Of a DNA stretch of 57,152 bases, positions 1 to 57,152 are shown piece by piece. This DNA comes from Minisyncoccia bacterium (lineage in GTDB: Bacteria > Patescibacteriota > Minisyncoccia > Phycocordibacterales > DATDWN01). How positions within the stretch are numbered: position 1 is the first letter of the stretch; every line of letters begins with the position of its first letter. The notes beneath the pieces were generated by a model. That model saw nothing but the letters and a program-made list of their open reading frames with translations. It was not told where the DNA came from and ran no database searches. The stretch lies in the NCBI GenBank assembly GCA_049297675.1, contig JBAQUS010000006.1, positions 1 to 57,152 of the forward strand, given 5' to 3'. A program made the position numbers and the translations under genes.

Positions 1-119
1 TCCTGGGGTCTTTTCGTCTAACTGCAGGTAACCGGCATCTTCACCGGTATTGTATTTTCACCGAGCAAATCCCCGAGACAGTTCTCCAGTCATTATACCA
101 TTCGTGCACGTCGGAACTT

Positions 120-417
120 CATTACTCGCTATCGCTCGTATCACGATACCAATATACGAATTAGTACGAATGACACGAATAAATGCGAACCCTTTATTTC
201 TAAAGGAATGGACTATATCTTTATCCTACTTGGAAGCCGAGCTTCCAAGTAGGATATTTGCGTGTAGTCTCTACGGCGTCCTTCGACTTCGCTCAGGATA
301 AATCCCAAACTAATCTTAGGTTCCCTCGGTATTACCTTATTTAATTTCTTAAACTTAGGCTTCACCGATACAGCAAATTATCGAGATTGATTACTCAATC
401 AAGGGGCAAGTTCCGAT
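120..417 (-). mobile_element. group I intron-like insertion in 23S (between GGGTAAGT and TCCGAC, E. coli ~1945-1950 region), no ORF
   Basis: About 300 nt split an otherwise contiguous universal 23S block. It contains an R-like CCGTAGAGACTACA, a P8-like hairpin ATCCTACTTGGAAGC-TCGG-CTTCCAAGTAGGAT and an S-like AAAGATATAGTCC. AAGT is repeated at both junctions, so exact splice sites are ambiguous. Confidence 0.65.
143..190. repeat. ACGAAT-rich palindromic element, half copy, inside the 3' part of the 23S intron
   Basis: CACGATACCAATATACGAATTAGTACGAATGACACGAATAAATGCGAAC matches the arm of the intergenic ACGAAT elements. Confidence 0.7.
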
Positions 418-444
418 ACTTACCCGACAAGGAATTTCGCTTTA

Positions 445-803
<359 letters not shown>

Positions 804-980
804 CAGGGCTTATATAATCAATCTAGCGTCTTGCGACATTCAACTACTATATTTGACCTTCTGGCATTGGTCAGGCATCACCTCCTATACATCCACTTAC
901 GTGTTCGCAGGAAGCTGTGTTTTTGATAAACAGTTGCCAGAGATACTTTTGTTGCACCCTCGCACGCAGCACGAGGAAGT

Positions 981-1127
981 CCTAAATTGACCTAATTCCT
1001 AATTGACCTAAATAAATCTCAAATCCAAATATCCAAGCTCAAAACAAGAAATTACTCCTATCTTGAACTCGTCATTAAATAATTTGATCATTGTTTAGTA
1101 ATTAGAAAATTAGAAATTAGAAATTCC
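981..1127. repeat. AT-rich expansion insertion in 23S (AATTAGAAATT / AGGTCAATTAGG repeats)
   Basis: Inserted between conserved 23S blocks. The arms can pair using G-U wobbles. It is the reverse complement of the motif set at 2469-2552. Confidence 0.6.
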
Positions 1128-1697
1128 TTGTGCTACGCACAAGGGAAGCCTTATTCCGAAGTTACGGCTGCTTTTTTGCAGAGTTCCTTGGGGATCTCTC
1201 ACTCGTTCGCCTTACTCTACTCGAGCTGACTACCTGTGTCGGTTTACGGTACGGATTTCACGAAATTAAGCTTAGAAATTTTTCTTGGAAGCGTGCTTTG
1301 TACAATCCCCTTTGACGTATCGCCAGGTTTAAATACTACTTGGTATTATCATTTAAGAAAGTGTGCGGATTTACCTACACAGCTACCTTACAGTACATAC
1401 TCAAATCCAATAATGAGCTGTACATACTACCCTCCGTCCTTCCATCGCATTTCGCAAAAGTGCAGGAATATTAACCTGCTGTCCATCGGCTGCGGCTCTC
1501 GCCATTGCCTTAGGCCCGACTAACCCTGCTCTGATTGACATTGAACAGGAAACCTTAGTCTTTCGGCGCGAAGGGTTCTCGCCTTCGTTGTGGTTACTTG
1601 TGCCAACATTCTTACTTCGCAACGCTCCAGCATGGGTCACCCCTTTGCCTTCAGTGCAGATGCGAATACTCTCCTACCACTGCTCGTACCTCGCTAC

Positions 1698-1805
1698 ACG
1701 ATGCCAATATACGAATTTATGCGAATGAAACGAATATTCGTACACTTTTCGTAAGTGTATTTACATTCGTTTTATTCGTATGTTTATTCGTATCATTCGT
1801 ATCGC
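1698..1805. repeat. ACGAAT-rich palindromic element, full copy, inserted inside 23S rRNA
   Basis: ACGATGCCAATATACGAATTTATGCGAATGAAACGAAT...ATTCGTATCATTCGTATCG sits between conserved 23S blocks and is collinear with the intergenic copies. Confidence 0.8.
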
Positions 1806-2468
1806 AAAGTGAGGCACGAACAATCCTCAGTTTCGGTACTATGTTTAACCCCGATTATTTGCGGCGCAGAATCTCTTACTGAGTGAGCTGTTACGCTATC
1901 TTTAAAGGATGGCTGCTTCTAAGCCAACCTCCTCAGTGTCAGAGAAATTCCACCACCTTAAGTGTACTTAACATAGATTTAGGGACCTTAAATAGAGATC
2001 TAGGCTGTTTCCTTTTTGACGTACGGAGCTTAGCCCCCGCCGTCTAACTGCCGTATTATAATCCTGAGTATTCGGAGTTTGATAGGTTTAGCGATCTTTC
2101 GACCTGTCCAAACCTTCCAGTGCTCTACCCCTCAGGGGATCATACGACGCTAGCCCAAAAGCTATTTCGGAGAGAACCAGCTATTACCAGGCTCGATTAG
2201 CTTTTCACTTCTTATCACAAGTCATCCCAATGTATTGCACGGCATATGGGTTCGGGCCTCCCTTTTGATTTCTCAAAAGTTCACCCTGCTCATAACAAGC
2301 TCGCTCTGGCTTCGGGTCTAATGCATGCGATATATTCGCACTATTCATACTCGGTTTCCCTGCGCCTCCATCCGGCAAAGGATTTAGGCAAAACCGCATA
2401 CATTAACTCGTTGGCTCATTCTTCAATAGGCACGCCATGACCGTCACGTCTCGCTGAACTCGACGTAC

Positions 2469-2552
2469 GGAATTTCTAATTTCTAATTTCTAATTTCTAA
2501 ACGAATTTATTTAGGAATTAGGTCAATTAGTAATTAGTCATTCCGTTGTGTC
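2469..2552. repeat. AT-rich expansion insertion in 23S (GGAATTTCTAATTTCTAATTTCTAATTTCTAA...AGGAATTAGGTCAATTAGTAATTAG)
   Basis: Tandem AATTTCT units followed by the AGGTCAATTAG motif. Reverse complement of the insertion at 981-1127. Confidence 0.6.
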
Positions 2553-2630
2553 GAATACAATGAGACGCAACGGCGCTGACTCCTTGTAAGCATATGGTTT
2601 CAGATCTATTTCACTGTCCTCATCGGACTT

Positions 2631-2667
<37 letters not shown>

Positions 2668-2878
2668 ATCTCAAAATATATTTAGCCTTACCGCTTTAGT
2701 TGCGGCAGATTCCTCCGAGCTATTCGTGTCTCGAAGTACTCAAGAACAGAAACAAAGAAGATTTTTTATTTTCACCTACAGGACCATTACCTTCTAGGGT
2801 CGTGCTTTCCAGCACATTCGGTTAACAAAAAATTTTGTAACTTCTCTCATAATAAATTATGACGTTTCTGCCTTACAA

Positions 2879-3014
2879 CCCCCCCGAACTAACTTTGCCA
2901 TCGTTCTGTTTTTTCAAAACGACACCATTAATTAATTTATGTCTTTACCAAAATTTATTTAAAGAAAATAATTTTGATCAGAACATAAAAACAATGGCAA
3001 AGTTAGTTCGGGGG
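2879..3014. repeat. CCCCGAACTAA long hairpin element inserted in 23S 5' domain
   Basis: CCCCCCGAACTAACTTTGCCATCGTTCTG...CAGAACATAAAAACAATGGCAAAGTTAGTTCGGGG, a 136-nt hairpin. The copy at 3543-3677 is near-identical. Confidence 0.8.
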
Positions 3015-3449
3015 TTTGGGCTCTTACGCTTTCGCTCGCCGCTACTTACGCAATATTGTTCTTACGAACATTGTTTTCTTTTCCTTCGGGTACTGAAATG
3101 TTTTACTTCCCCGAGTGCACATCATATGTAATTCATATGACGACGACATATAGTCGCCAGGTTTCCCCATTCAGAGATTTACGGATTAACGGTTGCTAGG
3201 CACCTCCCCGTAACTTATCGCAGCCATGCTACGTCTTTCATCGCTATTTTGAGTCAAGGCATCCACCATACGCTCTTAAATTTCCCATTAGGAAATTTAA
3301 AAACCACTAACTTGAAAACTGCGACCACTCGCAGATTCAAGTTATTTTGCTCAAACTAATTATTAATTAGTTTGAGAATTTACTTTATCCTGTTACATAT
3401 TATGAATTTATCCGCAACAAAGTTGCAGTTCGAATTATGTAACAGTTTT

Positions 3450-3497
3450 ATCCCGTTAGAAATCTGAAACTTTAGTTTCAGTTATTTCGCACGGGAT
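3450..3497. repeat. CCCGTTAGA-family mini element (48 nt)
   Basis: ATCCCGTTAGAAATCTGAAACTTTAGTTTCAGTTATTTCGCACGGGAT has the same termini and layout as the 49-nt copy inside argS. Confidence 0.7.
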
Positions 3498-3542
3498 CTG
3501 TTCTACATTCCTACAATCAGAATGCAGAACTGTTTTACTTTA

Positions 3543-3677
3543 CCCCCGAACTAACTTTGCCATCGTTCTGTTTTTACAAAACGTAATCACCATTACTTTA
3601 ATATTCAAGCTAGATTTATACATTAATTATTTAATCTAGGTCAGAACATAAAAACAATGGCAAAGTTAGTTCGGGGG
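3543..3677. repeat. CCCCGAACTAA long hairpin element in the 23S upstream spacer
   Basis: The arms are near-identical to the copy at 2879-3014, but the AT-rich loop differs. Confidence 0.8.
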
Positions 3678-3924
3678 TTTTACTTTCCATCTACATTTTC
3701 CGAAAAGACCCCGAACACGAATGTCCGAAATTCTTAAAAATGTGATGGCATGAACTCCTAACAAACTTGCGGTTCGTTTCGGGGAATATTTTCAAGTTAC
3801 TTACAGAACATGTTAACGAAAAATCGCTCATTTCAGAGCGATTTTTCCGACAAACACCTAACTAGGCGTTTATCTAAATCGCTGTGAAATTAGGTTAATG
3901 TTTAACATATCTGTGATGTTCTGG

Positions 3925-3953
3925 AGTATATACGAAAGCTTTTTGAATGTCAA
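3925..3953 (-). promoter_or_regulatory. candidate sigma70-type promoter for the 23S transcript
   Basis: Reverse strand reads TTGACA, a 17-nt spacer, then TATACT, about 640 nt upstream of the mature 23S 5' end. Confidence 0.4.
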
Positions 3954-4301
3954 ATATCGATTATATCTTTATATTTGTTCATATTTTGTGGATAAATTGG
4001 GGATAAAATAACTCTAAATCAAAAACTCCCTAGTGGGAGTTTTTGATTTTTGTGAAGATTTTTGTTCGAGTTAAAGACGGGACTAAAAACTTTCACAATC
4101 TGGATACGACCTAATTTTCTTAAGCTTTGCTTTTAGAAAATGGAAGTACTCCTGTGGTGAAATCCGAAGTTGAAGATTTGAAGCTGAGAAAATCGCTTCA
4201 GATGCTAGGCGCAGGAGATTTTGTGAGTGAGCCTTATTGGATATAAGGTGAACGAACAAAATTGAACTGCAACAACGCTGATGAAGTGATTTTATCTGCT
4301 T

Positions 4302-4988
4302 CTAGTGATGGCTAATGTCGTGCTGAACTTTTTCAATGGCCCTCGCCGCAGCCGTCTGTCCCCCAAGCCCAAAGGAAATTCCAAGAGCTAGAGACACTGC
4401 CACAACAAACCCTGTGAAGAGTGTTTGAATAAACGCACCTGCAATACCCATTTGTGACAATGCAACAAGGATGGCAAAAATCCATACTGCCCATTTTGCA
4501 ATAACACCTAGCGTATTAGCCGATGAAAGATTAGCAGTTTTTGCTGATGCAGTTACAATCTTAGATAGGATATCACCAACTACCCCACTGACTAGAAGTA
4601 TAAGTACTGCAATTATGACCTGTGGCAAATAGCCAATAACTATTTGTTGAAGAAATGAAGTAACTTGATTTAGCTTCAGTATCTCAAGACTTACAATTAG
4701 AAAAGCAACTATAATAAAATACTTCACTAAACCACCAACAAACTTGCCGGAATTTAGATTTATTCCAGATCGTTTAACAACATCCTCAAGGCCTGCCTTG
4801 CCCAAAGCCTCATCGAACTTAATAGATTTCATAAACTGTTCAATAGCTTTTGAAACCAAAGCTCCTACAGCCCAACCAATGCATAATATAATAATAGCAA
4901 TAACCAAATTCGGAAGAAAAGAGATCACGCCTCCCCACAGACCCCTAAATGAACTGGTTAACATATCTCCCCATGTAGATAAAATCAT
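4302..4988 (-). CDS. multi-pass membrane protein, conserved-TM-helix / small mechanosensitive-channel-like
   Basis: 228-aa ORF with several hydrophobic helices in a repeated pattern. No sharper motif recognised. Confidence 0.6.
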   Translation of the reverse strand: MILSTWGDMLTSSFRGLWGGVISFLPNLVIAIIILCIGWAVGALVSKAIEQFMKSIKFDEALGKAGLEDVVKRSGINLNSGKFVGGLVKYFIIVAFLIVSLEILKLNQVTSFLQQIVIGYLPQVIIAVLILLVSGVVGDILSKIVTASAKTANLSSANTLGVIAKWAVWIFAILVALSQMGIAGAFIQTLFTGFVVAVSLALGISFGLGGQTAAARAIEKVQHDISHH

Positions 4989-5031
4989 AAAAACTAATAT
5001 TAATGAATAATGTCTATATTATATAACGTTC

Positions 5032-5604
5032 CTAGAGGTTGCCAAGCTTATTGAGGACGATTTTATGTGGATAATCCAATATGTCACGAGTAAGCTTGTC
5101 AAACATACTTATCCTGTATTTGAAGTCATTTGTTGAAAAATAAGCATATTTTAGCTCTTTTCCAACCTCAGATTCGAGTATTTTTACCGCTTTTTCTAAA
5201 CCAGCCTTTTTTATTGCATCACCAACCACCAAAATGTCTACCCTACTCTCGGGATCTTGAATAAAAATTCCTGCAGTTAGTATGAGCTTCAGTGACCCCG
5301 CCTTACTTAGATTTTTTATTATCATATTTTCACTTAGAGGTTCTAGATTAACCAGAAAACTACGCAAAGCTCTAAGTTCTAAGAATTGTGTGTTTAGGCT
5401 ATACCCATGCTTTCCTTTGATTTTTCTTTTTCTGATTAGTGACATCTTCAGAAGATTTGGCATTTCTTTTTTGACACTTGTAAGATCGGATTTAGTTCTT
5501 TCAACAATTTCTTTCATATAAAAAACATGCTCATCATTAAACAGAAAAAGCCTCAGTATTTTAACTTTTGTTTCGCTCCCAAATAATCTTGCTAGTGTTT
5601 CCAT
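5032..5604 (-). CDS. hypothetical protein with N-terminal winged-helix-like segment
   Basis: 190-aa ORF containing KVKILRLFLFN...MKEIVERT. Its ATG abuts the 3' end of a CCCGTTAGA-family element. Confidence 0.5.
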   Translation of the reverse strand: METLARLFGSETKVKILRLFLFNDEHVFYMKEIVERTKSDLTSVKKEMPNLLKMSLIRKRKIKGKHGYSLNTQFLELRALRSFLVNLEPLSENMIIKNLSKAGSLKLILTAGIFIQDPESRVDILVVGDAIKKAGLEKAVKILESEVGKELKYAYFSTNDFKYRISMFDKLTRDILDYPHKIVLNKLGNL

Positions 5605-5705
5605 TCCGTTAGAAATAAAAGATCATCTATTTTTTGTGACTCCAAATCTTGTAATTAAATTTATCTGATTTTAGTAATTATAATCTCCGTTATTTCTAAC
5701 GGGAC
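5603..5705 (-). repeat. CCCGTTAGA-family element (~100 nt) ending at a start codon
   Basis: Reverse strand reads ACTTGTCCCGTTAGAAATAACGG...TTATTTCTAACGGAATG. It has the same 5' flank, ACTTGT, as the efp copy. Confidence 0.65.
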
Positions 5706-5966
5706 AAGTCCTAGATATTATAATCATCTTTTGACTAAAAGCGATAGATTGACCCTATATAAGTTTCGTGTCAATTTTTTCAGCAAAAAATTCCCCTAGG
5801 TCGGACCTAGGGGAATTTCGTATTTCTAACTTCTTACTTCTATTTTAGTGTAACTTGTCACAGGTTTTGGACTTGCCGTCGCTCGTCCAAACCTGCGACC
5901 CCGCCTCGGCTATTTTTCTGCTGAAAAATTATGCCTCCGGCTCAAAGTTACCTTAAAAAGCTTCGC

Positions 5967-6365
5967 TTATTTAAGTGTCACTTTACCTCCCGCTTCCTCA
6001 ACAGCCTTCTTTAGCTTGTCTGCATCTTCCTTTTTCATCCCCTCTTTTAGCATTGCAGGAGCACCGTCAACTAAGTCCTTGGCTTCTTTAAGTCCAACGC
6101 CAAGTGCTTCTTTAACTACTTTTATTACTGCGATTTTATTTGCTCCACTATCGGAGAGCTCAACATTAAATGTCGACTTCTCCTCAGCTCCTGCTCCCCC
6201 AGCTACTGGAGCGGCAACTGCTACTGCTTGAGCCGATACGCCGAATTTTTCTTCTAAGTGTTTTACTAACTCGTGTAAATCTAAAACTGACATTTTCTCT
6301 ATTGCCTCAACTACAGCTTTAAACTTTGCTGGAGTTTCTACTATTGTTTTTGTTGATTCTTCCAT
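5967..6365 (-). CDS. rplL: 50S ribosomal protein L7/L12
   Basis: 132 aa with an Ala-rich hinge and the C-terminal domain [27 protein letters not shown]...[10 protein letters not shown]. Confidence 0.95.
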
Positions 6366-6474
6366 GAAGATTATTTTATTAGTTTATAAAGTTGAAAGTT
6401 ATCAAGTTTGTAAAGTAAAATACATCTACTTTATATTTTATAACTTTACTTGTCCCGTAGTCAGCTTTGCTGTA

Positions 6475-6972
6475 CTACTGGGAGGAACTTTTGACTCGAG
6501 CAATTGCATCAAGAGCAATCGCGAATCTTTGTATCGGAGAGTTGATAAGATTTACAAACTGAGCTTGAAGAGTCTTAAGTCCTGGTATTTGTGCAACCGA
6601 CGTCATCTCCTCAAGAGTCATAAATTTACCCTCAAAAACTCCGCCAACAATCTGAACCTTTTTATCTAGCTTTTTTTGAAAAGTATAGATCTCTCTTGCT
6701 GGATCTAGAAGGTCTGTGCCGTAAACTATACCAAGCTCACCCGGTAAGTTTGGTATACTGCCAGAAAGTTTTTCGTCTTCAAAGGCTTTCTTTATAAGAG
6801 TTTTCTTGGCCACAGTATAGCCAACTGACTTTCCTCTAAGTTCGCGTCTTATCTTACTAGATTCGCTCACAGGAAGTGAGTGAAAATTAATAAAAACTAC
6901 AGATGCCGAGTCTTTGACGATTTTCTTAAGTTTAGCAAGAATTTCTGATTTTTTTTCTTTGTTTATTGCCAT
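6475..6972 (-). CDS. rplJ: 50S ribosomal protein L10
   Basis: 165 aa with an L10-like sequence, immediately upstream of rplL. Confidence 0.9.
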   Translation of the reverse strand: MAINKEKKSEILAKLKKIVKDSASVVFINFHSLPVSESSKIRRELRGKSVGYTVAKKTLIKKAFEDEKLSGSIPNLPGELGIVYGTDLLDPAREIYTFQKKLDKKVQIVGGVFEGKFMTLEEMTSVAQIPGLKTLQAQFVNLINSPIQRFAIALDAIARVKSSSQ

Positions 6973-6979
6973 TTAGTTG

Positions 6980-7086
6980 CGATACCAATCTACGAATTCA
7001 TACGAATTTACGAATAGTTAGTTACCCTTACGAAACGCACATACGAATTATTCGTATCATTCGTTTTCATTCGTATATTGGTATCG
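6980..7086. repeat. ACGAAT-rich palindromic element, full copy, 7 nt upstream of the rplJ start
   Basis: CGATACCAATCTACGAATTCATACGAATTTACGAAT...ATTCGTTTTCATTCGTATATTGGTATCG, with terminal inverted repeats of about 18 nt. Confidence 0.85.
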
Positions 7087-7228
7087 TGTTATATTTTTTC
7101 GACCTAAGGTAAAGTCCGAAAATAGTATTTCGTCTCGATCGGAAATTAAGTTCAACATATTGAGCACCGATTGTCTTTGACCTTATAACAAGAGAATATA
7201 CCAAAAAAGAGTTGGTGTCAATTATTCG

Positions 7229-7387
7229 TTATTGACCAGACTGTGAGACATCTATGGTGTCGGTAGTTTGATCACCATCCATATCTTCATACATCTTACC
7301 CAAAATAATAAATATTAGACTAACAACAACAATAGCCACAAATCCCCAGAAAAATTTAAAGAAATCTTTATCGAAGTATTTGGACAT
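7229..7387 (-). CDS. small single-pass membrane protein (52 aa), hypothetical
   Basis: Manual translation gives MSKYFDKDFFKFFWGFVAIVVVSLIFIILGKMYEDMDGDQTTDTIDVSQSGQ. It is preceded by the ACTTTA-YAA AT-rich motif seen upstream of other genes. It falls below the ORF-track cutoff. Confidence 0.35.
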   Translation of the reverse strand: MSKYFDKDFFKFFWGFVAIVVVSLIFIILGKMYEDMDGDQTTDTIDVSQSGQ

Positions 7388-7423
7388 AATAGAATTGCAA
7401 AGAAGTTATAAAGTGTAAAGTGA

Positions 7424-8137
7424 TTAAAGATTATTTTTTGTCTCCAAGAGACTGGGGTCATTAGGAATCTTTTTTAAACCTTCATCCAGTATTGCTTGAG
7501 CCTTTGTCATGTCCTTGAAAACATCTTTGTAAAGCATGGCAAGTTGGACATACAGGTATGAATTTGTAGGACCATTTTCTATTGCTTTCCTGTAATATGT
7601 CTCGGACAAGGCATTGTTATTAAGATAATAACCATACAAATCTCCGAGATTACCGTAGGAAACAAAATCTTTGTTTGCCACCTCGCCAACATATTTCCAG
7701 GACAGAACTGCACCATCATAATCCCCTGCCATCTTTTGATACAAACCTAGACTAATCCAGCTTGTCAGATTATTCTTGTCTCCTTTAAGCTCATTCTGCA
7801 AACTTGTTATTTTTTCAGTAACCATTTTTCTAACCTCTTCTGTCAGACTAAGGTCATTTCCAAAAACTATTCTTCTATTTAAGTCTGGAACAACTACCTG
7901 CTTTTTGTTTTCAATCGGCACCTGCTCGACTGTGTAGTCCGAACTGTTAGTATCTAGAACCACGCCCTTGTCCGTACTTGTAGCAACGTTGTTGTCTATT
8001 ATTTTTTCCTCTGATCTATTCCTTTTCATAAGCATATAGAAACCAGCTAGCAAAACTAGAACAACAAAAAGCCCTGTATAAATTTTATTTTTAGAATTAT
8101 CCTTATCCATTGCATCAATTTTACCATATTTGAACAT
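7424..8137 (-). CDS. membrane-anchored TPR-repeat protein
   Basis: 237 aa with an N-terminal TM helix (IYTGLFVVLVLLAGFYML) followed by TPR-like repeats. Confidence 0.6.
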   Translation of the reverse strand: MFKYGKIDAMDKDNSKNKIYTGLFVVLVLLAGFYMLMKRNRSEEKIIDNNVATSTDKGVVLDTNSSDYTVEQVPIENKKQVVVPDLNRRIVFGNDLSLTEEVRKMVTEKITSLQNELKGDKNNLTSWISLGLYQKMAGDYDGAVLSWKYVGEVANKDFVSYGNLGDLYGYYLNNNALSETYYRKAIENGPTNSYLYVQLAMLYKDVFKDMTKAQAILDEGLKKIPNDPSLLETKNNL

Positions 8138-8361
8138 AAATAAAAATCTAAAATTTTGGTGAAATTTCAGATTTGGATGAAATTCGACGCGAGAAGTTTT
8201 AAAATGTGAGAAGCCTTACATATCGTAAGGTGACGAGCATTTTAAAACTTGTAGCTAGAAGTTCGCCAAATCTGGAATTTCATACAACAAAAAACCACCT
8301 CTTTCGAAGTGGTTTTTTGCTTTAGGTTACTCTTTAAGTAAACCCTTACTTAACCTAAGTA

Positions 8362-11300
8362 TTAGTTAGATCGAGTCTGGATTAGACCTGAAGAAGATAG
8401 ACCTGGTAGAACGTAACCGTTTGACCAATCTATATCATGAACTCCTGATGTAGATGTGGCGTTACCTGACCATACAAAGTTACCTGTACTTGTAGCGGCG
8501 CCAGACGTCGCAACGTTGAAGCCAGAAGTTAGGTTGGATGTGTATGATGAGTCTCCCAAGAGAGTTGCAACTACAGAAGATCCTGTTGTTACACCAGATA
8601 CTGAACCCTTAAGCTCGAAGTATATGGTTGAACCTGAAGGAACTTGAACTGGAGTTGTACCTACTCCCATAGTGAAGGCTGTTCCGTTTATAGCAGTTGA
8701 AACTGTTGAGCCAACCTGACCTGATGTACCTTGTCCAGAAACTGGAGAAGAGTATGAAGAATCAGTGTAAGCAAACAACTGGATGTTAGTTACAGAAGCT
8801 GAAGTTGTAGAAAGTGTAAACTTCATTTGAGCTACACCAACTGCACCAGCAGAATTTGCAGTAACCTTAAATCTCATAAGTCTTCCATCAGCAATACCTG
8901 TTGAACCCAATGTGTCCAAAGCAAGTGTTGGGTATGACTTGAATAGTCTTACTCCGGCTACTGATGTTGAACCTGTTGCGTTTATAGTGTTACCAGAACC
9001 AACACCTGTACCTTGTGTACCTGTTGAGTCGTTGTTGTTTACGTCAACCTTAACTACTGAACCTTGTGTACCAGGTTGTGATGTTCCAACAGCTGCTAGA
9101 TCAACTTTGACTGTCAAAGTCTTGTCAGCATCCTTTGGAAGTGAAACTGGTGAGTTAAATGTTGATGTTGCAACTGTGTTACCACCTGTGAAGACTGCTG
9201 TACCTACCTGTGTTGCTCCGTCCCATACAGAAACCTGTACTAGGTCTGAAGATGAACCAGATGTAAGTTTAAGAGCTAGTCTTGTTAGGTTAACGCCTTC
9301 GTTTGATGCTCTGAACTTGATAACAGCTGCAGTGTTTCCTGTTGAACCAGCTGCTACGACAGATGCTGAAGGTGAAGATGAATCAGTTGATACTACTAGA
9401 GCTCCAGAAGATGTTGTCATTGTCTGACCAGTTCCTGTTGAACCTGTAGCAGTTACTGAGTTTGATGATGTAACACCTGTGATTGAAATTGCTCCAATCT
9501 GCGCTGATGTTATACCGAAGATGAATGTACCAGAAGCTCCTGAAGAAACATTACACTTTAGACCTAGAGTCTTAACTGTTCCTTTTGGAACAACAAACTG
9601 TTGATCAAATGTGAATGAAGGTGTTGCAGATGTTGGGTTAACAACATTTGAACCTGTGTTAAGAGCTACTGAACCATCCCACAACTGACAAGAAGAAGCT
9701 CCTGATGTTGTCAGTGATCCTCCGTTTGTAAGTGTGATAGATGAGAATCTTGTATCCTCACCAGACTGTGAAGCGTCGAATTGTAAGTTAGCCAATAGTA
9801 CACCCTGTGAACCTGCAACGATGTTTTGAGCAGATGGTGTAGCTGAGACTGAAACTGCCAGTGCCGCAGCCTTAACTGTCATGTTGTTCATAGTGAACGT
9901 ACCATTTGCAGTCAAGCTGATAGTGTTACCAGTTGTCTGTCCTGTTACGTTTGTCCAACCTGTAGAAGGAACTGTTGTAACAGCATATACAGTACCGTTT
10001 CCAATTCCAGAAGCAACCTTACCCTTTAGAGTATAAGTCTTAAGACCTACTGGGAATGTAACTGTGTCTGTAAATGTCAATGTCTGTGTCGTTGCGGATG
10101 AATATACTCCATCAACTGGACCTGCGACAACTGCACCATTTGAATCAACGATAGAAACGTTAGTCAAAAGACCTGTTCCTGATCCTGAAGATGAAGCAAC
10201 TGTGAAGACCATTGACTGAACTGATATAGGTTCACCCTTTAGATCTGTGTCAAATCCTCCAAGTACTTGGTTAGGAACATTTACTGCGATGTTTTGTGCA
10301 GCTACAGAAGTTGCCTTCTGGATAGTTGTCACTGAACCTGCAGAAACTGTTACCACAGAACCACTGAAGAATGGTGTACCAGTTGTGAACTCAGATGCAG
10401 TTGAAGCTGTACCTGTTGTTCCAGCTGTAGGAGTAATTCCATAACCATATGTTACTCCTGATACATAGACATCAGTTGTCTTGTAGATATCAAACTGAAC
10501 AGTTCTTCCGGCGGCACCTGTTCCGATAACATCTCCCTGGATGTAAACATCCTTTGAGTTACCTTTGTCTATTAGAATTCCTCCAGCAAAGTTTGCTGAG
10601 AAATATTTGCCGTCTGCAGAAACTGTAGTTGGATATGCTGTACCGTCAACGTAAACCATTAGATTAGCAAAATCTTGAGATGATGCTGAACCTGTTTGAT
10701 TCCATCTTATAGACCATAGTCTTACTTGTTCAGCTGAACCAGCTGTAACTCTGACACCAGCAAATTTGTAGTTTGTTGTGCCGATTTCTTTTGTTTGTGC
10801 TGAGTTTGGATCAAATGACGAAACTGCCATTTGAGCTGAACCTAGAGTAAGAGTTGCGTTTACAGTGTGCATTGCTCCAGATAATGGAAGCACACCTGAA
10901 ACTGAACCTGATGTGTTTACTGCAACAACATTAAGTCCTACAACCTGTCCGGCATATGAACCCAAAGATGAGCCCATATTACCTGCAACTGTCACTGTTT
11001 GTGAAGTTCCAGCTTTTATGACCCAAGGCTCACCTACCATTGCTTGGTGGTTTGAGTTAAGAGTTTTAGCGATACCAATCTGTGTTCCGTCACTCTTTAG
11101 AAGTACGATACCTGAGAATACTGCGTCCTGTGCCAAACCTCCTCTCTCTACTGTTATAGAGTTTACAGTCACATCAGATGATCCTGCTGTCAGAACCAAA
11201 GTTGTGAAAGGAATTCTTGATGCACTTTGTGGTGCAAGAGAGTTTGCAGGTTGTGCCCCAGCAGTAACCATTACTGATCCTCCTGATGGAAGAGGCTGAG

Positions 11301-11805
11301 GTGTTCCTGGAGGTACTGGTGTGGGTGTAGGTGTAACTGTTACAGAACCCATTGAATTGAGTTTTGCTCTAGTTACTGGACCTACGTAACCAGCAGCTGG
11401 AGTGATTCCATATTTTTGCTGGAATTTAACTACAGCAGCTCTTGTAGCTGGACCAAAGTATGATGTCTCAGCACCTGGTGAACCAGCCCCTGTTACAGCA
11501 ACTTTTGTATCAGCACTCATGTTAAGAACCTTTTGAAGATTCATAACATCAGTACCCTTACTACCGATTGTTAAGTTTGTGTTGAATGTGTAAGAACTCA
11601 TCATTGATGAAGAGGATGAAGAACTTCCACCTTGTCCTGCAAGTTGTGCTTGAAGCGATGCTATCGTTGCAAGCAAACTGTTTATCTGTGCTTGAAGATC
11701 ACCTGAAGTTTGAGCACCGGCCAGTGAAGGCACAAATGCAGAAACTGTCAAAGCCAATCCGACAGCACCAGCTGCCAACTTTGCAGTCATTGTTTTTGTT
11801 ATCAT
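8362..11805 (-). CDS. large secreted cell-surface protein with peptidoglycan-binding domain and T/S/G/V-rich beta repeats
   Basis: 1147 aa. In order it has a signal peptide, a coiled coil (LQAQINSLLATIASLQAQLAG), a poly-Ser run, a PG_binding_1-like segment (GSKGTDVMNLQKVL...FGPATRAAVVKFQQKYGI) and about 950 aa of low-complexity beta-type repeats. Confidence 0.8.
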   Translation of the reverse strand: MITKTMTAKLAAGAVGLALTVSAFVPSLAGAQTSGDLQAQINSLLATIASLQAQLAGQGGSSSSSSSMMSSYTFNTNLTIGSKGTDVMNLQKVLNMSADTKVAVTGAGSPGAETSYFGPATRAAVVKFQQKYGITPAAGYVGPVTRAKLNSMGSVTVTPTPTPVPPGTPQPLPSGGSVMVTAGAQPANSLAPQSASRIPFTTLVLTAGSSDVTVNSITVERGGLAQDAVFSGIVLLKSDGTQIGIAKTLNSNHQAMVGEPWVIKAGTSQTVTVAGNMGSSLGSYAGQVVGLNVVAVNTSGSVSGVLPLSGAMHTVNATLTLGSAQMAVSSFDPNSAQTKEIGTTNYKFAGVRVTAGSAEQVRLWSIRWNQTGSASSQDFANLMVYVDGTAYPTTVSADGKYFSANFAGGILIDKGNSKDVYIQGDVIGTGAAGRTVQFDIYKTTDVYVSGVTYGYGITPTAGTTGTASTASEFTTGTPFFSGSVVTVSAGSVTTIQKATSVAAQNIAVNVPNQVLGGFDTDLKGEPISVQSMVFTVASSSGSGTGLLTNVSIVDSNGAVVAGPVDGVYSSATTQTLTFTDTVTFPVGLKTYTLKGKVASGIGNGTVYAVTTVPSTGWTNVTGQTTGNTISLTANGTFTMNNMTVKAAALAVSVSATPSAQNIVAGSQGVLLANLQFDASQSGEDTRFSSITLTNGGSLTTSGASSCQLWDGSVALNTGSNVVNPTSATPSFTFDQQFVVPKGTVKTLGLKCNVSSGASGTFIFGITSAQIGAISITGVTSSNSVTATGSTGTGQTMTTSSGALVVSTDSSSPSASVVAAGSTGNTAAVIKFRASNEGVNLTRLALKLTSGSSSDLVQVSVWDGATQVGTAVFTGGNTVATSTFNSPVSLPKDADKTLTVKVDLAAVGTSQPGTQGSVVKVDVNNNDSTGTQGTGVGSGNTINATGSTSVAGVRLFKSYPTLALDTLGSTGIADGRLMRFKVTANSAGAVGVAQMKFTLSTTSASVTNIQLFAYTDSSYSSPVSGQGTSGQVGSTVSTAINGTAFTMGVGTTPVQVPSGSTIYFELKGSVSGVTTGSSVVATLLGDSSYTSNLTSGFNVATSGAATSTGNFVWSGNATSTSGVHDIDWSNGYVLPGLSSSGLIQTRSN

Positions 11806-12163
11806 AAATTTTTAATAAAACAACCTCTTCTATTTTTTACTTTTAATATTCTAATAATTTTATAGAAGAAAGTCGCCTGAAATACTTTTACTACTTAATA
11901 ATACCCTTAATAATACTTGAAAAATCCGAACCAGTTTCCTGACCAAGATTCTCCACATACTATTTTTCCACCTTAAGTTTTTGCATATCCACTTTCACAT
12001 TCCCACATATGGCAGGACCGAAAGAAAAAGTGCAAATTCGACACAAGATGAAAAATATAGATGAAAATTTTAGACTGAATTTCTGGAAATAACTGAAACA
12101 AAGGAACTTACTCTTGAGTTCAGAAAGTAACGACAAAAAGTCGTAAACAAAAATCCTTATTTA

Positions 12164-12237
12164 CCCCCGAACTAATCAGTGTGAACAAAATCAAAAAGAA
12201 AGTCAGTTGGTGATTACACACACTGATTAGTTCGGGG
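12164..12237. repeat. CCCCGAACTAA hairpin element (74 nt), intergenic
   Basis: CCCCCGAACTAATCAGTGTG...CACACTGATTAGTTCGGGG. Confidence 0.8.
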
Positions 12238-12546
12238 ATTTAATTGTCAAAGAACTTATTCTTACAGAAATAAAACCAGAAAAAAGTATGTATATAAGGT
12301 GCTGTTGCACCCTATATAGAGATATTATATATAGTAAATATCCTCTCTTCAAATCTGGTTGTGTGGATAACTCGTGGATTTTAGCCTTTTTTTACTAAAA
12401 ATAACCACGAAATCATCTCCACTGCATTATTTCAAAAAGAATATCAAAAGTCAATTGAGTATTGACTTTACGTTTTGTGGTCTAATATTTCACTAAAACC
12501 CGGAAACCTTATAAGAACCACAAAATGATAGACGTGAGACTGTATA

Positions 12547-13506
12547 TTATGTTACTAAGCTATATTTACTCCACCTTCTTTCGCCAGTTTTTCTTATAGC
12601 ACCCATTGATATTAGGGAAATTAACTCTCTCTGAATGGTTTTCTCACTGCAATCTTTTACCACCTGTGCAATATCTTTTATTGTAAGCTCCTTTTTTCTC
12701 CTCAGAAGGTTTATTATTATATTTTGTCTGTTAGACTTACTAGGTAATTCCGCATTTAATACCTGTGTGTCCTTTAGAATTCTCGGTGGACTAATTTCTG
12801 ATACTTTATTGGATTCTAGGGAAATATTTTTAGTAAAGTTCGTATTTTTTTCCTTCTCTGTTACATTAAAAAAATCTCTAGGTAATGGACTTCCAGCACC
12901 ACCTTTAATGTCCTCGTGAGATATATTAAACATAGTTATAAGATTCGAAAACTCCTGCTTCAAAACTGAAAAATTCATAGGGGAAATCAACCCTCCAAGA
13001 GATGAAATCTCTAACATCGAAACTAGCTCAAGAACAGAAGTCCTGACTCTTTGTATATAATCAAAAAGTCCTGATTCAGGTATGTCTTTATATAAAATCA
13101 TAAGCGAAGCAAGTTCGGAAGATTTTTTTCTCAAACTCCACTTCATTGGTTCATGATCAGAGAGTAAATTAGTGACCAAATAAATGGCAGATGCCAGCTT
13201 TTCTGTCTTTTTGTGCGCATGTATAAAAACCTCGCTTCTACTAATAAATGGCTTATCCTGAAGGCTACTTCTATCAGACAGATCCATTTTGTCCTTATTA
13301 ATGTCCATTATATTTATACTTTGTCCTAAATTTGGCTTATTGATGTCCTTTTCTTGTCTTATATAGTACCACCTGTCCTTTATTTCGTCAATACTTGAAA
13401 TTATATACCCATTAAGGACACCTAGCAAGTTTTGACTGTAGTAGACCATAACTTCTCTTGTGTGTTCAGATTTGAGACTTTCTCTGTTAGAATATGGGTA
13501 TGTCAA
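12547..13506 (-). CDS. hypothetical protein with C-terminal winged-helix DNA-binding domain
   Basis: 319 aa. The C-terminus reads LTIKDIAQVVKDCSEKTIQRELISLISMGAIRKTG. Confidence 0.5.
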   Translation of the reverse strand: MTYPYSNRESLKSEHTREVMVYYSQNLLGVLNGYIISSIDEIKDRWYYIRQEKDINKPNLGQSINIMDINKDKMDLSDRSSLQDKPFISRSEVFIHAHKKTEKLASAIYLVTNLLSDHEPMKWSLRKKSSELASLMILYKDIPESGLFDYIQRVRTSVLELVSMLEISSLGGLISPMNFSVLKQEFSNLITMFNISHEDIKGGAGSPLPRDFFNVTEKEKNTNFTKNISLESNKVSEISPPRILKDTQVLNAELPSKSNRQNIIINLLRRKKELTIKDIAQVVKDCSEKTIQRELISLISMGAIRKTGERRWSKYSLVT

Positions 13507-15734
13507 AAAAAGATAAGAAAGTGCAGAAAGGAGAAAGGCGAAAAAGTGATGAAGAATACAGTGAAAATGGTTACCTTAAGAATGAGACTGTCCGAGCAAT
13601 CGTGGCAGTGGCCTTTTTTGTCTTTGGTGTTTTTCTTGTTTTATCATCAGCTCTATTAGAGAAGGCTGGGTTTGTTGGTAGAGGAACATACACAGTACTA
13701 CACTACCTTTTTGGTATAGGATACTATCTACTACCCTTGCTCTTTTTTATACTTAGCTTTTCCTTCTTCAGATCACTGCACAAAAGACTGGCTTTGACAC
13801 ACAGCATAGGGGGATTTCTTTTTTTTGTATCTTCACTTTCTCTAATAAACATAGTTGACGAAGAATCTGGAGGGGTTATTGGAGGATATATCTCAACTCC
13901 ACTTTTATCACTATTTGAAGTGCCTTTTACTGTTGTAACACTCGTGGCGTTTGTGGTTATTTCCTTACTTGTTATGTTTGATGCACCACTAAAATTTACA
14001 TTCCTCCAGTATCTTTTCCCTTCTTTATTTAGAAAAAAGGAAGACAATGTTGAAGTGGAGGACACTTCTCCGGAACTTATAATTGCAAACCCGGAACAAT
14101 TGCTATCTCTAAAGGAATCAAAAATTGAAGCCGAAAAACTGGAAAGAAACAGGGATAGAAAACAGGATAGTCCTGAGAAAAAAGATGAGCTTGGCTTTGC
14201 TCCCCTACTTTTAAATATTAGAGATTACAACCCACCTCCACTTTCTCTACTACAGCAAGATAGAGGTAAACCAGGAGTTGGTGATATAAAAGCAAACTCA
14301 AATATAATAAAGAGAACTCTTCAAAACTTTGGCATAAACGTTGAGATGGATGAAATCTCCATCGGTCCGTCCATTACTCGTTATGCCTTAAAACCAGCTG
14401 AAGGTGTAAAGCTTTCCAGAATTGTTGCCTTACAAAACGACTTATCTCTTGCTCTAGCCGCTCATCCTATAAGAATCGAGGCTCCTATACCTGGAAAATC
14501 ACTAGTTGGGATAGAGATCCCAAACAGCACAAAAACGACGGTTGGTTTAGGAACTCTTCTTTCAACACCAGAATTCCAGAATTCAGAGGTCCCACTTATG
14601 GTCTGTCTTGGGAAAGGCATATCAGGCATGTCATATTTTGGCAACTTAGCTAAGGCTCCACACATGTTAATAGCTGGAGCTACTGGATCAGGAAAATCTG
14701 TGGCAATACACACTGTCATAACTTCCCTACTTTATAGAAACTCACCTGACAACTTGAAATTTATTATGATTGATCCGAAAAGAGTTGAGCTTACTCTTTA
14801 TAACAAAATACCTCACCTTCTCACACCTGTTATAACTGAGGCTAAAAAGACTATCCTAGCTCTGAAATGGGCAGCAAAAGAGATGGATAGACGGTACGAT
14901 ATCCTCCAGGCGGAAGGGCTTCAAAACATCTCCTCATATCACAAAAATATTGTTGATCCAGAAATAAAAAAGAGAAAAAGCAAAAAATCTGATGAAGATG
15001 ACAAACCATTTGAAACTATGCCATATATAGTGGTGGTGATTGATGAGCTCGCTGATATCATGCAAGCTTACCCAAGAGAGCTCGAATCAGCTATTGTGCG
15101 TCTAGCACAAATGTCTCGAGCTGTAGGAATACATCTTATACTCTCCACCCAGAGACCATCTGTAAATGTTATTACTGGCCTAATCAAAGCAAACATTCCA
15201 TCCAGAATAGCTCTTCAGGTGGCATCACAAATCGATTCCAGAACAATTCTTGATATGTCAGGAGCAGAAAAACTTCTCGGTGCTGGCGATATGCTCTACC
15301 TCTCTGGAGAAATGAGTCAACCACAGAGAATTCAATCTGCCTACATATCTGAAAGTGAAACTAAATCAGTCGTAAAATACCTGTCAGATAACTACGCAGA
15401 TGATCTACCGAGTGAAATAAATCTCTCTGGAGAAGCGAGGGGATCGGAGCAGAAAAACAACATTTTCGACGCCACACTTGATGAGAAAGAGATAGAAGAT
15501 GAGGACGACCTATACGATGATGCTAAGCAAACTGTCATGGAAGCTGGAAAAGCTTCGACCTCTTACCTTCAAAGAAAACTTGGTGTAGGATACGCTAGAG
15601 CAGCTAGACTTATAGATATGCTTGAGGAAAAAGGAGTGATTGGTCCTGGCTCAGGAGCAAAACCAAGAGAGATTTTTGGAAGCGGACAAAGCACCGAGAA
15701 AGAAGATGAAAAAGACGAAGAGAGTCTAGTATGA
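13494..15734 (+). CDS. ftsK: DNA translocase FtsK/SpoIIIE
   Basis: N-terminal TM helices, Walker A GATGSGKS, VVVIDELADIM, and a C-terminal gamma wHTH (TSYLQRKLGVGYARAARLIDMLEEKGVIG). Confidence 0.9.
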   Translation: MGMSKKDKKVQKGERRKSDEEYSENGYLKNETVRAIVAVAFFVFGVFLVLSSALLEKAGFVGRGTYTVLHYLFGIGYYLLPLLFFILSFSFFRSLHKRLALTHSIGGFLFFVSSLSLINIVDEESGGVIGGYISTPLLSLFEVPFTVVTLVAFVVISLLVMFDAPLKFTFLQYLFPSLFRKKEDNVEVEDTSPELIIANPEQLLSLKESKIEAEKLERNRDRKQDSPEKKDELGFAPLLLNIRDYNPPPLSLLQQDRGKPGVGDIKANSNIIKRTLQNFGINVEMDEISIGPSITRYALKPAEGVKLSRIVALQNDLSLALAAHPIRIEAPIPGKSLVGIEIPNSTKTTVGLGTLLSTPEFQNSEVPLMVCLGKGISGMSYFGNLAKAPHMLIAGATGSGKSVAIHTVITSLLYRNSPDNLKFIMIDPKRVELTLYNKIPHLLTPVITEAKKTILALKWAAKEMDRRYDILQAEGLQNISSYHKNIVDPEIKKRKSKKSDEDDKPFETMPYIVVVIDELADIMQAYPRELESAIVRLAQMSRAVGIHLILSTQRPSVNVITGLIKANIPSRIALQVASQIDSRTILDMSGAEKLLGAGDMLYLSGEMSQPQRIQSAYISESETKSVVKYLSDNYADDLPSEINLSGEARGSEQKNNIFDATLDEKEIEDEDDLYDDAKQTVMEAGKASTSYLQRKLGVGYARAARLIDMLEEKGVIGPGSGAKPREIFGSGQSTEKEDEKDEESLV

Positions 15735-16081
15735 GAAACAGCTCAAATAAACTTAAAATAGCCTTTCTTGTCCTCTTTGGCATAATAATACTTTCTTATA
15801 CCCTATTTCAATCTCAAAAACTCTTATCTGGACCTGTTGTAAAAATCATTAGCCCACAAAACGGACAAACCTTTAACCAAGCACTTATACTAATAGAAGG
15901 TACAGCAAAAAACATCTCACGCATCAACCTAAACGACAGACAAATATATACAGATAATAATGGATACTTTAAGGAGAAATTTCTTCTTTCTTCTGGATAT
16001 AATGTCATAAAAATAGATGCGGTGGATAAATTTAAAAAATACACAGAAAATAGATTGGAACTTATACTGAAAGAGTACTGA
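15731..16081 (+). CDS. hypothetical membrane-anchored protein
   Basis: 116 aa with an N-terminal TM helix. Its ATGA overlaps the ftsK stop. Confidence 0.5.
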   Translation: MRNSSNKLKIAFLVLFGIIILSYTLFQSQKLLSGPVVKIISPQNGQTFNQALILIEGTAKNISRINLNDRQIYTDNNGYFKEKFLLSSGYNVIKIDAVDKFKKYTENRLELILKEY

Positions 16082-16137
16082 CACAGACAATAGGTTACGT
16101 CAATTGTGGCGTTTTTACATAATAGGAGTAGAATTGC

Positions 16138-16222
16138 CCACGAATGACCCACTAATGAAATCCCACGAATTTTACGAATAATGCATTTCATTCGTTATGA
16201 TTCGTGAGAGCCAATTCGTGGG
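16138..16222. repeat. ACGAAT-family variant element (CCCACGAAT...ATTCGTGGG)
   Basis: CCCACGAATGACCCACTAATGAAATCCCACGAATTTTACGAATAATGCATTTCATTCGTTATGATTCGTGAGAGCCAATTCGTGGG. Confidence 0.6.
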
Positions 16223-16269
16223 TGATTGGTGGATATATTTAATTGATAAATAATAACAAACAACAATGA

Positions 16270-16391
16270 ATCCCGTTAGAAACCGCGGTCGCTAGTAAAA
16301 TTATTAGCAATATGTTAGAAAATTATTAAATAATTAATATAGGAACGGGGAAGTGGTTAAAATTTGACCGCGACCTGTTTCTAAACGGGAT
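16270..16391 (+). repeat. CCCGTTAGA-family element (122 nt) ending on the recA start codon
   Basis: ATCCCGTTAGAAACCGCGGTCGC...GACCGCGACCTGTTTCTAAACGGGAT followed by G, flanked by ATGAA on both sides. The ssb copy is near-identical. Confidence 0.85.
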
Positions 16392-17490
16392 GAACAAGAA
16401 AAAAACACCAAAAGCTGAGCGAGAACCAGTTGGAACAGCCAATGTTGAAAACACCTTGCGTGAAATCCGAACCAAATTCGGGGATGACTCCATTATGATG
16501 CTCGGCGACAAACCCCACGTAGATGTTGATGCCATCTCAACTGGATCCATTGGACTAGACGCCGCCTTGGGTGTTGGTGGGCTACCACGTGGAAGAATAA
16601 TAGAAATTTTCGGACCGGAGTCATCAGGTAAAACTACCCTATCTCTTCATGTTGTAGCCGAAGCCCAAAGAAAAGGTGGAATTTGCGCATTCATAGACGC
16701 AGAACACGCCATGGATCCAGAGTATGCCAAAAGGCTTGGAGTAAAGACTGATCAGCTACTTATCTCCCAGCCGGACAACGGCGAACAGGCACTTGAAATA
16801 GTAGATTCTCTGGTCCGTTCAGGAAAGATAGATGTTATTGTTGTTGACTCCGTTGCCGCCCTTACCCCAAAGGACGAGATTGAGGGAGATATGGGTGCTC
16901 ATCATGTCGGAAAGCAAGCAAGACTTATGTCACAGGCTCTTCGTAAGCTCACTGCCATCGTTGCCAAATCAAAAACAATAGTCATTTTCCTAAACCAAAT
17001 CAGAATGCAAATCGGTGTGATGTTTGGAAATCCTGAAACCACTCCAGGAGGCAAGGCTTTGAAATTTTACACTTCTGTACGACTAGATATAAGAAGAATC
17101 GCCCAGATAAAAAAAGGTGAAGAAATAATGGGAGGAAGAATCCGAGTGAAGGTTGTAAAAAACAAAGTAGCCGCACCTTTTAAGCAAACAGAGTTTGACC
17201 TTATGTACAACGAAGGCATCTCTCGCGAGGGTGAACTCATTGCTCTCGGTGAAAAAATGGGAATCATTTCAAAATCAGGAACATCATACTCATACGGGGA
17301 AGAAAAACTCGGTCGTGGTTACGATTCTACCCGTCAGTTTTTGAAAGACAAAGCCAATAAAAAAATCGCAGACAGTATTCTGAAAGACATCCGCGAAGGC
17401 CTCAAGAAAAATGGTGGATCAGTTGTTAGTCCTTCGTCGGACTCAGGATCTGCGACAAGTGGTGGTGAAAGTGAATCAAGCAGTGAGTAA
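16390..17490 (+). CDS. recA: recombinase RecA
   Basis: 366 aa with Walker [10 protein letters not shown] and [18 protein letters not shown]. Collinear with RecA over the full length. Confidence 0.97.
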
Positions 17491-17507
17491 CGAACGAACG
17501 CAAAATC

Positions 17508-17683
17508 TCTTTCTCACCAAATCTTTTTCCAGACCGCTCGCTTTTCCGGCGAAAAGCTCTCTTTGTCCTCGACCTTGATTTGTCAATGAGCCTCACTTCG
17601 CTCGGACTTTGACAAAACCGTGCTTCACAGGTCTGCGGAGTCTTCCAAAAGATTTGGCTCAACGAGATTTTGCTAGTGGTTAT
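17508..17683. terminator. long nested imperfect hairpin between the recA 3' end and the convergent minus-strand cassette
   Basis: GCAAAATCTC...CCAAATCTTTT...CAGACC pairs with GGTCTG...AAAAGATTTGG...GAGATTTTGC. The inner hairpin is TTTGTCAATGAGCC...GGACTTTGACAAA. Confidence 0.4.
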
Positions 17684-17808
17684 TTCCTTATAGATGCCAA
17701 GGGTGCCCCTTGGCATCTATTCGTGTAATGAAAAAGGACTCGGGGTCGGGCGCCTAGCACCTTTCCCATGAGCCCCATTACTTGCCGGCGAGAGGCCTTA
17801 GGCTCTCA

Positions 17809-17931
17809 CTACTCACTCGCTCGCCAGAGCAACCTGACAACCTTGTAGAAGCAGTAAAATGCCCTACAAAAGCTGTAAATTGCCCCGGCGATAAGTCCAA
17901 TGAAAACCAAAGATAGAAAGGTGTACCACAT
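17809..17931 (-). CDS. 40-aa hydrophobic peptide (candidate small membrane toxin or holin-like peptide)
   Basis: GGAGGTCAC precedes the ATG. Translation is MWYTFLSLVFIGLIAGAIYSFCRAFYCFYKVVRLLWRASE. An 11-bp perfect hairpin (CACTTGGACAT-CGG-ATGTCCAAGTG) lies just upstream of the SD. Confidence 0.4.
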   Translation of the reverse strand: MWYTFLSLVFIGLIAGAIYSFCRAFYCFYKVVRLLWRASE

Positions 17932-18018
17932 GTGACCTCCTCACACTTGGACATCCGATGTCCAAGTGATACGGCTCAACTAGCGAGACGGCCCTCTGGC
18001 AGTCTCGGAGTCGACCGG

Positions 18019-18165
18019 TTAGTTCAATTCGTTCTCAGCATAGTACAACACGCGAACCGTGTCATATCCATCCGAGGTAAGAACCAGAACTTGTCCTGGT
18101 TCAAGGTTGTTACGGTCGAGAAAACGAGAGTAGTACCGCGACCCCTGGAAACCACGGGTTACCAC
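18019..18165 (-). CDS. possible 48-aa ORF (GTG start), hypothetical
   Basis: AAGGTG lies 7 nt upstream of the GTG. Translation is VTRGFQGSRYYSRFLDRNNLEPGQVLVLTSDGYDTVRVLYYAENELN. The start is uncertain, and this could be the frameshifted remnant of a longer gene. Confidence 0.25.
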   Translation of the reverse strand: MVTRGFQGSRYYSRFLDRNNLEPGQVLVLTSDGYDTVRVLYYAENELN

Positions 18166-18192
18166 CGTCGAACACCTTTAGATGCCATTTTT

Positions 18193-18459
18193 TCACGATT
18201 TCCTCCTGATTTCCTTAACTCTCTCCCAGACTTCTTCTGGAGTTAGAGACGAATCAAAGTCGTCTGAGATAGATTCCTCCTCCCAGTTAACCGAATTCCC
18301 ATTCCCAATGACAATCCGAGTGAACTCAATCGTCCAGTCGACCATCTCACTGTACTCGCGAAATGGTCCAACTGTGACAACTTGTTCATTTCTCCTGTCA
18401 TCAGAGTCAGAACTGGGCAGGCGTCCACCCCAGTATACATGAAACCTTCTCATGTGCAT
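18193..18459 (-). CDS. hypothetical acidic protein (88 aa) in G+C-rich cassette
   Basis: ORF preceded by GAGGTG and the consensus promoter at 18478-18507. No family recognised. Confidence 0.5.
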   Translation of the reverse strand: MHMRRFHVYWGGRLPSSDSDDRRNEQVVTVGPFREYSEMVDWTIEFTRIVIGNGNSVNWEEESISDDFDSSLTPEEVWERVKEIRRKS

Positions 18460-18477
18460 GTAGCACCTCTACCCACA

Positions 18478-18507
18478 ATTATACACATAAATATAGAATT
18501 TTGTCAA
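18478..18507 (-). promoter_or_regulatory. consensus sigma70 promoter for the G+C-rich cassette
   Basis: Reverse strand reads TTGACA, an 18-nt spacer, then TATAAT, about 18 nt upstream of the ATG at 18459. Confidence 0.55.
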
Positions 18508-18548
18508 GTAGAAAATATGGCTTAAATAAGCTATATTGTTTCCTACTT

Positions 18549-18650
18549 GTCCCGTTAGAAGTAGAGATGAAATTCTTGATACGGGAAATTTCAAATTAAA
18601 ATTTAGCTTTAATCCATTTGGTCAAAAGCCATATGGACTTCTAATGGGAT
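18549..18650 (+). repeat. CCCGTTAGA-family element (~100 nt) ending on the efp start codon
   Basis: ACTTGTCCCGTTAGAAGTAGAG...GGACTTCTAATGGGAT followed by G. Confidence 0.65.
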
Positions 18651-19227
18651 GTCACAATTGGACTATTCAGAAATAACAGAAAAGAAGTATATTGTTTACA
18701 ACGGAGAGCCGTGGGAGGTTTTGACAAGCCACGTTTTTCGAAAACAGCAGAGAAAACCTGTTAATGCTACCAAACTGCGAAATCTAATTACGGGCAAAGT
18801 GACAGAGCAATCTTTCCACGTCTCAGAAAAAGTGGAGGAAGCGGAGATTGATACGAGAGAAGCAAAATTTTTATTTGCTAACCGCGGACAATACACTTTC
18901 TGCGATCCAAAGGATCCTTCTAACCGATATTCCCTAACAGATGACTTTATTGGAGTTAGAGGAAAATTTCTGAAAGCCAATTCTGTTATTGAAATACTTT
19001 CCTTCAAAGAAAAAAATATTAGCATTAAGATGCCAATCAAAGTTGAACTGAAAGTTGTCGAGGCTCACCCTGCCGTCAAAGGCAACACTGCCCAAGGCGG
19101 AACTAAGTCAGTCAAACTCGAAACAGGTGCAGAGATACAAGTCCCAATGTTTATAAAAGAAGGTGAGATCGTCAAGGTCAACACCGAAACCGGCGAATAC
19201 ACCGAACGAGCTTCGTCTGGATTTTAA
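18649..19227 (+). CDS. efp: elongation factor P
   Basis: 192 aa, collinear with EF-P over its three domains. Confidence 0.95.
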   Translation: MSQLDYSEITEKKYIVYNGEPWEVLTSHVFRKQQRKPVNATKLRNLITGKVTEQSFHVSEKVEEAEIDTREAKFLFANRGQYTFCDPKDPSNRYSLTDDFIGVRGKFLKANSVIEILSFKEKNISIKMPIKVELKVVEAHPAVKGNTAQGGTKSVKLETGAEIQVPMFIKEGEIVKVNTETGEYTERASSGF

Positions 19228-19670
19228 ACTTCTCCCAGACCAATCAACCACTTTTGGTGCCCTTTTTCTAGCATTCTTTTTATTAGTTTGGGAAAAAGTG
19301 ACGGAAACAAACCCCTCTGAACTTCCTCAGTAATGACTAATGTTCCTCCATTTTGAGGAATAAGTCTAAAGCCATGATAACCAGAAGCTAAAAACTCTTT
19401 GGCTGTCCAACCTAAACTTTCATTTTCCTTCCACTCAACAACTTTCGATTTTACATTTATGAAAAATGTCCGCCATTTAAATTCTTTTCCTAGAGAAAGA
19501 AAATCACTATCTATTTTAATACCCTGGCAGTTAGAATACCAAGTTGGCCAGTTTCTAGCTAAAACAAGTTTCTTCCAAACTATTTGTGGAGGTGATGGTA
19601 CAAAGAAAGAATTGTAAGATTGAACTGGATAGTCTTTTGGATCAATTCCCGCTGGCCAAAATATATTCAT
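19224..19670 (-). CDS. SRPBCC-superfamily (polyketide cyclase/START-like) protein
   Basis: 148 aa with a W-rich pattern typical of SRPBCC ligand-binding proteins. Weak assignment. Confidence 0.5.
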   Translation of the reverse strand: MNIFWPAGIDPKDYPVQSYNSFFVPSPPQIVWKKLVLARNWPTWYSNCQGIKIDSDFLSLGKEFKWRTFFINVKSKVVEWKENESLGWTAKEFLASGYHGFRLIPQNGGTLVITEEVQRGLFPSLFPKLIKRMLEKGHQKWLIGLGEV

Positions 19671-19777
19671 CTTCTAATTATAACAAAGACACTAATGATT
19701 GCTGAAGTGTATTTTTTTATCTAAATCCAAACTTGCAAAAAAATGTGGTAATGGTATAAAAATCAAGGAGGTCTAAA

Positions 19778-19981
19778 ATGCCTGAAGAAACATACACGAC
19801 CAAAGATGAGATCTGTTTTATTGATTCACTCGGAGACAAGCAGTCTCCCCATGAAAGAATGCGAAAATTGATTTCCTATGGAAACACAATCAAATCTCGC
19901 CAAAACTGGGGCAGGATAGACAAGTCAGAAGTAATCAAACACGTCACAAAATTGCTCGCACAAGTAAGAAAACCAAAGTGA
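19778..19981 (+). CDS. hypothetical protein (67 aa)
   Basis: AAGGAGG lies 7 nt upstream of the ATG, and the ORF is followed by a hairpin terminator. Confidence 0.5.
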   Translation: MPEETYTTKDEICFIDSLGDKQSPHERMRKLISYGNTIKSRQNWGRIDKSEVIKHVTKLLAQVRKPK

Positions 19982-20008
19982 TGGTCTAGGGGGACTATAA
20001 CTTCTCAT

Positions 20009-20032
20009 AAAGACGGTCGAGTGACCGTCTTT
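20009..20032. terminator. bidirectional hairpin terminator
   Basis: AAAGACGGTC-GAGT-GACCGTCTTT lies between convergent genes. Confidence 0.6.
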
Positions 20033-20037
20033 CGCAT

Positions 20038-20244
20038 TTATCTACTAACGAATGGAAGTAGCCCCATAAAGCGAGCCCTCTTGACTGCCATAGCCAAATT
20101 CCTCTGATGCTTTGCAGTAACGCCTGTCTTTTTTCTTGAAATTATCCTAGCGTGAGGATTGAGAAACTTTTTTAGCAAATCAACATCCTTGTAGTCTATG
20201 TATTTTATATTATTTTCAGTGAAGTAGCACTTTTTAGAATTCAT
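20038..20244 (-). CDS. rpsR: 30S ribosomal protein S18
   Basis: 68 aa ending [31 protein letters not shown]. Confidence 0.95.
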
Positions 20245-20273
20245 GGGAGTTAAAAGTTATAAAGTTTATAAAG

Positions 20274-20714
20274 TTAGAAAGGAATGTCTTCGGGGTTAAT
20301 CTCCTCTTCAGGATACTCAATAGTATCCAGTGCTTTCTTATGTTCTTCTGGTGAAGGAGCTTCATAAGTGCTTGGTGTACTACCCTCTTTCTTTGGACCA
20401 AATTGGATTCTGTCGGCGATAACTTCAGTTCTGTATTTCTTTACGCCAGAAGCATCGTCCCAGCTCCTAGTTTGCATTCTTCCTTCGATAAGAATGGAGT
20501 TACCCTTTTTCATGTACTGACCCACAATATCAGCCTGGCGACCAAAAACTACAATATTATGAAAATCCACATTTTCTTGTTTTACTCCGTTCTTATCTTT
20601 CCAAACTCTATTTGTAGCAACTCCAAAGCTTGCCACCCTTACTCCCGAAGGTAGAGCCTTCAACTCTGGGTCTCTTGTCAGATTTCCTATGATTATGGCT
20701 TTGTTGAGATACAT
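20274..20714 (-). CDS. ssb: single-stranded DNA-binding protein
   Basis: MYLNKAIIIGNLTRDPELKALPSGVRVASFGVATNR... with an acidic C-terminal tail ending DIPF. The start is placed at the ATG that abuts the repeat element, because the 12 upstream ORF codons are element sequence. Confidence 0.9.
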   Translation of the reverse strand: MYLNKAIIIGNLTRDPELKALPSGVRVASFGVATNRVWKDKNGVKQENVDFHNIVVFGRQADIVGQYMKKGNSILIEGRMQTRSWDDASGVKKYRTEVIADRIQFGPKKEGSTPSTYEAPSPEEHKKALDTIEYPEEEINPEDIPF

Positions 20715-20829
20715 CCCGTTTAGAAACAGGTCGCGGTCTGGTAAGACCACTTCCCCGTCCCTATTATTAATTACTTATAACCTAACATATACCAATTAAT
20801 TTTCAAGCGACCGCGGTTTCTAACGGGAT
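20713..20829 (-). repeat. CCCGTTAGA-family element (117 nt) ending on the ssb start codon
   Basis: Reverse strand reads ATCCCGTTAGAAACCGCGGTCGC...GACCGCGACCTGTTTCTAAACGGGAT followed by G. It is flanked by ATGTAT on both sides. Same subfamily and same orientation relative to the gene as the recA copy. Confidence 0.85.
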
Positions 20830-20868
20830 ACATGGTATTTGTAAAGTTAAAAGTTTATAAAGTGGATA

Positions 20869-21330
20869 CTAAGCAATTACTAAATCATCTATGCTTTTAT
20901 CTAAATCCTCAGTAACGACCACCTCGACTTCTGCAGGCACTGATTCTGATAATGTTTCTTCTTCTTTTTTAACTCTATCCTCTTTATGGAATTTCATTTT
21001 TCCATTTAGAAGAGTATTTTCCTTTACTGTCTTAACTAATAAATAACGAACAACCTCAGAACTTTCATCGAGTTTATTTTTTATTTTTTCCACCTCTTCT
21101 GCTCCGAGTTCGAATTTTATCCAGCCAAAGTGTCCCGAATTCACTTTAGTTCGTGAAGTTGGAGTAACCTTAGTCATGGAATATGCTAGATCTATGAGAA
21201 TTGGATCCTCAAAAGAAAGCACTGCACCATCCAGCCCTGATATGGTTCTTTTTATAGAATCAACATAGCTGGAAACCTCACTCTCGGCAAGGGATGGAAG
21301 GAGAATGAAAGACATCTCGTAAACTGTCAT
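20869..21330 (-). CDS. rpsF: 30S ribosomal protein S6 (with acidic C-terminal extension)
   Basis: MTVYEMSFILLPSL...LAYSM...VRYLLVKT. The ORF is open to 21399, so the start is chosen by homology to S6 N-termini. Confidence 0.85.
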   Translation of the reverse strand: MTVYEMSFILLPSLAESEVSSYVDSIKRTISGLDGAVLSFEDPILIDLAYSMTKVTPTSRTKVNSGHFGWIKFELGAEEVEKIKNKLDESSEVVRYLLVKTVKENTLLNGKMKFHKEDRVKKEEETLSESVPAEVEVVVTEDLDKSIDDLVIA

Positions 21331-21403
21331 CTCATCACCCTTTTCTTTGTTAACTTTTTCCATAGGTGAAACCTTATCACAAATAGTATATTGAGGCAAA
21401 CCT

Positions 21404-22210
21404 TTACTTGTCTATTTTAAACACCCTTTTTGCGTTGGAAACTAGGGTTTTTTTAGTTTCAAAAAGAGAGGTGTTTCTTATTTCTGCGATTTTTTTTACG
21501 ACCTCTGGAACATATAGAGGTGAATTTCTTTTTCCTCTGTGTGGAATTGGAGCTACAAAAGGAGCATCTGTTTCAGAGAGAATCATATCTTCTGGTACAT
21601 ATTTTATAAACTCATCATAATCCCTAGTAAAAGTAATTACCCCAGTAAAAGAAACTGTGAACCCAATGTTTAGAAATCGCTTCAAAATATCCATATCCCC
21701 AGCAAAAAAATGGGCATCACCAGATAGCCTTTCCCCTGAAATTTTATGATGGTGTTCCAAAATGTTAAGTGAGTCTAAATATGCATCCATAGTGCCTTTG
21801 GATGGTCTTAAGTGAAGCATGAGGGGTTTTTCCTTCATAAGCGCCAAATCTATATGATACTCAAAAACTGTTTTCTGGATTGTTTTAAGTTCTAAGTCAT
21901 CATCCCTTAACCTAAAATAATCCAAACCGCACTCGCCTACACAGACTACTTTTTCTTCATCCACTAAGTCACTAAGCCTCTCATCAAAAACCGAATCAGG
22001 TTTGAGATCTGATGGATGCTGACCTACACAGGCATAAAAACCATGATGTTTTTTGGTGATTTCTATGGCTTTTTGTGAGCTTTCAAAATCAGTGCCGACA
22101 GTTATTGTCCCAATTTTGGCTTTTTTTATTTTCTCTATCTCCTCTTCCCTATCTTTATCATAATCCGGAAAGTAGATGTGCGAGTGGATGTCAAAATAGT
22201 CGAAAGACAT
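21404..22210 (-). CDS. tatD: TatD-family metal-dependent hydrolase
   Basis: 268 aa with FDIHSHI, GECGLDY and ETDAPF motifs. Confidence 0.9.
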   Translation of the reverse strand: MSFDYFDIHSHIYFPDYDKDREEEIEKIKKAKIGTITVGTDFESSQKAIEITKKHHGFYACVGQHPSDLKPDSVFDERLSDLVDEEKVVCVGECGLDYFRLRDDDLELKTIQKTVFEYHIDLALMKEKPLMLHLRPSKGTMDAYLDSLNILEHHHKISGERLSGDAHFFAGDMDILKRFLNIGFTVSFTGVITFTRDYDEFIKYVPEDMILSETDAPFVAPIPHRGKRNSPLYVPEVVKKIAEIRNTSLFETKKTLVSNAKRVFKIDK

Positions 22211-22246
22211 GAAAGTTAAAAGTTATAAAGTTTATAAAGTAAGTAC

Positions 22247-23683
22247 TTAATCTTTACGAAGAAACAATGGTTTCTCAGGTACTTTATTGGATTTTATTAG
22301 TTCCTTAATTTTTTGGGAAGTCTCCGGAAGAATCGGGTTTAGCATTCTTGCTACAGAATATAGTTTAATAACCATCTCTGATATCATCTTCTGACCTTTT
22401 TCTTTTTCGAGTTTGACAACCTTAAATGGCTGATTTTCTTGTATAAAGAAGTCCATTTCACCAATTTTCTTCCAAACATAGTCAGTTGCCTTATTTATCT
22501 CAAAATTATTTAGAAATCCGAAATATTCTTCCATATTTTCAAATTCAGGAATTACAGCTGGTTTGTCTAAATTGTCACTTGCCATTTTCATTATTCGAGA
22601 AACCAGATTACCCAAACCATTGGCAAGTTTTGCATTATAAGCATCCTTAAACCTCTCTATGGTAAATGGACTATCTTCAAAATTTGATAGTTCAGCCAAG
22701 AGGAAATACCTGACTGCATCAGGGCCATATTCGCTAATAAGATCAACTGGATTTACAGTATTACCCAAAGACTTACTCATTTTTATTCCTCCTTCACCAG
22801 TAACGAACCCGTTTATTATTATGTGTTTAGTGTTAGGAAGATCTACAGCCATGAGCATGGCTTGCCACATAGCTGACTGTTGACGAAGATTGTCCTTTCC
22901 ACAATATTGAACAGTCTCCCCTTCTCTCCAAAATTTACTAAAATTACTTTCATCTTTTGGCCATCCTAAGGTAGAGATGTAATTTACCAAAGCATCAAAC
23001 CAAACATACATTACTTGACTATTATCATCTGGAACAGATATACCCCAGGACATTTTTTCCTTAAGACGAGATATGGAAAAATCCTCTAAACCGCTTTTAA
23101 CAAAAGTTTTTATTTCATTAAACCTAAAATCTGGAACCACGAAACCCGGATTTTCTTTATAGTATTTTAGAAGTTTTTCTTGAAAAGCAGAGAACTTAAA
23201 AAAATAATTCTCCTCTTCGATTAACTCAATCTCCCTGTTTGGATGAAGTAAACATTTCCCGTCCTCTAGTTCCGAATCGGTTTTTTCCAGTTCACATCCA
23301 ACACAATATTTTATTTTATAATTTTTCTTGTATATAAAACCGTTTTGTAAGCACCTCTTCCAGAATTCCTTGGCTGATTCTTCGTGATATGGATCTGTAG
23401 TTCTCATAAAATGCACTTCATCCAAAATACCAAGAGTAACTGGAAGTTCCCTAAATTTTCTAGCGTATTCATCAACATATTCTTTTACATTTTTCCCAAC
23501 CTCTTTTGCTCCTGTAAAAAGTTTCTGACCATGTTCGTCAGTCCCAGTGTTAAAAAAAACTTGGAAACCTTGAAGCTTCTTTGACCTTGCTATTGCATCT
23601 GCTCTGACAAGTTCCATAGCAAAACCGATGTGCGGTTCTGCATTTACGTACGGCAATGTAGTAGTGATATAGAAAGTCTTCAT
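22247..23683 (-). CDS. metG: methionyl-tRNA synthetase (short form)
   Basis: TTTLPYVNAEPHIGFA (HIGH region), a KMSKS motif and a CxxC-type zinc knuckle. Confidence 0.95.
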   Translation of the reverse strand: MKTFYITTTLPYVNAEPHIGFAMELVRADAIARSKKLQGFQVFFNTGTDEHGQKLFTGAKEVGKNVKEYVDEYARKFRELPVTLGILDEVHFMRTTDPYHEESAKEFWKRCLQNGFIYKKNYKIKYCVGCELEKTDSELEDGKCLLHPNREIELIEEENYFFKFSAFQEKLLKYYKENPGFVVPDFRFNEIKTFVKSGLEDFSISRLKEKMSWGISVPDDNSQVMYVWFDALVNYISTLGWPKDESNFSKFWREGETVQYCGKDNLRQQSAMWQAMLMAVDLPNTKHIIINGFVTGEGGIKMSKSLGNTVNPVDLISEYGPDAVRYFLLAELSNFEDSPFTIERFKDAYNAKLANGLGNLVSRIMKMASDNLDKPAVIPEFENMEEYFGFLNNFEINKATDYVWKKIGEMDFFIQENQPFKVVKLEKEKGQKMISEMVIKLYSVARMLNPILPETSQKIKELIKSNKVPEKPLFLRKD

Positions 23684-23690
23684 ATAAGTG

Positions 23691-23822
23691 CGACACTAAT
23701 CCACGAATTCATGCGAATGATACGAGGTTAGATACCCTTGACGAATGGGCATACAAATTTATTTGTAATATTCGTATGCAATTCGTATATTGGTATCGCT
23801 TCATATTCGTAATTCGTGTCGA
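23691..23822. repeat. ACGAAT-rich palindromic element (composite copy) 7 nt upstream of the metG start
   Basis: CGACACTAATCCACGAATTCATGCGAATGATACGAGGTTAGATACCCTTGACGAATGGGCATAC...ATTCGTATATTGGTATCG plus an extra arm ATTCGTAATTCGTGTCG. Confidence 0.8.
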
Positions 23823-23827
23823 GTTTG

Positions 23828-24907
23828 TTAACTTTGATTCATCATTTTCTCAACTTTATCCCTCTGAAAATCATCAAAGAATTCTGTGATAGCAGCAGCA
23901 ACTGGAACAGAAAGAACAAGTCCTAGAAATCCAGCTAGATGCCATCCTGCCGTTAGGGCTAAGATAGACACAACCGGAGAAACACCAACAACCTTTTTCA
24001 CTACTAACGGATATATTAGTTGGTTCTCAAATTGATGAACAATGACATAAAGACCCAATACCATAAGTGAAAGTGGGAAACCTCCAGTAACAAAAGAAAT
24101 CATTATGGCGGGAATTGATGCAAGTATAGGACCAAAAAGAGGTATAATTTCAAAAAAAGCAGCAAAAGTTGCCAAAAGTAGTGCATTAGGTACATTTAAA
24201 ATAAGCAAACCGAGATATACAAGCATGCCTATTATAATGGCTAAAACTAGCTGACCCTGCATCCAAAGACCTATCTTTTTTTGAGATCTTTTCCATAAGG
24301 CCACTACGTATTTTTCATGCCTTATTGTAGTAATAGCTTTTAAAAATTTTTCGACCCCGTCTTCTTCAACTGAAAGATAGAAGGACAGAATGGTTGCAAG
24401 GAAGAAACTTAATATTCCACCAAAAAATGTAGCCACCGTTCCGAAAGCATTTGAGGAAATACTTCCTATAATTGAATTAATCTGACCGATGACATCCTCA
24501 AGATTTATACTGCTTGTAATCCCACTTACGAATGAGCCTGATGACAAAAAGTCGTTTTGAGTAATGGTATTTGTAAATTTGTCTATATTTACATCACTAA
24601 AATATGTAGGAAAATTTCTCAAAAATTCACTGGACTCAGAAAGAAGTGGAACCAAAAGAAAATAAACTAGACTAATTAAACAAATGGCAATAGAAAGATA
24701 TATTATTATTACGGAAAACAATCTTGGTATACCTCTTTTTATAAACCACTGTGCACCAGGCTCAACACCTGATGCAACCACGATAGAAAGCAAAACCACC
24801 AGAGCTAGGTCTCTCAAAAGAAAAAGTACCCAAAACAAAAGTCCAGTAACTATAACCTTTGCTATTGTTCCAACACTTATATGTATAGTTTGCTCCCTAG
24901 TTTCCAT
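23828..24907 (-). CDS. AI-2E family transporter (PerM-like permease)
   Basis: 359 aa, 7-8 TM helices, with the conserved FFEIIPLFGPILA-type segment. Confidence 0.8.
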   Translation of the reverse strand: METREQTIHISVGTIAKVIVTGLLFWVLFLLRDLALVVLLSIVVASGVEPGAQWFIKRGIPRLFSVIIIYLSIAICLISLVYFLLVPLLSESSEFLRNFPTYFSDVNIDKFTNTITQNDFLSSGSFVSGITSSINLEDVIGQINSIIGSISSNAFGTVATFFGGILSFFLATILSFYLSVEEDGVEKFLKAITTIRHEKYVVALWKRSQKKIGLWMQGQLVLAIIIGMLVYLGLLILNVPNALLLATFAAFFEIIPLFGPILASIPAIMISFVTGGFPLSLMVLGLYVIVHQFENQLIYPLVVKKVVGVSPVVSILALTAGWHLAGFLGLVLSVPVAAAITEFFDDFQRDKVEKMMNQS

Positions 24908-24944
24908 CAGGCAATAATACTACTTATTTACGAATTTGTAAAAA

Positions 24945-26213
24945 TTAGAGTTTGAAAAGTTTTTTGATTTCTTCTTCGTTTTCTACATTCCCTACTATTG
25001 CCATATTCATATTTTTATTAACAAAAATTTGTTTAGCAAGCTTTTGAATATCTTTTGCTGTAATTTTTCTTATTTCCTTCTCTTTTTCCTCTGGAGTTTT
25101 TATCTTCTCCCCCATTACTTCTTGAAAACCGTAAAAATCAGCAAGGGAATCCGATGATTCAAGCCCAAGATACATCCTGCCTATTTTATAATCCTTTGCT
25201 TTTTTTAGTTCCTCCTCAGTAATTTTTATTTCTTTTATTTTTCTTATCTCGCCTAAAATACCTTCAATCGCCATTCCAAGCCGATTTTTATCAACACCAG
25301 CAGGTATTCTAAAATTACCATGGTCTGTAAGCCCACTATAGCTTGAACCGATGTAATAGCAGATACCAAGTTCTTCTCTCATTTTCTGCCACAAACGCGA
25401 GCTCATCCCGACACCTAGGATGGTAGAAAGAAGACTTAGAACCCTTGCTCGTTTATCATGAAGATCAAATGCTCTAAATCCTATAATTAGATGCAACTGA
25501 TCAGTGTTTTTATGTTTAATCCTGATTTCCGGTTTTTCTTGCTTCTCTGAAAACTTACTTTTTCTGACTGTTTTTCCGGTGGAAATATTTTTGAAAGCTT
25601 TCTCAATTTTTTTAAAAGCTTCATCTATCTTTAGATCACCTGATGCAACAATAGTTGTTTTGCTAGCAACATAATGCTTTTTCCTGTACTGAAAAAAGTC
25701 TTCTTGCTTCATACTTTTAATATTTTCTTTTGGACCCAAAACTGTCCATCCGTATGGAGTATCACCATACATGAGCTCCTGAAAAACCTCATGAGAAATA
25801 ACTTGTGGTAAATCCTCATACATGTTTATTTCCTCAGTTATTACCCCTTTTTCCTTCTCCATTTCCGCCTTAGGAAATGTTGGATTTAAATACATATCAG
25901 AAATAATGTCTAATATCTTTTCAAAATTATTATTTGAGGCTTTAGCGTAATAAGAGGTGATTTCATTTGAGGTGAAGGCATTGTTTTCTGCACCCATACC
26001 ATCAAACTCCTTAGCAATATCCATAGCAGTAGGTCTGTTTTTGGTACCTTTAAAAAACATATGCTCTAGAAAATGTGAGACTCCGTTTTTCTCCTTTGTC
26101 TCATACTCCGAACCAGTCTCAATTATAGACATGACTGTAACGGAGGGTGCACCTTTTATGGGAACAACGATTATCCTTAGACCATTTTTAAGTGTTTTCT
26201 TTTGATATGTCAT
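24945..26213 (-). CDS. M16-family (pitrilysin-like) zinc peptidase
   Basis: 422 aa with the inverted zinc motif HFLEHMFFKGT. Confidence 0.85.
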   Translation of the reverse strand: MTYQKKTLKNGLRIIVVPIKGAPSVTVMSIIETGSEYETKEKNGVSHFLEHMFFKGTKNRPTAMDIAKEFDGMGAENNAFTSNEITSYYAKASNNNFEKILDIISDMYLNPTFPKAEMEKEKGVITEEINMYEDLPQVISHEVFQELMYGDTPYGWTVLGPKENIKSMKQEDFFQYRKKHYVASKTTIVASGDLKIDEAFKKIEKAFKNISTGKTVRKSKFSEKQEKPEIRIKHKNTDQLHLIIGFRAFDLHDKRARVLSLLSTILGVGMSSRLWQKMREELGICYYIGSSYSGLTDHGNFRIPAGVDKNRLGMAIEGILGEIRKIKEIKITEEELKKAKDYKIGRMYLGLESSDSLADFYGFQEVMGEKIKTPEEKEKEIRKITAKDIQKLAKQIFVNKNMNMAIVGNVENEEEIKKLFKL

Positions 26214-26214
26214 T

Positions 26215-26252
26215 GCGATACGAATATACGAATCATGCGAATGATACGAATT
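26215..26252. repeat. ACGAAT-rich element, half copy, abutting the M16 peptidase start codon
   Basis: GCGATACGAATATACGAATCATGCGAATGATACGAATT. On the reverse strand GTATCGCA is followed directly by the ATG. Confidence 0.75.
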
Positions 26253-26269
26253 TTAAGAATAAAAGCAAA

Positions 26270-27595
26270 CTAAGAAAGACTGGTTCGAACAAAAAGGATG
26301 ATTTCGTCTACACTCATTCTTTTTTGTTCGCCTGTATCTCTATCCCTAACAGTTACTCCAGCGTCCTTCTCTATAGTCTCAAAATCGACAGTGACACACC
26401 AGGGTGTGCCGATCTCATCTTGTCTTCTATACCTCTTCCCAATATTTCCGTTGTCATCGAAAACCACAGCCCCGAATTCTTTTTTCAGTTGTTTGTAAAT
26501 TTCCCTAGCTTTCTCAACCAATTCCGGTTTGTTTTTAAGCAAAGGAAAAACCGCAATTTTTACTGGAGCAAGTTTGGGAACAAATTTTAGATAAGTTCTC
26601 ACCTCACCACCAAGAAAATCCTCTGTGTAGGCATCACATAATACGGCAAGAACCGTCCTATCCACCCCAAGAGAAGGCTCTATTACATGTGGAATATACC
26701 TTTCATTTGTTTCTTCATCAAAATATGATAAATCAACACCAGAGGTTGATGAATGAGCTTTTAAATCAAAATCTGTTCTATAAGCAAGCCCGTATAATTC
26801 TTTCTTTCCAAAAGGGTAATCAAATTCAATATCAACTGTTTTTTTTGAATAGTGTGCTCTGTTTTCTGGTAAACATTCACACTCATGAATATGAGATCTA
26901 TTCAAGCCAATTTCTTCACACCACTTAAATAATAGTGCCAACCACTCGTCAAAATATTTTTCCCATCCAGAATGGTTAATAAAATATTCAACCTCCATTT
27001 GTCTAAACTCACGGGAACGAAAAACGAAGTCTCTTGGAGCAATCTCATTTCTGAATGCTTTTCCAATTTGAGCTAAACCAAATGGTATTTTGGGATGAAC
27101 AGAATCAAGCACATTTTTAAAATTAACAAACATTCCTCCGGCAGTTTCTGGACGTAAATAGGAGATCGAGTCTTTATCCTCTAGTACACCAATGTGGGTC
27201 TTGAACATCATATTAAACTGTTCTTCATTTCCCAACTTGCCTCCACAATCAGGACACTTATTTTTATCTTCTAGATGATCAGCCCTAAAACGATGATGAC
27301 ATTTTTCGCATTCAACAAGAGGGTCAGCAAATCCAGATACATGACCACTTGCTTCCCATGCTTTCGGATTCATCAATATTGCAGCATCAACACCATACAT
27401 ATCCTCCCTATCAGAGACAAACATCTTCCACCAAAGATTTTTTATATTATTAGCTAGTTCTGCCCCATAAGGACCGTAATCCCATGTACCAGAAAGCCCA
27501 CCGTAAATCTCCGAACCTTGAAAAACAAAACCTCTACGCTTGCAAAGCGAGACTATTTTTTCTAGCAAATCATTTTTCTCCTCTTTTTTTGTCAT
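26270..27595 (-). CDS. glyQS: glycyl-tRNA synthetase (class II, alpha2 type)
   Basis: 441 aa with RGFVFQGSEIYGGLSGTWDYGPYG and class II motifs. Confidence 0.95.
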   Translation of the reverse strand: MTKKEEKNDLLEKIVSLCKRRGFVFQGSEIYGGLSGTWDYGPYGAELANNIKNLWWKMFVSDREDMYGVDAAILMNPKAWEASGHVSGFADPLVECEKCHHRFRADHLEDKNKCPDCGGKLGNEEQFNMMFKTHIGVLEDKDSISYLRPETAGGMFVNFKNVLDSVHPKIPFGLAQIGKAFRNEIAPRDFVFRSREFRQMEVEYFINHSGWEKYFDEWLALLFKWCEEIGLNRSHIHECECLPENRAHYSKKTVDIEFDYPFGKKELYGLAYRTDFDLKAHSSTSGVDLSYFDEETNERYIPHVIEPSLGVDRTVLAVLCDAYTEDFLGGEVRTYLKFVPKLAPVKIAVFPLLKNKPELVEKAREIYKQLKKEFGAVVFDDNGNIGKRYRRQDEIGTPWCVTVDFETIEKDAGVTVRDRDTGEQKRMSVDEIILFVRTSLS

Positions 27596-27639
27596 ATTGG
27601 CATACTAACCCAAGTTGCTAATTTAGCCAAGACTGTGAT

Positions 27640-29550
27640 TTACTGTTTAACTATATTATCTCCGGATTTAAAATTTGGATCTGAATATTGAGTGTCAACT
27701 TGTTCAAACGTCCCGCTAATTTCCGTTTCAGTATACATGTCTATGGCTGTTGCTGTTGATTTTGTGATGAGGGCAGGAGAAGCACCGATCTGATTTATAC
27801 TAGGTACAATTCCAACCTTGAAAGAAACTTCTTTAGCTGAATTTGAAAAACCAACTCCTGCAGAAATGTTTCCGATTTTCCATTTAACTACTCTGGTATC
27901 TGGATCATATGTCACTCTCTCTGAAGTGGGCGATATTTCTCCTTTCCATAATACTCCCACAGGAAGTGTTGTCACTACTTCAGCATCTTTTAAGTTGTTA
28001 GTTGTATTTGTAACTGTCCAGTTAATGCTATAGGTACTCTCCTTATCGGCCTGTGGAGGTATCGGACCAGTGTTTGTAAATGGTCCAATACTTCGAAGTG
28101 ATTTTGAAACAAGCGTTAAGGTTGATTGGATTTTAATTTGTAAATCTGCAGAAGAGCTTACTTCTGAGGAATCCTCATCAGACCTTGCTCCAGTCATAGT
28201 TACATGCACATCTATATAAGGATTCCTGAGTGCCCTGACAATTTGCGGATCAGTGAGCGATAATAGAGAAACTGAAACCTGTCCCTCAGCACCAGGCATG
28301 AGCTGTATCAATTCTTTAACAGCATTCTTATCCCAATTGACCATATTATTTATCGATTCGTAAAAACCAAGATTGCCAACACTTACTTTGTTTCTATCGA
28401 AAATATTTCCGGAAATCACTGCTTCGATTTTGGCATTGATTATTTTGTCTGGTAAAGTGTTGTACCATTTGATTGTCACTGGAATATACTCACCTACCCT
28501 TTTTACTGAATCGTCAGATGTCGTAACTTTTAGATCAAAGAAAGATTTTCTAATACCGACAGTTATTGATGACTCTACCAAATCTGAGTTTGTGACTTGA
28601 GAGAAACCTTGAGTTCCAGCTGATATTCTAAACGACCTATCCTCCATATTTTGACCAACCAAAACTCCTATAACAGTTAGAGTGGTTTTTTCTCCATCTT
28701 TTAAGTCCCCTATATTCCAAACAGAATTATCACTTGTCGGCTTTATACTTGAACTTTTGTATGTAAAACCAAATGGATACTCTATTTTTACTTGAGAATT
28801 TCTAATCGTTACTGGAGAATTTGAAGTGAGATCTACGTTTATCTTCATTTCCTGTCCTGAATTTACTTCCTTTGGATAATCAATCTCCATTAGTATTGGT
28901 GATGAACCTATAGAAACATCCACGGTTTTCTCTTTTAGGAGAGTAGCGTTTGAACCCTTAACTTTATACTCCAAATTTAATATAAAAGTTTTTATCGTGT
29001 CTTTCTCACCAAAAAGAAGTGCCCTAACGGAGTGATCCTTGCTTTCCCCTTTAGGGATACTTCCAAGTTCTATCCTGTCATGCGTCAATGATCTACTACT
29101 GGAATTAACATCTTGAGAACCAACTGGATAATCTATAGCTAAAGCTACATCTTCTAAATCAGTTCGATTACCGTTGGTAATGTTAAGTTGCATAAGATAT
29201 TCCTCACCGGACGATACTGAACTTGGGGAGATTACTTTAATATCAACATTGCTAGAGGAAATCAGATTTATTCCTCCAAAGAAAACAAAAACGGCAACAG
29301 TAAGAGAAATTATAAAAAGAATAAGAGAAATTATAAGGAACTTATTAAAAAATGAATTGTTTTTCTTGGCCACTTCGTCATATCTTAAATCGAACGATTT
29401 TGGCCCCCCCCAATTGTTTTGTACTTCAGATTCATAATGGGGCATATGACTCCTCTCATCCTTAGGAACCATGGACTCGTTGCGAGAATAAAGTGCTCTT
29501 TTTAGTCTCTCTATTCTACTATTTTCAAAATTACTATCTTCGGGGCTCAT
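27640..29550 (-). CDS. hypothetical membrane-anchored extracellular protein with repeated beta-sandwich-like modules
   Basis: 636 aa with one TM helix near residue 70-95 and a repetitive beta-rich ectodomain. Confidence 0.55.
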   Translation of the reverse strand: MSPEDSNFENSRIERLKRALYSRNESMVPKDERSHMPHYESEVQNNWGGPKSFDLRYDEVAKKNNSFFNKFLIISLILFIISLTVAVFVFFGGINLISSSNVDIKVISPSSVSSGEEYLMQLNITNGNRTDLEDVALAIDYPVGSQDVNSSSRSLTHDRIELGSIPKGESKDHSVRALLFGEKDTIKTFILNLEYKVKGSNATLLKEKTVDVSIGSSPILMEIDYPKEVNSGQEMKINVDLTSNSPVTIRNSQVKIEYPFGFTYKSSSIKPTSDNSVWNIGDLKDGEKTTLTVIGVLVGQNMEDRSFRISAGTQGFSQVTNSDLVESSITVGIRKSFFDLKVTTSDDSVKRVGEYIPVTIKWYNTLPDKIINAKIEAVISGNIFDRNKVSVGNLGFYESINNMVNWDKNAVKELIQLMPGAEGQVSVSLLSLTDPQIVRALRNPYIDVHVTMTGARSDEDSSEVSSSADLQIKIQSTLTLVSKSLRSIGPFTNTGPIPPQADKESTYSINWTVTNTTNNLKDAEVVTTLPVGVLWKGEISPTSERVTYDPDTRVVKWKIGNISAGVGFSNSAKEVSFKVGIVPSINQIGASPALITKSTATAIDMYTETEISGTFEQVDTQYSDPNFKSGDNIVKQ

Positions 29551-29594
29551 AGATAAATTATATCACATTTTGTCATACTGATTCAAAACCCAAA

Positions 29595-30176
29595 CTACAG
29601 GTGACTTTCCATTATAGCTTTGTTTATCAATCCAACTAGCGTTACTCTTTTTTCAAATGTATCCTTGATAATCTCTTCTCCCCAATCAACACCAAAAAAT
29701 TTATCTATATTTTGCTGATAAACCACATAGCCTAGCTCTTTCATAATTCTTAATACCAAAAGTGTCTCCACCGATTGCAAATCATTTTCTCCTTTAACTT
29801 TTTTCAATACATTGAAACCTCCGTTCACTATGTTGAAAATCTCTCTATGCGGAGACTCCCCTGTTATCATTTTTAAAAGAATCAAAGACACTTGTGCTAA
29901 AATTCTTCTTGACTCTTTTGGATATTCAGAAAAGGAAAATTCCTTTCCATCAACATTAGTGATTCTCCAAGTATTTCTACCCTTTATAAGGGAAACATTT
30001 AAAACACAATACTCTTCCAAAAAGTTTCTGAGTTTTGATAATAAAAGTCTAGAAGATTTTACAGAAGCAAATATGAGACCAAAATTCTCAGTCAAAATAT
30101 ATAAGACTTGATCCGCTTCACCAAAATTCATTGTCTTAAGAATTATTCCTTTTGTAGTATAGATATGATAAGACAT
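29595..30176 (-). CDS. recO: DNA repair protein RecO (short)
   Basis: 193 aa with an N-terminal OB-fold pattern, KGIILKTMNFGEADQVLYILTENFG. Confidence 0.8.
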   Translation of the reverse strand: MSYHIYTTKGIILKTMNFGEADQVLYILTENFGLIFASVKSSRLLLSKLRNFLEEYCVLNVSLIKGRNTWRITNVDGKEFSFSEYPKESRRILAQVSLILLKMITGESPHREIFNIVNGGFNVLKKVKGENDLQSVETLLVLRIMKELGYVVYQQNIDKFFGVDWGEEIIKDTFEKRVTLVGLINKAIMESHL

Positions 30177-30221
30177 GATCTAGAATTACGATATAAGGTG
30201 TACGAATTAAATATCTAACAC

Positions 30222-33200
30222 TTATTTTATATTAATAGTAATAGAGACTTTTGAGTCACTGACTCCAAACTCGTGTTTTTGGGGAACATCTGCGAAAGTA
30301 ATTTTTTGGGTTTGTGTTGGGATTTTTATCATATTATCAAATAAATTTATTATTTTTTCGATATTTTCATTAGCATTTACCACAAGCTCTATCCCTTGAC
30401 TTGGGTTAAGTCCTTCATTTTTTCGAGCATCTTGTATACCACGAATAAAATCCCTGGCAATTCCCTCCTCTTTCAAATCCTCTGTTATGTTTGTATCTAA
30501 CCAAACAAGAGCTTCAATATTTTCATCAAAAACAACTTCCTTAACATTTATCTCATCCTTGATTATGTTCACTAATTCTTCCTCAAATTTTGATTTTTGA
30601 TTTTTGATTTTTAAACTTTTTAACGGTTGCCTAACTTTGTGTCCTGACTTCTGTCTTAACTCCAGTGCTTTTGTGACAATCTCTCTTACTACTATCATAT
30701 CTTCCAAAACTTTTGTGTCTACCTCTCCCGCTTTTGGCCAATCCTCCAAATGCACGCTCTTTTTCTCCCCTCCCACCTTTTTATAAATCTCCTCTGCTAA
30801 AAAAGGGGTAAAGGGAGCAATAAGTTTTGAAAATTCAAGTAAGACTAATCTCAGGTAGTGAGAGGCAGCTAAACTGACTTTTTGATCATTGGATTTCAAC
30901 CTTTCTCTTGAGCGTCTTACATACCACGTAGAAAGATCATCAACAAAGTCTAAGATCGGTCTGGAGGCCTTATCAAGTTCATATTTATCTAGATGATTTG
31001 TTATATTTATTGCAAGTTCATTTAGACGAGTATTTATCCATCTATCTAGAATTGTTTCCTTTAATTGAGACTCCTCTATCGCTGGATACATTTCGTAAAG
31101 TGAAAGTATGTTGTGAACCTTCAAAACAAGTTTTTTTGAAACTTCGTCCACTCCTTTTTCTGAAAAGTTAAAGTCCTCTGCTTTGACAAGCGGAGATGAA
31201 ACAAGATAAAACCTCAAAACATCTGCACCATATTTATCTATTACTTCCATAAGGTCCGGATAATTCTTCAAACTTTTGCTCATTTTCCTGCCATCCTCAG
31301 CCAATACTAATCCATTTACCAATACGTGTTTGTAAGGACTTTTATCAAATAATCCAACCGATAATACTAGAAGTGTATAAAACCATCCTCTAGTTTGATC
31401 CAAACCCTCAGCAATAAAATCTGCTGGAAAAAATGAACTATTCTCTTTATCGAATTCCTCCTCGTTCTCAAGTGGGTAGTTTTGCTGTGCAAAAGGCATT
31501 GAACCCGAGTCATACCATGTATCAAAAACTTCTGGCACTCGTTTAAGTTCTCTCTTTCCATCGCTATCCATTACAACTATCTCATCGATGTACGGCCTAT
31601 GTAAATCTAGCTCATAGTTTTCATTGTGTGGAATCGGAACAAAATCAAATTCTAGTAAACTTCCTGTATCATAGTTTGAATTATCAATTAAGTATTTTGA
31701 TCTCTTACTATCAGCTCCCTCTATAACCGCTTCTAAAACCTCATGTCCAATTCCATGTGTCACAACCAAAATGGTTTGGTTTTTATGTTTGCTATCTATA
31801 TCGTATAAAAACTCTCCAAATCTTTTTTTAGAATCTAAATAGCTTTCTCCGTTTGGTACTGGAGTTTCATATTCTTTCATGTATTTTTCCTCATAATCCA
31901 AGAAATCTTGGAACTTCTTTCCTTGAAAATCACCAAATCCATACTCTGCTATTCTTTCATCAAAAATTATTTTTTCACTTTCCAAACCAATTTTATTAGC
32001 AATTATCTCTGCCGACTCTTTTGTTCTTAAAAATGGCGAAGAGTATATGGCACCAATATTAATATTAGAAAACTTTTCTGAAATTTCGGCAATTTCTTTC
32101 TTACCTCTTTCAGTCAGATGAATACTGTCCTCCACCTTAGCACTAACGACTCCACTTAGGTTACTTTCTGCCTGACCATGTCTCAAAATAATAAAATGGT
32201 TCTTGTTACTTTTGATTCTTTCTTTGAGTTCATTTATGCTCCCACAAACAAATCTTTCGCCTGTTTGTTCTTTGGAAACACCGTCATAAGGAGTTTCCCA
32301 AACTGGTATAGGTGCACCCCAATATCTAGAACGTGAAATATTCCAGTCCCTTGCCCCTTCAAGCCACTTGCCAAATCTACCTTCACCTATTTCTTTTGGG
32401 GTCCAAGAAATATTTTTATTAATTTCAACTAACCTATCTTTAATTTTTGTCACATTAATAAACCATGAAGTAGTAGCGTAGTTTAGAAGCGGGGTATTAC
32501 ATCTCCAGCAATGTGGATATGAATGAACTATTTTTTCCTTTGCAAACAAAACATCCTTTTTAGCTAAGTATTTTATTATTTCTACATCAGCCTTTTGATG
32601 ATCTTCTTTTGGTTTTACTTTTTGTCCTGCAAAGTCAACCACTTCGCTTTTGAATGTCCCATCTCTATTTACATGCTGAACAAATGGCAAATTATTTTCT
32701 CTTCCTAAATTCATATCGTCTTCTCCAAATGCGGGTGCAATATGTACCACTCCAGTTCCGCTATCTATTGTAACAAAATTGCCATCATATACTTTCCATC
32801 CATTTTTCCTATTGGGAAAATCCACATTTTGATAGCAGTCAAAGACTGGCTTGTATGATTTTCCTAGTATTTCTTTTGGGTCAACACTCCTTATTATTTT
32901 CCCTCCAGTTTTAAAAACGAATGGTAATCTTTCTTTTGCTACAATATATTTATTACCTTCAACCTCACCTTCAACTTCTACATATTCAACTTTTGAGTTT
33001 ATAGCCAAGGCTACGTTTCCTGGAAGGGTCCATGGTGTAGTAGTCCAAGCAATGAGATATGTTTTGGGTGAATCGACTAATTCAAACTCCACATAAACCG
33101 AAATGTCAGTAATATCCCTATAACCCTGATTGACTTCAAAATTTGAAAGTGTCGTCTCGCAATGTGGACAGAACATCATTGATCTGAAATCCTGATGAAC

Positions 33201-33722
33201 CAAACCCTTCTTATCGAGTTTTTTAAAAGACCACCAAACAGACTGTGTATAGCTTGGCTGCATGGTTAGATAACTATTCTCCATATCCACCCATCTTCCC
33301 GATCGAGGTATTATTTTTTTCCACTCGTCAGCATAACGCAAAACCGCATTTCGTGAAGCTAAGTTAAACTTCTCCACACCATATTCTTCAATGTCTTTTT
33401 TACTCTTCAGTCCTAACTCCTTCTCCACAAGATTTTCAATGGGTAATCCATGACAATCCCACCCCCATCTTCTTAGCACTCTCTTTCCCTTCATAGTCTG
33501 ATATCTAGGAATAATGTCTTTTATCGTCCCGGGCAAGATATGTCCATAATGCGGAAATCCGGTGGCAAATGGTGGTCCATCAAAGAACACAAAATTCCCA
33601 TTTGGTGCATCTTTATCTAAGGTTTTCTGGAAAATCTGATTCTTATTCCAAAAATCCAGAACCTCTTCCTCTTTTTTAGCTATCTCTGACTTATTATTTT
33701 TTAAATTTTCCTCATTTGACAT
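30222..33722 (-). CDS. ileS: isoleucyl-tRNA synthetase carrying an internal histidine-phosphatase (PGAM-like) domain
   Basis: GFPHYGHIL (HIGH), KMSKS and WCISRQ-like WNISRSRYWG motifs. A ~190-aa RHG-phosphatase domain is inserted between ...GSINELKERIK and ELDLHRPYIDE. The start is set at MSNEENL, although the ORF is open 11 codons further upstream. Confidence 0.95.
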   Translation of the reverse strand: MSNEENLKNNKSEIAKKEEEVLDFWNKNQIFQKTLDKDAPNGNFVFFDGPPFATGFPHYGHILPGTIKDIIPRYQTMKGKRVLRRWGWDCHGLPIENLVEKELGLKSKKDIEEYGVEKFNLASRNAVLRYADEWKKIIPRSGRWVDMENSYLTMQPSYTQSVWWSFKKLDKKGLVHQDFRSMMFCPHCETTLSNFEVNQGYRDITDISVYVEFELVDSPKTYLIAWTTTPWTLPGNVALAINSKVEYVEVEGEVEGNKYIVAKERLPFVFKTGGKIIRSVDPKEILGKSYKPVFDCYQNVDFPNRKNGWKVYDGNFVTIDSGTGVVHIAPAFGEDDMNLGRENNLPFVQHVNRDGTFKSEVVDFAGQKVKPKEDHQKADVEIIKYLAKKDVLFAKEKIVHSYPHCWRCNTPLLNYATTSWFINVTKIKDRLVEINKNISWTPKEIGEGRFGKWLEGARDWNISRSRYWGAPIPVWETPYDGVSKEQTGERFVCGSINELKERIKSNKNHFIILRHGQAESNLSGVVSAKVEDSIHLTERGKKEIAEISEKFSNINIGAIYSSPFLRTKESAEIIANKIGLESEKIIFDERIAEYGFGDFQGKKFQDFLDYEEKYMKEYETPVPNGESYLDSKKRFGEFLYDIDSKHKNQTILVVTHGIGHEVLEAVIEGADSKRSKYLIDNSNYDTGSLLEFDFVPIPHNENYELDLHRPYIDEIVVMDSDGKRELKRVPEVFDTWYDSGSMPFAQQNYPLENEEEFDKENSSFFPADFIAEGLDQTRGWFYTLLVLSVGLFDKSPYKHVLVNGLVLAEDGRKMSKSLKNYPDLMEVIDKYGADVLRFYLVSSPLVKAEDFNFSEKGVDEVSKKLVLKVHNILSLYEMYPAIEESQLKETILDRWINTRLNELAINITNHLDKYELDKASRPILDFVDDLSTWYVRRSRERLKSNDQKVSLAASHYLRLVLLEFSKLIAPFTPFLAEEIYKKVGGEKKSVHLEDWPKAGEVDTKVLEDMIVVREIVTKALELRQKSGHKVRQPLKSLKIKNQKSKFEEELVNIIKDEINVKEVVFDENIEALVWLDTNITEDLKEEGIARDFIRGIQDARKNEGLNPSQGIELVVNANENIEKIINLFDNMIKIPTQTQKITFADVPQKHEFGVSDSKVSITINIK

Positions 33723-33884
33723 AACTTTTTTTATAAACTTATGTTGTGCACGCAAGATCGGAAAAGATCACCATACTAGGTTTTGTCCTTGTGGGGACTT
33801 TTCTTATATTATAATTTACCAATCAAATCATTCATAAATATTCTTATTCTTAAATTCTCAAGAATTTTGGAATTATAGTTTTCT

Positions 33885-34125
33885 TGTATTAAAAATCGTC
33901 CTCACCAAACAAGCTTTACTTATTTTGCAAGGACGATTTTCAAACCGTGGTACCACCTTGGTTTATCCTGCGTAGCCTTTTTGAACTGCGAAGTTTTAAC
34001 GTAGCAGTTGGCGAAGCAGGAACTCTTACAGCTATAACGGGCTTGCCCGTCGGGGTCTACGGCAACAATGCTTTCTTCCCGAGACTTGGGATTGATAGTC
34101 CCTCAAACGTCTTTAAGAAACAATA
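33885..34125 (-). promoter_or_regulatory. T-box leader (tRNA-sensing riboswitch) upstream of ileS
   Basis: The reverse strand has the F-box-like CCGTTA, then the T-box sequence AACCAAGGTGGTACCACGG (33960-33942), which overlaps the terminator stem GAAAATCGTCCT...AGGACGATTTTT followed by a T-run. Confidence 0.8.
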
Positions 34126-34134
34126 ATAACACAT

Positions 34135-35856
34135 TTACATTTTTTCTGGAACTTTAATAGCAAGAAGACTTAGCCCATCAGTCATAACCTGAGCAAAAGC
34201 CTTAGTTATGTAAAGCTTGTAAGACGATACTGGATCATTTTCGTCTATTATTTTCCCACTTGCATAAAAACTATTAAACTCCCCGGCTAACTCTGTCAAA
34301 TATGTCACTAAGTAGTGTGGAGCATATTCCCTACCCGCTTTCTCTACCACAGAGAAAAATCTCTCTAAATATCTCTCCAGATTTGTTGTCTTCCAATTCT
34401 CAGGTACTTCGGCTACTGCCTCAGTATCTCCAGCACCATTAGTGCTTTCGACTTTTTTCAAAATTGAATTTGCGCGAACTGCAGAATACTGAAGATACGG
34501 TCCGGAGTCACCCTCAAATGAAATAGACTTTTCAAAATCAAAGACAATGTCTCCTCCTATAGCCTGACGAAGTATTGAGTACTTTATTGCACCTATCGCC
34601 ACAATCTCTGCCAACTCCTCAATGTCAAGGGTGCCCCTTGGCATTTCGTCCCTATTTTTCATCTTATCTAAAACTTTGGTTTTTACTTGATCAATTAAAT
34701 CTTCTGCAGAAATGATTGTGCCTGTTCGAGATGACATTTTTCCACTTGGAAGTTTTAGAATACCATGAGAGAGATGATGGAGCTTCCTTTTAAGTTCTGG
34801 AAACACTTCTCCAATAGCTACTTCGACTACCTTGAAAAATGAATCCTGTTCATTTGCTGTAACTGTTATCGATTTGTCATAGTCAAACCAATCTTTCTTT
34901 ATTTGAGCCAAGCCTAACTCTTTTGCCTCGTATGTCGGCAATCCTTCGGAGTTCAGAAATACTCTTGTATGAGTTTTTGGCTCAAAATTCTCACCTTTAA
35001 AAATTATTGGCACTCTTTTTATCCCGTTAGAAACAGACTCTTCCTTAGAGTCGCCGTTTCGCACGGGATCGCCCTTTTCAAAAATACGACCAATATTTTC
35101 TCTGACTAATTCCTGCCCGATTTCGCCACTTTCACTTTCAAAAAAATGGAAGTCGAAATGACTATCAAGTCTTTTATAAAGAGCCTCAAAACCCTCAAGT
35201 GATTTTTGCCTACCATCTTCGTAAATCTCACTAATTTCTGGATCTGATTCCTCGTATATTTTTTTATTGATTTCTAGTATTTCAACTTTAGCTTTCTCAT
35301 TTTCCTCGAACTCTTTATAACCAAAAGCATAAGCTACCTCTAAATTCTTGCCTGCTTTTATTGCCCAAACTGCCATAGCAATGTGAAGACCAACATCTCC
35401 GTGATACGAGGCTACTTGTATTTCTGCACCATTTGCTTTTAGAATTCTCGAAACAGATTCTCCAATGCAGTTACCCATAAGATGTCCTATATGAAATTCT
35501 TTAAATGGATTCGGTTGTGAGTGCTCAAAAAATATCTTTTGGCCCTTAAAAATTTTTCCTTCAAATTTCTTACCTATTTCATCCTTAAAATAATTTGCAT
35601 CAAAAAAGAAGTTCAAAAATCCCGGTCTAGCTATATTTATAGCCGTTTGTGGAAGACGGTCTTCCACAAATTGGGATTTTATATTTTCGGCGAGGTCGAG
35701 GGGTTTTTTACCAAGCTCTTTTGCATACACCATGGCAACATTTGTTGAATAATCCCCCATTTCAATATGAGTTGGATAATCCAAAACAACCTTAGGATCT
35801 TTTACTCCTGACTCTTTTAGAATTTCAATTATTTTTTGTATTATTTCTTCTTTCAT
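34135..35856 (-). CDS. argS: arginyl-tRNA synthetase
   Basis: SQPNPFKEFHIGHL (HIGH) and a C-terminal DALR anticodon-binding region. The start is placed at MKEEIIQ, abutting the repeat element. The gene contains an in-frame 49-nt repeat copy. Confidence 0.95.
   Translation of the reverse strand: MKEEIIQKIIEILKESGVKDPKVVLDYPTHIEMGDYSTNVAMVYAKELGKKPLDLAENIKSQFVEDRLPQTAINIARPGFLNFFFDANYFKDEIGKKFEGKIFKGQKIFFEHSQPNPFKEFHIGHLMGNCIGESVSRILKANGAEIQVASYHGDVGLHIAMAVWAIKAGKNLEVAYAFGYKEFEENEKAKVEILEINKKIYEESDPEISEIYEDGRQKSLEGFEALYKRLDSHFDFHFFESESGEIGQELVRENIGRIFEKGDPVRNGDSKEESVSNGIKRVPIIFKGENFEPKTHTRVFLNSEGLPTYEAKELGLAQIKKDWFDYDKSITVTANEQDSFFKVVEVAIGEVFPELKRKLHHLSHGILKLPSGKMSSRTGTIISAEDLIDQVKTKVLDKMKNRDEMPRGTLDIEELAEIVAIGAIKYSILRQAIGGDIVFDFEKSISFEGDSGPYLQYSAVRANSILKKVESTNGAGDTEAVAEVPENWKTTNLERYLERFFSVVEKAGREYAPHYLVTYLTELAGEFNSFYASGKIIDENDPVSSYKLYITKAFAQVMTDGLSLLAIKVPEKM
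35031..35079. repeat. CCCGTTAGA-family mini element (49 nt) in frame inside argS
   Basis: ATCCCGTTAGAAACAGACTCTTCCTTAGAGTCGCCGTTTCGCACGGGAT is translated as DPVRNGDSKEESVSNGI. Same architecture as the spacer copy at 3450-3497. Confidence 0.75.
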
Positions 35857-35973
35857 CCCGTTAGAGATAGGAAACATTAGTTTCCGTAATTAATTTGGCT
35901 ATATAATTTAAATTACTAATATTAAGAATATACATCTTTTTTTAAAAAACAACTGGGTGATCTCTAACGGGAT
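35855..35973 (-). repeat. CCCGTTAGA-family element (119 nt) ending on the argS start codon
   Basis: Reverse strand reads ATCCCGTTAGAGATCACC...AATTAATTACGGAAACTAATGTTTCCTATCTCTAACGGGAT followed by G, with ATGAA on both flanks. Confidence 0.85.
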
Positions 35974-35985
35974 TCATAATTTAAT

Positions 35986-36252
35986 TCATGGTGACCTGTA
36001 TATATCCTTGCGATAACCTATTGCAAATAATACTATCTCTTGATTCTGTAGACGAAAAATACCACGATATACACGCGTTATTCTAAAGGAAAAAACTTTA
36101 TCGTCTACAAAGCCTTTTAACTTTTTAGTATGGAGTTTCGAATCATACATATCTTTTATCAATAGTTTTTCTTGTGATATAAGTAAGATTTTATCTTTTT
36201 TGGACAAAGAACTAGAACTTTTTTTATAATTCTTTGTCTTAAGAAGAATCAT
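35986..36252 (-). CDS. RelE/ParE-family type II toxin
   Basis: 88 aa with KKLKGF...FSFRITRVYRGIF......VLFAIGYRKDIY, directly downstream of a small antitoxin-like ORF. Confidence 0.7.
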   Translation of the reverse strand: MILLKTKNYKKSSSSLSKKDKILLISQEKLLIKDMYDSKLHTKKLKGFVDDKVFSFRITRVYRGIFRLQNQEIVLFAIGYRKDIYRSP

Positions 36253-36256
36253 GAAT

Positions 36257-36484
36257 TTAAAATTCTTTTAGAGAAGACTTGTATGCAGAAAGGATTTCAT
36301 TTTTATTTACATAGATGTCTAAACTTTCAGTTGGTGTCTTAGATATAGTAATGCTTTGATTTATTACAAACTGACGCAGGGATGCATTCACCACGTCAGT
36401 CAAAGATAAACCCAACTCTTTTGCTAAACTTTGAGCCTGTCTTTTCAAATCCTTTTTAGTTTTGATTAAAAATGTTGTATCCAT
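36257..36484 (-). CDS. RelB/DinJ-family antitoxin
   Basis: 75 aa with an RHH-like N-terminus, IKTKKDLKRQAQSLAKELGLSLTDVVNASLRQFV. A 4-nt gap separates it from the toxin gene. Confidence 0.65.
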   Translation of the reverse strand: MDTTFLIKTKKDLKRQAQSLAKELGLSLTDVVNASLRQFVINQSITISKTPTESLDIYVNKNEILSAYKSSLKEF

Positions 36485-36516
36485 ATACTAAAGTATATAT
36501 AAACGGATAATTGATG

Positions 36517-36930
36517 TCAAGCTAAATTCACATTCTTGTTTATTATTTCCTCCGCTTCACTGACATTATTATACCTAAATAATCTCACGTTGGGATTACC
36601 CTCAATCATTCCTGAGAGACTTTTTCCTTCCTCTGGTTTATAAAGACAAATAATTGGTATTCCTTTTGATTCAGCATAAGCAATCTCATAACCAACACCC
36701 AAACTCGGTGTTGAAACCTCCGCTACTACTATGTCACTCATATCTATTAGACCAACATCCCGCTTGTAAATCTCACTAGTTGGAAGACTGCTCCCTTTAT
36801 ATGTCAAAGTTGAATCCCCAACAAACTCTGTCAAAACTTCTCCTTGTTTTTTTAATAAACCAATGATGGAGTGATAAATCTCTTGATGCTCCCAACCCCC
36901 TCGTATTGACCCTGAAAAATAGATTTTCAT
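36517..36930 (-). CDS. DNPH1/Rcl-like 2'-deoxynucleoside 5'-phosphate N-hydrolase (nucleoside 2-deoxyribosyltransferase superfamily)
   Basis: 137 aa with MKIYFSGSIRGG...VLTEFV...DIVVAEVSTPSLGVGYEIAYA, which is collinear with the Rcl/DNPH1 signature (FCGSIRGG...VVAEVTQPSLGVGYELG). Confidence 0.75.
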   Translation of the reverse strand: MKIYFSGSIRGGWEHQEIYHSIIGLLKKQGEVLTEFVGDSTLTYKGSSLPTSEIYKRDVGLIDMSDIVVAEVSTPSLGVGYEIAYAESKGIPIICLYKPEEGKSLSGMIEGNPNVRLFRYNNVSEAEEIINKNVNLA

Positions 36931-36932
36931 AT

Positions 36933-37280
36933 TTATCTATTGTCACCATCTCCTCTTAATACACCACGTTCTTTTCTTGAGTTTAATTTTTCCATATTTG
37001 CCTTAGCAACTTCTTCGAGACTAAGTCCCAGATCATGCGACAAAACAGCCAAATACCACATAACATCTCCTAGCTCAAGTTTTATTGACTCTTTTCTCTC
37101 ATCAGTTATTCCTCCATCACCATCATCACCTCGGAGCCATTTTTTGATTTTACCCATTACTTCTCCCACCTCATCACCTAATCCAAATGCTGGATAAATA
37201 ATATTGTACTTTGGTGGATTAACCCTAAGTGGAACAGCCCATTTTTGATATTCGTTTAATTGCATAATTTTTATTTTCAT
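36933..37280 (-). CDS. MazG-like all-alpha nucleoside triphosphate pyrophosphohydrolase
   Basis: 115 aa with GLGDEVGEV...KLELGDVMWYLAVLSHDLGLSLEEVAKANMEKLNSRKERG. Confidence 0.8.
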   Translation of the reverse strand: MKIKIMQLNEYQKWAVPLRVNPPKYNIIYPAFGLGDEVGEVMGKIKKWLRGDDGDGGITDERKESIKLELGDVMWYLAVLSHDLGLSLEEVAKANMEKLNSRKERGVLRGDGDNR

Positions 37281-37398
37281 CCCATTAGAGATAGGAAATC
37301 AAAGATTTCCGTAATTAATTGATAAATTTGTATATAACCACATTACTCTAGCATTATTACATGATCTCGAAAATGAATTTTTTGATCTCTAACGGGAT
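37279..37398 (-). repeat. CCCGTTAGA-family element (120 nt) between glyA and the mazG-like gene
   Basis: Reverse strand reads ATCCCGTTAGAGATCAAAAAA...AATTAATTACGGAAATCTTTGATTTCCTATCTCTAATGGGAT followed by G. The 5' repeat contains the glyA stop codon, and the 3' repeat supplies the AT of the mazG-like ATG. Confidence 0.85.
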
Positions 37399-38582
37399 AA
37401 ACTTCTTAAGATTTTATCAATCTTTCGAGCAATATTCACAAAATCTTTTTCCTTTTTTCCTCTGGTGGTTTCAGCCGGAGAGCCGAGCCGTATTCCAGAT
37501 GGATCCATTGATGAACGTTTCTCACCTGGAATGGTGTTTTTGTTTACGATTATGCCAGCTTTCTCAAGCCTATCACTAGCCTCTTTTCCGGAAATTCCCT
37601 TCGCATCCATCCAAGTATCGACCAAAATGAGATGGGAGTCAGTCCCACCAGATACCACTCGCCAGCCTAATCTGGATAACTCATTGGCAAGAGCTTTAGC
37701 ATTTTTGATTACCTGCTTGGCATATTTTTTAAAGGCAGGACTGTCGGCTTCTTTTAAAGCCACTGCCACAGCCGCTATTTGATTTAAATGTGGACCTCCC
37801 TGAAGTCCGGGAAAAACTGCTCTGTCTATTTTTTTAGCTATTTCTCTATTTGGTTCTCTCTCGTCAATTTTGGAGAATATCATGGCAGAGCGAGGACCAC
37901 GAAGTGTTTTATGAACTGTTGTTGTAACAACATCAGCATATTTGAAAGGACTGTCATATACTCCACCCGCAACCAAGCCTGCAAAGTGTGACATATCTAC
38001 CATAAGAATTGCCCTGCAAGAATCTGCAATTTCTCTGAATTTCTTGAAATCAACTTTTCTTGGATAAGCTGTAAAACCGCAAACAATAATATTCGGTTTC
38101 TCACTTTCTGCAATTTTTTTCAGTTCTGGATAATTTATTACTTCTGTTTTTGCATCAACTCCAAAAGGCACTTGTATCCAAGCTTTACCTGTCATTGAAA
38201 CTTTGAAACCGTGAGTTAAATGGCCCCCATCTTGCAAATTCATTCCCATAATTTTCCCGCCAAGCGGTACTAGCCCCAAATAAACTGCCAAATTTGCCGG
38301 GGAGCCAGAAAGTGGTTGAACATTTACATGCCACTTATCTTTTGAGAGTTTGAAAAGTTTAAGAGCCCGAGTTTTTGCGAGATTCTCAATTTTGTCGACA
38401 ATTTCGTTTCCACCGTAGTACCGGGCTCCCGGATACCCCTCTGCATATTTATTTGTCAGCTCCGACCCAAGTGCCTCTAAAACATCTTTTGATACAAAAT
38501 TTTCCGAGGCAATAAGATTTATGACACCTTTCTGTCTTTTTTTCTCCTCATCTATTAGTTTTTTGATTTCCTTGTCTTTCAT
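37389..38582 (-). CDS. glyA: serine hydroxymethyltransferase
   Basis: 397 aa with NLIASENFVS, the PLP-lysine context TTTVHKTLRGPR and GIRLGSPAETTRG. Confidence 0.95.
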   Translation of the reverse strand: MKDKEIKKLIDEEKKRQKGVINLIASENFVSKDVLEALGSELTNKYAEGYPGARYYGGNEIVDKIENLAKTRALKLFKLSKDKWHVNVQPLSGSPANLAVYLGLVPLGGKIMGMNLQDGGHLTHGFKVSMTGKAWIQVPFGVDAKTEVINYPELKKIAESEKPNIIVCGFTAYPRKVDFKKFREIADSCRAILMVDMSHFAGLVAGGVYDSPFKYADVVTTTVHKTLRGPRSAMIFSKIDEREPNREIAKKIDRAVFPGLQGGPHLNQIAAVAVALKEADSPAFKKYAKQVIKNAKALANELSRLGWRVVSGGTDSHLILVDTWMDAKGISGKEASDRLEKAGIIVNKNTIPGEKRSSMDPSGIRLGSPAETTRGKKEKDFVNIARKIDKILRSLSR

Positions 38583-38839
38583 CCCGTTAGAGATAGGAAA
38601 CCTCTCAAGCGATTCTTGAGATAACGTTTACCCATACCAGTTTTTAAATATATCTCTCTTATTCTAGCATCATGATCATCCAAGCATGCTTCATAATATA
38701 TCACTTCGAATGGTTTATCTCTTCTGGTAAAGGTTGATTTCCCTTCGTTATGTTGCTTGAGACGTTTCCGAAGGTCATTTGTACTACCTGTGTACAATCT
38801 ACCATTTTTCTTACTTTTTAATATGTAGGTGTATATCAT
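38579..38839 (-). CDS. GIY-YIG domain nuclease (small YhbQ/COG2827-like type)
   Basis: 86 aa with IYTYILKSKKNGRLYTGSTNDLRKRLKQHNEG...YYEA....A..RE..LK. The stop TGA overlaps the glyA ATG (ATGA). Confidence 0.85.
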   Translation of the reverse strand: MIYTYILKSKKNGRLYTGSTNDLRKRLKQHNEGKSTFTRRDKPFEVIYYEACLDDHDARIREIYLKTGMGKRYLKNRLRGFLSLTG

Positions 38840-38862
38840 AACAGTGTGATCTCTAACGGGAT
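38581..38862 (-). mobile_element. CCCGTTAGA-family element carrying a GIY-YIG nuclease ORF (candidate autonomous copy)
   Basis: Reverse strand reads ATCCCGTTAGAGATCACACTGTT-ATG...(ORF)...GGTTTCCTATCTCTAACGGGAT followed by G. The 14-nt terminal inverted repeats are identical to those of the ORF-less copies at argS and mazG. Confidence 0.75.
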
Positions 38863-38866
38863 AAAT

Positions 38867-39559
38867 TTATTTTTTTATTTTTGTTTTAACAATTTTATAA
38901 ACCCTCTCACCCACTTCTTCTGGTAACATACACACTTTTCCCTTACAACATTCTATCTTTGTCCAATTCTTGTTTTGTTTTTCCAAAAGCAGGGCACTAT
39001 TTCGAGAATTTTTTAGGTGGAGAAGGTTATCTTCTGCCACATCTCTTCTGCCTTTGAGATAGGTTTTCTTTCTTTGTGTTACTTTTCTCTCTAGCCACAT
39101 TTTACTGACTTCAAAAGGTACATCTAAATATATCACTAAATCCGGCCTAGGAATTTTGAAAACTGAGTACTCCATTTTATCAAGGAAATCCAAAAATTCC
39201 TTTCTCTTTTTCAAGTTAGATATTTTACCTCCTTGGTGAATTTGATTAGCTGTCGCATACCTATCCGCCAAGACTACGAAACCGTCGTCTAACCACTTTT
39301 GTATTTCTCTGGATGATTCAAATCTATCGGAAGCGTACAGAACCGATGCTAACCTCGGATCAACTTTTATAAAGTCCCCATAAACTCCAGAAAGATACTC
39401 TCCAATAAGTTTTCCGAAAAAGTTATTATAGTACCGAGGAAAATCGATTGTTTTTACCTTGATTCCCTCTTTTGTTAGACGTTCCTTAAGAAGCTTGACC
39501 TGGGTGGCCTTGCCAGAACCGTCTATTCCATCTATAACAATAAGCCTACCTTTGCTCAT
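38867..39559 (-). CDS. tmk: thymidylate kinase (dTMP kinase), eukaryote/archaeal-like type
   Basis: 230 aa with the P-loop LIVIDGIDGSGKATQ, DFPRY and the LID region RYATANQIHQGGK. Confidence 0.85.
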   Translation of the reverse strand: MSKGRLIVIDGIDGSGKATQVKLLKERLTKEGIKVKTIDFPRYYNNFFGKLIGEYLSGVYGDFIKVDPRLASVLYASDRFESSREIQKWLDDGFVVLADRYATANQIHQGGKISNLKKRKEFLDFLDKMEYSVFKIPRPDLVIYLDVPFEVSKMWLERKVTQRKKTYLKGRRDVAEDNLLHLKNSRNSALLLEKQNKNWTKIECCKGKVCMLPEEVGERVYKIVKTKIKK

Positions 39560-39595
39560 AATTAGTTTCTAGTATAATACAAAAATAAAACCAAA

Positions 39596-40912
39596 ATGAG
39601 AAAAATAATTGTAAGCCACGAATTACCGCCTGAGGCAAATGCAATGGCACTTGCTATGTATTCTCGTGACCCGCAAAGTTTTGATGTACACCTTGAAACA
39701 GTAAACCGTGTCGGACCAGAGAAGTTTTTGTCACAGTATTACGTCGGTTATGGTCACAAAAGTATCGGGGACTGTGGATCAACAACTATCTGTGCCGAAA
39801 ATGTTAGTATGCTTTGTGCTAAAGCTATCCAGCAGTGGGCACTCTACAACGGACAAGAAGCTAGTACACGGTATATCGATATGAGAAAGCAGGAAATTCT
39901 CAATCCATTGAAAACTAAAGCGGGTAAAGAAATACAAGATGGGTGGATGAAAATTTATAATAAAATGCTAGAAGTCCTACCACCATACCTTAAGGAAAAA
40001 TTTCCTATAAGAGAAGATGAAAACCCTAAAGTATACGAGAGGGCCATAAATGCTAAAGCCTTTGATATTGCTCGATCCCTTCTCCCTGCTGGAGCAACAA
40101 CTTATGTCGGTTGGCATACAAACCTACGCCAAGCAGTTGACCACCTAGCAGAACTTCGAAACCACCCACTGGATGAAATAAAAGAAACTGCAGAAGAAAT
40201 TGCTGGGGAACTTCACAAAAAATATCCATCATCTGGCTTTGATAAACGTTACGAAGAAACTGAAAGTTTTATCAGGAGCTACATGGATGAGTACATTTAT
40301 CTAGAACCAGAAACCAAACTCAAAAAAAACCAACAGAAAAACTTTAGTTCTACTAACGCTTTCAACACTAAGGCAATAAAGAAATATAAAGATTTACTTG
40401 CCAAGAGACCCCAAAAAACAGAGTTGCCTTTTTTCCTGAAAAAATTCGGCACAATAACATACCAGTTTTTGCTGGACTTTGGATCATTCAGAGACTTACA
40501 GAGACATCGAAGTGGAATAATCCTCATGCCTCCACTTACCACCAGATACGGTTTTAATAAGTGGTACTTAGAGCAGATACCTAAGAAATTTCAAAAAGAA
40601 GTTTTGGACGTAATAAAAAAACAAACAAAGAAAATTCATTCCCTAAAATGTGATGAGAAAATAAAACAATACTACACAGCCATGGGCTTTAATGTCATGT
40701 GCGGGTGTACCTTTGACCTACCTGCTGGGACGTACCTAGCGGAGCTACGTTCAGGACAAACCGTCCACCCAACACTTAGAATTGTAGCGCAAGAGATGGG
40801 AAAGACTCTCCAGAAACTCTTTCCGTACATGAGACTCTATTGCGACTATTCCCCTGACCTCTGGTCATCCAAACGTGGAACACAAACAATTACAAAGAAA
40901 TCCGAAAATTAA
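39596..40912 (+). CDS. ThyX-like (Thy1 family) protein with two degenerate ThyX repeats; putative flavin-dependent thymidylate synthase
   Basis: 438 aa. The N-half has GYGHKSIGDCG (compare GHETPFEH), AKAIQQW.LYNGQEASTRY (compare ARQWFRHR..S.NE.SGRY, with RHR lost) and ARSLLPAG..TYVGWHTNLRQAVDHL..LR. The C-half has FGSFRDLQRHRSG, which retains RHR. Confidence 0.6.
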   Translation: MRKIIVSHELPPEANAMALAMYSRDPQSFDVHLETVNRVGPEKFLSQYYVGYGHKSIGDCGSTTICAENVSMLCAKAIQQWALYNGQEASTRYIDMRKQEILNPLKTKAGKEIQDGWMKIYNKMLEVLPPYLKEKFPIREDENPKVYERAINAKAFDIARSLLPAGATTYVGWHTNLRQAVDHLAELRNHPLDEIKETAEEIAGELHKKYPSSGFDKRYEETESFIRSYMDEYIYLEPETKLKKNQQKNFSSTNAFNTKAIKKYKDLLAKRPQKTELPFFLKKFGTITYQFLLDFGSFRDLQRHRSGIILMPPLTTRYGFNKWYLEQIPKKFQKEVLDVIKKQTKKIHSLKCDEKIKQYYTAMGFNVMCGCTFDLPAGTYLAELRSGQTVHPTLRIVAQEMGKTLQKLFPYMRLYCDYSPDLWSSKRGTQTITKKSEN

Positions 40913-40924
40913 TTAAACAAAAAC

Positions 40925-41605
40925 ATGGCATTTAGTGATAAAAAAATTCTTGAAGCAATGAAAACAGGCGATATAGTCATTACACCATTTAACGAAAAGA
41001 ACCTAGCAACATCTAGCTATGATGTATCACTAGGTGAGATGTACTTTAGAGAGCAACCACATGCCAAGTATCACCACAATATTTACAACATATATAACAA
41101 AAGTCACACTGACCATGTTTGGGGAACTATTCCTCACAAAGCTGAGAAAGCGTCTGATGCACTGAAAAAGTTTAACTTTAATTGGGACGGTATAAACCCT
41201 GATGACAAAATAATTTTTCTAGACCCTGGAGAAACTATTCTGGCTCATACAAATGAATTCATTGGTGGTAAACACCATATTACAACCATGATGAAAGCCA
41301 GATCATCAATGGGAAGAAATTTCATTGAAGTCTGTAAATGCGCTGGCTGGGGAGATGTCGGCTATGTTAATCGTTGGACAATGGAGATAACAAATAACTC
41401 ACGATATTATGCAATCCCCTTAGTTGTTGGCAGACGAATCGCCCAAATTATATTTTTTGAAACTGGAGAGATTCTAAATGACAACTATTCTGTAACAGGA
41501 AAATACCAGAGTACCGATAATATAAAGAAAATGATAAAGGAGTGGAACCCTTCTAGCATGCTTCCAAAGCTTTACTTAGATAGAGATATAAAGAAGAAAA
41601 AATAA
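40925..41605 (+). CDS. dcd: dCTP deaminase-family protein (dUTPase fold)
   Basis: 226 aa with ILEAMKTGDIVITPF....L.TSSYDVSLG, LDPGETILAHTNEFIG and KARSSMGRNFIEV...EITNNS. An insertion of about 35 aa is present. Confidence 0.75.
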   Translation: MAFSDKKILEAMKTGDIVITPFNEKNLATSSYDVSLGEMYFREQPHAKYHHNIYNIYNKSHTDHVWGTIPHKAEKASDALKKFNFNWDGINPDDKIIFLDPGETILAHTNEFIGGKHHITTMMKARSSMGRNFIEVCKCAGWGDVGYVNRWTMEITNNSRYYAIPLVVGRRIAQIIFFETGEILNDNYSVTGKYQSTDNIKKMIKEWNPSSMLPKLYLDRDIKKKK

Positions 41606-41621
41606 AACCTTTTCTTAACGC

Positions 41622-42044
41622 TTATTTCACATCAACCCCCATGCTTCGGGCCGAGCCTGCAATAATCTTCATAGCAGCTTCAATATCGTTTGCGTTTAGG
41701 TCAACCATTTTTTTCTCGGCGATTTCTTTTAGTTGGGCCTTGGTGATTGAGCCGATTTTAGAAATAGCGTTTTTACCAGAGCCTTTCTCCTTTCCAAGAG
41801 CTTTTAGAATAAGAGCCGAAGCTGGAGGAGTTTTGAGTACAAAAGTAAATGTTCTGTCTTCATAAACAGAAATCTCCACAGGCACTATATCCCCCATCAT
41901 CTTAGCTGTAGCATCATTAAACTGCTTTACGAACTCTCCAATATTAACCCCAGCCTGACCTAGTGCCGGACCTGTAGGAGGAGCAGGAGTTGCCTTACCC
42001 GCTTGAATGACCAATTTTAATTTTTTTGTTATCTTTTTAGCCAT
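41622..42044 (-). CDS. rplK: 50S ribosomal protein L11
   Basis: 140 aa with [34 protein letters not shown]. Confidence 0.95.
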
Positions 42045-42087
42045 ATTTTAGTTTTGATACTCTAATATAAAATATATTAAATTGCAA

Positions 42088-42633
42088 TTAGGTTTTTTTG
42101 ACCTGTAAGAAGTCGAGCTCCACTGGTGTCTCTCTACCAAACATTGCAACTAGTACTTTTACCTTCCCTCTCTCTTCATCCACTTCTGAAACTTTGCCTT
42201 CCAAGTCTTTAAACGGTCCATCAATAATTTTGACTGCATCATTTATTGAAAGATCTATCTTATGCTTTACATCCCCAGCGTTCATCCTACTGAAAAGCTC
42301 ATCTATCTCTTTTTTGTCAATTGGCACCGGGTAAACACCAGAGCCGACAAAACCAGTGACACGAGGAGTATTTCTGACAACATACCAAGAGTCTTCCGTA
42401 ACTATCATGTCAACTAATATGTATCCAGGATAAATTTTCTCCTCCTCTTCAACCCTTTTTCCACCTTTTATTTTTATTTTCTTCTCAGTAGGAACTATGA
42501 CGTTGAAAATCTTGTCCTCCATTCCAAGAGATTCTATACGCTGTTTGAGATTACGCATAACAGCATTCTCGTACCCAGCGTATGTGTGAACGACATACCA
42601 ATTCCTTCCGCTTTGTATTTGTTGTTTAGACAT
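42088..42633 (-). CDS. nusG: transcription termination/antitermination factor NusG
   Basis: 181 aa with an NGN domain (WYVVHTYAGYENAV) and a KOW domain (VKIIDGPFKDLEGKVSEVDEERGKVKV). Confidence 0.95.
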   Translation of the reverse strand: MSKQQIQSGRNWYVVHTYAGYENAVMRNLKQRIESLGMEDKIFNVIVPTEKKIKIKGGKRVEEEEKIYPGYILVDMIVTEDSWYVVRNTPRVTGFVGSGVYPVPIDKKEIDELFSRMNAGDVKHKIDLSINDAVKIIDGPFKDLEGKVSEVDEERGKVKVLVAMFGRETPVELDFLQVKKT

Positions 42634-42642
42634 ATTTTATAT

Positions 42643-42751
42643 GATACCAATCTACGAATTTATGCGAATGAAACGAATGTTAGATACACTTAACGAATAG
42701 GGCATACGAATCCATTCGTATAATTCGTATGTAATTCGTATATTTGTATCG
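42643..42751. repeat. ACGAAT-rich palindromic element, full copy, between secE and nusG
   Basis: GATACCAATCTACGAATTTATGCGAATGAAACGAATGTTAGATACACTTAACGAATAGGGCATACGAAT...GTAATTCGTATATTTGTATCG. Near-identical to the reverse complement of the copy at 46095-46234. Confidence 0.85.
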
Positions 42752-42761
42752 CTAAATCTTA

Positions 42762-42941
42762 TTAAATAATAAATTTCTCCAAAACCAATTTCAAAAGATA
42801 ATCAAAAAAACCGAGATAAAAAGAAACGAAAACAGAAATGATAACAACAACCACAGTGAAAGCCATGGCCTGATTTCTTGTTGGCCAAGAAACATGCTTC
42901 AGCTCTCCTTGGGTGTCTTTGATGTATGATATAAGTGACAT
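42762..42941 (-). CDS. secE: preprotein translocase subunit SecE (59 aa)
   Basis: Manual translation gives MSLISYIKDTQGELKHVSWPTRNQAMAFTVVVVIISVFVSFYLGFFDYLLKLVLEKFII. It has the canonical ELK.V.WPTR motif and sits upstream of nusG. It falls below the ORF-track cutoff. Confidence 0.75.
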   Translation of the reverse strand: MSLISYIKDTQGELKHVSWPTRNQAMAFTVVVVIISVFVSFYLGFFDYLLKLVLEKFII

Positions 42942-42954
42942 AAATTTATTCTAT

Positions 42955-43052
42955 CACGACACCAATACACGAATGAAGACGAACGTACGAATGGGTTCAG
43001 AATTCTGAATTCAATTCGTGTCATTCGAGTATTTATTCGTAATTCGTGTCGC
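42955..43052. repeat. ACGAAT-family element (CACGAAT variant) upstream of secE
   Basis: CACGACACCAATACACGAATGAAGACGAACGTACGAATGGGTTCAGAATTCTGAATTCAATTCGTGTCATTCGAG...ATTCGTAATTCGTGTCG. Confidence 0.75.
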
Positions 43053-43124
43053 GTTACTAAAAAACCCCTCCTGGGGAATGCCTAAAGAATACTCTTTTTG
43101 AAAATAGAAGTCAATATAACGTAT

Positions 43125-43555
43125 AAAGAAAGGGCCCCGCTTCAAGAGAAGACAAGGGCCCCAATCGCGAGATTCGAAATGCGCTACAGTCGCCACATGG
43201 GATGAAAGTCGATGGCTAGTTACTCACCGGCCTTCACCCCTTTCCGAAAAAACAGGTTGCCCTCGGCAGAAGCGAACGTCGCCTATGCTCTGGCGGGTGT
43301 TGATCAGCGCCCGATTCGGACCGCGATCAACTGCCTGAGTTTTTAAGCTGGATAACCCCCAGCCGAGTGTGGACTAGAGGCGGCCACACACCATCAAACT
43401 GATCTCTGTCGGGAAACTAGCTCTCCCACCAGTTGGAACTCCAAGAGTTCCAGACCAATTTGGCCTCCTGGGACCTACAGCATCATGCACACTTTGTAGT
43501 TCATGCCAGAGCCGTTGTCCCCTCCGCCCACCATCCTAGCACACACTAATTGCTT
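43125..43555 (-). ncRNA. unassigned G+C-rich structured RNA (~400 nt) with intrinsic terminator
   Basis: The segment is markedly more G+C-rich than its flanks and has no ORF of 60 aa or more in any frame. It contains many local hairpins, for example TGGAACTC/GAGTTCCA, GTTGATCGCG/CGCTGATCAAC, GCTGG/CCAGC and GTGTGG/CCACAC. On the reverse strand it ends in GGGCCC...GGGCCC-TTTCTTT, and a second terminator, CCCCAGGAGGGG-TTTTTT, lies at 43076-43059. Confidence 0.45.
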
Positions 43556-43784
43556 TTGTCAAGAAAATTTTCATCAAAAATCCATTTTCTTTTTTAGTAT
43601 CAAAAAACAGCCCTTCACAGAGCCGTTTCTTGTAAATCAAGTAAAAATTGTGGCGCAAGAAAACTTTCACAAACTGAGTGAATTTCGAGGTTCGCAGATT
43701 TTACTTGCGACCAAACTGTACATCTAGTACAGCGCGTGGAGAAAGCAAAATCGAGATCAAAGAAATTCGCCAGTTTTGGAAGTT

Positions 43785-44594
43785 TTATTCGACTTCGTAG
43801 GTTATGGTCACACTCGAGACAACCTTATTCTCCCCGACTGGAACTTGTGGAGGAGTAGGTGCATACTCTGCATTAGCACTGATTGAATCCAGCTTCATCA
43901 TCCCACCATACATTACCGGATAATTTCCTCCCTCTTGGAAATTGACTATTTTTTTAAGTCTCACTCCTAGAGATTTTGATAAAACCTTGGCCTTTTCTTT
44001 TGCATCAATTATTGCTTTTTCTCTAGCTTCATCTTGAACTTTCTCCTCATCATCAATGACAAAATTAAGTCCAGTTGCGTTTGTCACACCAAGCTCTCCA
44101 ACTTTTGTCAGTACCAAGCCAGCGTCAGCTGTTTTTCTTATTTTTATGGTCACACTTTGATTAACCTCATAGCCAGTAAGAGTTTGCTTTCCAGGTGGAC
44201 AATAATCTCTAGTACAAATCTGAGCTACAGAATAGTCATATTTTGGATAAAAAGTGTAGTTATCAGTTTTAATATCTTTCTCTTCAATACCAAGACCTTT
44301 AAGAGCATCTATTACGCTATTAATTTTTTTAGTAGATTTATCCTGTGCATCTTTGACAGTTTTCCCTTCCTCAACAACGGAAAAGCCGAAGGACCCAATA
44401 TCCGGAACTGCCAAAACTTCCCCTGTTCCAGTCACAGAGATCACGTTTGCTGGATATTCACCTCGCCCTATGTATGAATTTTCCTTAAGAGCGTTTAGAG
44501 ACTTAATGCCAAGAAAAACTGCTAGTAAAATACAAACTGCAAGTAAGCTATTAAATAATCTTTTCTTTTGCAAATCATTTAGAGATTGATACAT
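43785..44594 (-). CDS. SIMPL/DUF541-family periplasmic protein
   Basis: 269 aa with an N-terminal TM/signal anchor and the family-typical ISVTGTGEVLAVPDIGSFGFSV. Confidence 0.75.
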   Translation of the reverse strand: MYQSLNDLQKKRLFNSLLAVCILLAVFLGIKSLNALKENSYIGRGEYPANVISVTGTGEVLAVPDIGSFGFSVVEEGKTVKDAQDKSTKKINSVIDALKGLGIEEKDIKTDNYTFYPKYDYSVAQICTRDYCPPGKQTLTGYEVNQSVTIKIRKTADAGLVLTKVGELGVTNATGLNFVIDDEEKVQDEAREKAIIDAKEKAKVLSKSLGVRLKKIVNFQEGGNYPVMYGGMMKLDSISANAEYAPTPPQVPVGENKVVSSVTITYEVE

Positions 44595-44662
44595 ACAAAT
44601 TAGTTAAATAATAATGTTTAGACCCCTACATTTTATCACAGACGTATTACACTGCCTATTTA

Positions 44663-45205
44663 TTACATTCTGTTATAAACCTTTATAGTCCCGTATGAAA
44701 CCGTAATGCCCAGAACCACACCAAAAAGGACGTCTGAGAACCAGTGAGCGTTGAGATAAATTCGAGAATAACTAACTAGAAAAATAAGTGCTATGCACGA
44801 GAAATTAAATAATATTCTTTGAAACCTGCTTAAATGATCACTGAAAAGATACATGGTCATGATAAAAAAGATGGTCGCGATTGTAGCATGACCGCTAGGA
44901 AAACTCTTACCGAAAACTTCGACAGAACTCTCTGCCGGACGATTTACATCGAAAAACATTTTTAGTACAGAAACTATAATTGCTCCTGTAGTAAGTGTTG
45001 TAAAAAAAAGTAGAGCTCTTTTGAGACCACCGATAAGATAGAAAAGTAGAGTAAAGGCTACAACAACCAAAATAAAATGGATGGATAGATCAAATATTGT
45101 TGTAAGTAAGTAAAAAAACTCCGTCATACTCTCTGTACGACTTGTCGAAATATAGTTTTGAATGGCAAAGTCAATACTTAACATATTATATAAACCATCT
45201 TGCAA
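44663..45205 (-). CDS. PAP2-family phosphatase
   Basis: 180 aa with the PAP2 motifs KMFFDVNRP, PSGH and SRIYLNAHWFSDV. The true start may be the internal MLSIDF. Confidence 0.8.
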   Translation of the reverse strand: MQDGLYNMLSIDFAIQNYISTSRTESMTEFFYLLTTIFDLSIHFILVVVAFTLLFYLIGGLKRALLFFTTLTTGAIIVSVLKMFFDVNRPAESSVEVFGKSFPSGHATIATIFFIMTMYLFSDHLSRFQRILFNFSCIALIFLVSYSRIYLNAHWFSDVLFGVVLGITVSYGTIKVYNRM

Positions 45206-46067
45206 ATATTCCTGCGGTTAAAAGCCTATGGGTGTTTGTTTCCTTGATAGATAACTCTCCACACGCTGTCTTACCTCCTAAATCTTTTGTTAAATCCTCT
45301 AAAACTTGTTTGTAAGTCTCGGCAGAGTAGTTCGAAGCATAGCCGTTTAAAACTATTGCTATCGGATCTTTTGATAAAACACTTTTAACTCTTTTTAGAA
45401 AAGGCAAAAGATCATTTTCTATTTTCCATACTTCCTTTTTGACGCCCTTTCCATACACTGGAGGATCGAGAAGTATGACGTCGTACTTGTTTCCTCGCTT
45501 TATTTCTCTTTCAACAAACTTTCTAACATCATCCACAATAAACCTAACGGGTTTTTCCTCTAATCCGGAATCTTTTAAATTCTTTCTTGCCAGATCCACC
45601 GCAAATTTAGACGAGTCAATATGGTAGACCTCTGCCCCAGCCCTCGCGCAAGCCATCGTAGCCCCACCAGTGTACGCAAAAAGATTTAGAACTTTGATCC
45701 TATTCGTATTATTCGCATGAATTCGTATATTTGTATCGCGTTTAATCTTCCCCTCAAGCCACTTCCACTGCCCTACCTGTTCTGGAAAGACTCCGAGGTG
45801 TTTAGAGGGCAAAAGTGATACATTAAAAGTCAGTTCTTCTAAGGTTATTTGCCAATTTTCTAATGGCTTTAACCATTTACCAGAAGCACCCGAACGAACG
45901 TAAGTTGAATCAGCCCCTTCCCATTCTTTTTTGGAAAGTGACTTTGCCCACAAAACTTGTGGATCGGGTCTACGCAAAACATACTGTCCGTATCTCTCGA
46001 GCTTCTCTCCTTCTCCACTATCTAGCAGTTCGTAGTCTTTTGATTTTTCAGTTACTAGAATTTCCAT
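45186..46067 (-). CDS. class I SAM-dependent (RlmI/YccW-like) methyltransferase with in-frame repeat insertion
   Basis: 293 aa with VLNLFAYTGGATMACARAGAEVYHIDSS and ILLDPP. The 15 residues RDTNIRIHANNTNRI are encoded by an ACGAAT half element. Confidence 0.8.
   Translation of the reverse strand: MEILVTEKSKDYELLDSGEGEKLERYGQYVLRRPDPQVLWAKSLSKKEWEGADSTYVRSGASGKWLKPLENWQITLEELTFNVSLLPSKHLGVFPEQVGQWKWLEGKIKRDTNIRIHANNTNRIKVLNLFAYTGGATMACARAGAEVYHIDSSKFAVDLARKNLKDSGLEEKPVRFIVDDVRKFVEREIKRGNKYDVILLDPPVYGKGVKKEVWKIENDLLPFLKRVKSVLSKDPIAIVLNGYASNYSAETYKQVLEDLTKDLGGKTACGELSIKETNTHRLLTAGIFARWFI
45697..45740. repeat. ACGAAT-rich element, half copy, in frame inside the methyltransferase gene
   Basis: GATCCTATTCGTATTATTCGCATGAATTCGTATATTTGTATCGCG is the reverse complement of the arm consensus CGATAC.AATATACGAATTCATGCGAAT.ATACGAAT. 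Confidence 0.8.
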
Positions 46068-46094
46068 CTCAAAATTGTATCACAAAAATTTTTA

Positions 46095-46234
46095 GCGATA
46101 CGAATATACGAATGTCATACGAATACTACAAATGTAAATACACTTACGAAAAGTGCATGCTAATATTCGTATGCCCTATTCGTTAAGGGTATCTAACATT
46201 CGTATCATTCGCATAAATTCGTAGATTGGTATCG
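46095..46234. repeat. ACGAAT-rich palindromic element, full copy, upstream of the methyltransferase start
   Basis: GCGATACGAATATACGAATGTCATACGAAT...ATTCGTATGCCCTATTCGTTAAGGGTATCTAACATTCGTATCATTCGCATAAATTCGTAGATTGGTATCG. Confidence 0.85.
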
Positions 46235-46237
46235 TGA

Positions 46238-46762
46238 TTAAATACCACTTACTAAAAAAGAAACTTGTCTCTCCCTGTCGTGATCAAGTTCAACTAACAT
46301 AATCTCTTGCCATCTGCCTTTTAGAATTTTTCCCTCATTTACTATTAGTGTAACGCTGGGATGGATCATCAACGCCTGAGCATGAGCATGACCGTTTATG
46401 CACTCGTTTATCACCCCGTTTTCATCAGGTTCGCAAAGATGTGTGTTTCGCTTGCCGTTTTTATTTTCTGCATGAGCAATATCGTTATGTCCGTAATCAT
46501 GCATCGGATCGGCAAAATTATCCAAAACCTTTCTGAGATCTGATATGTACCCAAGTTCCTCTGATGGACCGATCAAATTTTTCTCATTTTCGTTAACCCA
46601 AATTCCACAGGTTGTATGATGACACTGTATCAAAATTGAACCCCTCTTTATTCCAGACTTTTTTATAACCTCTTCGACATCAGAAGTAATAGTAATGAAC
46701 TCCGCTCTAAAACGAGTTTGGTATTTTTTAGTTTCCAAATGTGTATGATATTCTCCTGTCAT
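46238..46762 (-). CDS. YjbQ/UPF0047-family protein
   Basis: 174 aa with ILIQCHHTTCGIWVNENE and NGHAHAQALMIHPSVTLIVNEGKILKGRWQEIMLVELD. Confidence 0.75.
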   Translation of the reverse strand: MTGEYHTHLETKKYQTRFRAEFITITSDVEEVIKKSGIKRGSILIQCHHTTCGIWVNENEKNLIGPSEELGYISDLRKVLDNFADPMHDYGHNDIAHAENKNGKRNTHLCEPDENGVINECINGHAHAQALMIHPSVTLIVNEGKILKGRWQEIMLVELDHDRERQVSFLVSGI

Positions 46763-47544
46763 CCTATATATATTCCTGTTGGGTTGGGAACTGTGGCTAG
46801 AGTGGCTCTTGGAAGCTCAAAAATATAAACTCCTGATTCATTTCTATAAAACTTTGCTTTGGACTCATCTCCCAAAACATTCTCAAAATCTTTGATTTGA
46901 TTGTTAAAATATTGACCAGAAAGATACCTAATCTCACCTCTGGAAAACAACTTATTTTTGTCTTCCAAAAACTTTGCCATCGATGGATGAGTTGTGCCAT
47001 CACCCTCTACTATGTCACACAAATCCGCATGAGCCCTGCCGGCAACAACGAGAGTTGGACTTGATTCAGAAGTATGTCCAATAATCTCTTCTGCCATGAC
47101 TTCATCCCTTTTATTCCAACTATCTCTATCATCAAAAAAGAAAAAAGAATTAACTAAACCTTCGTCTTTTAGTTTTTTCATTAAACTAAAATATCCGGCG
47201 GTTATTCTGCCATCTGAACTATTCATTATCGAACCAAAATCCAAAACGCTGTCACTTTGAAAAAGCTGAGTTACTCTGGTCATGCTTTTATCCCACTCTA
47301 TTCCAAGTTTTTTGAACTTAAATTTTTTTATTAAAGTATAAACAATACTCGGATTCTCCTTGACCCCATGCATTTCGCCTAAGGCAAAAACCTTACCTGC
47401 AACAATATCATCAATAAGCATGTTGACTGCTTCTGCGTCAAAATCTGTTGGGACTTCAAAAACAGATTCCTTTATGGCTGTTTCAAAATCTTTCTTTTCC
47501 TTATCAAGATTACGCTCTTCCCCACCCGAAGTATTTTCAGTCAT
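46759..47544 (-). CDS. hypothetical protein (possible ChaN/Tiki-like fold)
   Basis: 261 aa with GEMHG...LGIEWD...VVAGRAHADL. Weak resemblance only. Confidence 0.45.
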   Translation of the reverse strand: MTENTSGGEERNLDKEKKDFETAIKESVFEVPTDFDAEAVNMLIDDIVAGKVFALGEMHGVKENPSIVYTLIKKFKFKKLGIEWDKSMTRVTQLFQSDSVLDFGSIMNSSDGRITAGYFSLMKKLKDEGLVNSFFFFDDRDSWNKRDEVMAEEIIGHTSESSPTLVVAGRAHADLCDIVEGDGTTHPSMAKFLEDKNKLFSRGEIRYLSGQYFNNQIKDFENVLGDESKAKFYRNESGVYIFELPRATLATVPNPTGIYIG

Positions 47545-47596
47545 GGAAAGAATTATACCAGAAGATGTTTATGAATAAAGACTTAGGTGTTGATTT

Positions 47597-48136
47597 CTAT
47601 TGCATACTTAGATTTACTCTTGTACTTTGTTTGCCTGTTATAGGTCCGTCATATATAACATAGTCGACTTTTTCCAATATTTCCCTTGGAACATCTTCGA
47701 GCTTTTCCATATGCTTTTCTCCTGAGAGATTGACTGATGTAGTAATAAAAGGCACACCCGCTTCAGAAATTATCTCAGTAAACCAGCTGTCTGGAATACG
47801 TACACCAAGTGTATCTAAAAAAGACACATCTGGTACAACTATATCTTTATTTTTAATTTTTAAAATTAATGTAAATGGTCCAGGAAGAATTTTTAAGTCA
47901 GATTCATTAACCATACAATTTTCTAGGATCCATTCCTTACTGGGAGCTATAACTGAAAACGGTTTTTCAAATCTATTTTTTATTACTCTCAATTTTTTTA
48001 CAGTATCCTCATTTGTAGCATCACAACCCATACCATAGATAGTGTCAGTTGGATAAATAAAAATCTTTCCAGCCTTAATGGCTGAGATAATTTCTTCTTT
48101 TTTTTCTCCAGTTTGTGACTTGTTTAGAATTATCAC
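47597..48136 (-). CDS. tsaC: L-threonylcarbamoyladenylate synthase (YrdC/TsaC domain)
   Basis: 179 aa with IFIYPTDTIYGMGCDATNEDTVKKLRVIKNRFEKPFSVI. Confidence 0.85.
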   Translation of the reverse strand: MIILNKSQTGEKKEEIISAIKAGKIFIYPTDTIYGMGCDATNEDTVKKLRVIKNRFEKPFSVIAPSKEWILENCMVNESDLKILPGPFTLILKIKNKDIVVPDVSFLDTLGVRIPDSWFTEIISEAGVPFITTSVNLSGEKHMEKLEDVPREILEKVDYVIYDGPITGKQSTRVNLSMQ

Positions 48137-48149
48137 TTATATCCCAATC

Positions 48150-48527
48150 TTAACCTTCTATCTCATCCATCTTTTTCATAATCATATTATACAACGTCTC
48201 TTCATCTTCCTGATGTGCCTGCATACGTGCTTCTTCCAAGCATTGTAATGCTTCGTCTTTGTCTCCCGCGGCAAGATATACATCTGATCGAAGAATGTTA
48301 AACATCATTGTCGCTTTGCTCGTGTTTACTCTTCTTACTAATTCCTCTTGCTGAAAAGTCCACTCCATTACAAATTTCATTGTTTCTGGATCATCTGGGC
48401 CTGTAGCTCGAAGTCTTTCTAGAACTTCTTCTGTTTCTATTTCTATACTTTCATTATTTGGTGGTCCTTCATTATCCATATAGAGTAAGTATACTAAAAA
48501 ATAGAACAAAAAATCTTTACTATTCAC
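48150..48527 (-). CDS. hypothetical acidic helical protein
   Basis: 125-aa ORF. The true start may be the internal MDNEGPP. Confidence 0.4.
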   Translation of the reverse strand: MNSKDFLFYFLVYLLYMDNEGPPNNESIEIETEEVLERLRATGPDDPETMKFVMEWTFQQEELVRRVNTSKATMMFNILRSDVYLAAGDKDEALQCLEEARMQAHQEDEETLYNMIMKKMDEIEG

Positions 48528-48734
48528 TTTGTTCAGAACACTGAATTTATAGTCATTGTCATTCCTTAAAAATTCGCTGGGTGGCTGACTTGGAGTTGAG
48601 TTTTACAAACTCTGTACCCCAATTGGATTTTTTAATTCACTTCGTTCCTAAAAAATCTCAATCGGGCTTCGACTCCCGACGCAAGCTCTCCCAGAGCTTG
48701 CTTAGCCTACCAAAAAACTGCTCCGCACTTTTTT

Positions 48735-48807
48735 GGGTGGCTACTGGGAGTCGAACCCAGACAGGGAGCTCCACAAGCTCACGTGCTACCGCTACACCAT
48801 AGCCACC
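48735..48807 (-). tRNA. tRNA-His (GTG)
   Basis: GGTGGCTATGGTGTAGCGGTAGCACGTGAGCTTGTGGAGCTCCCTGTCTGGGTTCGACTCCCAGTAGCCACCC folds as a cloverleaf with the extra G-1:C73 pair typical of tRNA-His. The anticodon loop is TTGTGGA. No CCA is encoded. Confidence 0.9.
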
Positions 48808-48866
48808 ATTTTGTCCCGAGCAAAGCTGGGGAATTAACAATTTATAACAGAAAAATGATGAAAAAT

Positions 48867-49511
48867 CTAGAGTGGCAACTTTTCATTTTTTCTTTTTTTA
48901 AAATAAGCATAAACTAATCCAGAGAGTATGAGTATAAAAACTATTAATTGGATAATTGACTCAATCGATTCAGAACTGTGAATGATGTCCCCTAGAACCG
49001 AAAGCCCCGCGTAACCAAAATATATGTAGAGAAAATCCCGAACTATAGAACCTAGAAAAGTAGAAACGACAAAAATCTTAAGTGGTATTTTTAAAACACC
49101 ACTTCCTATTGAAACAACCGAACTCGGCACAATCGGTATTGCTCTCATAAAAAACATGATCAGATAGTCTTTTGTCTTGCCAGTAAACTTTTTCCCAAAT
49201 GACTCAATATCGGCATGACTTACACCAAAGAATTTCTCCATTACCCCAGAAAAATAGTCTTCTATTTTATCTGCCAAATAATAAACAACCAGTGACCCGA
49301 GAAGTTTACCCAAAGACCCTAGAATGGTTAAAAGAAACAGATAGGATATTCCCCTACCTTGAACGGAGGCCAAAGATCCTGTGACAGTCATTATGATAGG
49401 AGATGGAATAGGAGCTATTATTTCCTCAACAATTGATGCAAAAAAAGTAAAAAACTCCAGAGGGACTGTTTTTGCAAGTAAAATAAGTGAGTTTTCTATG
49501 TTTGTAAACAT
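48867..49511 (-). CDS. DedA-family membrane protein
   Basis: Start set at MFTNIENS because the 15 upstream ORF codons overlap tRNA-Leu. Multi-pass membrane protein with the DedA/SNARE-associated pattern. Confidence 0.75.
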   Translation of the reverse strand: MFTNIENSLILLAKTVPLEFFTFFASIVEEIIAPIPSPIIMTVTGSLASVQGRGISYLFLLTILGSLGKLLGSLVVYYLADKIEDYFSGVMEKFFGVSHADIESFGKKFTGKTKDYLIMFFMRAIPIVPSSVVSIGSGVLKIPLKIFVVSTFLGSIVRDFLYIYFGYAGLSVLGDIIHSSESIESIIQLIVFILILSGLVYAYFKKRKNEKLPL

Positions 49512-49599
49512 TGGTGCTCGGGAGAGGACTCGCACCTCCACGCCCTTAACGGGCACAAGAACCTCAATCTTGCTTGGCTACTAATTACAACACCCGAGC
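49512..49599 (-). tRNA. tRNA-Leu (GAG), CCA encoded
   Basis: GCTCGGGTGTTGTAATTAGTAGCCAAGCAAGATTGAGGTTCTTGTGCCCGTTAAGGGCGTGGAGGTGCGAGTCCTCTCCCGAGCACCA. It has a 7-bp acceptor stem, the anticodon stem CAAGA/TCTTG with loop TTGAGGT, and a long variable arm. Confidence 0.85.
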
Positions 49600-50274
49600 A
49601 TATTTTTTTTGTTGTTGTCTTTCAACACTGAGAGCTTTTTGAATTTTTATTTTCTTTCTTGAAAGACATTTAACACGCGGATTATAGTACATATTTCGGA
49701 TAATGACTATGGCTTCTTTTTTTGCATATTTAAGCTGTAAGGTAGATTTCTTTCCATCACTAGTAATATGTCCTATTACTCTCAGTCTATCATTTAGTTC
49801 TTTCTGTAACCAAACAATGTGTTTTTTACTCGCCGAAACAAACTCAATGTAAAACATGTGGCTTGATCTCCATCTAGGATCCCAATAAGAATAAAATGTC
49901 CCATCACCATCAAAACATCCACGCAGATAGTCAAAGAAATATTTATCTGGAATAGTCACTGCCCCTATAATTTTAGATTTAGCTTGACTCAGTCCAATTG
50001 AAACAAGAAAGTTGTAAAAAATAATATCTCCAAATTGAATATGATAATACTCTTTCTTTTTTGATGGACCTCTAGATTTTAGTCCACTTTTTACTTTTAA
50101 ACCTAAACATTGTTTAAAATTGTCTGCTTGCTCTTTGTCCTTAGTTGTAAGACTCATATGTCTTTTGTCGTTATACAAGCAACCATCTGTAACCAAAAGA
50201 CCTATAGCATACGCAAAATTAGAAGACCATTTGATTTTTATCTTCCCCATTGGTTTAGGACCTCTTTTACCCAT
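49585..50274 (-). CDS. LAGLIDADG homing endonuclease (double-motif), free-standing
   Basis: 229 aa with two LAGLIDADG motifs, FAYAIGLLVTDGCL and FDYLRGCFDGDGTF. The last 5 codons overlap the 5' end of tRNA-Leu. Confidence 0.85.
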   Translation of the reverse strand: MGKRGPKPMGKIKIKWSSNFAYAIGLLVTDGCLYNDKRHMSLTTKDKEQADNFKQCLGLKVKSGLKSRGPSKKKEYYHIQFGDIIFYNFLVSIGLSQAKSKIIGAVTIPDKYFFDYLRGCFDGDGTFYSYWDPRWRSSHMFYIEFVSASKKHIVWLQKELNDRLRVIGHITSDGKKSTLQLKYAKKEAIVIIRNMYYNPRVKCLSRKKIKIQKALSVERQQQKKYARVL

Positions 50275-50351
50275 ATTTCCATGTTATCATAATGCTCAAG
50301 GTAATAGCAACTACCAATTTAGTCAGATTAATAAAATCCCGAATGTGTTTA

Positions 50352-50810
50352 TTATTCTGATATTGTTTCAACTGTTTCTACTAGAGTCTCAACTTCTTCT
50401 TTTTGTTCCTCATAGGCCACCACTTCTGGGAGAGCACGTATGTTTCTCATCTGTCTTCGAATTTCCTTGGCTGCTTTGTCACGCACATGGTAAAGCTTGG
50501 CTCGTCTGACCTTTGATCTTTTCAGTGTCTCGATTGAGTCAATCATAGGAGAGTACAGTGGGAAAATTTTCTCAACACCGACGCCAGAGGCTACACGACG
50601 GACGGTAAAAGTGGCTCCAGCTTCCTTTCCATGCTTTACGGCAATAACCAGTCCTTCAAAAGCCTGAAGTCTAAGTTTTCCTTTTTCAACTATTCTCTGC
50701 TGAACACGAACAGTATCTCCTGACCTAATATCAAGTGATTTTCTAGACTGGATATTGATTGGTGCTAAAACTATCTTTTCGAGATTTTCTTTTGCTTTTG
50801 GTGGCGTCAT
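50352..50810 (-). CDS. rplS: 50S ribosomal protein L19 (with C-terminal extension)
   Basis: FRSGDTV-type core [45 protein letters not shown]...[11 protein letters not shown]. Confidence 0.95.
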
Positions 50811-50890
50811 AGTGTTTAGCAGACTAACATAAGATTACACTACCTGCAAATAGTATATCTGTGGTTTATTTATCAATATGAATAATATTA

Positions 50891-51616
50891 TTAATTTATT
50901 AATCTCAATGCTTTTTCAAAATCCTCCGAGTATGGAGCAGTCACAGTATGAGTTACACCATCTAAACCTTCAAAAGTCACATCCTTTGAGTGTAGTGCAG
51001 TCCTCTCAAGGCCAAGAGAGTTCTCCCTGTTTGGTGTGTAAAGTGAATCGCCAACCAGAGGATGATTTATGGCTTTCATATGAACCCTTATCTGGTGAGT
51101 CCTCCCTGTTTTTGGGAAAATTTCAAGAAAAGAATAATCCTTGTTTTTTGACAACACTTTGTATTCCGTTACCGCTTCTCTCAACTCCCCTCTTGCCCCA
51201 CGCTGTGCTGACCATTTACGAAAGTCTGAACTGCTTCTGCCTATGGGACGATCTATTACTCCACTATCATTTTTCATCTCACCGAAAACAAATGCTTCGT
51301 ATTTTTTTACTATTTTGTGTTCTTGAAATTGTTTTTTAAGATTTTCAAAAGACTTTTGGTTTTTAGCCACGAGCATCACTCCGGAAGTATCCCTATCAAG
51401 GCGATGAACGATCCCGGAACGCAATATCTCTTTGCCCTCACTATCTCTCCCCGGTTCTCCGATATTTTTTATATCTGGGTACTTAGTAACCAACCAATCA
51501 ACTAAAGTCTCTCCTTTTGTCTTCGTGCCGCCATGAACAACAAGCCCAGCAGGCTTATCTACAACCAAAACATCCTCATCTTCATATAAAACAGTCGGTT
51601 GCATATTACTTGACAT
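50891..51616 (-). CDS. RluA-family pseudouridine synthase
   Basis: VLVVDKPAGLVVH and HRLDRDTSGVM. The ORF is open to 51655, so the start is uncertain (MSSNM or MQPTV). Confidence 0.85.
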   Translation of the reverse strand: MSSNMQPTVLYEDEDVLVVDKPAGLVVHGGTKTKGETLVDWLVTKYPDIKNIGEPGRDSEGKEILRSGIVHRLDRDTSGVMLVAKNQKSFENLKKQFQEHKIVKKYEAFVFGEMKNDSGVIDRPIGRSSSDFRKWSAQRGARGELREAVTEYKVLSKNKDYSFLEIFPKTGRTHQIRVHMKAINHPLVGDSLYTPNRENSLGLERTALHSKDVTFEGLDGVTHTVTAPYSEDFEKALRLIN

Positions 51617-51659
51617 ATTATACTGAGCATGATAGAATTGCAAGCAGAGGTGCATAGGA

Positions 51660-51786
51660 GCCTACTTCTAACACACAGTGAAATTCACTGGACGCTTGAC
51701 TAAGAGACCCCAAATTCGGGAGCACGACTCCCCAAGGGCGATACCAGTCATGCTGTTACAAGAAAAAACTGTTGTTAGAAGTAGGC
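51660..51786. repeat. G+C-rich structured intergenic element bounded by 14-nt perfect inverted repeats
   Basis: GCCTACTTCTAACA...TGTTAGAAGTAGGC. The interior has GGGAG-CACGA-CTCCC and ACTGG/CCAGT pairings. It sits between the uppS terminator and the rlu gene. Confidence 0.4.
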
Positions 51787-51787
51787 T

Positions 51788-51824
51788 AAAATAAGGCCCG
51801 GGGGAAGAGAGATCTTCCTCCGGG
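51788..51824 (-). terminator. rho-independent terminator of uppS
   Basis: Reverse strand reads CCCGGAGGAAGA-TCTC-TCTTCCCCCGGG followed by CCTTATTTT. Confidence 0.7.
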
Positions 51825-51832
51825 TTAATGTA

Positions 51833-52552
51833 TTACTTCCCCATTCTTCTTTCTCTTTCATTAAATTCCTCAATGATTGATTGAAACTCCTCCTTGGAAA
51901 AATCCGGCCAGAAGGTTTTGGTAAAAAAAAGTTCGCTGTAAACCCCTTGCCACGGAAGAAAGCCAGAGAGTCTCATCTCGCCAGATGTGCGGATAATAAT
52001 ATCTGGATCTGGCATAGGATAAGTTTGCATATAACGTGCAAAATATTCTTCAGTTATTTCCTCATCTTTTGGGTTTTCCTTAAGGATTTTTTTTACCGCT
52101 GATAATATCTCCGTCCTACCACCGTAGTTTAATGCAAAATAAACACATGTGCCTGTATTGTTTTTTGTTTTTTCGGTTGCCTGAAGAATTATTTTTTGAA
52201 TATCTTCTGAAAATCTTTTTATATCCCCTGCTACTCTGACGACGATATTTTGTTCATTTAATTTATCTATTTCTTTGTCAAAATAAATTTTAAAGAGAGA
52301 CATCAAATAATCTACCTCCTCTTTTGCCCGGTTCCAGTTTTCAGTCGAGAAAGTAAAAAAGATAAGATTTTTAATTCCAACTTCGTTTGCAAATTTAGCA
52401 ATTTTTTTGACAGATTCCAGACCAGCTCTATGACCCTCAAGAAGTGGGAGTCCCTTAGCCCTAGCCCATCTCCTATTACCGTCCATGATTATTCCAACAC
52501 AATTTGGGGTCTTTTCTACTATTTCCAAGTTAGCATTTTGCTTTTCACTCAT
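51833..52552 (-). CDS. uppS: undecaprenyl diphosphate synthase (cis-prenyltransferase)
   Basis: 239 aa with GIIMDGNRRWA and IRTSGEMRLSGFLPWQ. Confidence 0.95.
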   Translation of the reverse strand: MSEKQNANLEIVEKTPNCVGIIMDGNRRWARAKGLPLLEGHRAGLESVKKIAKFANEVGIKNLIFFTFSTENWNRAKEEVDYLMSLFKIYFDKEIDKLNEQNIVVRVAGDIKRFSEDIQKIILQATEKTKNNTGTCVYFALNYGGRTEILSAVKKILKENPKDEEITEEYFARYMQTYPMPDPDIIIRTSGEMRLSGFLPWQGVYSELFFTKTFWPDFSKEEFQSIIEEFNERERRMGK

Positions 52553-52617
52553 TTTAATAATGTTACACTCATTTTACAAACCAGACAATATGAGATATTC
52601 TGAACGCATTCGATTAT

Positions 52618-52691
52618 GCGGGATTAGCTCAGTTGGTACGAGCAATCGCTTTACACGCGAAAGGTCACAGGTTCGACCCCTGTATCCCGCA
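52618..52691 (+). tRNA. tRNA-Val (TAC)
   Basis: GCGGGATTAGCTCAGTTGGTACGAGCAATCGCTTTACACGCGAAAGGTCACAGGTTCGACCCCTGTATCCCGCA folds as a cloverleaf with anticodon loop TTTACAC. Confidence 0.9.
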
Positions 52692-52715
52692 CTTTATTTC
52701 TAAATTAATAATAAA

Positions 52716-53219
52716 ATGACAAACCGAGAATATTATTTGAAAATGTTTAAGTCAGAGTTACCAATATTTATGAGAGTTTTTAAAGCCGTTGAACAAACTC
52801 CTAAAACTAAACATGGTCATAGACATGATCCTAGAGGAAAAAGTGCGCTTGAGCTTATGTCACAAACTTTTGCTACAGAGGGCGTATCGCTAGTTGATAT
52901 TGTCAAAACTGGAAAAGTTGACTTCGCTAAACTCATGAAAAAGCCTATGCCCAAAACAGTAAAGGATTCATCAAAAATTTTTGAAAAGAAGATAAAGGAA
53001 GTTATGGTAATAATTTCTAAAATGAAAGACGTTAAGTGGGAAAAAGACAAGGCTCAAATGCTTTCTGGATCAAAAGTTGAATGGGAGACCACAATGATGG
53101 ATATGATGTGGGCAATGTTATTCGATCTTATTCACCACAGAGGACAACTCTCGACATACATTCGCCCGATGGGTGGAAAAGTGCCATCTATTTATGGACC
53201 CTCTGCCGATTCAAAATAA
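52716..53219 (+). CDS. DinB-superfamily protein
   Basis: 167 aa with the C-terminal LIHHRGQLSTYIRPMGGKVPSIYGPS typical of the DinB/YfiT fold. Confidence 0.75.
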   Translation: MTNREYYLKMFKSELPIFMRVFKAVEQTPKTKHGHRHDPRGKSALELMSQTFATEGVSLVDIVKTGKVDFAKLMKKPMPKTVKDSSKIFEKKIKEVMVIISKMKDVKWEKDKAQMLSGSKVEWETTMMDMMWAMLFDLIHHRGQLSTYIRPMGGKVPSIYGPSADSK

Positions 53220-53262
53220 TAACTGAATATTTATAAAATAGTGAGAATATGTTAGGGTATTC

Positions 53263-54912
53263 TCACACTTGTATCGAGAAATTATAAGAAGTTACAATTT
53301 CTCTATCAAGTATGCTCTCGTAGCTCAATGGATAGAGTAGAGCTCTTCTAAGGCTTTGATGTTGGTTCGATTCCAACCGAGAGCACAAAATAGGACTTCG
53401 GTCAGTTTCAGAAAAAGAAATCGGGGAAATCACGGCGGATTCGTTTTGCCGAACGGCAAAACGGGCAAGGGTGGTCTGGGCGAATTCGTATTCTGGTTTC
53501 CAAATCCAAGAGGGGGATTTTTCGGAAATGAGGCGGTTCGTTCCAATTTTTTGAACAAACTCCGATATCTCTCCAAGAGATTCCGCAGAAGCAATTTTTT
53601 CCGCTTGAGTTAAGGTTTTTATGTATTCTCTGGCTGGTTCGATCCAGCTACTGACATGCTTCCGCAGAAGCGACTCCTTTTCATTTTTGAGAGATATTTT
53701 TTGCTCGACAAACTGACTCTTTTTCGTGCGATATGTGTCCTCATCAATCAAATTGTCTAAATAACCACTGACCAGTTTGTCGAGCTTTTCATCTATCAAA
53801 AATATTTTCTTTGAGATCGCTTCTGCAGAAACATTAGCTGACTTAGTTTCTTTCTTTTCTTCAATATCGAGCATGGTATGTAATTCACGTGTCCAATTAG
53901 CCGGTAAAGCGATCGTCAGCGATTTTTCTATGATTTTCCTTTTCAAATCATTTTCTTGCATATACTTCTCGCTACACTCTCCGTGCTTCCTTGTGCAACG
54001 ATAATATCTGTAAGTGCCACCATTACCATGTGTCCACTGTGCCGTAATCATCGAGCCACATGAACAATGGAATAATCCGACAAAAGGAAAATCATGTTTT
54101 GATTTGGTTTTGCGAGGTCTGCTTCTCTCTCGCAAAACTTCCGCAACTTTTGTAAATAATTGTTTTGTAATAAGTGGCTGGAATTTTCCTTCATACGCTT
54201 CACCATTCCACATCATCACGCCCATATATAATTCATTACAAAGAAAATGTTCAATGGCGAAATTAGATTTTGTTTTTCCATCGGTTAATTTAGCAAAATA
54301 TTCGGCGATACTGTTAAAGGTATGAGTTCCAGTGGCGTATTCGGCAAAAACCTTTTTAACAATTTTGGCTTCTCTCGGCTCTGGTACAATATTGCGAAGT
54401 CTGTGGTCGTAAATATATCCAAACGGTTTTTGTCCTGGCCATCCGCCCTGTCGAAGTTTGGCTCGATTGCCACGCTTCACATTCTCTGACAGATTGTCTA
54501 TGTAATATTTGGCATTTGATAATCCGATAGAGAGAAAGAATTTGCCAGACGGCGTATTATCAAAAGCAAAAGTGGGAAATTTCAAATCAGCTAGTTTGCC
54601 AGTGTCTAGTAGATAAATCAAACGCCCACCATCTACTGAATTACGAGACAATCTGTCTGGGTTCCACGAAAGAATACCAAACTGATGAGGAAGACCAGCA
54701 TCTAATTTGTTGAGCATGGTGTTAAATACTTCACGACCAGGAACTTTGGCTGTTTTCTTTTCAATAAAAGTTTCCACAATTTCAATATGCTCACGCTCGG
54801 CAAATTCTTTCAGCTCGGTGTGTTGCGATTCCAAACTCAAAACTTGGCGATCTTCCTCATCAGTGGATTTGCGAATGTAGAGAAAATATTTTAGTGGTGT
54901 TTGATTGTTCAT
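53263..54912 (-). CDS. large serine recombinase (phage-integrase/transposase type)
   Basis: 549-aa ORF with the N-terminal resolvase catalytic domain (YIRKSTDEEDRQVLSLESQ...NPDRLSRN), a recombinase domain and a Cys-rich zinc ribbon (CSCGSMI...YYRCTRK...C). The last ~40 codons read antisense through tRNA-Arg, so the functional C-terminus is uncertain. Confidence 0.9.
   Translation of the reverse strand: MNNQTPLKYFLYIRKSTDEEDRQVLSLESQHTELKEFAEREHIEIVETFIEKKTAKVPGREVFNTMLNKLDAGLPHQFGILSWNPDRLSRNSVDGGRLIYLLDTGKLADLKFPTFAFDNTPSGKFFLSIGLSNAKYYIDNLSENVKRGNRAKLRQGGWPGQKPFGYIYDHRLRNIVPEPREAKIVKKVFAEYATGTHTFNSIAEYFAKLTDGKTKSNFAIEHFLCNELYMGVMMWNGEAYEGKFQPLITKQLFTKVAEVLRERSRPRKTKSKHDFPFVGLFHCSCGSMITAQWTHGNGGTYRYYRCTRKHGECSEKYMQENDLKRKIIEKSLTIALPANWTRELHTMLDIEEKKETKSANVSAEAISKKIFLIDEKLDKLVSGYLDNLIDEDTYRTKKSQFVEQKISLKNEKESLLRKHVSSWIEPAREYIKTLTQAEKIASAESLGEISEFVQKIGTNRLISEKSPSWIWKPEYEFAQTTLARFAVRQNESAVISPISFSETDRSPILCSRLESNQHQSLRRALLYPLSYESILDREIVTSYNFSIQV
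53314..53385 (+). tRNA. tRNA-Arg (TCT)
   Basis: GCTCTCGTAGCTCAATGGATAGAGTAGAGCTCTTCTAAGGCTTTGATGTTGGTTCGATTCCAACCGAGAGCA folds as a cloverleaf with anticodon loop CTTCTAA. The last 6 nt lie inside the left 162-bp inverted repeat. Confidence 0.9.
53380..53541. repeat. left arm of 162-bp inverted repeat (includes the recombinase 3' coding end and the last 6 nt of tRNA-Arg)
   Basis: Reverse complement of 55000-55161 with about 5 mismatches and no indels seen. Confidence 0.9.
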
Positions 54913-54999
54913 GGCGATAGGATTTTAATTAGTATAGCAAAAACTGCTTCTTCAAAAAATTGGAAACAAAACTTATTTTTGTAATTTGCTTTACAAATG

Positions 55000-55161
55000 A
55001 CGAACCGCCTCATTTCCGAAAAATCCCCCTTTTGGATTTGGAAGCCAGAATTTGAATTCGCCCAGACCACCCTTGCCCGTTTTGCCGTTCGGCAAAACGA
55101 ATCCGCCGTGATTTCCCCGATTTCTTTTTCTGAAACTGACCGAAGTCCTATTTTGTGCTCT
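55000..55161. repeat. right arm of 162-bp inverted repeat, upstream of the recombinase gene
   Basis: ACGAACCGCCTCATTTCCGAAAAATCCCCC...CCTATTTTGTGCTCT. It encodes a near-copy of the recombinase C-terminal ~54 residues on the plus strand. Confidence 0.9.
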
Positions 55162-55431
55162 TTAATTAACTTTGCTCGAACCTATTTTAGCAAGAATGTG
55201 TGAGTAATGTAAGTGGTAACTCTGACAATGAATTCCGTCACGGCATCGCTACACACTCCACGACACGCCCGAAGGCGAGTCCTTCCGTGTTTCGCTCTGC
55301 CGTACCGCCCTCATCCCCATCGCTTTCCATTCTGGTTTTGTTTGCGCGGGATTTCCTTTTTCGGAATGGGCGATTGGGCTTCGGGCAATGATTACTTAAA
55401 AAGTATAATAAAAAAGTAAAAACTTTATATT

Positions 55432-55475
55432 AAAAAGACCCCGTGCAGAGATCGTACATTTCTGCACGGGGTCTC
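55432..55475 (-). terminator. rho-independent terminator of the G+C-rich membrane protein gene
   Basis: Reverse strand reads GAGACCCCGTGCAGAAATG...CTCTGCACGGGGTC followed by TTTTT. Confidence 0.7.
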
Positions 55476-55495
55476 TATCGGGGTCATGTCCGAGA

Positions 55496-56296
55496 CTAGC
55501 GGAAGAGCGACTTGGCTCCAGCGATTTGCATCACGCGGACAGTGATGATTTCGTAGTTCAGTACGCCGAGAAGTGCCCCAGCGGTTGCGCCAATCAGGGC
55601 GTTTCCACTGAAATAGCCGACGGCTGTACCGAGTGCTGCATCCACCGCACACAGAAGCCGAAGCTCTGAATGGATGAGGCGGAAAAGTGTTGCAGTGAAT
55701 TTACAAATGCCGACCAGCACTCCAATCACGAAATTGACTGCGATGGGAGTTGCTACCACCAACCCTCGGATGAACTTCGGCAACTCTTCAGTTGCCATCA
55801 AGTTGCAGTACTTGAAGAAGTTTGGGAAATCCGCTGAGGTGACGACATGCGAATTCCTCCAGTCATTTCTTTCACGATTTCTGATGACTCCGGACATGCT
55901 GGCACTTGCGGACATCAAGCCCATGAAGACACCCATCGCAAAAGAAATTGCGATTTGCATCATGATGACCCTCGTCAGACTCATCGTGCTGCTCAACCAC
56001 GTAAGTGGTGCTGCAAACAAACCAATGGTCATCAGAATGTTGAAACCGGCGTTGAAGAATTCACAAAAAACCTTCCTCCAGCAGAACCAGTACTCACTAT
56101 CCGGTCTCCACGAAGTGGTCCTTCGGTAAGCAACCGGAATGGCCAACACGATCTCCTCGATGTTGTATCCGAGGTAAGCCACGAACGCGCCAACAATGGC
56201 GCCAACGGGCCAGCCAATGGTTCCAATCTGGAGAGCGATGATGCTCCCAATGAAAGCTCCGACGAAGCAGGCGAGTGCAATCTTTCTCGTTTCCAT
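55496..56296 (-). CDS. hypothetical multi-pass membrane protein (G+C-rich, island cargo)
   Basis: 266 aa with Gly/Ala-rich TM helices at both ends. It is preceded by GAGAGGAG and a consensus promoter. Confidence 0.6.
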   Translation of the reverse strand: METRKIALACFVGAFIGSIIALQIGTIGWPVGAIVGAFVAYLGYNIEEIVLAIPVAYRRTTSWRPDSEYWFCWRKVFCEFFNAGFNILMTIGLFAAPLTWLSSTMSLTRVIMMQIAISFAMGVFMGLMSASASMSGVIRNRERNDWRNSHVVTSADFPNFFKYCNLMATEELPKFIRGLVVATPIAVNFVIGVLVGICKFTATLFRLIHSELRLLCAVDAALGTAVGYFSGNALIGATAGALLGVLNYEIITVRVMQIAGAKSLFR

Positions 56297-56360
56297 TTAG
56301 CTACTCCTCTCAAGGTGCAGATTTCCAGCGAAAATCGCTGGACTTACGAACTCTAGTTGT

Positions 56361-56390
56361 ATTATACACCATAGTATAGTATTATGTCAA
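56361..56390 (-). promoter_or_regulatory. consensus sigma70 promoter for the membrane protein gene
   Basis: Reverse strand reads TTGACA, an 18-nt spacer, then TATAAT. Confidence 0.5.
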
Positions 56391-56529
56391 ATTTACGCGG
56401 AATTCAATCCTGGAAACATTATCACTAATATATTCCGATCTTAATTTGACATTAATACACCACTTGCTATACTAATGATACAAAGTGCCGAAAGGCTCCG
56501 AGAAACCCCGCAGAGATGCGGGATTTCGA

Positions 56530-56934
56530 TTACTCCAAAAATCCACTTAATTTAACTTTTATTTCCTTGAGATTATTTGACGAAATATCATACAATTTTC
56601 TTTTCAATCTTTTTACACTTACCAACTTTAATTGAGCAAGAATAACAGAAACTTTTTCTCCGTTTGGGTCAGTAAAATTGAAGTAAAAATCAAATTTCTT
56701 TTGTTTGGTCGAAAGTGAAGCACACCAAAACATGTGATTGTTAAACTTTTTAACAACGAGGATTGGTCTTGAAAAATTACTGCCACTACCGTTTTGTTCA
56801 AAGCCAATATTTTTACCTAGTGAACACATCCAAACTTCTCCTTCTTTTGGGAAATAATCTGGTTCACTGGTGTCAGACTGAATTTTCTTTTTCAGTTCGT
56901 TCCACAAGTCATATTCTTTATCATCATTGTTCAT
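56530..56934 (-). CDS. PemK/MazF-like toxin-fold protein, no adjacent antitoxin ORF seen
   Basis: 134 aa with GEVWMCSLGKNIGFEQNGSGSNFSRPILVV...CASLST...AQLKLVSVKRL, a pattern typical of the MazF/PemK SH3-like fold. Confidence 0.6.
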   Translation of the reverse strand: MNNDDKEYDLWNELKKKIQSDTSEPDYFPKEGEVWMCSLGKNIGFEQNGSGSNFSRPILVVKKFNNHMFWCASLSTKQKKFDFYFNFTDPNGEKVSVILAQLKLVSVKRLKRKLYDISSNNLKEIKVKLSGFLE

Positions 56935-57051
56935 TTTGCTATCTTCTCAAATTATCACAAAAATCTCAACTACCAGTATTTCTAGTTTGAAGCTCGAAGC
57001 GTAACCAGTAATAGACCGTTTGTGTATGTACTGGACCCCATTCTTTAGACA

Positions 57052-57152
57052 CTAATTCTGTATCTGTATTTTAGTATTTTGAGCGAAAATTGTAAACTCA
57101 ATCGGTGACATTTTAAGTGCTGTATGTATTCTCTTGTGGTTGTAGATGTAAA
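57052..57152 (-). mobile_element. 3' end of an rve (DDE integrase-core) transposase gene, truncated by the window edge
   Basis: Reverse-strand translation gives YIYNHKRIHTALKMSPIEFTIFAQNTKIQIQN followed by a stop. YNxxRxHxxL..SP.EF is the characteristic C-terminal end of IS3/IS481-type rve transposases. Confidence 0.5.

What the first reader, a model, noticed from the sequence alone, without database searches (positions are those of the whole stretch)
43125..43555. Unassigned ~400-nt G+C-rich structured RNA upstream of secE-nusG
**Seen in the sequence.**
- The segment stands out sharply in G+C content and has no ORF of 60 aa or more in any frame.
- It is packed with short perfect hairpins.
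- On the minus strand it ends in two intrinsic terminators: GGGCCC...CTTC-TCTT-GAAG...GGGCCC plus TTTCTTT, then CCCC-AGGA-GGGG plus TTTTTT.
- Size and composition fit RNase P RNA or tmRNA, which have not been seen elsewhere in this window.
- I found only fragmentary similarity: GGGCGGAGGGGA, CGACAGAGATCAGTTT and AAAGGGGTGAAGGCCGGTGAGTAAC resemble RNase P conserved regions, but they are not in the canonical order.
- I could not find a tRNA-like 3' end (…TTCGA.TCC…CCA) as tmRNA would require.

**Inference.** This is either a highly divergent housekeeping RNA or a novel structured RNA.
Basis: partly seen in the sequence, partly recalled or inferred. Interest (0 to 1): 0.6.

Follow-up and report, generated by a model that had tools for sequence, protein, structure and literature searches.

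The report
New structured RNA gene in Parcubacteria
This is a stand-alone gene for a folded RNA of about 400 bases that matches no known RNA family and was found in only two related ultra-small bacteria, at a different place in each genome.

Summary
The G+C-rich, ORF-poor segment is real. It lies on the minus strand, from a sigma-70-type promoter (43562..43533) to a hairpin plus U-run (43162..43123). It is not RNase P RNA or tmRNA: the same genome has both on another contig. No Rfam 15 family matches it, even at E<=10.

It first looked like an orphan. Covariance models built from the window alone then found one homologue in another species of the genus (G461). That copy is 71% identical over 286 nt and has a promoter-like motif and a terminator-like hairpin of its own (by eye). 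It sits between FKBP and tgt, not between SIMPL and secE, and each site is empty in the other genome.

Helices predicted from the window alone are kept in G461, with 12 of 45 and 10 of 50 pairs changed on both sides; slid controls give 0-3.

I read it as a new, rare, relocatable structured non-coding RNA family. Its function is unknown.

Limits: only two members, no expression data, modest folding z-scores.

The parts
43533..43562 (-). Sigma-70-type promoter of the RNA gene: TTGACA, 18-nt spacer, TAGGAT preceded by TG. The start site is inferred near 43527.
   Evidence: 10 of 12 matches, TG present. The G461 copy has TTGACA-17-TGnTAAGCT at the matching place. I read that; the scan did not call it.
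43198..43524 (-). Conserved core of the RNA (about 327 nt) that aligns with the G461 homologue.
   Evidence: 71.3% identity over 286 nt, E 2e-25. Model R3 scores 187.5 bits here and 202.7 bits in G461.
43470..43521 (-). P1, a long 5' hairpin. Its base is invariant, its inner pairs covary and its tip is variable.
   Evidence: (helix 1: 3 pairs changed on both sides, none broken).
43462..43469 (-). Invariant purine-rich linker that looks like a Shine-Dalgarno sequence. Five of its bases can pair with the loop of P3.
   Evidence: Invariant. The pairing appears as helix 6, with no covariation possible. No conserved ORF follows it.
43396..43461 (-). Three-way junction: P2 (43461-43452 with 43405-43396), P2a hairpin (43451-43435) and P2b hairpin (43427-43411) with an invariant 5-nt loop at 43421-43417.
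   Evidence: P2 has 3 pairs changed on both sides, P2a has 3 changed on both sides plus 3 on one side out of 7 pairs, and P2b has 2.
43367..43389 (-). P3 hairpin with an invariant C-rich loop.
   Evidence: The stem is almost invariant, so it is not tested by covariation. RNAalifold on the full alignment prefers a different pairing here.
43346..43364 (-). P4 hairpin with an invariant 5-nt loop.
   Evidence: helix 11: one U-A to G-C change; the same hairpin when the G461 copy is folded alone.
43295..43335 (-). P5, a long hairpin. Its base is conserved and its upper stem is completely different in G461 but still paired.
   Evidence: helices 12 and 13: 6 pairs changed on both sides; helix 1: 4.
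43266..43288 (-). P6 hairpin.
   Evidence: helix 15; helix 3.
43199..43240 (-). P7, the 3' hairpin. Its invariant loop block (43221-43214) contains a palindromic tetranucleotide complementary to the P2b loop.
   Evidence: helix 17: 3 pairs changed on both sides; helix 5: 4 changed on both sides, 3 broken. The loop-loop contact is my inference from the sequences.
43123..43162 (-). Intrinsic-terminator-like hairpin (6-bp G+C stem enclosing a 4-bp stem) plus a U-rich tail. This is the 3' end of the RNA gene.
   Evidence: The hairpin is in the MFE and centroid folds. It was not called by the simple scan. The G461 copy ends in a different hairpin plus U-run.
43059..43114 (-). NOT part of the RNA. 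This is the genus-conserved unit in front of secE: a promoter-like TTGACT, then a -10-like box, then about 10 nt later a CCCC-N4-GGGG hairpin with a U-run of 5-6 (U6 in the window).
   Evidence: (promoter 43114..43086). I saw it in all 31 printed spacers of the 30 loci; in the shortest spacers little else lies between the SIMPL stop and the secE start.
43660..43784 (-). Copy of a MITE-like repeat (family A, about 115-125 nt, with terminal inverted repeats). It starts at the stop codon of SIMPL. A terminator-like hairpin plus U6 follows at about 43626-43602.
   Evidence: (13 copies in the genome).
43785..44594 (-). Upstream neighbour: SIMPL / DUF541 protein.
   Evidence: PF04402, E 7e-49.
42762..42941 (-). 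Downstream neighbour: secE. It is followed by nusG (42088-42633) and rplK (41622-42044).
   Evidence: PF00584, PF02357, PF00298 and PF03946.

Best explanation
Window ~43527..43123 (minus strand) is an independent gene for a structured non-coding RNA of about 400 nt. It belongs to a family that is absent from Rfam 15.

SHOWN
- It has a promoter match and a terminator-like hairpin of its own.
- It has no coding signal.
- It has exactly one homologue among the genomes searched, in another species of the same Parcubacteria genus (G461).
- The two copies share about 10 helices, which are kept through compensatory base changes.
- The two copies lie at unrelated chromosomal sites: SIMPL|secE here and FKBP|tgt in G461. 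Each site is empty in the other genome.

INFERRED
- The whole promoter-RNA-terminator unit is accessory DNA that was inserted or relocated.
- The window's site is a hot spot where relatives carry other small G+C-rich inserts.
- The RNA acts in trans through its fold, because no protein gene travels with it and the downstream genes differ.
- Invariant loops suggest two long-range contacts: the linker with the P3 loop, and the P2b loop with the P7 loop. The second pair carries a palindromic tetranucleotide, so it could join two molecules as well as two domains of one.

MY GUESS FOR THE MECHANISM (low confidence)
- It is a scaffold-type or self-associating 'ornate' RNA, not a regulator of its neighbouring genes.
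For: TRANSCRIPTION UNIT
- Promoter.
- Terminator hairpin.
- The G461 copy has matching signals.

NOT CODING
- Stops in all frames and no period-3 signal.
- A read-through of the most open frame gave only tandem-repeat junk among 1.84 billion representative proteins.
- The only ORF with a ribosome-binding-like motif (13 codons) is not kept in G461: the distance to the shared stop is 44 nt against 46 nt, and there is an early stop.

NO KNOWN FAMILY
- 0 relevant hits among 4227 Rfam models at gathering score.
- Only sub-threshold noise at E<=10. For G461 the same.

HOMOLOGUE
- Model R1 hits 1 of 40 other genus genomes: 46.8 bits, E 3.6e-7.
- Model R2 hits the same 1 of 40: 58.8 bits, E 3.4e-9.
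- The two hits are collinear.
- Direct blastn gives 71.3% identity over 286 nt, E 2e-25.

STRUCTURE
- I took the structures predicted from the window sequence alone and counted pairs in G461.
- R1: 12 of 45 pairs changed on both sides, 98.8% of cells paired. Slid controls gave 0-3 such pairs and 28-49% paired.
- R2: 10 of 50 pairs changed on both sides, 92.6% paired. Slid controls gave 0-2.
- RNAalifold on the full alignment: 101 pairs, 26 changed on both sides. Shuffles gave 12.9 +/- 2.6 and slid controls 0-5.
- Folding G461 alone gives several of the same hairpins, by my comparison of the folds.

RELOCATION
- In G000, FKBP and tgt are 23 nt apart. In G461 they are 555 nt apart and hold the RNA.
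- The SIMPL-secE spacer of G461 is 209 nt and has no match to the RNA.

HOT SPOT
- Of 30 loci, 20 have a spacer of 71-256 nt.
- 7 loci (this one included) have a longer spacer: 5 relatives carry unrelated inserts there, and in a sixth (L036) the extra ORF lies downstream of the secE unit.
- In 3 loci SIMPL is not within the locus.
Against: - There are only two members, so invariant positions say nothing and the covariation counts are small.
- Alignments A4 and A5 were fitted to the model's structure. The structure on A3 was derived from the same two sequences. Both choices favour pairing.
- Identity does not differ between paired columns (121 of 180) and unpaired columns (89 of 145).
- Folding z-scores are modest: -2.3 to -3.6. 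That is no better than neighbouring G+C-rich coding inserts.
- The simple scans did not call the G461 promoter or either terminator.
- The topology around P3 is unresolved: RNAalifold prefers another pairing.
- Nothing shows what the RNA does.
Confidence: 0.72

Rival explanations
1. It is the RNA part of a mobile or defence element whose protein partner is encoded elsewhere, such as a guide-type or retroelement-type RNA. It does not work on its own.
For: - Patchy distribution (2 of 41 genomes) and different insertion sites.
- G+C content is foreign to the genome.
- Both carrier genomes encode reverse transcriptases.
Against: - No protein gene is shared by the two loci.
- The reverse transcriptase of G000 lies on another contig. 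I read it as a diversity-generating retroelement because it sits beside a 133-nt repeat pair at 86.5% identity.
- The RNA has no similarity to that locus.
- No TnpB-type domain occurs in either genome (0 of 2).
- No HEARO or other Rfam match.
- I saw no terminal repeats or target duplication at the junctions.
Confidence: 0.13
2. It is the decayed remnant of a foreign G+C-rich protein gene, like the ORFan inserts at the same site in relatives. It is still transcribed but has no function.
For: - Relatives carry G+C-rich ORFan genes with the same promoter/terminator layout at this site.
- Those ORFan genes fold as stably as this element.
- One frame has only 2 stops inside the transcript.
Against: - A second copy at 71% identity keeps the helices through compensatory changes, not a reading frame. 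Indels of 1-3 nt and stops break every frame.
- That frame has the lowest G+C at the third codon position (0.47) and there is no period-3 signal.
- No protein relative was found.
Confidence: 0.06
3. It is a cis-acting leader or riboswitch that controls secE-nusG-rplK.
For: It lies upstream of secE on the same strand.
Against: - It ends in its own terminator and is followed by a separate, genus-conserved promoter unit.
- 39 of 40 other genus genomes have secE without it.
- The homologue sits in front of tgt instead.
Confidence: 0.03
4. It is an mRNA for one or more very small proteins.
For: A purine-rich ribosome-binding-like motif lies 5 nt before a TTG that opens a 13-codon, Trp-rich ORF (read).
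Against: - The ORF is not conserved in G461: that frame stops after 2 codons.
- The motif itself is invariant and complementary to an invariant loop, which fits a structural role.
Confidence: 0.03
5. It is a divergent RNase P RNA, tmRNA, SRP RNA or 6S RNA.
For: - The size and G+C content fit.
- No SRP RNA or 6S RNA was detected elsewhere in the genome.
Against: - RNase P RNA and tmRNA are present elsewhere.
- The element is missing from 39 of 40 relatives.
- No Rfam hit at E<=10.
- The genome also lacks a detectable Ffh M domain and SRP-type GTPase domain, so an SRP RNA is not expected.
Confidence: 0.01

Closest known systems
Large 'ornate' bacterial non-coding RNAs of unknown or newly emerging function (OLE, GOLLD, ROOL, raiA). 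The names and properties are recalled, not taken from any call.
   Same: - A stand-alone gene of several hundred nucleotides.
- Many helices with invariant loops and junctions.
- Patchy distribution and links to mobile or variable DNA.
- Found as a long G+C-rich intergenic region in an A+T-rich genome. That is the criterion of the Breaker-lab pipelines (abstract of PMC8723152, seen in the listing).
   Different: - No sequence or structure match to any of those Rfam models, even at E<=10.
- Much rarer: 2 genomes in about 1000 searched.
- The host is a Parcubacterium.
RNase P RNA (Rfam RF00010 / RF00011)
   Same: Similar length.
   Different: - The strings are out of order.
- No model match.
- The genome's RNase P RNA candidate lies at C11:31527-31992.
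tmRNA (RF00023)
   Same: Similar length.
   Different: - ARAGORN finds no tRNA-like ends or tag frame.
- The real tmRNA lies at C11:152401-152800.
HEARO / omega-RNA and TnpB-associated RNAs
   Same: G+C-rich, structured, a few hundred nucleotides long and tied to mobile DNA.
   Different: - Those RNAs lie next to their nuclease gene. Here the neighbours are SIMPL and secE, or FKBP and tgt.
- No TnpB-type domain in either genome.
- No Rfam match.

Membership tests
RNase P RNA (bacterial) | Scores at or above the Rfam gathering score for RF00010 or RF00011. | tested here: not met
   No hit in the window at gathering score and none in 42900-43800 at E<=10.
RNase P RNA (bacterial) | Universally conserved regions (CR-I and CR-V type strings; names recalled) in the canonical order. 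| tested here: not met
   By my reading, the look-alike strings are out of order. In the genome's RNase P candidate I read a CR-I-like string. blastn of the element against it finds nothing.
RNase P RNA (bacterial) | Essential gene, present in all relatives. | tested here: not met
   The element is present in 2 of 41 genus genomes.
tmRNA | tRNA-like acceptor and T-arm ends and a tag reading frame, as detected by ARAGORN or RF00023. | tested here: not met
   ARAGORN finds 4 tRNAs and no tmRNA in the window. RF00023 hits C11:152401-152800 instead.
SRP RNA | Match to RF00169 or RF01854, and conserved across relatives. | tested here: not met
   No hit in the genome or in 26 genus genomes. The element is absent from 39 of 40 relatives.
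HEARO / omega-RNA / TnpB-associated RNA | Lies next to an IscB, TnpB or IS605-type gene, and matches the Rfam model. | tested here: not met
   The neighbours are SIMPL, secE, FKBP and tgt. PF07282 is in 0 of 2 genomes. No Rfam hit.
Retron or DGR template RNA | Lies next to a reverse transcriptase. For a DGR, also a template/variable repeat pair. | tested here: not met
   The reverse transcriptase of G000 is on contig C11 beside its own 133-nt repeat pair. The element has no similarity to that locus.
Riboswitch or cis-regulatory leader | The same class of gene lies downstream in all homologues, with no terminator-plus-promoter in between. | tested here: not met
   secE is downstream here and tgt in G461. 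The element has its own terminator, and a separate promoter unit follows it.
Structured non-coding RNA (generic criterion) | Homologues keep the helices through compensatory changes. | tested here: met
   22 of 95 pairs of the window-only structures are changed on both sides, against 0-3 in the slid controls. Only two sequences were available.
Structured non-coding RNA (generic criterion) | Transcribed as a discrete RNA. | not testable with these tools
Only the promoter and terminator motifs support transcription.

The most novel reading that the evidence does not exclude
This is the first sighting of a new class of large 'ornate' RNA in ultra-small (CPR) bacteria. It would be carried as a self-contained promoter-RNA-terminator cassette that moves between intergenic hot spots. 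Its invariant palindromic loops would let it form long-range or intermolecular kissing contacts. That would make it an RNA-only assembly or a ribozyme-like machine, not a regulator.
Probability: 0.2. Interest if true: 0.75.

Novelty: new variant of a known kind. Interest (0 to 1): 0.5.

Why it matters
- Large, intricately folded bacterial RNAs are few. Those studied have tended to be ribozymes, ribonucleoprotein scaffolds or self-assembling particles (recalled, not from a call).
- A new one in the candidate phyla radiation would add a new object for RNA structural biology. These organisms have tiny genomes and almost no described RNA biology beyond rRNA, tRNA, RNase P RNA and tmRNA.
- The two copies sit in reciprocally empty sites. 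This shows that a bare RNA gene, with no protein gene attached, can be accessory and relocatable.
- The case carries a methods lesson. My DNA-similarity search at genus level covered only 36 of the 40 relatives and so did not include the carrier. My exact-word scans used a hairpin that later proved variable. Structure-aware models run on all 40 relatives found the homologue.

Tried and rejected
HOUSEKEEPING RNA
- Rejected.

ORPHAN OR FOREIGN REMNANT (my working view up)
- It rested on blastn with 0 real hits in 36 same-genus and 24 same-order genomes and in 400 phylum genomes (two chance matches of 24-34 nt, E about 0.006-0.007).
- No match in phages or plasmids.
- No match in 85 fetched loci by blastn and nhmmer.
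- This view was overturned. The carrier, G461, was simply not among the 36 genus genomes drawn.

EXACT-WORD SCANS OF THE BIG COLLECTIONS
- A 23-mer found nothing in genome, viral or metagenome contigs.
- In hindsight that word lies in the variable upper stem of P5, so those scans say nothing about relatives.
- The second scans of the genome and metagenome collections went to the SIMPL protein. They gave 42 loci at no more than 65% identity, none with the RNA.
- As a result, no conserved-block scan of those two collections could be made.

WIDER SEARCHES WITH CONSERVED FEATURES (all negative)
- A 30-nt conserved pattern with up to 3 mismatches: 0 of 400 class genomes and 0 viral contigs.
- Core model R3: 0 of 149 order genomes and 0 of 149 phylum genomes.

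PSEUDOGENE TEST
- Frame read-through with X at the stops: 4 hits, all by repeat or composition.
- Period-3 test. Note that one intact 98-aa insert ORF of a relative also lacks period-3 signal, so this test is weak for short sequences.

PROTEIN PARTNERS
- Reverse transcriptase is present in both genomes and, in G000, lies beside a 133-nt repeat pair that I read as a DGR.
- TnpB-type domain absent.

OTHER CHECKS
- Inserts of relatives: no Pfam family, one weak PHROG. One 212-aa ORFan has only 2 relatives in 5.8 billion proteins.
- Paired against unpaired column identity: no difference.
- Internal or terminal repeats of the element: nothing convincing.
- Literature (listings only; passages of PMC10768705): I found nothing on such an RNA. 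The searches were narrow, and paper supplements were closed and not asked for.
Full report
WHAT IS THERE

The window comes from an 882-kb, 37.3% G+C genome in 20 contigs. Titles of related loci name Parcubacteria, Paceibacterota and Minisyncoccia.

On the minus strand the gene order is:
- PAP2-family gene;
- SIMPL/DUF541 (43785-44594);
- an 843-nt spacer;
- secE (42762-42941);
- nusG;
- rplK.

The reported segment is the G+C-rich part of that spacer: 0.52-0.565 against 0.28-0.44 in the flanks.
- No ORF of 60 aa or more lies inside it.
- Every frame has stops and there is no period-3 signal.
- On the minus strand a good promoter match sits at 43562..43533: TTGACA, 18 nt, TAGGAT with an upstream TG.
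- About 405 nt downstream, a G+C-rich hairpin followed by a U-rich tail sits at 43162..43123. It is present in the MFE and centroid folds but was not called by the simple terminator scan.

WHAT IT IS NOT

- Rfam 15 gives no match for the segment at gathering score. At E<=10 it gives only unrelated noise.
- ARAGORN sees no tmRNA.
- The genome has an RNase P RNA candidate at C11:31527-31992 (87.5 bits, below the 100-bit gathering score) and a tmRNA at C11:152401-152800 (112 bits).
- In one search I read an RNase P-like conserved-region motif and tmRNA-like ends in these (motifs recalled). Neither has any similarity to the element.
- Their G+C contents are 43% and 38%, so being a structured RNA does not by itself explain 55% G+C in this genome.
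A unit made of a TTGACT promoter-like box, a -10-like box and, about 10 nt later, a CCCC-N4-GGGG hairpin with a U-run of 5-6 appears in every spacer of the 30 genus loci that I printed. In the shortest spacers (71-101 nt) little else lies between SIMPL and secE.

THE DETOUR

- blastn of the element found nothing in 36 same-genus and 24 same-order genomes.
- It found nothing real in 400 genomes of the phylum.
- It found nothing in phage or plasmid collections.
- The SIMPL-secE-nusG order is kept in the genus. NusG is 87-94% identical.
- Of 30 loci, 20 have a spacer of 71-256 nt. Seven (this one included) have a longer one, five of the relatives with unrelated, often G+C-rich inserts there that carry their own promoter and terminator; in the sixth (L036) the extra ORF lies downstream of the secE unit. 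Three have a different upstream gene.
- Those inserts are ORFans: no Pfam family, and one has 2 relatives in 5.8 billion proteins.
- The element's folding z-score is -3.58 or -2.9. That is no better than the coding inserts (-3.6 to -6.8) and far from RNase P RNA (-9.2).
- At that point the most economical reading was an orphan foreign remnant.

THE TURN

I built covariance models from the window sequence alone:
- R1: 43396-43521, 126 nt.
- R2: 43186-43335, 150 nt.

I ran both over all 40 other genomes of the genus. Both hit one and the same genome, G461, in collinear order on one contig:
- R1: 46.8 bits, E 3.6e-7.
- R2: 58.8 bits, E 3.4e-9.

A direct blastn then gave 71.3% identity over 286 nt (E 2e-25). 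The homologue is visible to BLAST. G461 had simply not been among the 36 genus genomes drawn.

The G461 copy:
- lies between an FKBP-type isomerase gene and tgt;
- has a TTGACA-17-TGnTAAGCT promoter-like motif (my reading; the scan did not call it);
- ends in its own hairpin plus U-run.

EVIDENCE FOR A CONSERVED FOLD

The cleanest test uses structures predicted from the window alone and asks what G461 does at those pairs.
- R1: 12 of 45 pairs are changed on both sides and stay paired, 1 cell is broken, and 98.8% of cells are paired. With the 3' partner slid by 1-3 columns, the figures are 0-3 pairs and 28-49%.
- R2: 10 of 50 pairs are changed on both sides and 92.6% of cells are paired. Slid controls give 0-2.
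- RNAalifold on the full MAFFT alignment gives 101 pairs, 26 of them changed on both sides. Shuffles give 12.9 +/- 2.6 and slid controls 0-5.

Two helices are the most telling:
- P2a (43451-43435): six of seven positions of one strand differ and all seven pairs hold.
- The upper stem of P5 (43335-43295): it is entirely different in sequence yet still paired.

Folding the G461 RNA alone gives several of the same hairpins, by my comparison.

Caveats:
- There are only two sequences.
- A4 and A5 are fitted to the models.
- The structure on A3 comes from the same sequences.
- Identity does not differ between paired and unpaired columns.
- The pairing around P3 is ambiguous.

ANATOMY (WINDOW COORDINATES)

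- P1: 43521-43470.
- Invariant purine-rich linker: 43469-43462.
- Three-way junction P2/P2a/P2b: 43461-43396.
- P3: 43389-43367.
- P4: 43364-43346.
- P5: 43335-43295.
- P6: 43288-43266.
- P7: 43240-43199.
- A window-specific tail, then the terminator: 43162-43123.

Several loops and joints are identical in the two species.
- Five bases of the linker are complementary to the P3 loop (helix 6).
- The 5-nt loop of P2b is complementary to the invariant block in the P7 loop. Both contain the same palindromic tetranucleotide.
- These contacts are my inference. Covariation cannot test them because nothing varies there.
- The linker looks like a ribosome-binding site, but the 13-codon ORF behind it is not kept in G461.

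DISTRIBUTION AND MOBILITY

- The RNA is in 2 of 41 genus genomes.
- Core model R3: 0 of 149 further genomes of the order and 0 of 149 genomes of the phylum.
- 30-nt conserved pattern with up to 3 mismatches: 0 of 400 genomes of the class.
- Outside the two carriers, 0 of 71 fetched loci.
- 0 viral contigs.
- In G000, FKBP and tgt are 23 nt apart. In G461 they are 555 nt apart.
- The SIMPL-secE spacer of G461 is 209 nt without the RNA.
- So each site is empty in the other genome.
- The two carriers are not the closest pair in the genus: NusG is 90% identical, and nusG DNA is 76% identical.
- The simplest reading is that the whole promoter-RNA-terminator unit was inserted or moved, here into a spacer that is a hot spot for small inserts.
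- I saw no terminal repeats or target duplications.
- No protein gene is common to the two loci.
- Both genomes have reverse transcriptases. The one in G000 sits in a ribosomal-protein operon on another contig, beside a 133-nt repeat pair at 86.5% identity, which I read as a diversity-generating retroelement. It has no similarity to the RNA.
- TnpB-type domains are absent.

HOW IT LIKELY WORKS

Shown:
- an independent, non-coding unit;
- a conserved multi-helix fold;
- accessory status and relocation.

Inferred:
- It is transcribed from its own strong promoter.
- It acts in trans through its three-dimensional fold.

My best guess is a scaffold-type or self-associating ornate RNA. The reasons are the invariant loops, the palindromic loop pair, the absence of any linked protein gene and the unrelated downstream genes. 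I hold this loosely.

A partner protein encoded elsewhere (13%), a decayed gene (6%), a cis-leader (3%), a micro-protein mRNA (3%) and a housekeeping RNA (1%) are the rivals.

VERDICT

- The housekeeping reading is wrong.
- The 'novel structured RNA' reading is supported by a second member and by compensatory changes.
- It is a new RNA family as far as Rfam 15 and my narrow paper searches can tell (listings).
- It is very rare and its function is unknown.

Noticed in passing
window 43059-43114 (minus), and the same place in the 29 related loci L009-L037: A genus-conserved mini-unit lies directly upstream of secE. It has a TTGACT promoter-like box, a -10-like box and, about 10 nt later, a 4-5-bp CCCC/GGGG hairpin with a U-run of 5-6. 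A promoter followed at once by a weak terminator in front of secE-nusG suggests a leader attenuator, perhaps sensitive to NusG or NusA. It may also serve as the terminator of the upstream SIMPL gene.
   Followed up: partly
window 43660-43784 and 8166-8276 (family A); window 17524-17669 (family B); other contigs of G000: There are two families of MITE-like repeats with terminal inverted repeats: A (about 115 nt, 13 copies) and B (about 132 nt, 21 copies). In the copies I printed, family A begins at or within a few bases of the stop codon of the upstream gene. G+C-rich islands lie within 600-800 nt of 6 of 13 A copies and 9 of 21 B copies.
   Followed up: partly
whole genome G000, 25 genus, 30 order and 40 phylum genomes: No signal-recognition-particle parts were detected.
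- RF00169: 0 of 26 genomes.
- RF01854: none in G000.
- Ffh M domain PF02978: none in G000.
- SRP54-type GTPase domain PF00448 over its cut-off: 0 of 26 genus genomes, 0 of 41 phylum genomes, and in the order only 2 marginal P-loop matches among 31 genomes.
- Controls were positive in 14 of 14 genomes.
- No DTxGR motif in any frame of G000.

This is either a phylum-wide trait or a blind spot of the tool's first filter. The listings of two paper searches did not settle it.
   Followed up: partly
G000 contig C11:126165-128952 (outside the window): A locus I read as a diversity-generating retroelement sits inside the ribosomal-protein operon, between rplB and rpsS. It has a G+C-rich 283-aa target gene with a variable repeat at 126837-126969, a template repeat at 127383-127515 (86.5% identity over 133 nt) and a 330-aa reverse transcriptase.
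   Followed up: partly
SIMPL-secE spacer of relatives (L010, L016, L017, L019, L020, L023, L036), and about 70 G+C-rich islands in G000: Small G+C-rich ORFan genes or non-coding inserts, each with a consensus promoter and terminator, occupy the same spacer in relatives and many other spacers of G000. They are unrelated to each other. Their folding z-scores as RNA are unusually low: 4 of 6 tested coding pieces gave -3.5 to -6.8, one gave -5.0 at 0.48 G+C, and one gave only -1.4.
   Followed up: partly
G000 contig C3:34428-35162 (outside the window): Another 735-nt G+C-rich stretch has little open frame, long-range inverted repeats and no Rfam hit at E<=0.01. It may be another unclassified RNA or a mobile element.
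   Followed up: no
window 1-3289: The 23S rRNA gene carries two adjacent group I introns at 190-431 and 442-679.
   Followed up: no
window 42700-42750 and 42960-43050: Clusters of short ACGAAT / ATTCGT-type repeats lie in the spacers on both sides of secE.
   Followed up: no

Follow-up and report, generated by a model that had tools for sequence, protein, structure and literature searches.

What kind of mobile element carries its large serine recombinase (LSR) gene between the arms of a long inverted repeat, one of them joined to the 3′ end of a tRNA gene? The question is raised by a locus in a 57,152-nt stretch of DNA from a Minisyncoccia bacterium, the whole of which is referred to below as the window. 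We propose that the locus is probably part of a small integrative element that holds two inverted copies of its attachment junction at tRNA-Arg, with an invertible integrase cassette that the LSR itself would most likely flip. Full-text literature searches turned up no account of this layout.

The Inverted Repeat and the Layout of the Locus

The features of the locus, in window coordinates, are as follows.

53314..53385 (Rfam RF00005, 68.3 bits) or 53314–53386 (ARAGORN), + strand: intact tRNA-Arg(TCT), putative attB-type target half-site
53383..53385: J1 core (acceptor nt 71–72 and discriminator), putative crossover window at the junction of tRNA and arm
53380..53541: left arm (B), recombinase-side half-site adjoining the core; codes for LSR residues ~458–511 on the − strand
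53263..54912, − strand: LSR, 549 aa (Pfam PF00239, PF07508, PF13408: Resolvase, Recombinase, Zn_ribbon_recom); the final 39 codons are antisense tRNA and upstream spacer
53542..54999: unique segment between the arms, 1458 nt, putatively invertible; LSR body and its own upstream region
54913..54999, − strand: LSR upstream region, with the conserved TGCTATACT (extended −10-like) ~35 nt before the ATG and the hairpin TTTGTAATTTGCTTTACAAA abutting the orphan arm
55000..55161: right arm (B′), orphan inverted copy of the LSR 3′ end and core; J2 core at 55156–55158
54997..55203, + strand: orphan ORF, 68 aa, alternative LSR C-terminus (...SPILCS-LINFARTYFSKNV) if the cassette were flipped
55162..55420: region A′, GC-rich non-coding arm, putative attP-type half-site; conserved in L001, L097, and L099 at other tRNAs
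55496..56934, − strand: cargo side, a 266-aa membrane protein (55496–56296) and a PemK/MazF-like toxin (56530–56934)

A repeat finder and pairwise alignment place the two 162-nt arms 1458 nt apart and show them to be complementary at 158 of 162 positions (98%). The near-perfect repeat described by a sequence-only reading of this DNA is thus real, with the correction that its "about 5 mismatches" are four in the alignment; they all fall between 108 and 131 nt from the outer end, and the longest stretch of unbroken identity measures 108 nt. Since the next-longest inverted repeat in the entire 57-kb window is only 69 nt, the 162-nt repeat is far beyond chance. The left arm opens in the final nucleotides of tRNA-Arg(TCT), as had been noticed, the shared AGAGCA being acceptor nt 68–72 and the discriminator. 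The right arm, said to lie about 90 nt upstream of the recombinase start, ends 87 nt before the start codon by measurement, and is followed by TTAATTAAC on its far side. No direct target duplication is present: the nucleotides common to the two outer junctions belong to the inverted repeat and not to a direct one.

Two NCBI MAG contigs span the repeat with the identical sequence (100% identity) in the identical orientation, and a Logan contig spans 55357–57055. Therefore, the arrangement in the window is not an artefact of a single assembly, and the right arm, whose presence elsewhere had been put forward as a check, is there in other assemblies.

The Recombinase and Its C-Terminal Tail

The LSR has the domain set of large serine integrases. 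The PF00239 catalytic domain covers residues 10–158 (E 2e-18), the motif Y12-x-R14-K15-S16-T17-D18, with the serine nucleophile present, is invariant across 32 homologues, and a PHROG 95 integrase match extends over aa 2–448. The AlphaFold model contains the catalytic domain, RD, ZD, and a coiled coil at 340–421, with strands at 289–306 and long helices at 340–385 and 391–421. An exact-sequence look-up of the window LSR returned no record. A phage origin was considered and set aside, IMG/VR having given only four weak or partial matches.

The structured part of the model stops at residue 456, which coincides precisely with the repeat's inner boundary, and pLDDT is <50 from residue 457 onward. 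Because the integrase homology ends at aa 448 and the AlphaFold confidence is below 50 from residue 457, the arm is predicted to encode an unstructured, lineage-specific C-terminal tail. The earlier description of the arm as a conserved part of the recombinase does not hold on either count. The two tails themselves read as previously proposed: the LSR ORF (53263–54912, − strand) runs antisense through the tRNA as ...SRLESNQHQSLRRALLYPLSYES..., and the orphan copy supplies an alternative protein end, in that ORF 54997–55203 terminates ...SPILCSLINFARTYFSKNV.

Upstream of the gene, TGCTATACT may be the promoter element of the LSR, as suggested by its sequence; the same motif occurs in L001, and the hairpin adjoining the arm is seen again in relatives. 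As a general rule, a hairpin beside the orphan arm was not upheld: it is clear in one clade, but when all loci are taken together its stability does not significantly exceed that of the flank on the gene side (Mann-Whitney p = 0.07).

Recurrence among Relatives

The LSR family has 2931 homologues at E ≤ 1e-10, and 589 LSR loci were found in GTDB species representatives. Eighty non-redundant loci with full context were kept, nearly all of them from Patescibacteria. A bracketing inverted repeat of 75–210 nt, 92–100% identical, is found in nearly all 80; a strict automated repeat test was passed by 63, and at least 12 of the other 17 show the repeat in the raw lists. The 3′ arm abuts the 3′ end of an antisense tRNA in 47 of the 63 loci, with 23 anticodons represented, and the ORF stays open through the arm in 62 of 63. 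The family spans protein identities down to 40%.

Conservation of the layout in dozens of independent loci speaks against the view, one of three options offered earlier, that the repeat is the scar of a one-off inversion. That the locus is such a scar or an assembly artefact is extremely improbable: nothing speaks for it beyond the general tendency of metagenome assemblers to inverted joins, while the sequence is identical in independent MAG assemblies and the layout is met in dozens of loci from different pipelines, at tRNAs with 23 anticodons.

Comparison of the relatives shows that there are two kinds of arm: B, formed by the LSR gene at its 3′ end, and A, which is non-coding and takes the form of a pseudo-tRNA 3′ end. 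The 162-bp inverted repeat is simply two B arms. The two kinds meet at a core of 4–9 nt, in which acceptor nt 71–72 and the discriminator are followed by the start of the trailer; an overlap of 4–9 nt between the A and B repeats is typical. In the window, the junctions are tRNA-Arg/B (53383–53385) and, upstream of the LSR, an inverted A′/B′ (55156–55158). An intact A/B junction upstream of the LSR is found in the window and in nearly all relatives. Relatives show a third junction, at which an outer A copy meets host DNA past 0.7–7 kb of cargo, and the integrated layout reads tRNA/B–LSR–B′/A′–cargo–A/host. The second A copy is present in 33 loci, where it is 98–330 nt long and 83–100% identical (at least 92% in all but one), and the cargo enclosed by the A copies is variable, at 727–7304 nt. 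Over 8.8 kb, cargo included, L001 and L002 share 99.4% identity, the only difference being at the outer A junction. Elements in tandem array are seen in L056, L037, and L002.

Could the 1.8-kb segment with its 162-bp arms be the whole mobile unit, an IS-like element with terminal inverted repeats inserted at the 3′ end of tRNA-Arg? Many homologues lie on contigs of 1.7–2.0 kb, some of which start and finish in the arms (L086), and close relatives at different tRNAs have only ~1.75–2.1 kb of DNA in common. However, such short contigs are expected from assembly breaks at the repeats, and the DNA common to relatives at other tRNAs always reaches 30–330 nt past the upstream arm, into region A: the window shares region-A DNA with L001, L097, and L099, and the L103 and L105 modules are ~99% identical including 229 nt of A. 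In addition, the outer flanks do not make up a single target, for on one side stands a tRNA and on the other a conserved pseudo-tRNA arm whose spacing is of attP type, and a direct target duplication is absent. We regard this explanation as very unlikely. What survives of the earlier option of a 1.8-kb transposon is that the unit is mobile, targets tRNA 3′ ends, and supplies the discriminator and trailer; its boundaries do not.

The tRNA Junction and Region A

The preferred reading, an integrative element with two inverted junctions, makes the tRNA 3′ end and region A the two outer half-sites. In 47 of 72 non-redundant relatives, the end of the repeat falls exactly 2 nt beyond the discriminator of the tRNA, and the nucleotides at the repeat end co-vary with the tRNA species in both arms. 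The tRNA stays intact because arm B provides its discriminator and trailer. Inner (A′) and outer (A) junctions are identical only through the discriminator and 1–6 nt; in the window, the match is extended to 5 nt by a chance agreement of the conserved A end (AAAGAGCA) with the acceptor end of tRNA-Arg. The AGAGCA of the right arm is part of a conserved pseudo-tRNA arm, which elements at tRNA-Tyr and tRNA-Val have too. An empty tRNA site was not found among the relatives; L105 is syntenic with the window, with 43–46% amino-acid identity, and is too diverged.

The proximal end of A′ mimics a tRNA 3′ end. The T-loop GGTTCG of tRNA-Arg, at 53364–53369, lies 16–21 nt from the discriminator at 53385, and its complement CGAACC in A′, at 55177–55182, lies 21–26 nt from the discriminator-equivalent at 55156, that is, 5 bp farther out than in the tRNA. 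The same offset is seen over 72 anchored junctions, for which the consensus of the tRNA half is GGA.TCGAACC at +11..21 (TCGAACC at +15..21) and that of the A half is cCgaAcC at +20..26. In serine integrases, the motif of the zinc-ribbon domain is displaced by 5 bp between attB and attP, with that of attP farther out (PMC3783163). By the 5-bp shift, then, the outer halves would be of attB type in the tRNA and of attP type in A, the test having covered the outer halves only. A clean attL/attP typing of whole junctions was tried and given up, as the half-site in the arm appears to mirror the tRNA half, with a spacing of attB type.

Region A′ has folding z-scores of −2.7 and −3.1 on its two strands. 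It was considered as a structured RNA and rejected as such: no Rfam family was found for it, the strands fold equally well, and an alignment of 28 sequences has no consensus structure beyond the first ~40 nt. The equal folding of both strands points instead to DNA palindromes.

On the far side of A′, a terminator-like hairpin at 55437–55453 lies just before it. By analogy with the 33 relatives that have a second A copy, the two genes at 55496–56934 may be element cargo. The outer inverted A copy is not within the window; the contig stops at 57152, as do the matching MAG contigs. Across the family, cargo includes toxin-antitoxin genes, regulators, NUDIX hydrolases, and deformylase, and no conserved candidate for a directionality factor is evident in it.

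Orientation of the Cassette and Identity of the Arms

The LSRs of the relatives have tails of two classes, antisense-tRNA (e.g., DSNLRP, ESNQ) and orphan-like, xLxxARTxF, split 55 to 11. Homologues with an orphan-type tail are P0006, P0008, P0010, P0014, P0026, P0031, P0042, P0047, P0055, and P0100. The segment equivalent to 53542–54999 is found in both orientations, and in L051, L127, L137, L139, and L169 the tRNA lies upstream of the LSR. L162 and L169 are 100% identical over 6.4 kb and 1.56 kb, with the cassette inverted. Where arms are identical and at least as long as the assembler k-mer, a de Bruijn graph leaves the orientation of the inner segment unfixed, and therefore the differences within L162/L169, L173/L174, and L103–L105 could in part be path choices of the assembler. 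The orientation is resolved in L011 and L114, since the arms there are merely 89–90% identical, and in both the LSR reads into an A-type flank. Arm identity is 97–100% within a locus versus 84–95% between close relatives, which indicates that the arms evolve in concert. Taken from these assemblies, the cassette can probably flip. The earlier option of a self-inverting segment that swaps its C-terminal tail is accordingly the best supported of the three, by both tail classes, both orientations, the L162/L169 pair, and the concert of the arms; its inversion step is deduced from assemblies.

A static cassette would explain part of these observations if the recombinase regulated itself by binding to the orphan arm, as an operator or decoy upstream of its own promoter, and if the inverted forms in databases were path errors. 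The orphan arm does end in a T-loop-like CGAACC motif and a hairpin, just upstream of where the promoter of the LSR is placed, the window locus is known in a single orientation, that of the two contigs spanning the repeat, and identical arms leave the orientation ambiguous for an assembler. We nonetheless find it unlikely: the LSR enters an A-type flank in the very loci with distinguishable arms (L011, L114), concerted evolution requires recombination between the arms, and a 25-bp operator needs neither 162 bp nor an open reading frame.

A more serious alternative accepts the same architecture and leaves the LSR out of the flipping. An accidental ancestral duplication would be kept identical by RecA gene conversion, with inversion as an occasional neutral by-product of homologous recombination. 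With 75–210 nt, the arms far exceed any LSR half-site in length, and homogenisation extends over the whole of them, with mismatches spread along the arm and not confined to its inner part; moreover, canonical LSRs accept only attP × attB (PMC3783163). A polarity of homogenisation was looked for and discounted, as the mismatch rate is lower only in the outermost and innermost bins, as alignment ends would yield. Yet a neutral duplication would not persist in nearly every member of a family whose protein identity goes down to 40%, maintain a sharp inner boundary at the same codons, or hold the reading frame open in 62 of 63 arms, and the outer junction halves are a B-type/P-type pair, as an LSR synapse needs. 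In our judgement, this alternative is rather unlikely.

Proposed Mechanism

For the integrative element with an LSR-driven cassette, we suggest the following course. The free form, to which excision from the integrated layout would lead, would be a circle, in which two inverted A/B junctions divide the LSR segment from the cargo segment, much as in the 2-micron plasmid. The cassette could come to lie in either orientation, through integration at either junction or through recombination in situ of tRNA/B with A/B. The flip would leave the gene and its own promoter intact, and would swap only the unstructured C-terminal tail and the direction of read-out. Most likely, it would be catalysed by the LSR itself, regenerating the same two sites; no directionality factor would be needed, because the two outer halves match as cognate B-type and P-type partners and the inner halves do not differ. 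A different route to the flip would be homologous recombination of the RecA type between the long arms; such recombination probably keeps the arms identical in any case.

Two points weigh against flipping by the LSR. The junctions, as judged by their motifs, do not type cleanly as attL and attP, and canonical serine integrases refuse pairings other than attP × attB (PMC3783163) and do not join an attL-type to an attP-type site. Also, the length of the arms, 75–210 nt against a 25-bp half-site, argues for a part of homologous recombination no smaller than that of the LSR.

Closed circles or unambiguous circular junctions were not recovered among the contigs of the relatives. L148, a 3-kb contig with 404-nt terminal inverted repeats (A and B on either side of the LSR), fits what would be expected of a circular or array-internal form, and is possibly one. 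Two candidate-circle contigs of 4.3–5 kb, P0004 and P0023, proved to be ordinary chromosomal fragments.

It is tempting to go further and to see in this family a serine integrase without built-in directionality, acting on a tRNA-type half-site and a 5-bp-longer pseudo-tRNA half-site with identical inner halves. Integration, excision, tandem capture, and inversion would then be one reversible reaction, the circle would isomerise, and the element would be retargetable to any tRNA gene. We offer this extension as speculative and rather unlikely.

Comparison with Known Systems

The nearest enzymes are the large serine integrases (A118/LI, phiC31, Bxb1, SPbeta), with which the LSR shares the catalytic domain, recombinase domain, zinc ribbon, and coiled coil, as well as crossover in a very short core and an outer motif 5 bp farther out in the element site than in the host site (PMC3783163). 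Unlike in those systems, the gene here stands between inverted copies of a single half-site arm, one on either side. Their integrated elements are bounded by attL and attR, with sites of 40–50 bp and no intact attP left, whereas here a complete element-type junction persists inside the integrated element; their half-site is ~25 bp, compared with arms of 75–210 bp. The target differs as well: it consists of the last 2–3 nt of many different tRNAs and is recognised by way of the universal T-loop. The gene crosses the junction at its 3′ end, and a directionality factor is not evident. The LSR is thus a serine integrase by its domains and the 5-bp offset, and departs from that group by the retained A/B junction and the long arms.

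In layout, the yeast 2-micron plasmid (FLP/FRT) is a near parallel. It has two long identical inverted repeats, each with a recombination target, and two unique segments, one with the recombinase gene; recombination flips the segments and leaves the sites unchanged. The resemblance is in layout only, FLP being a tyrosine recombinase and the enzyme here a serine one. The plasmid is eukaryotic, nuclear, and non-integrating, in contrast to the putative circle proposed here, in which integration at a tRNA would divide one of the repeat copies.

Tycheposons and other tRNA-targeting islands likewise have a site-specific recombinase adjoining a tRNA 3′ end, variable cargo, and tandem arrays that arise by repeated integration at one tRNA, as compared here with L056, L037, and L002. 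The recombinases of tycheposons are mostly of the tyrosine type (910 of 937), direct partial-tRNA repeats are left behind, and replication genes are often present; in a full-text term search of the tycheposon preprint, "inverted repeat" occurs in the reference list only. Unlike tycheposons, the elements here have no direct partial-tRNA repeat at the distal junction, only the 4–9-nt core, and their A arm, in place of a tRNA copy, is an imitation with 5 bp inserted.

The small serine DNA invertases (Hin, Gin, Cin, Pin) and shufflons share with this family a serine recombinase, a segment bounded by inverted repeats, and the exchange of C-terminal coding ends. The invertases are proteins of ~190 aa with a C-terminal HTH that act at 26-bp sites with an enhancer and Fis, lie outside the inverted segment, and switch another gene (tail fibre, flagellin). 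Here, a 510-aa integrase lies inside the segment between 162-bp arms, and the tail that changes is its own. A related dependence of a C-terminus on the joined DNA is found in the integration-dependent immunity of cluster G/N mycobacteriophages, where the attachment junction lies in the 3′ end of an element gene. In those phages, the gene is that of the repressor, a tyrosine enzyme serves as integrase, and what is exchanged is a proteolysis tag whose function has been shown; in the elements described here, it is the integrase's own tail.

Implications for Patescibacteria

Patescibacteria have tiny genomes with very few recognised mobile elements. The same layout at many tRNA genes in dozens of genomes of these ultra-small CPR/Patescibacteria identifies a family of small tRNA-targeting mobile elements, whose repeats explain many of the MAG contig breaks at such loci. 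The layout is not anticipated by current serine-integrase rules, in that a complete element-type junction is retained, inverted with respect to the tRNA junction, with the LSR gene between them. If the enzyme itself flips the cassette, it would be a natural bidirectional large serine recombinase. Recognition of the universal T-loop, together with a 2–3-nt core that follows the tRNA targeted, suggests that the family obeys target rules which are simple, can be predicted, and may be of use in applications. Should the reading without directionality be true, these integrases would come as a set, ready for direction to whichever tRNA gene is chosen, since all tRNAs have the T-loop in common and the core changes along with the tRNA. 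As small, abundant tRNA-targeting elements with exchangeable cargo, they could be a main route of gene flux in Patescibacteria, which make up a large part of bacterial diversity.

The Inverted Repeat and the Recombinase Gene

The cassette consists of the large serine recombinase gene (LSR) and two inverted arms, B and B′; the features in and around it are as follows.

53263–54912 (−), LSR ORF, 549 aa, with Resolvase, Recombinase and zinc-ribbon domains
53314–53385/6 (+), tRNA-Arg(TCT) (ARAGORN, Rfam)
53380–53541, left arm, B
55000–55161, right (orphan) arm, B′, inverted
55162–55420, A′, the non-coding region beyond B′
53364–53369 and 55177–55182, outer motifs of the tRNA half and the A half

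The repeat finder gives arms of 162 nt, 98% complementary, with 1458 nt between them. The runner-up inverted repeat of the 57-kb window is 69 nt. The repeat noted around the LSR in the sequence-only reading is confirmed. That reading was right to call the repeat near-perfect, but direct alignment gives four mismatches rather than about five, every one 108–131 nt from the outer end. The orphan arm precedes the LSR start codon by 87 nt, in line with the earlier estimate of about 90, and the LSR ORF indeed passes antisense across the tRNA gene. Given where tRNA-Arg(TCT) ends, the left arm opens with acceptor nucleotides 68–72 and the discriminator (AGAGCA). The orphan arm starts a 68-aa ORF with the C-terminus ...SPILCSLINFARTYFSKNV. 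Two NCBI MAG contigs match the window at 100% identity and in the same orientation, both terminating at position 57152, so that the right arm is present in other assemblies too; the Logan contig L182 spans 55357–57055 only.

Homology of the LSR to phage integrases stops at residue 448. Its AlphaFold model has a catalytic domain, an αE helix, a recombinase domain, a zinc ribbon, a coiled coil (340–421) and helices until residue 456, with confidence below 50 from residue 457 onward. The repeat begins at codon 458, so its inner boundary coincides exactly with the end of the structured enzyme. Contrary to the sequence-only reading, the arm therefore does not contain conserved recombinase codons; it codes for a poorly conserved tail, unstructured in the model. 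The reading frame is open across the arm in 62 of 63 loci.

Recurrence across Relatives

A homology search finds LSR homologues in the thousands. The loci scanned comprised 80 kept from GTDB species representatives and 80 from JGI metagenomes, and the named carriers in both scans are nearly all Patescibacteria/CPR. Self-BLAST and ARAGORN were applied to each locus. The non-redundant loci whose gene was complete and whose flank was adequate numbered 80. The strict automated test required a repeat no shorter than 50 nt, one of whose arms lay upstream of the gene and the other within its 3′ end. The sequence-only reading had proposed looking for flanking inverted repeats around the recombinase elsewhere; they pass this test in 63 of the 80 loci, and at least 12 of the other 17 still show a repeat, differently spaced, in the raw lists. 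The arms are 75–210 nt long and 92–100% identical. In 47 of the 63, the 3′ arm adjoins the 3′ end of an antisense tRNA gene, with 23 different anticodons represented. Many LSR contigs end 50–300 nt upstream of the gene, the point where such a repeat breaks assembly. The inverted-repeat layout is a family trait rather than an accident.

Junction Anatomy

Junctions were compared in 72 non-redundant loci anchored at the tRNA discriminator. In 47 of them, the repeat extends precisely 2 nt beyond the discriminator, and in 21 it extends 3–6 nt beyond. In both arms, the discriminator and the two acceptor nucleotides vary together with the tRNA species, e.g., C-GG for Ser, T-GA for Glu, T-GC for Gly/Tyr/Leu/Arg and C-TG for Gln. 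The tRNA stays intact because the arm provides discriminator and trailer. The repeat of the window reaches 5 nt into the tRNA, solely because tRNA-Arg(TCT) by chance ends in ...GAGAGCA. The AGAGCA of the right arm, previously read as regenerated tRNA, belongs instead to the A end, and TTAATTAAAGAGCA is also found in relatives at tRNA-Tyr and tRNA-Val.

Region A, conserved and non-coding, is always found beyond the upstream arm in these loci, and its first 26 nt resemble a tRNA 3′ end. Counted from the discriminator, the consensus motif is GGA.TCGAACC at +11 to +21 in the tRNA half and cCgaAcC at +20 to +26 in the A half. An outer motif shifted 5 bp outward in attP relative to attB is a hallmark of serine integrases (PMC3783163). 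The arm half-site beside the core has attB-type spacing and appears to mirror the tRNA half; therefore, the plain labels attL and attP cannot be applied to the junctions.

The inner repeat boundary (53541/53542 and 54999/55000) falls exactly at (A)CGAACC, a T-loop-like sequence within the codons of the G-T/S-N-R that is invariant in the LSR. The orphan arm adjoins, in one clade, a short hairpin whose sequence varies (TTTGTAATTTGCTTTACAAA in the window), and another clade has a palindrome, ACGAACCC-nnn-GGGTTCGT, in the LSR gene just ahead of the arm. Together with the CGAACC, these could form an accessory binding site.

Second Repeat, Cargo and Unit of Integration

Among loci with at least 2 kb of upstream sequence, 33 have a second, inverted copy of A (98–330 nt, 83–100% identical, at least 92% in all but one), enclosing 727–7304 nt of unrelated cargo. 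The overall order is tRNA, B-LSR-B′, A′-cargo-A, host. The A and B repeats typically overlap by 4–9 nt, so the junctions tRNA|B, A′|B′ and A|host have only a short core in common, and the crossover is therefore confined to acceptor nucleotides 71–72, the discriminator and the first trailer bases.

Loci L001 and L002 are 99.4% identical across 8.8 kb, cargo included; they differ solely at the outer A junction, which in L002 continues into another B arm, 96% identical to B of the window. L056 and L037 carry arrays in which LSR and cargo units alternate. The L056 array (1–15178) has three LSR cassettes between cargo and terminates at tRNA-Ser, and L037 (4552–14874) has one LSR with an A-type junction on either side and another LSR further along. 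In L011 (1–5253), two inverted LSR genes, 83% identical, enclose a 511-aa gene. The L001/L002 pair and the arrays fit a unit of integration [A-cargo-A′|B′-LSR-B] that would integrate repeatedly at one tRNA, the pattern of successive integrations seen in tycheposons. Close relatives at different tRNAs have in common B-LSR-B′ plus 30–330 nt of A, and cargo turnover is fast. Downstream of its tRNA-Lys target, L007 has a 489-nt perfect direct repeat (5658–6146, 8149–8637) with a 94-aa ORF in each copy; between the copies is a 526-aa ORF for which no Pfam match is on record.

On the cargo side, the window holds genes for a membrane protein (266 aa) and a MazF/PemK-like toxin (56530–56934), with no recognisable antitoxin in the 218 nt left upstream of the latter. 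The contig terminates before any outer A copy. The two MAG contigs extending into the toxin gene, L180 and L181, stop alike at base 57152, which suggests a repeat immediately beyond. Between the 266-aa gene and A′ is a palindrome with a 17-bp stem (55436–55474) that resembles a terminator on the minus strand and seems to mark where A′ ends distally.

Other Features of the Window

1–3289 (−), 23S rRNA gene within which the contig opens; model positions 1–2096 spread across 3289 nt
190–431 and 442–679, adjacent group I introns in this gene, which has more inserted sequence
48867–50274 (−), two adjacent 229-aa ORFs around tRNA-Leu(GAG) at 49512–49599; the second product has a faint LAGLIDADG_3 match (MAG annotation)
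135–181, 1690–1749, 6951–7091, 23682–23812, 42633–42765, 42948–43007, 45701–45744 and 46116–46263, ACGAAT/ATTCGT repeats
27431–27481, 35825–35875, 37249–37299 and 38551–38601, also 3440–3479, 16263–16305, 20794–20836 and 37369–37408, copies of CATCCCGTTAGAGATAGGAAA

Group I introns in 23S rRNA genes are common in CPR genomes. The ACGAAT/ATTCGT units (e.g., GATACCAATCTACGAATTTATGCGAATGAAACGAAT) make up dispersed, mostly intergenic repeats of 40–70 nt in both orientations, and the pair 42643–42711 and 46165–46233 is 97% complementary. Several minus-strand genes have CATCCCGTTAGAGATAGGAAA at their upstream ends, possibly as a common leader or regulatory element.

Probable Inversion of the Cassette

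Past a conserved ...SP(I/V)(L/W)C, the C-termini of the homologues are of two classes. In 55 proteins they are antisense-tRNA tails such as DSNLRP and ESNQRP, and in 11 they are xLxxARTxF tails, as in the orphan ORF of the window. The ART of the latter is the translated A-arm motif GCNCGAACC. The homologues P0100 and P0104 are 98.6% identical, yet their tails are of different classes. In five loci, the tRNA is directly upstream of the LSR on the same strand, the flipped state. L169 and L162, from different metagenomes, match at 100% identity over 6440 nt of tRNA-Asn flank when aligned one way and over 1562 nt of LSR cassette when aligned the opposite way, and the two matches overlap by exactly one 129-nt arm.

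Individually, flipped contigs could be path choices of the assembler, as identical arms at least as long as its k-mer leave the orientation of the inner segment unfixed in a de Bruijn graph. However, LSRs that read into an A-type flank are also found with arms just 89–90% identical (L011, L114). The orientation in the window can be assembled because its arms differ at four mismatches, and the two MAG contigs spanning the repeat have only the present orientation. L173 (6349) and L174 (5440) are near-identical to the end of the arm or A, where L173 continues into tRNA-Asn and L174 into a different A-type flank. Likewise, L103, L104 and L105 are near-identical up to the end of the arm or region A and then diverge, the same 2.05-kb module (~99% identical) occurring at tRNA-Lys(ttt) and tRNA-Val(tac) with left neighbours swapped. 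These differences are either true rearrangements at the repeats or chimeric assemblies. Arms are 97–100% identical inside a locus and 84–95% between close relatives, and it follows that recombination between arms is ongoing. From these comparisons of assemblies, we infer inversion of the cassette and excision of the element.

Relation to Known Systems and Mechanism

Both the enzyme, a genuine large serine recombinase, and the element, an integrative element that targets tRNA genes, are of known kinds. Membership tests placed it neither among IS-like TIR transposons, the 1.8-kb mobile unit of the sequence-only reading, nor among small serine invertase systems, and its likeness to the 2-micron plasmid is in layout only. 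A full-text literature search found no description of an integrase gene lying between inverted copies of the arm of its own site, a retained inverted element-type junction, a second repeat around the cargo, or systematic reliance on the tRNA T-loop alongside a mimic shifted by 5 bp.

The layout and its recurrence, the junction positions, the B-type/P-type pair of outer half-sites and the concerted evolution of the arms are established. We propose that excision would yield a circle with two inverted A|B junctions between the LSR segment and the cargo segment, an arrangement resembling that of the 2-micron plasmid. Either orientation of the cassette would then result from integration via either junction, or from in situ recombination of tRNA|B with A′|B′. 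Homologous recombination may perform the flipping in place of the LSR, and the length of the arms argues that it at least maintains them. The LSR is favoured as the catalyst because the outer halves form a cognate pair. In situ recombination recreates the same two sites and therefore could run both ways without a directionality factor. TGCTATACT, conserved with L001 and inside the cassette, is probably the LSR promoter; given that position, the LSR would be expressed in both orientations.
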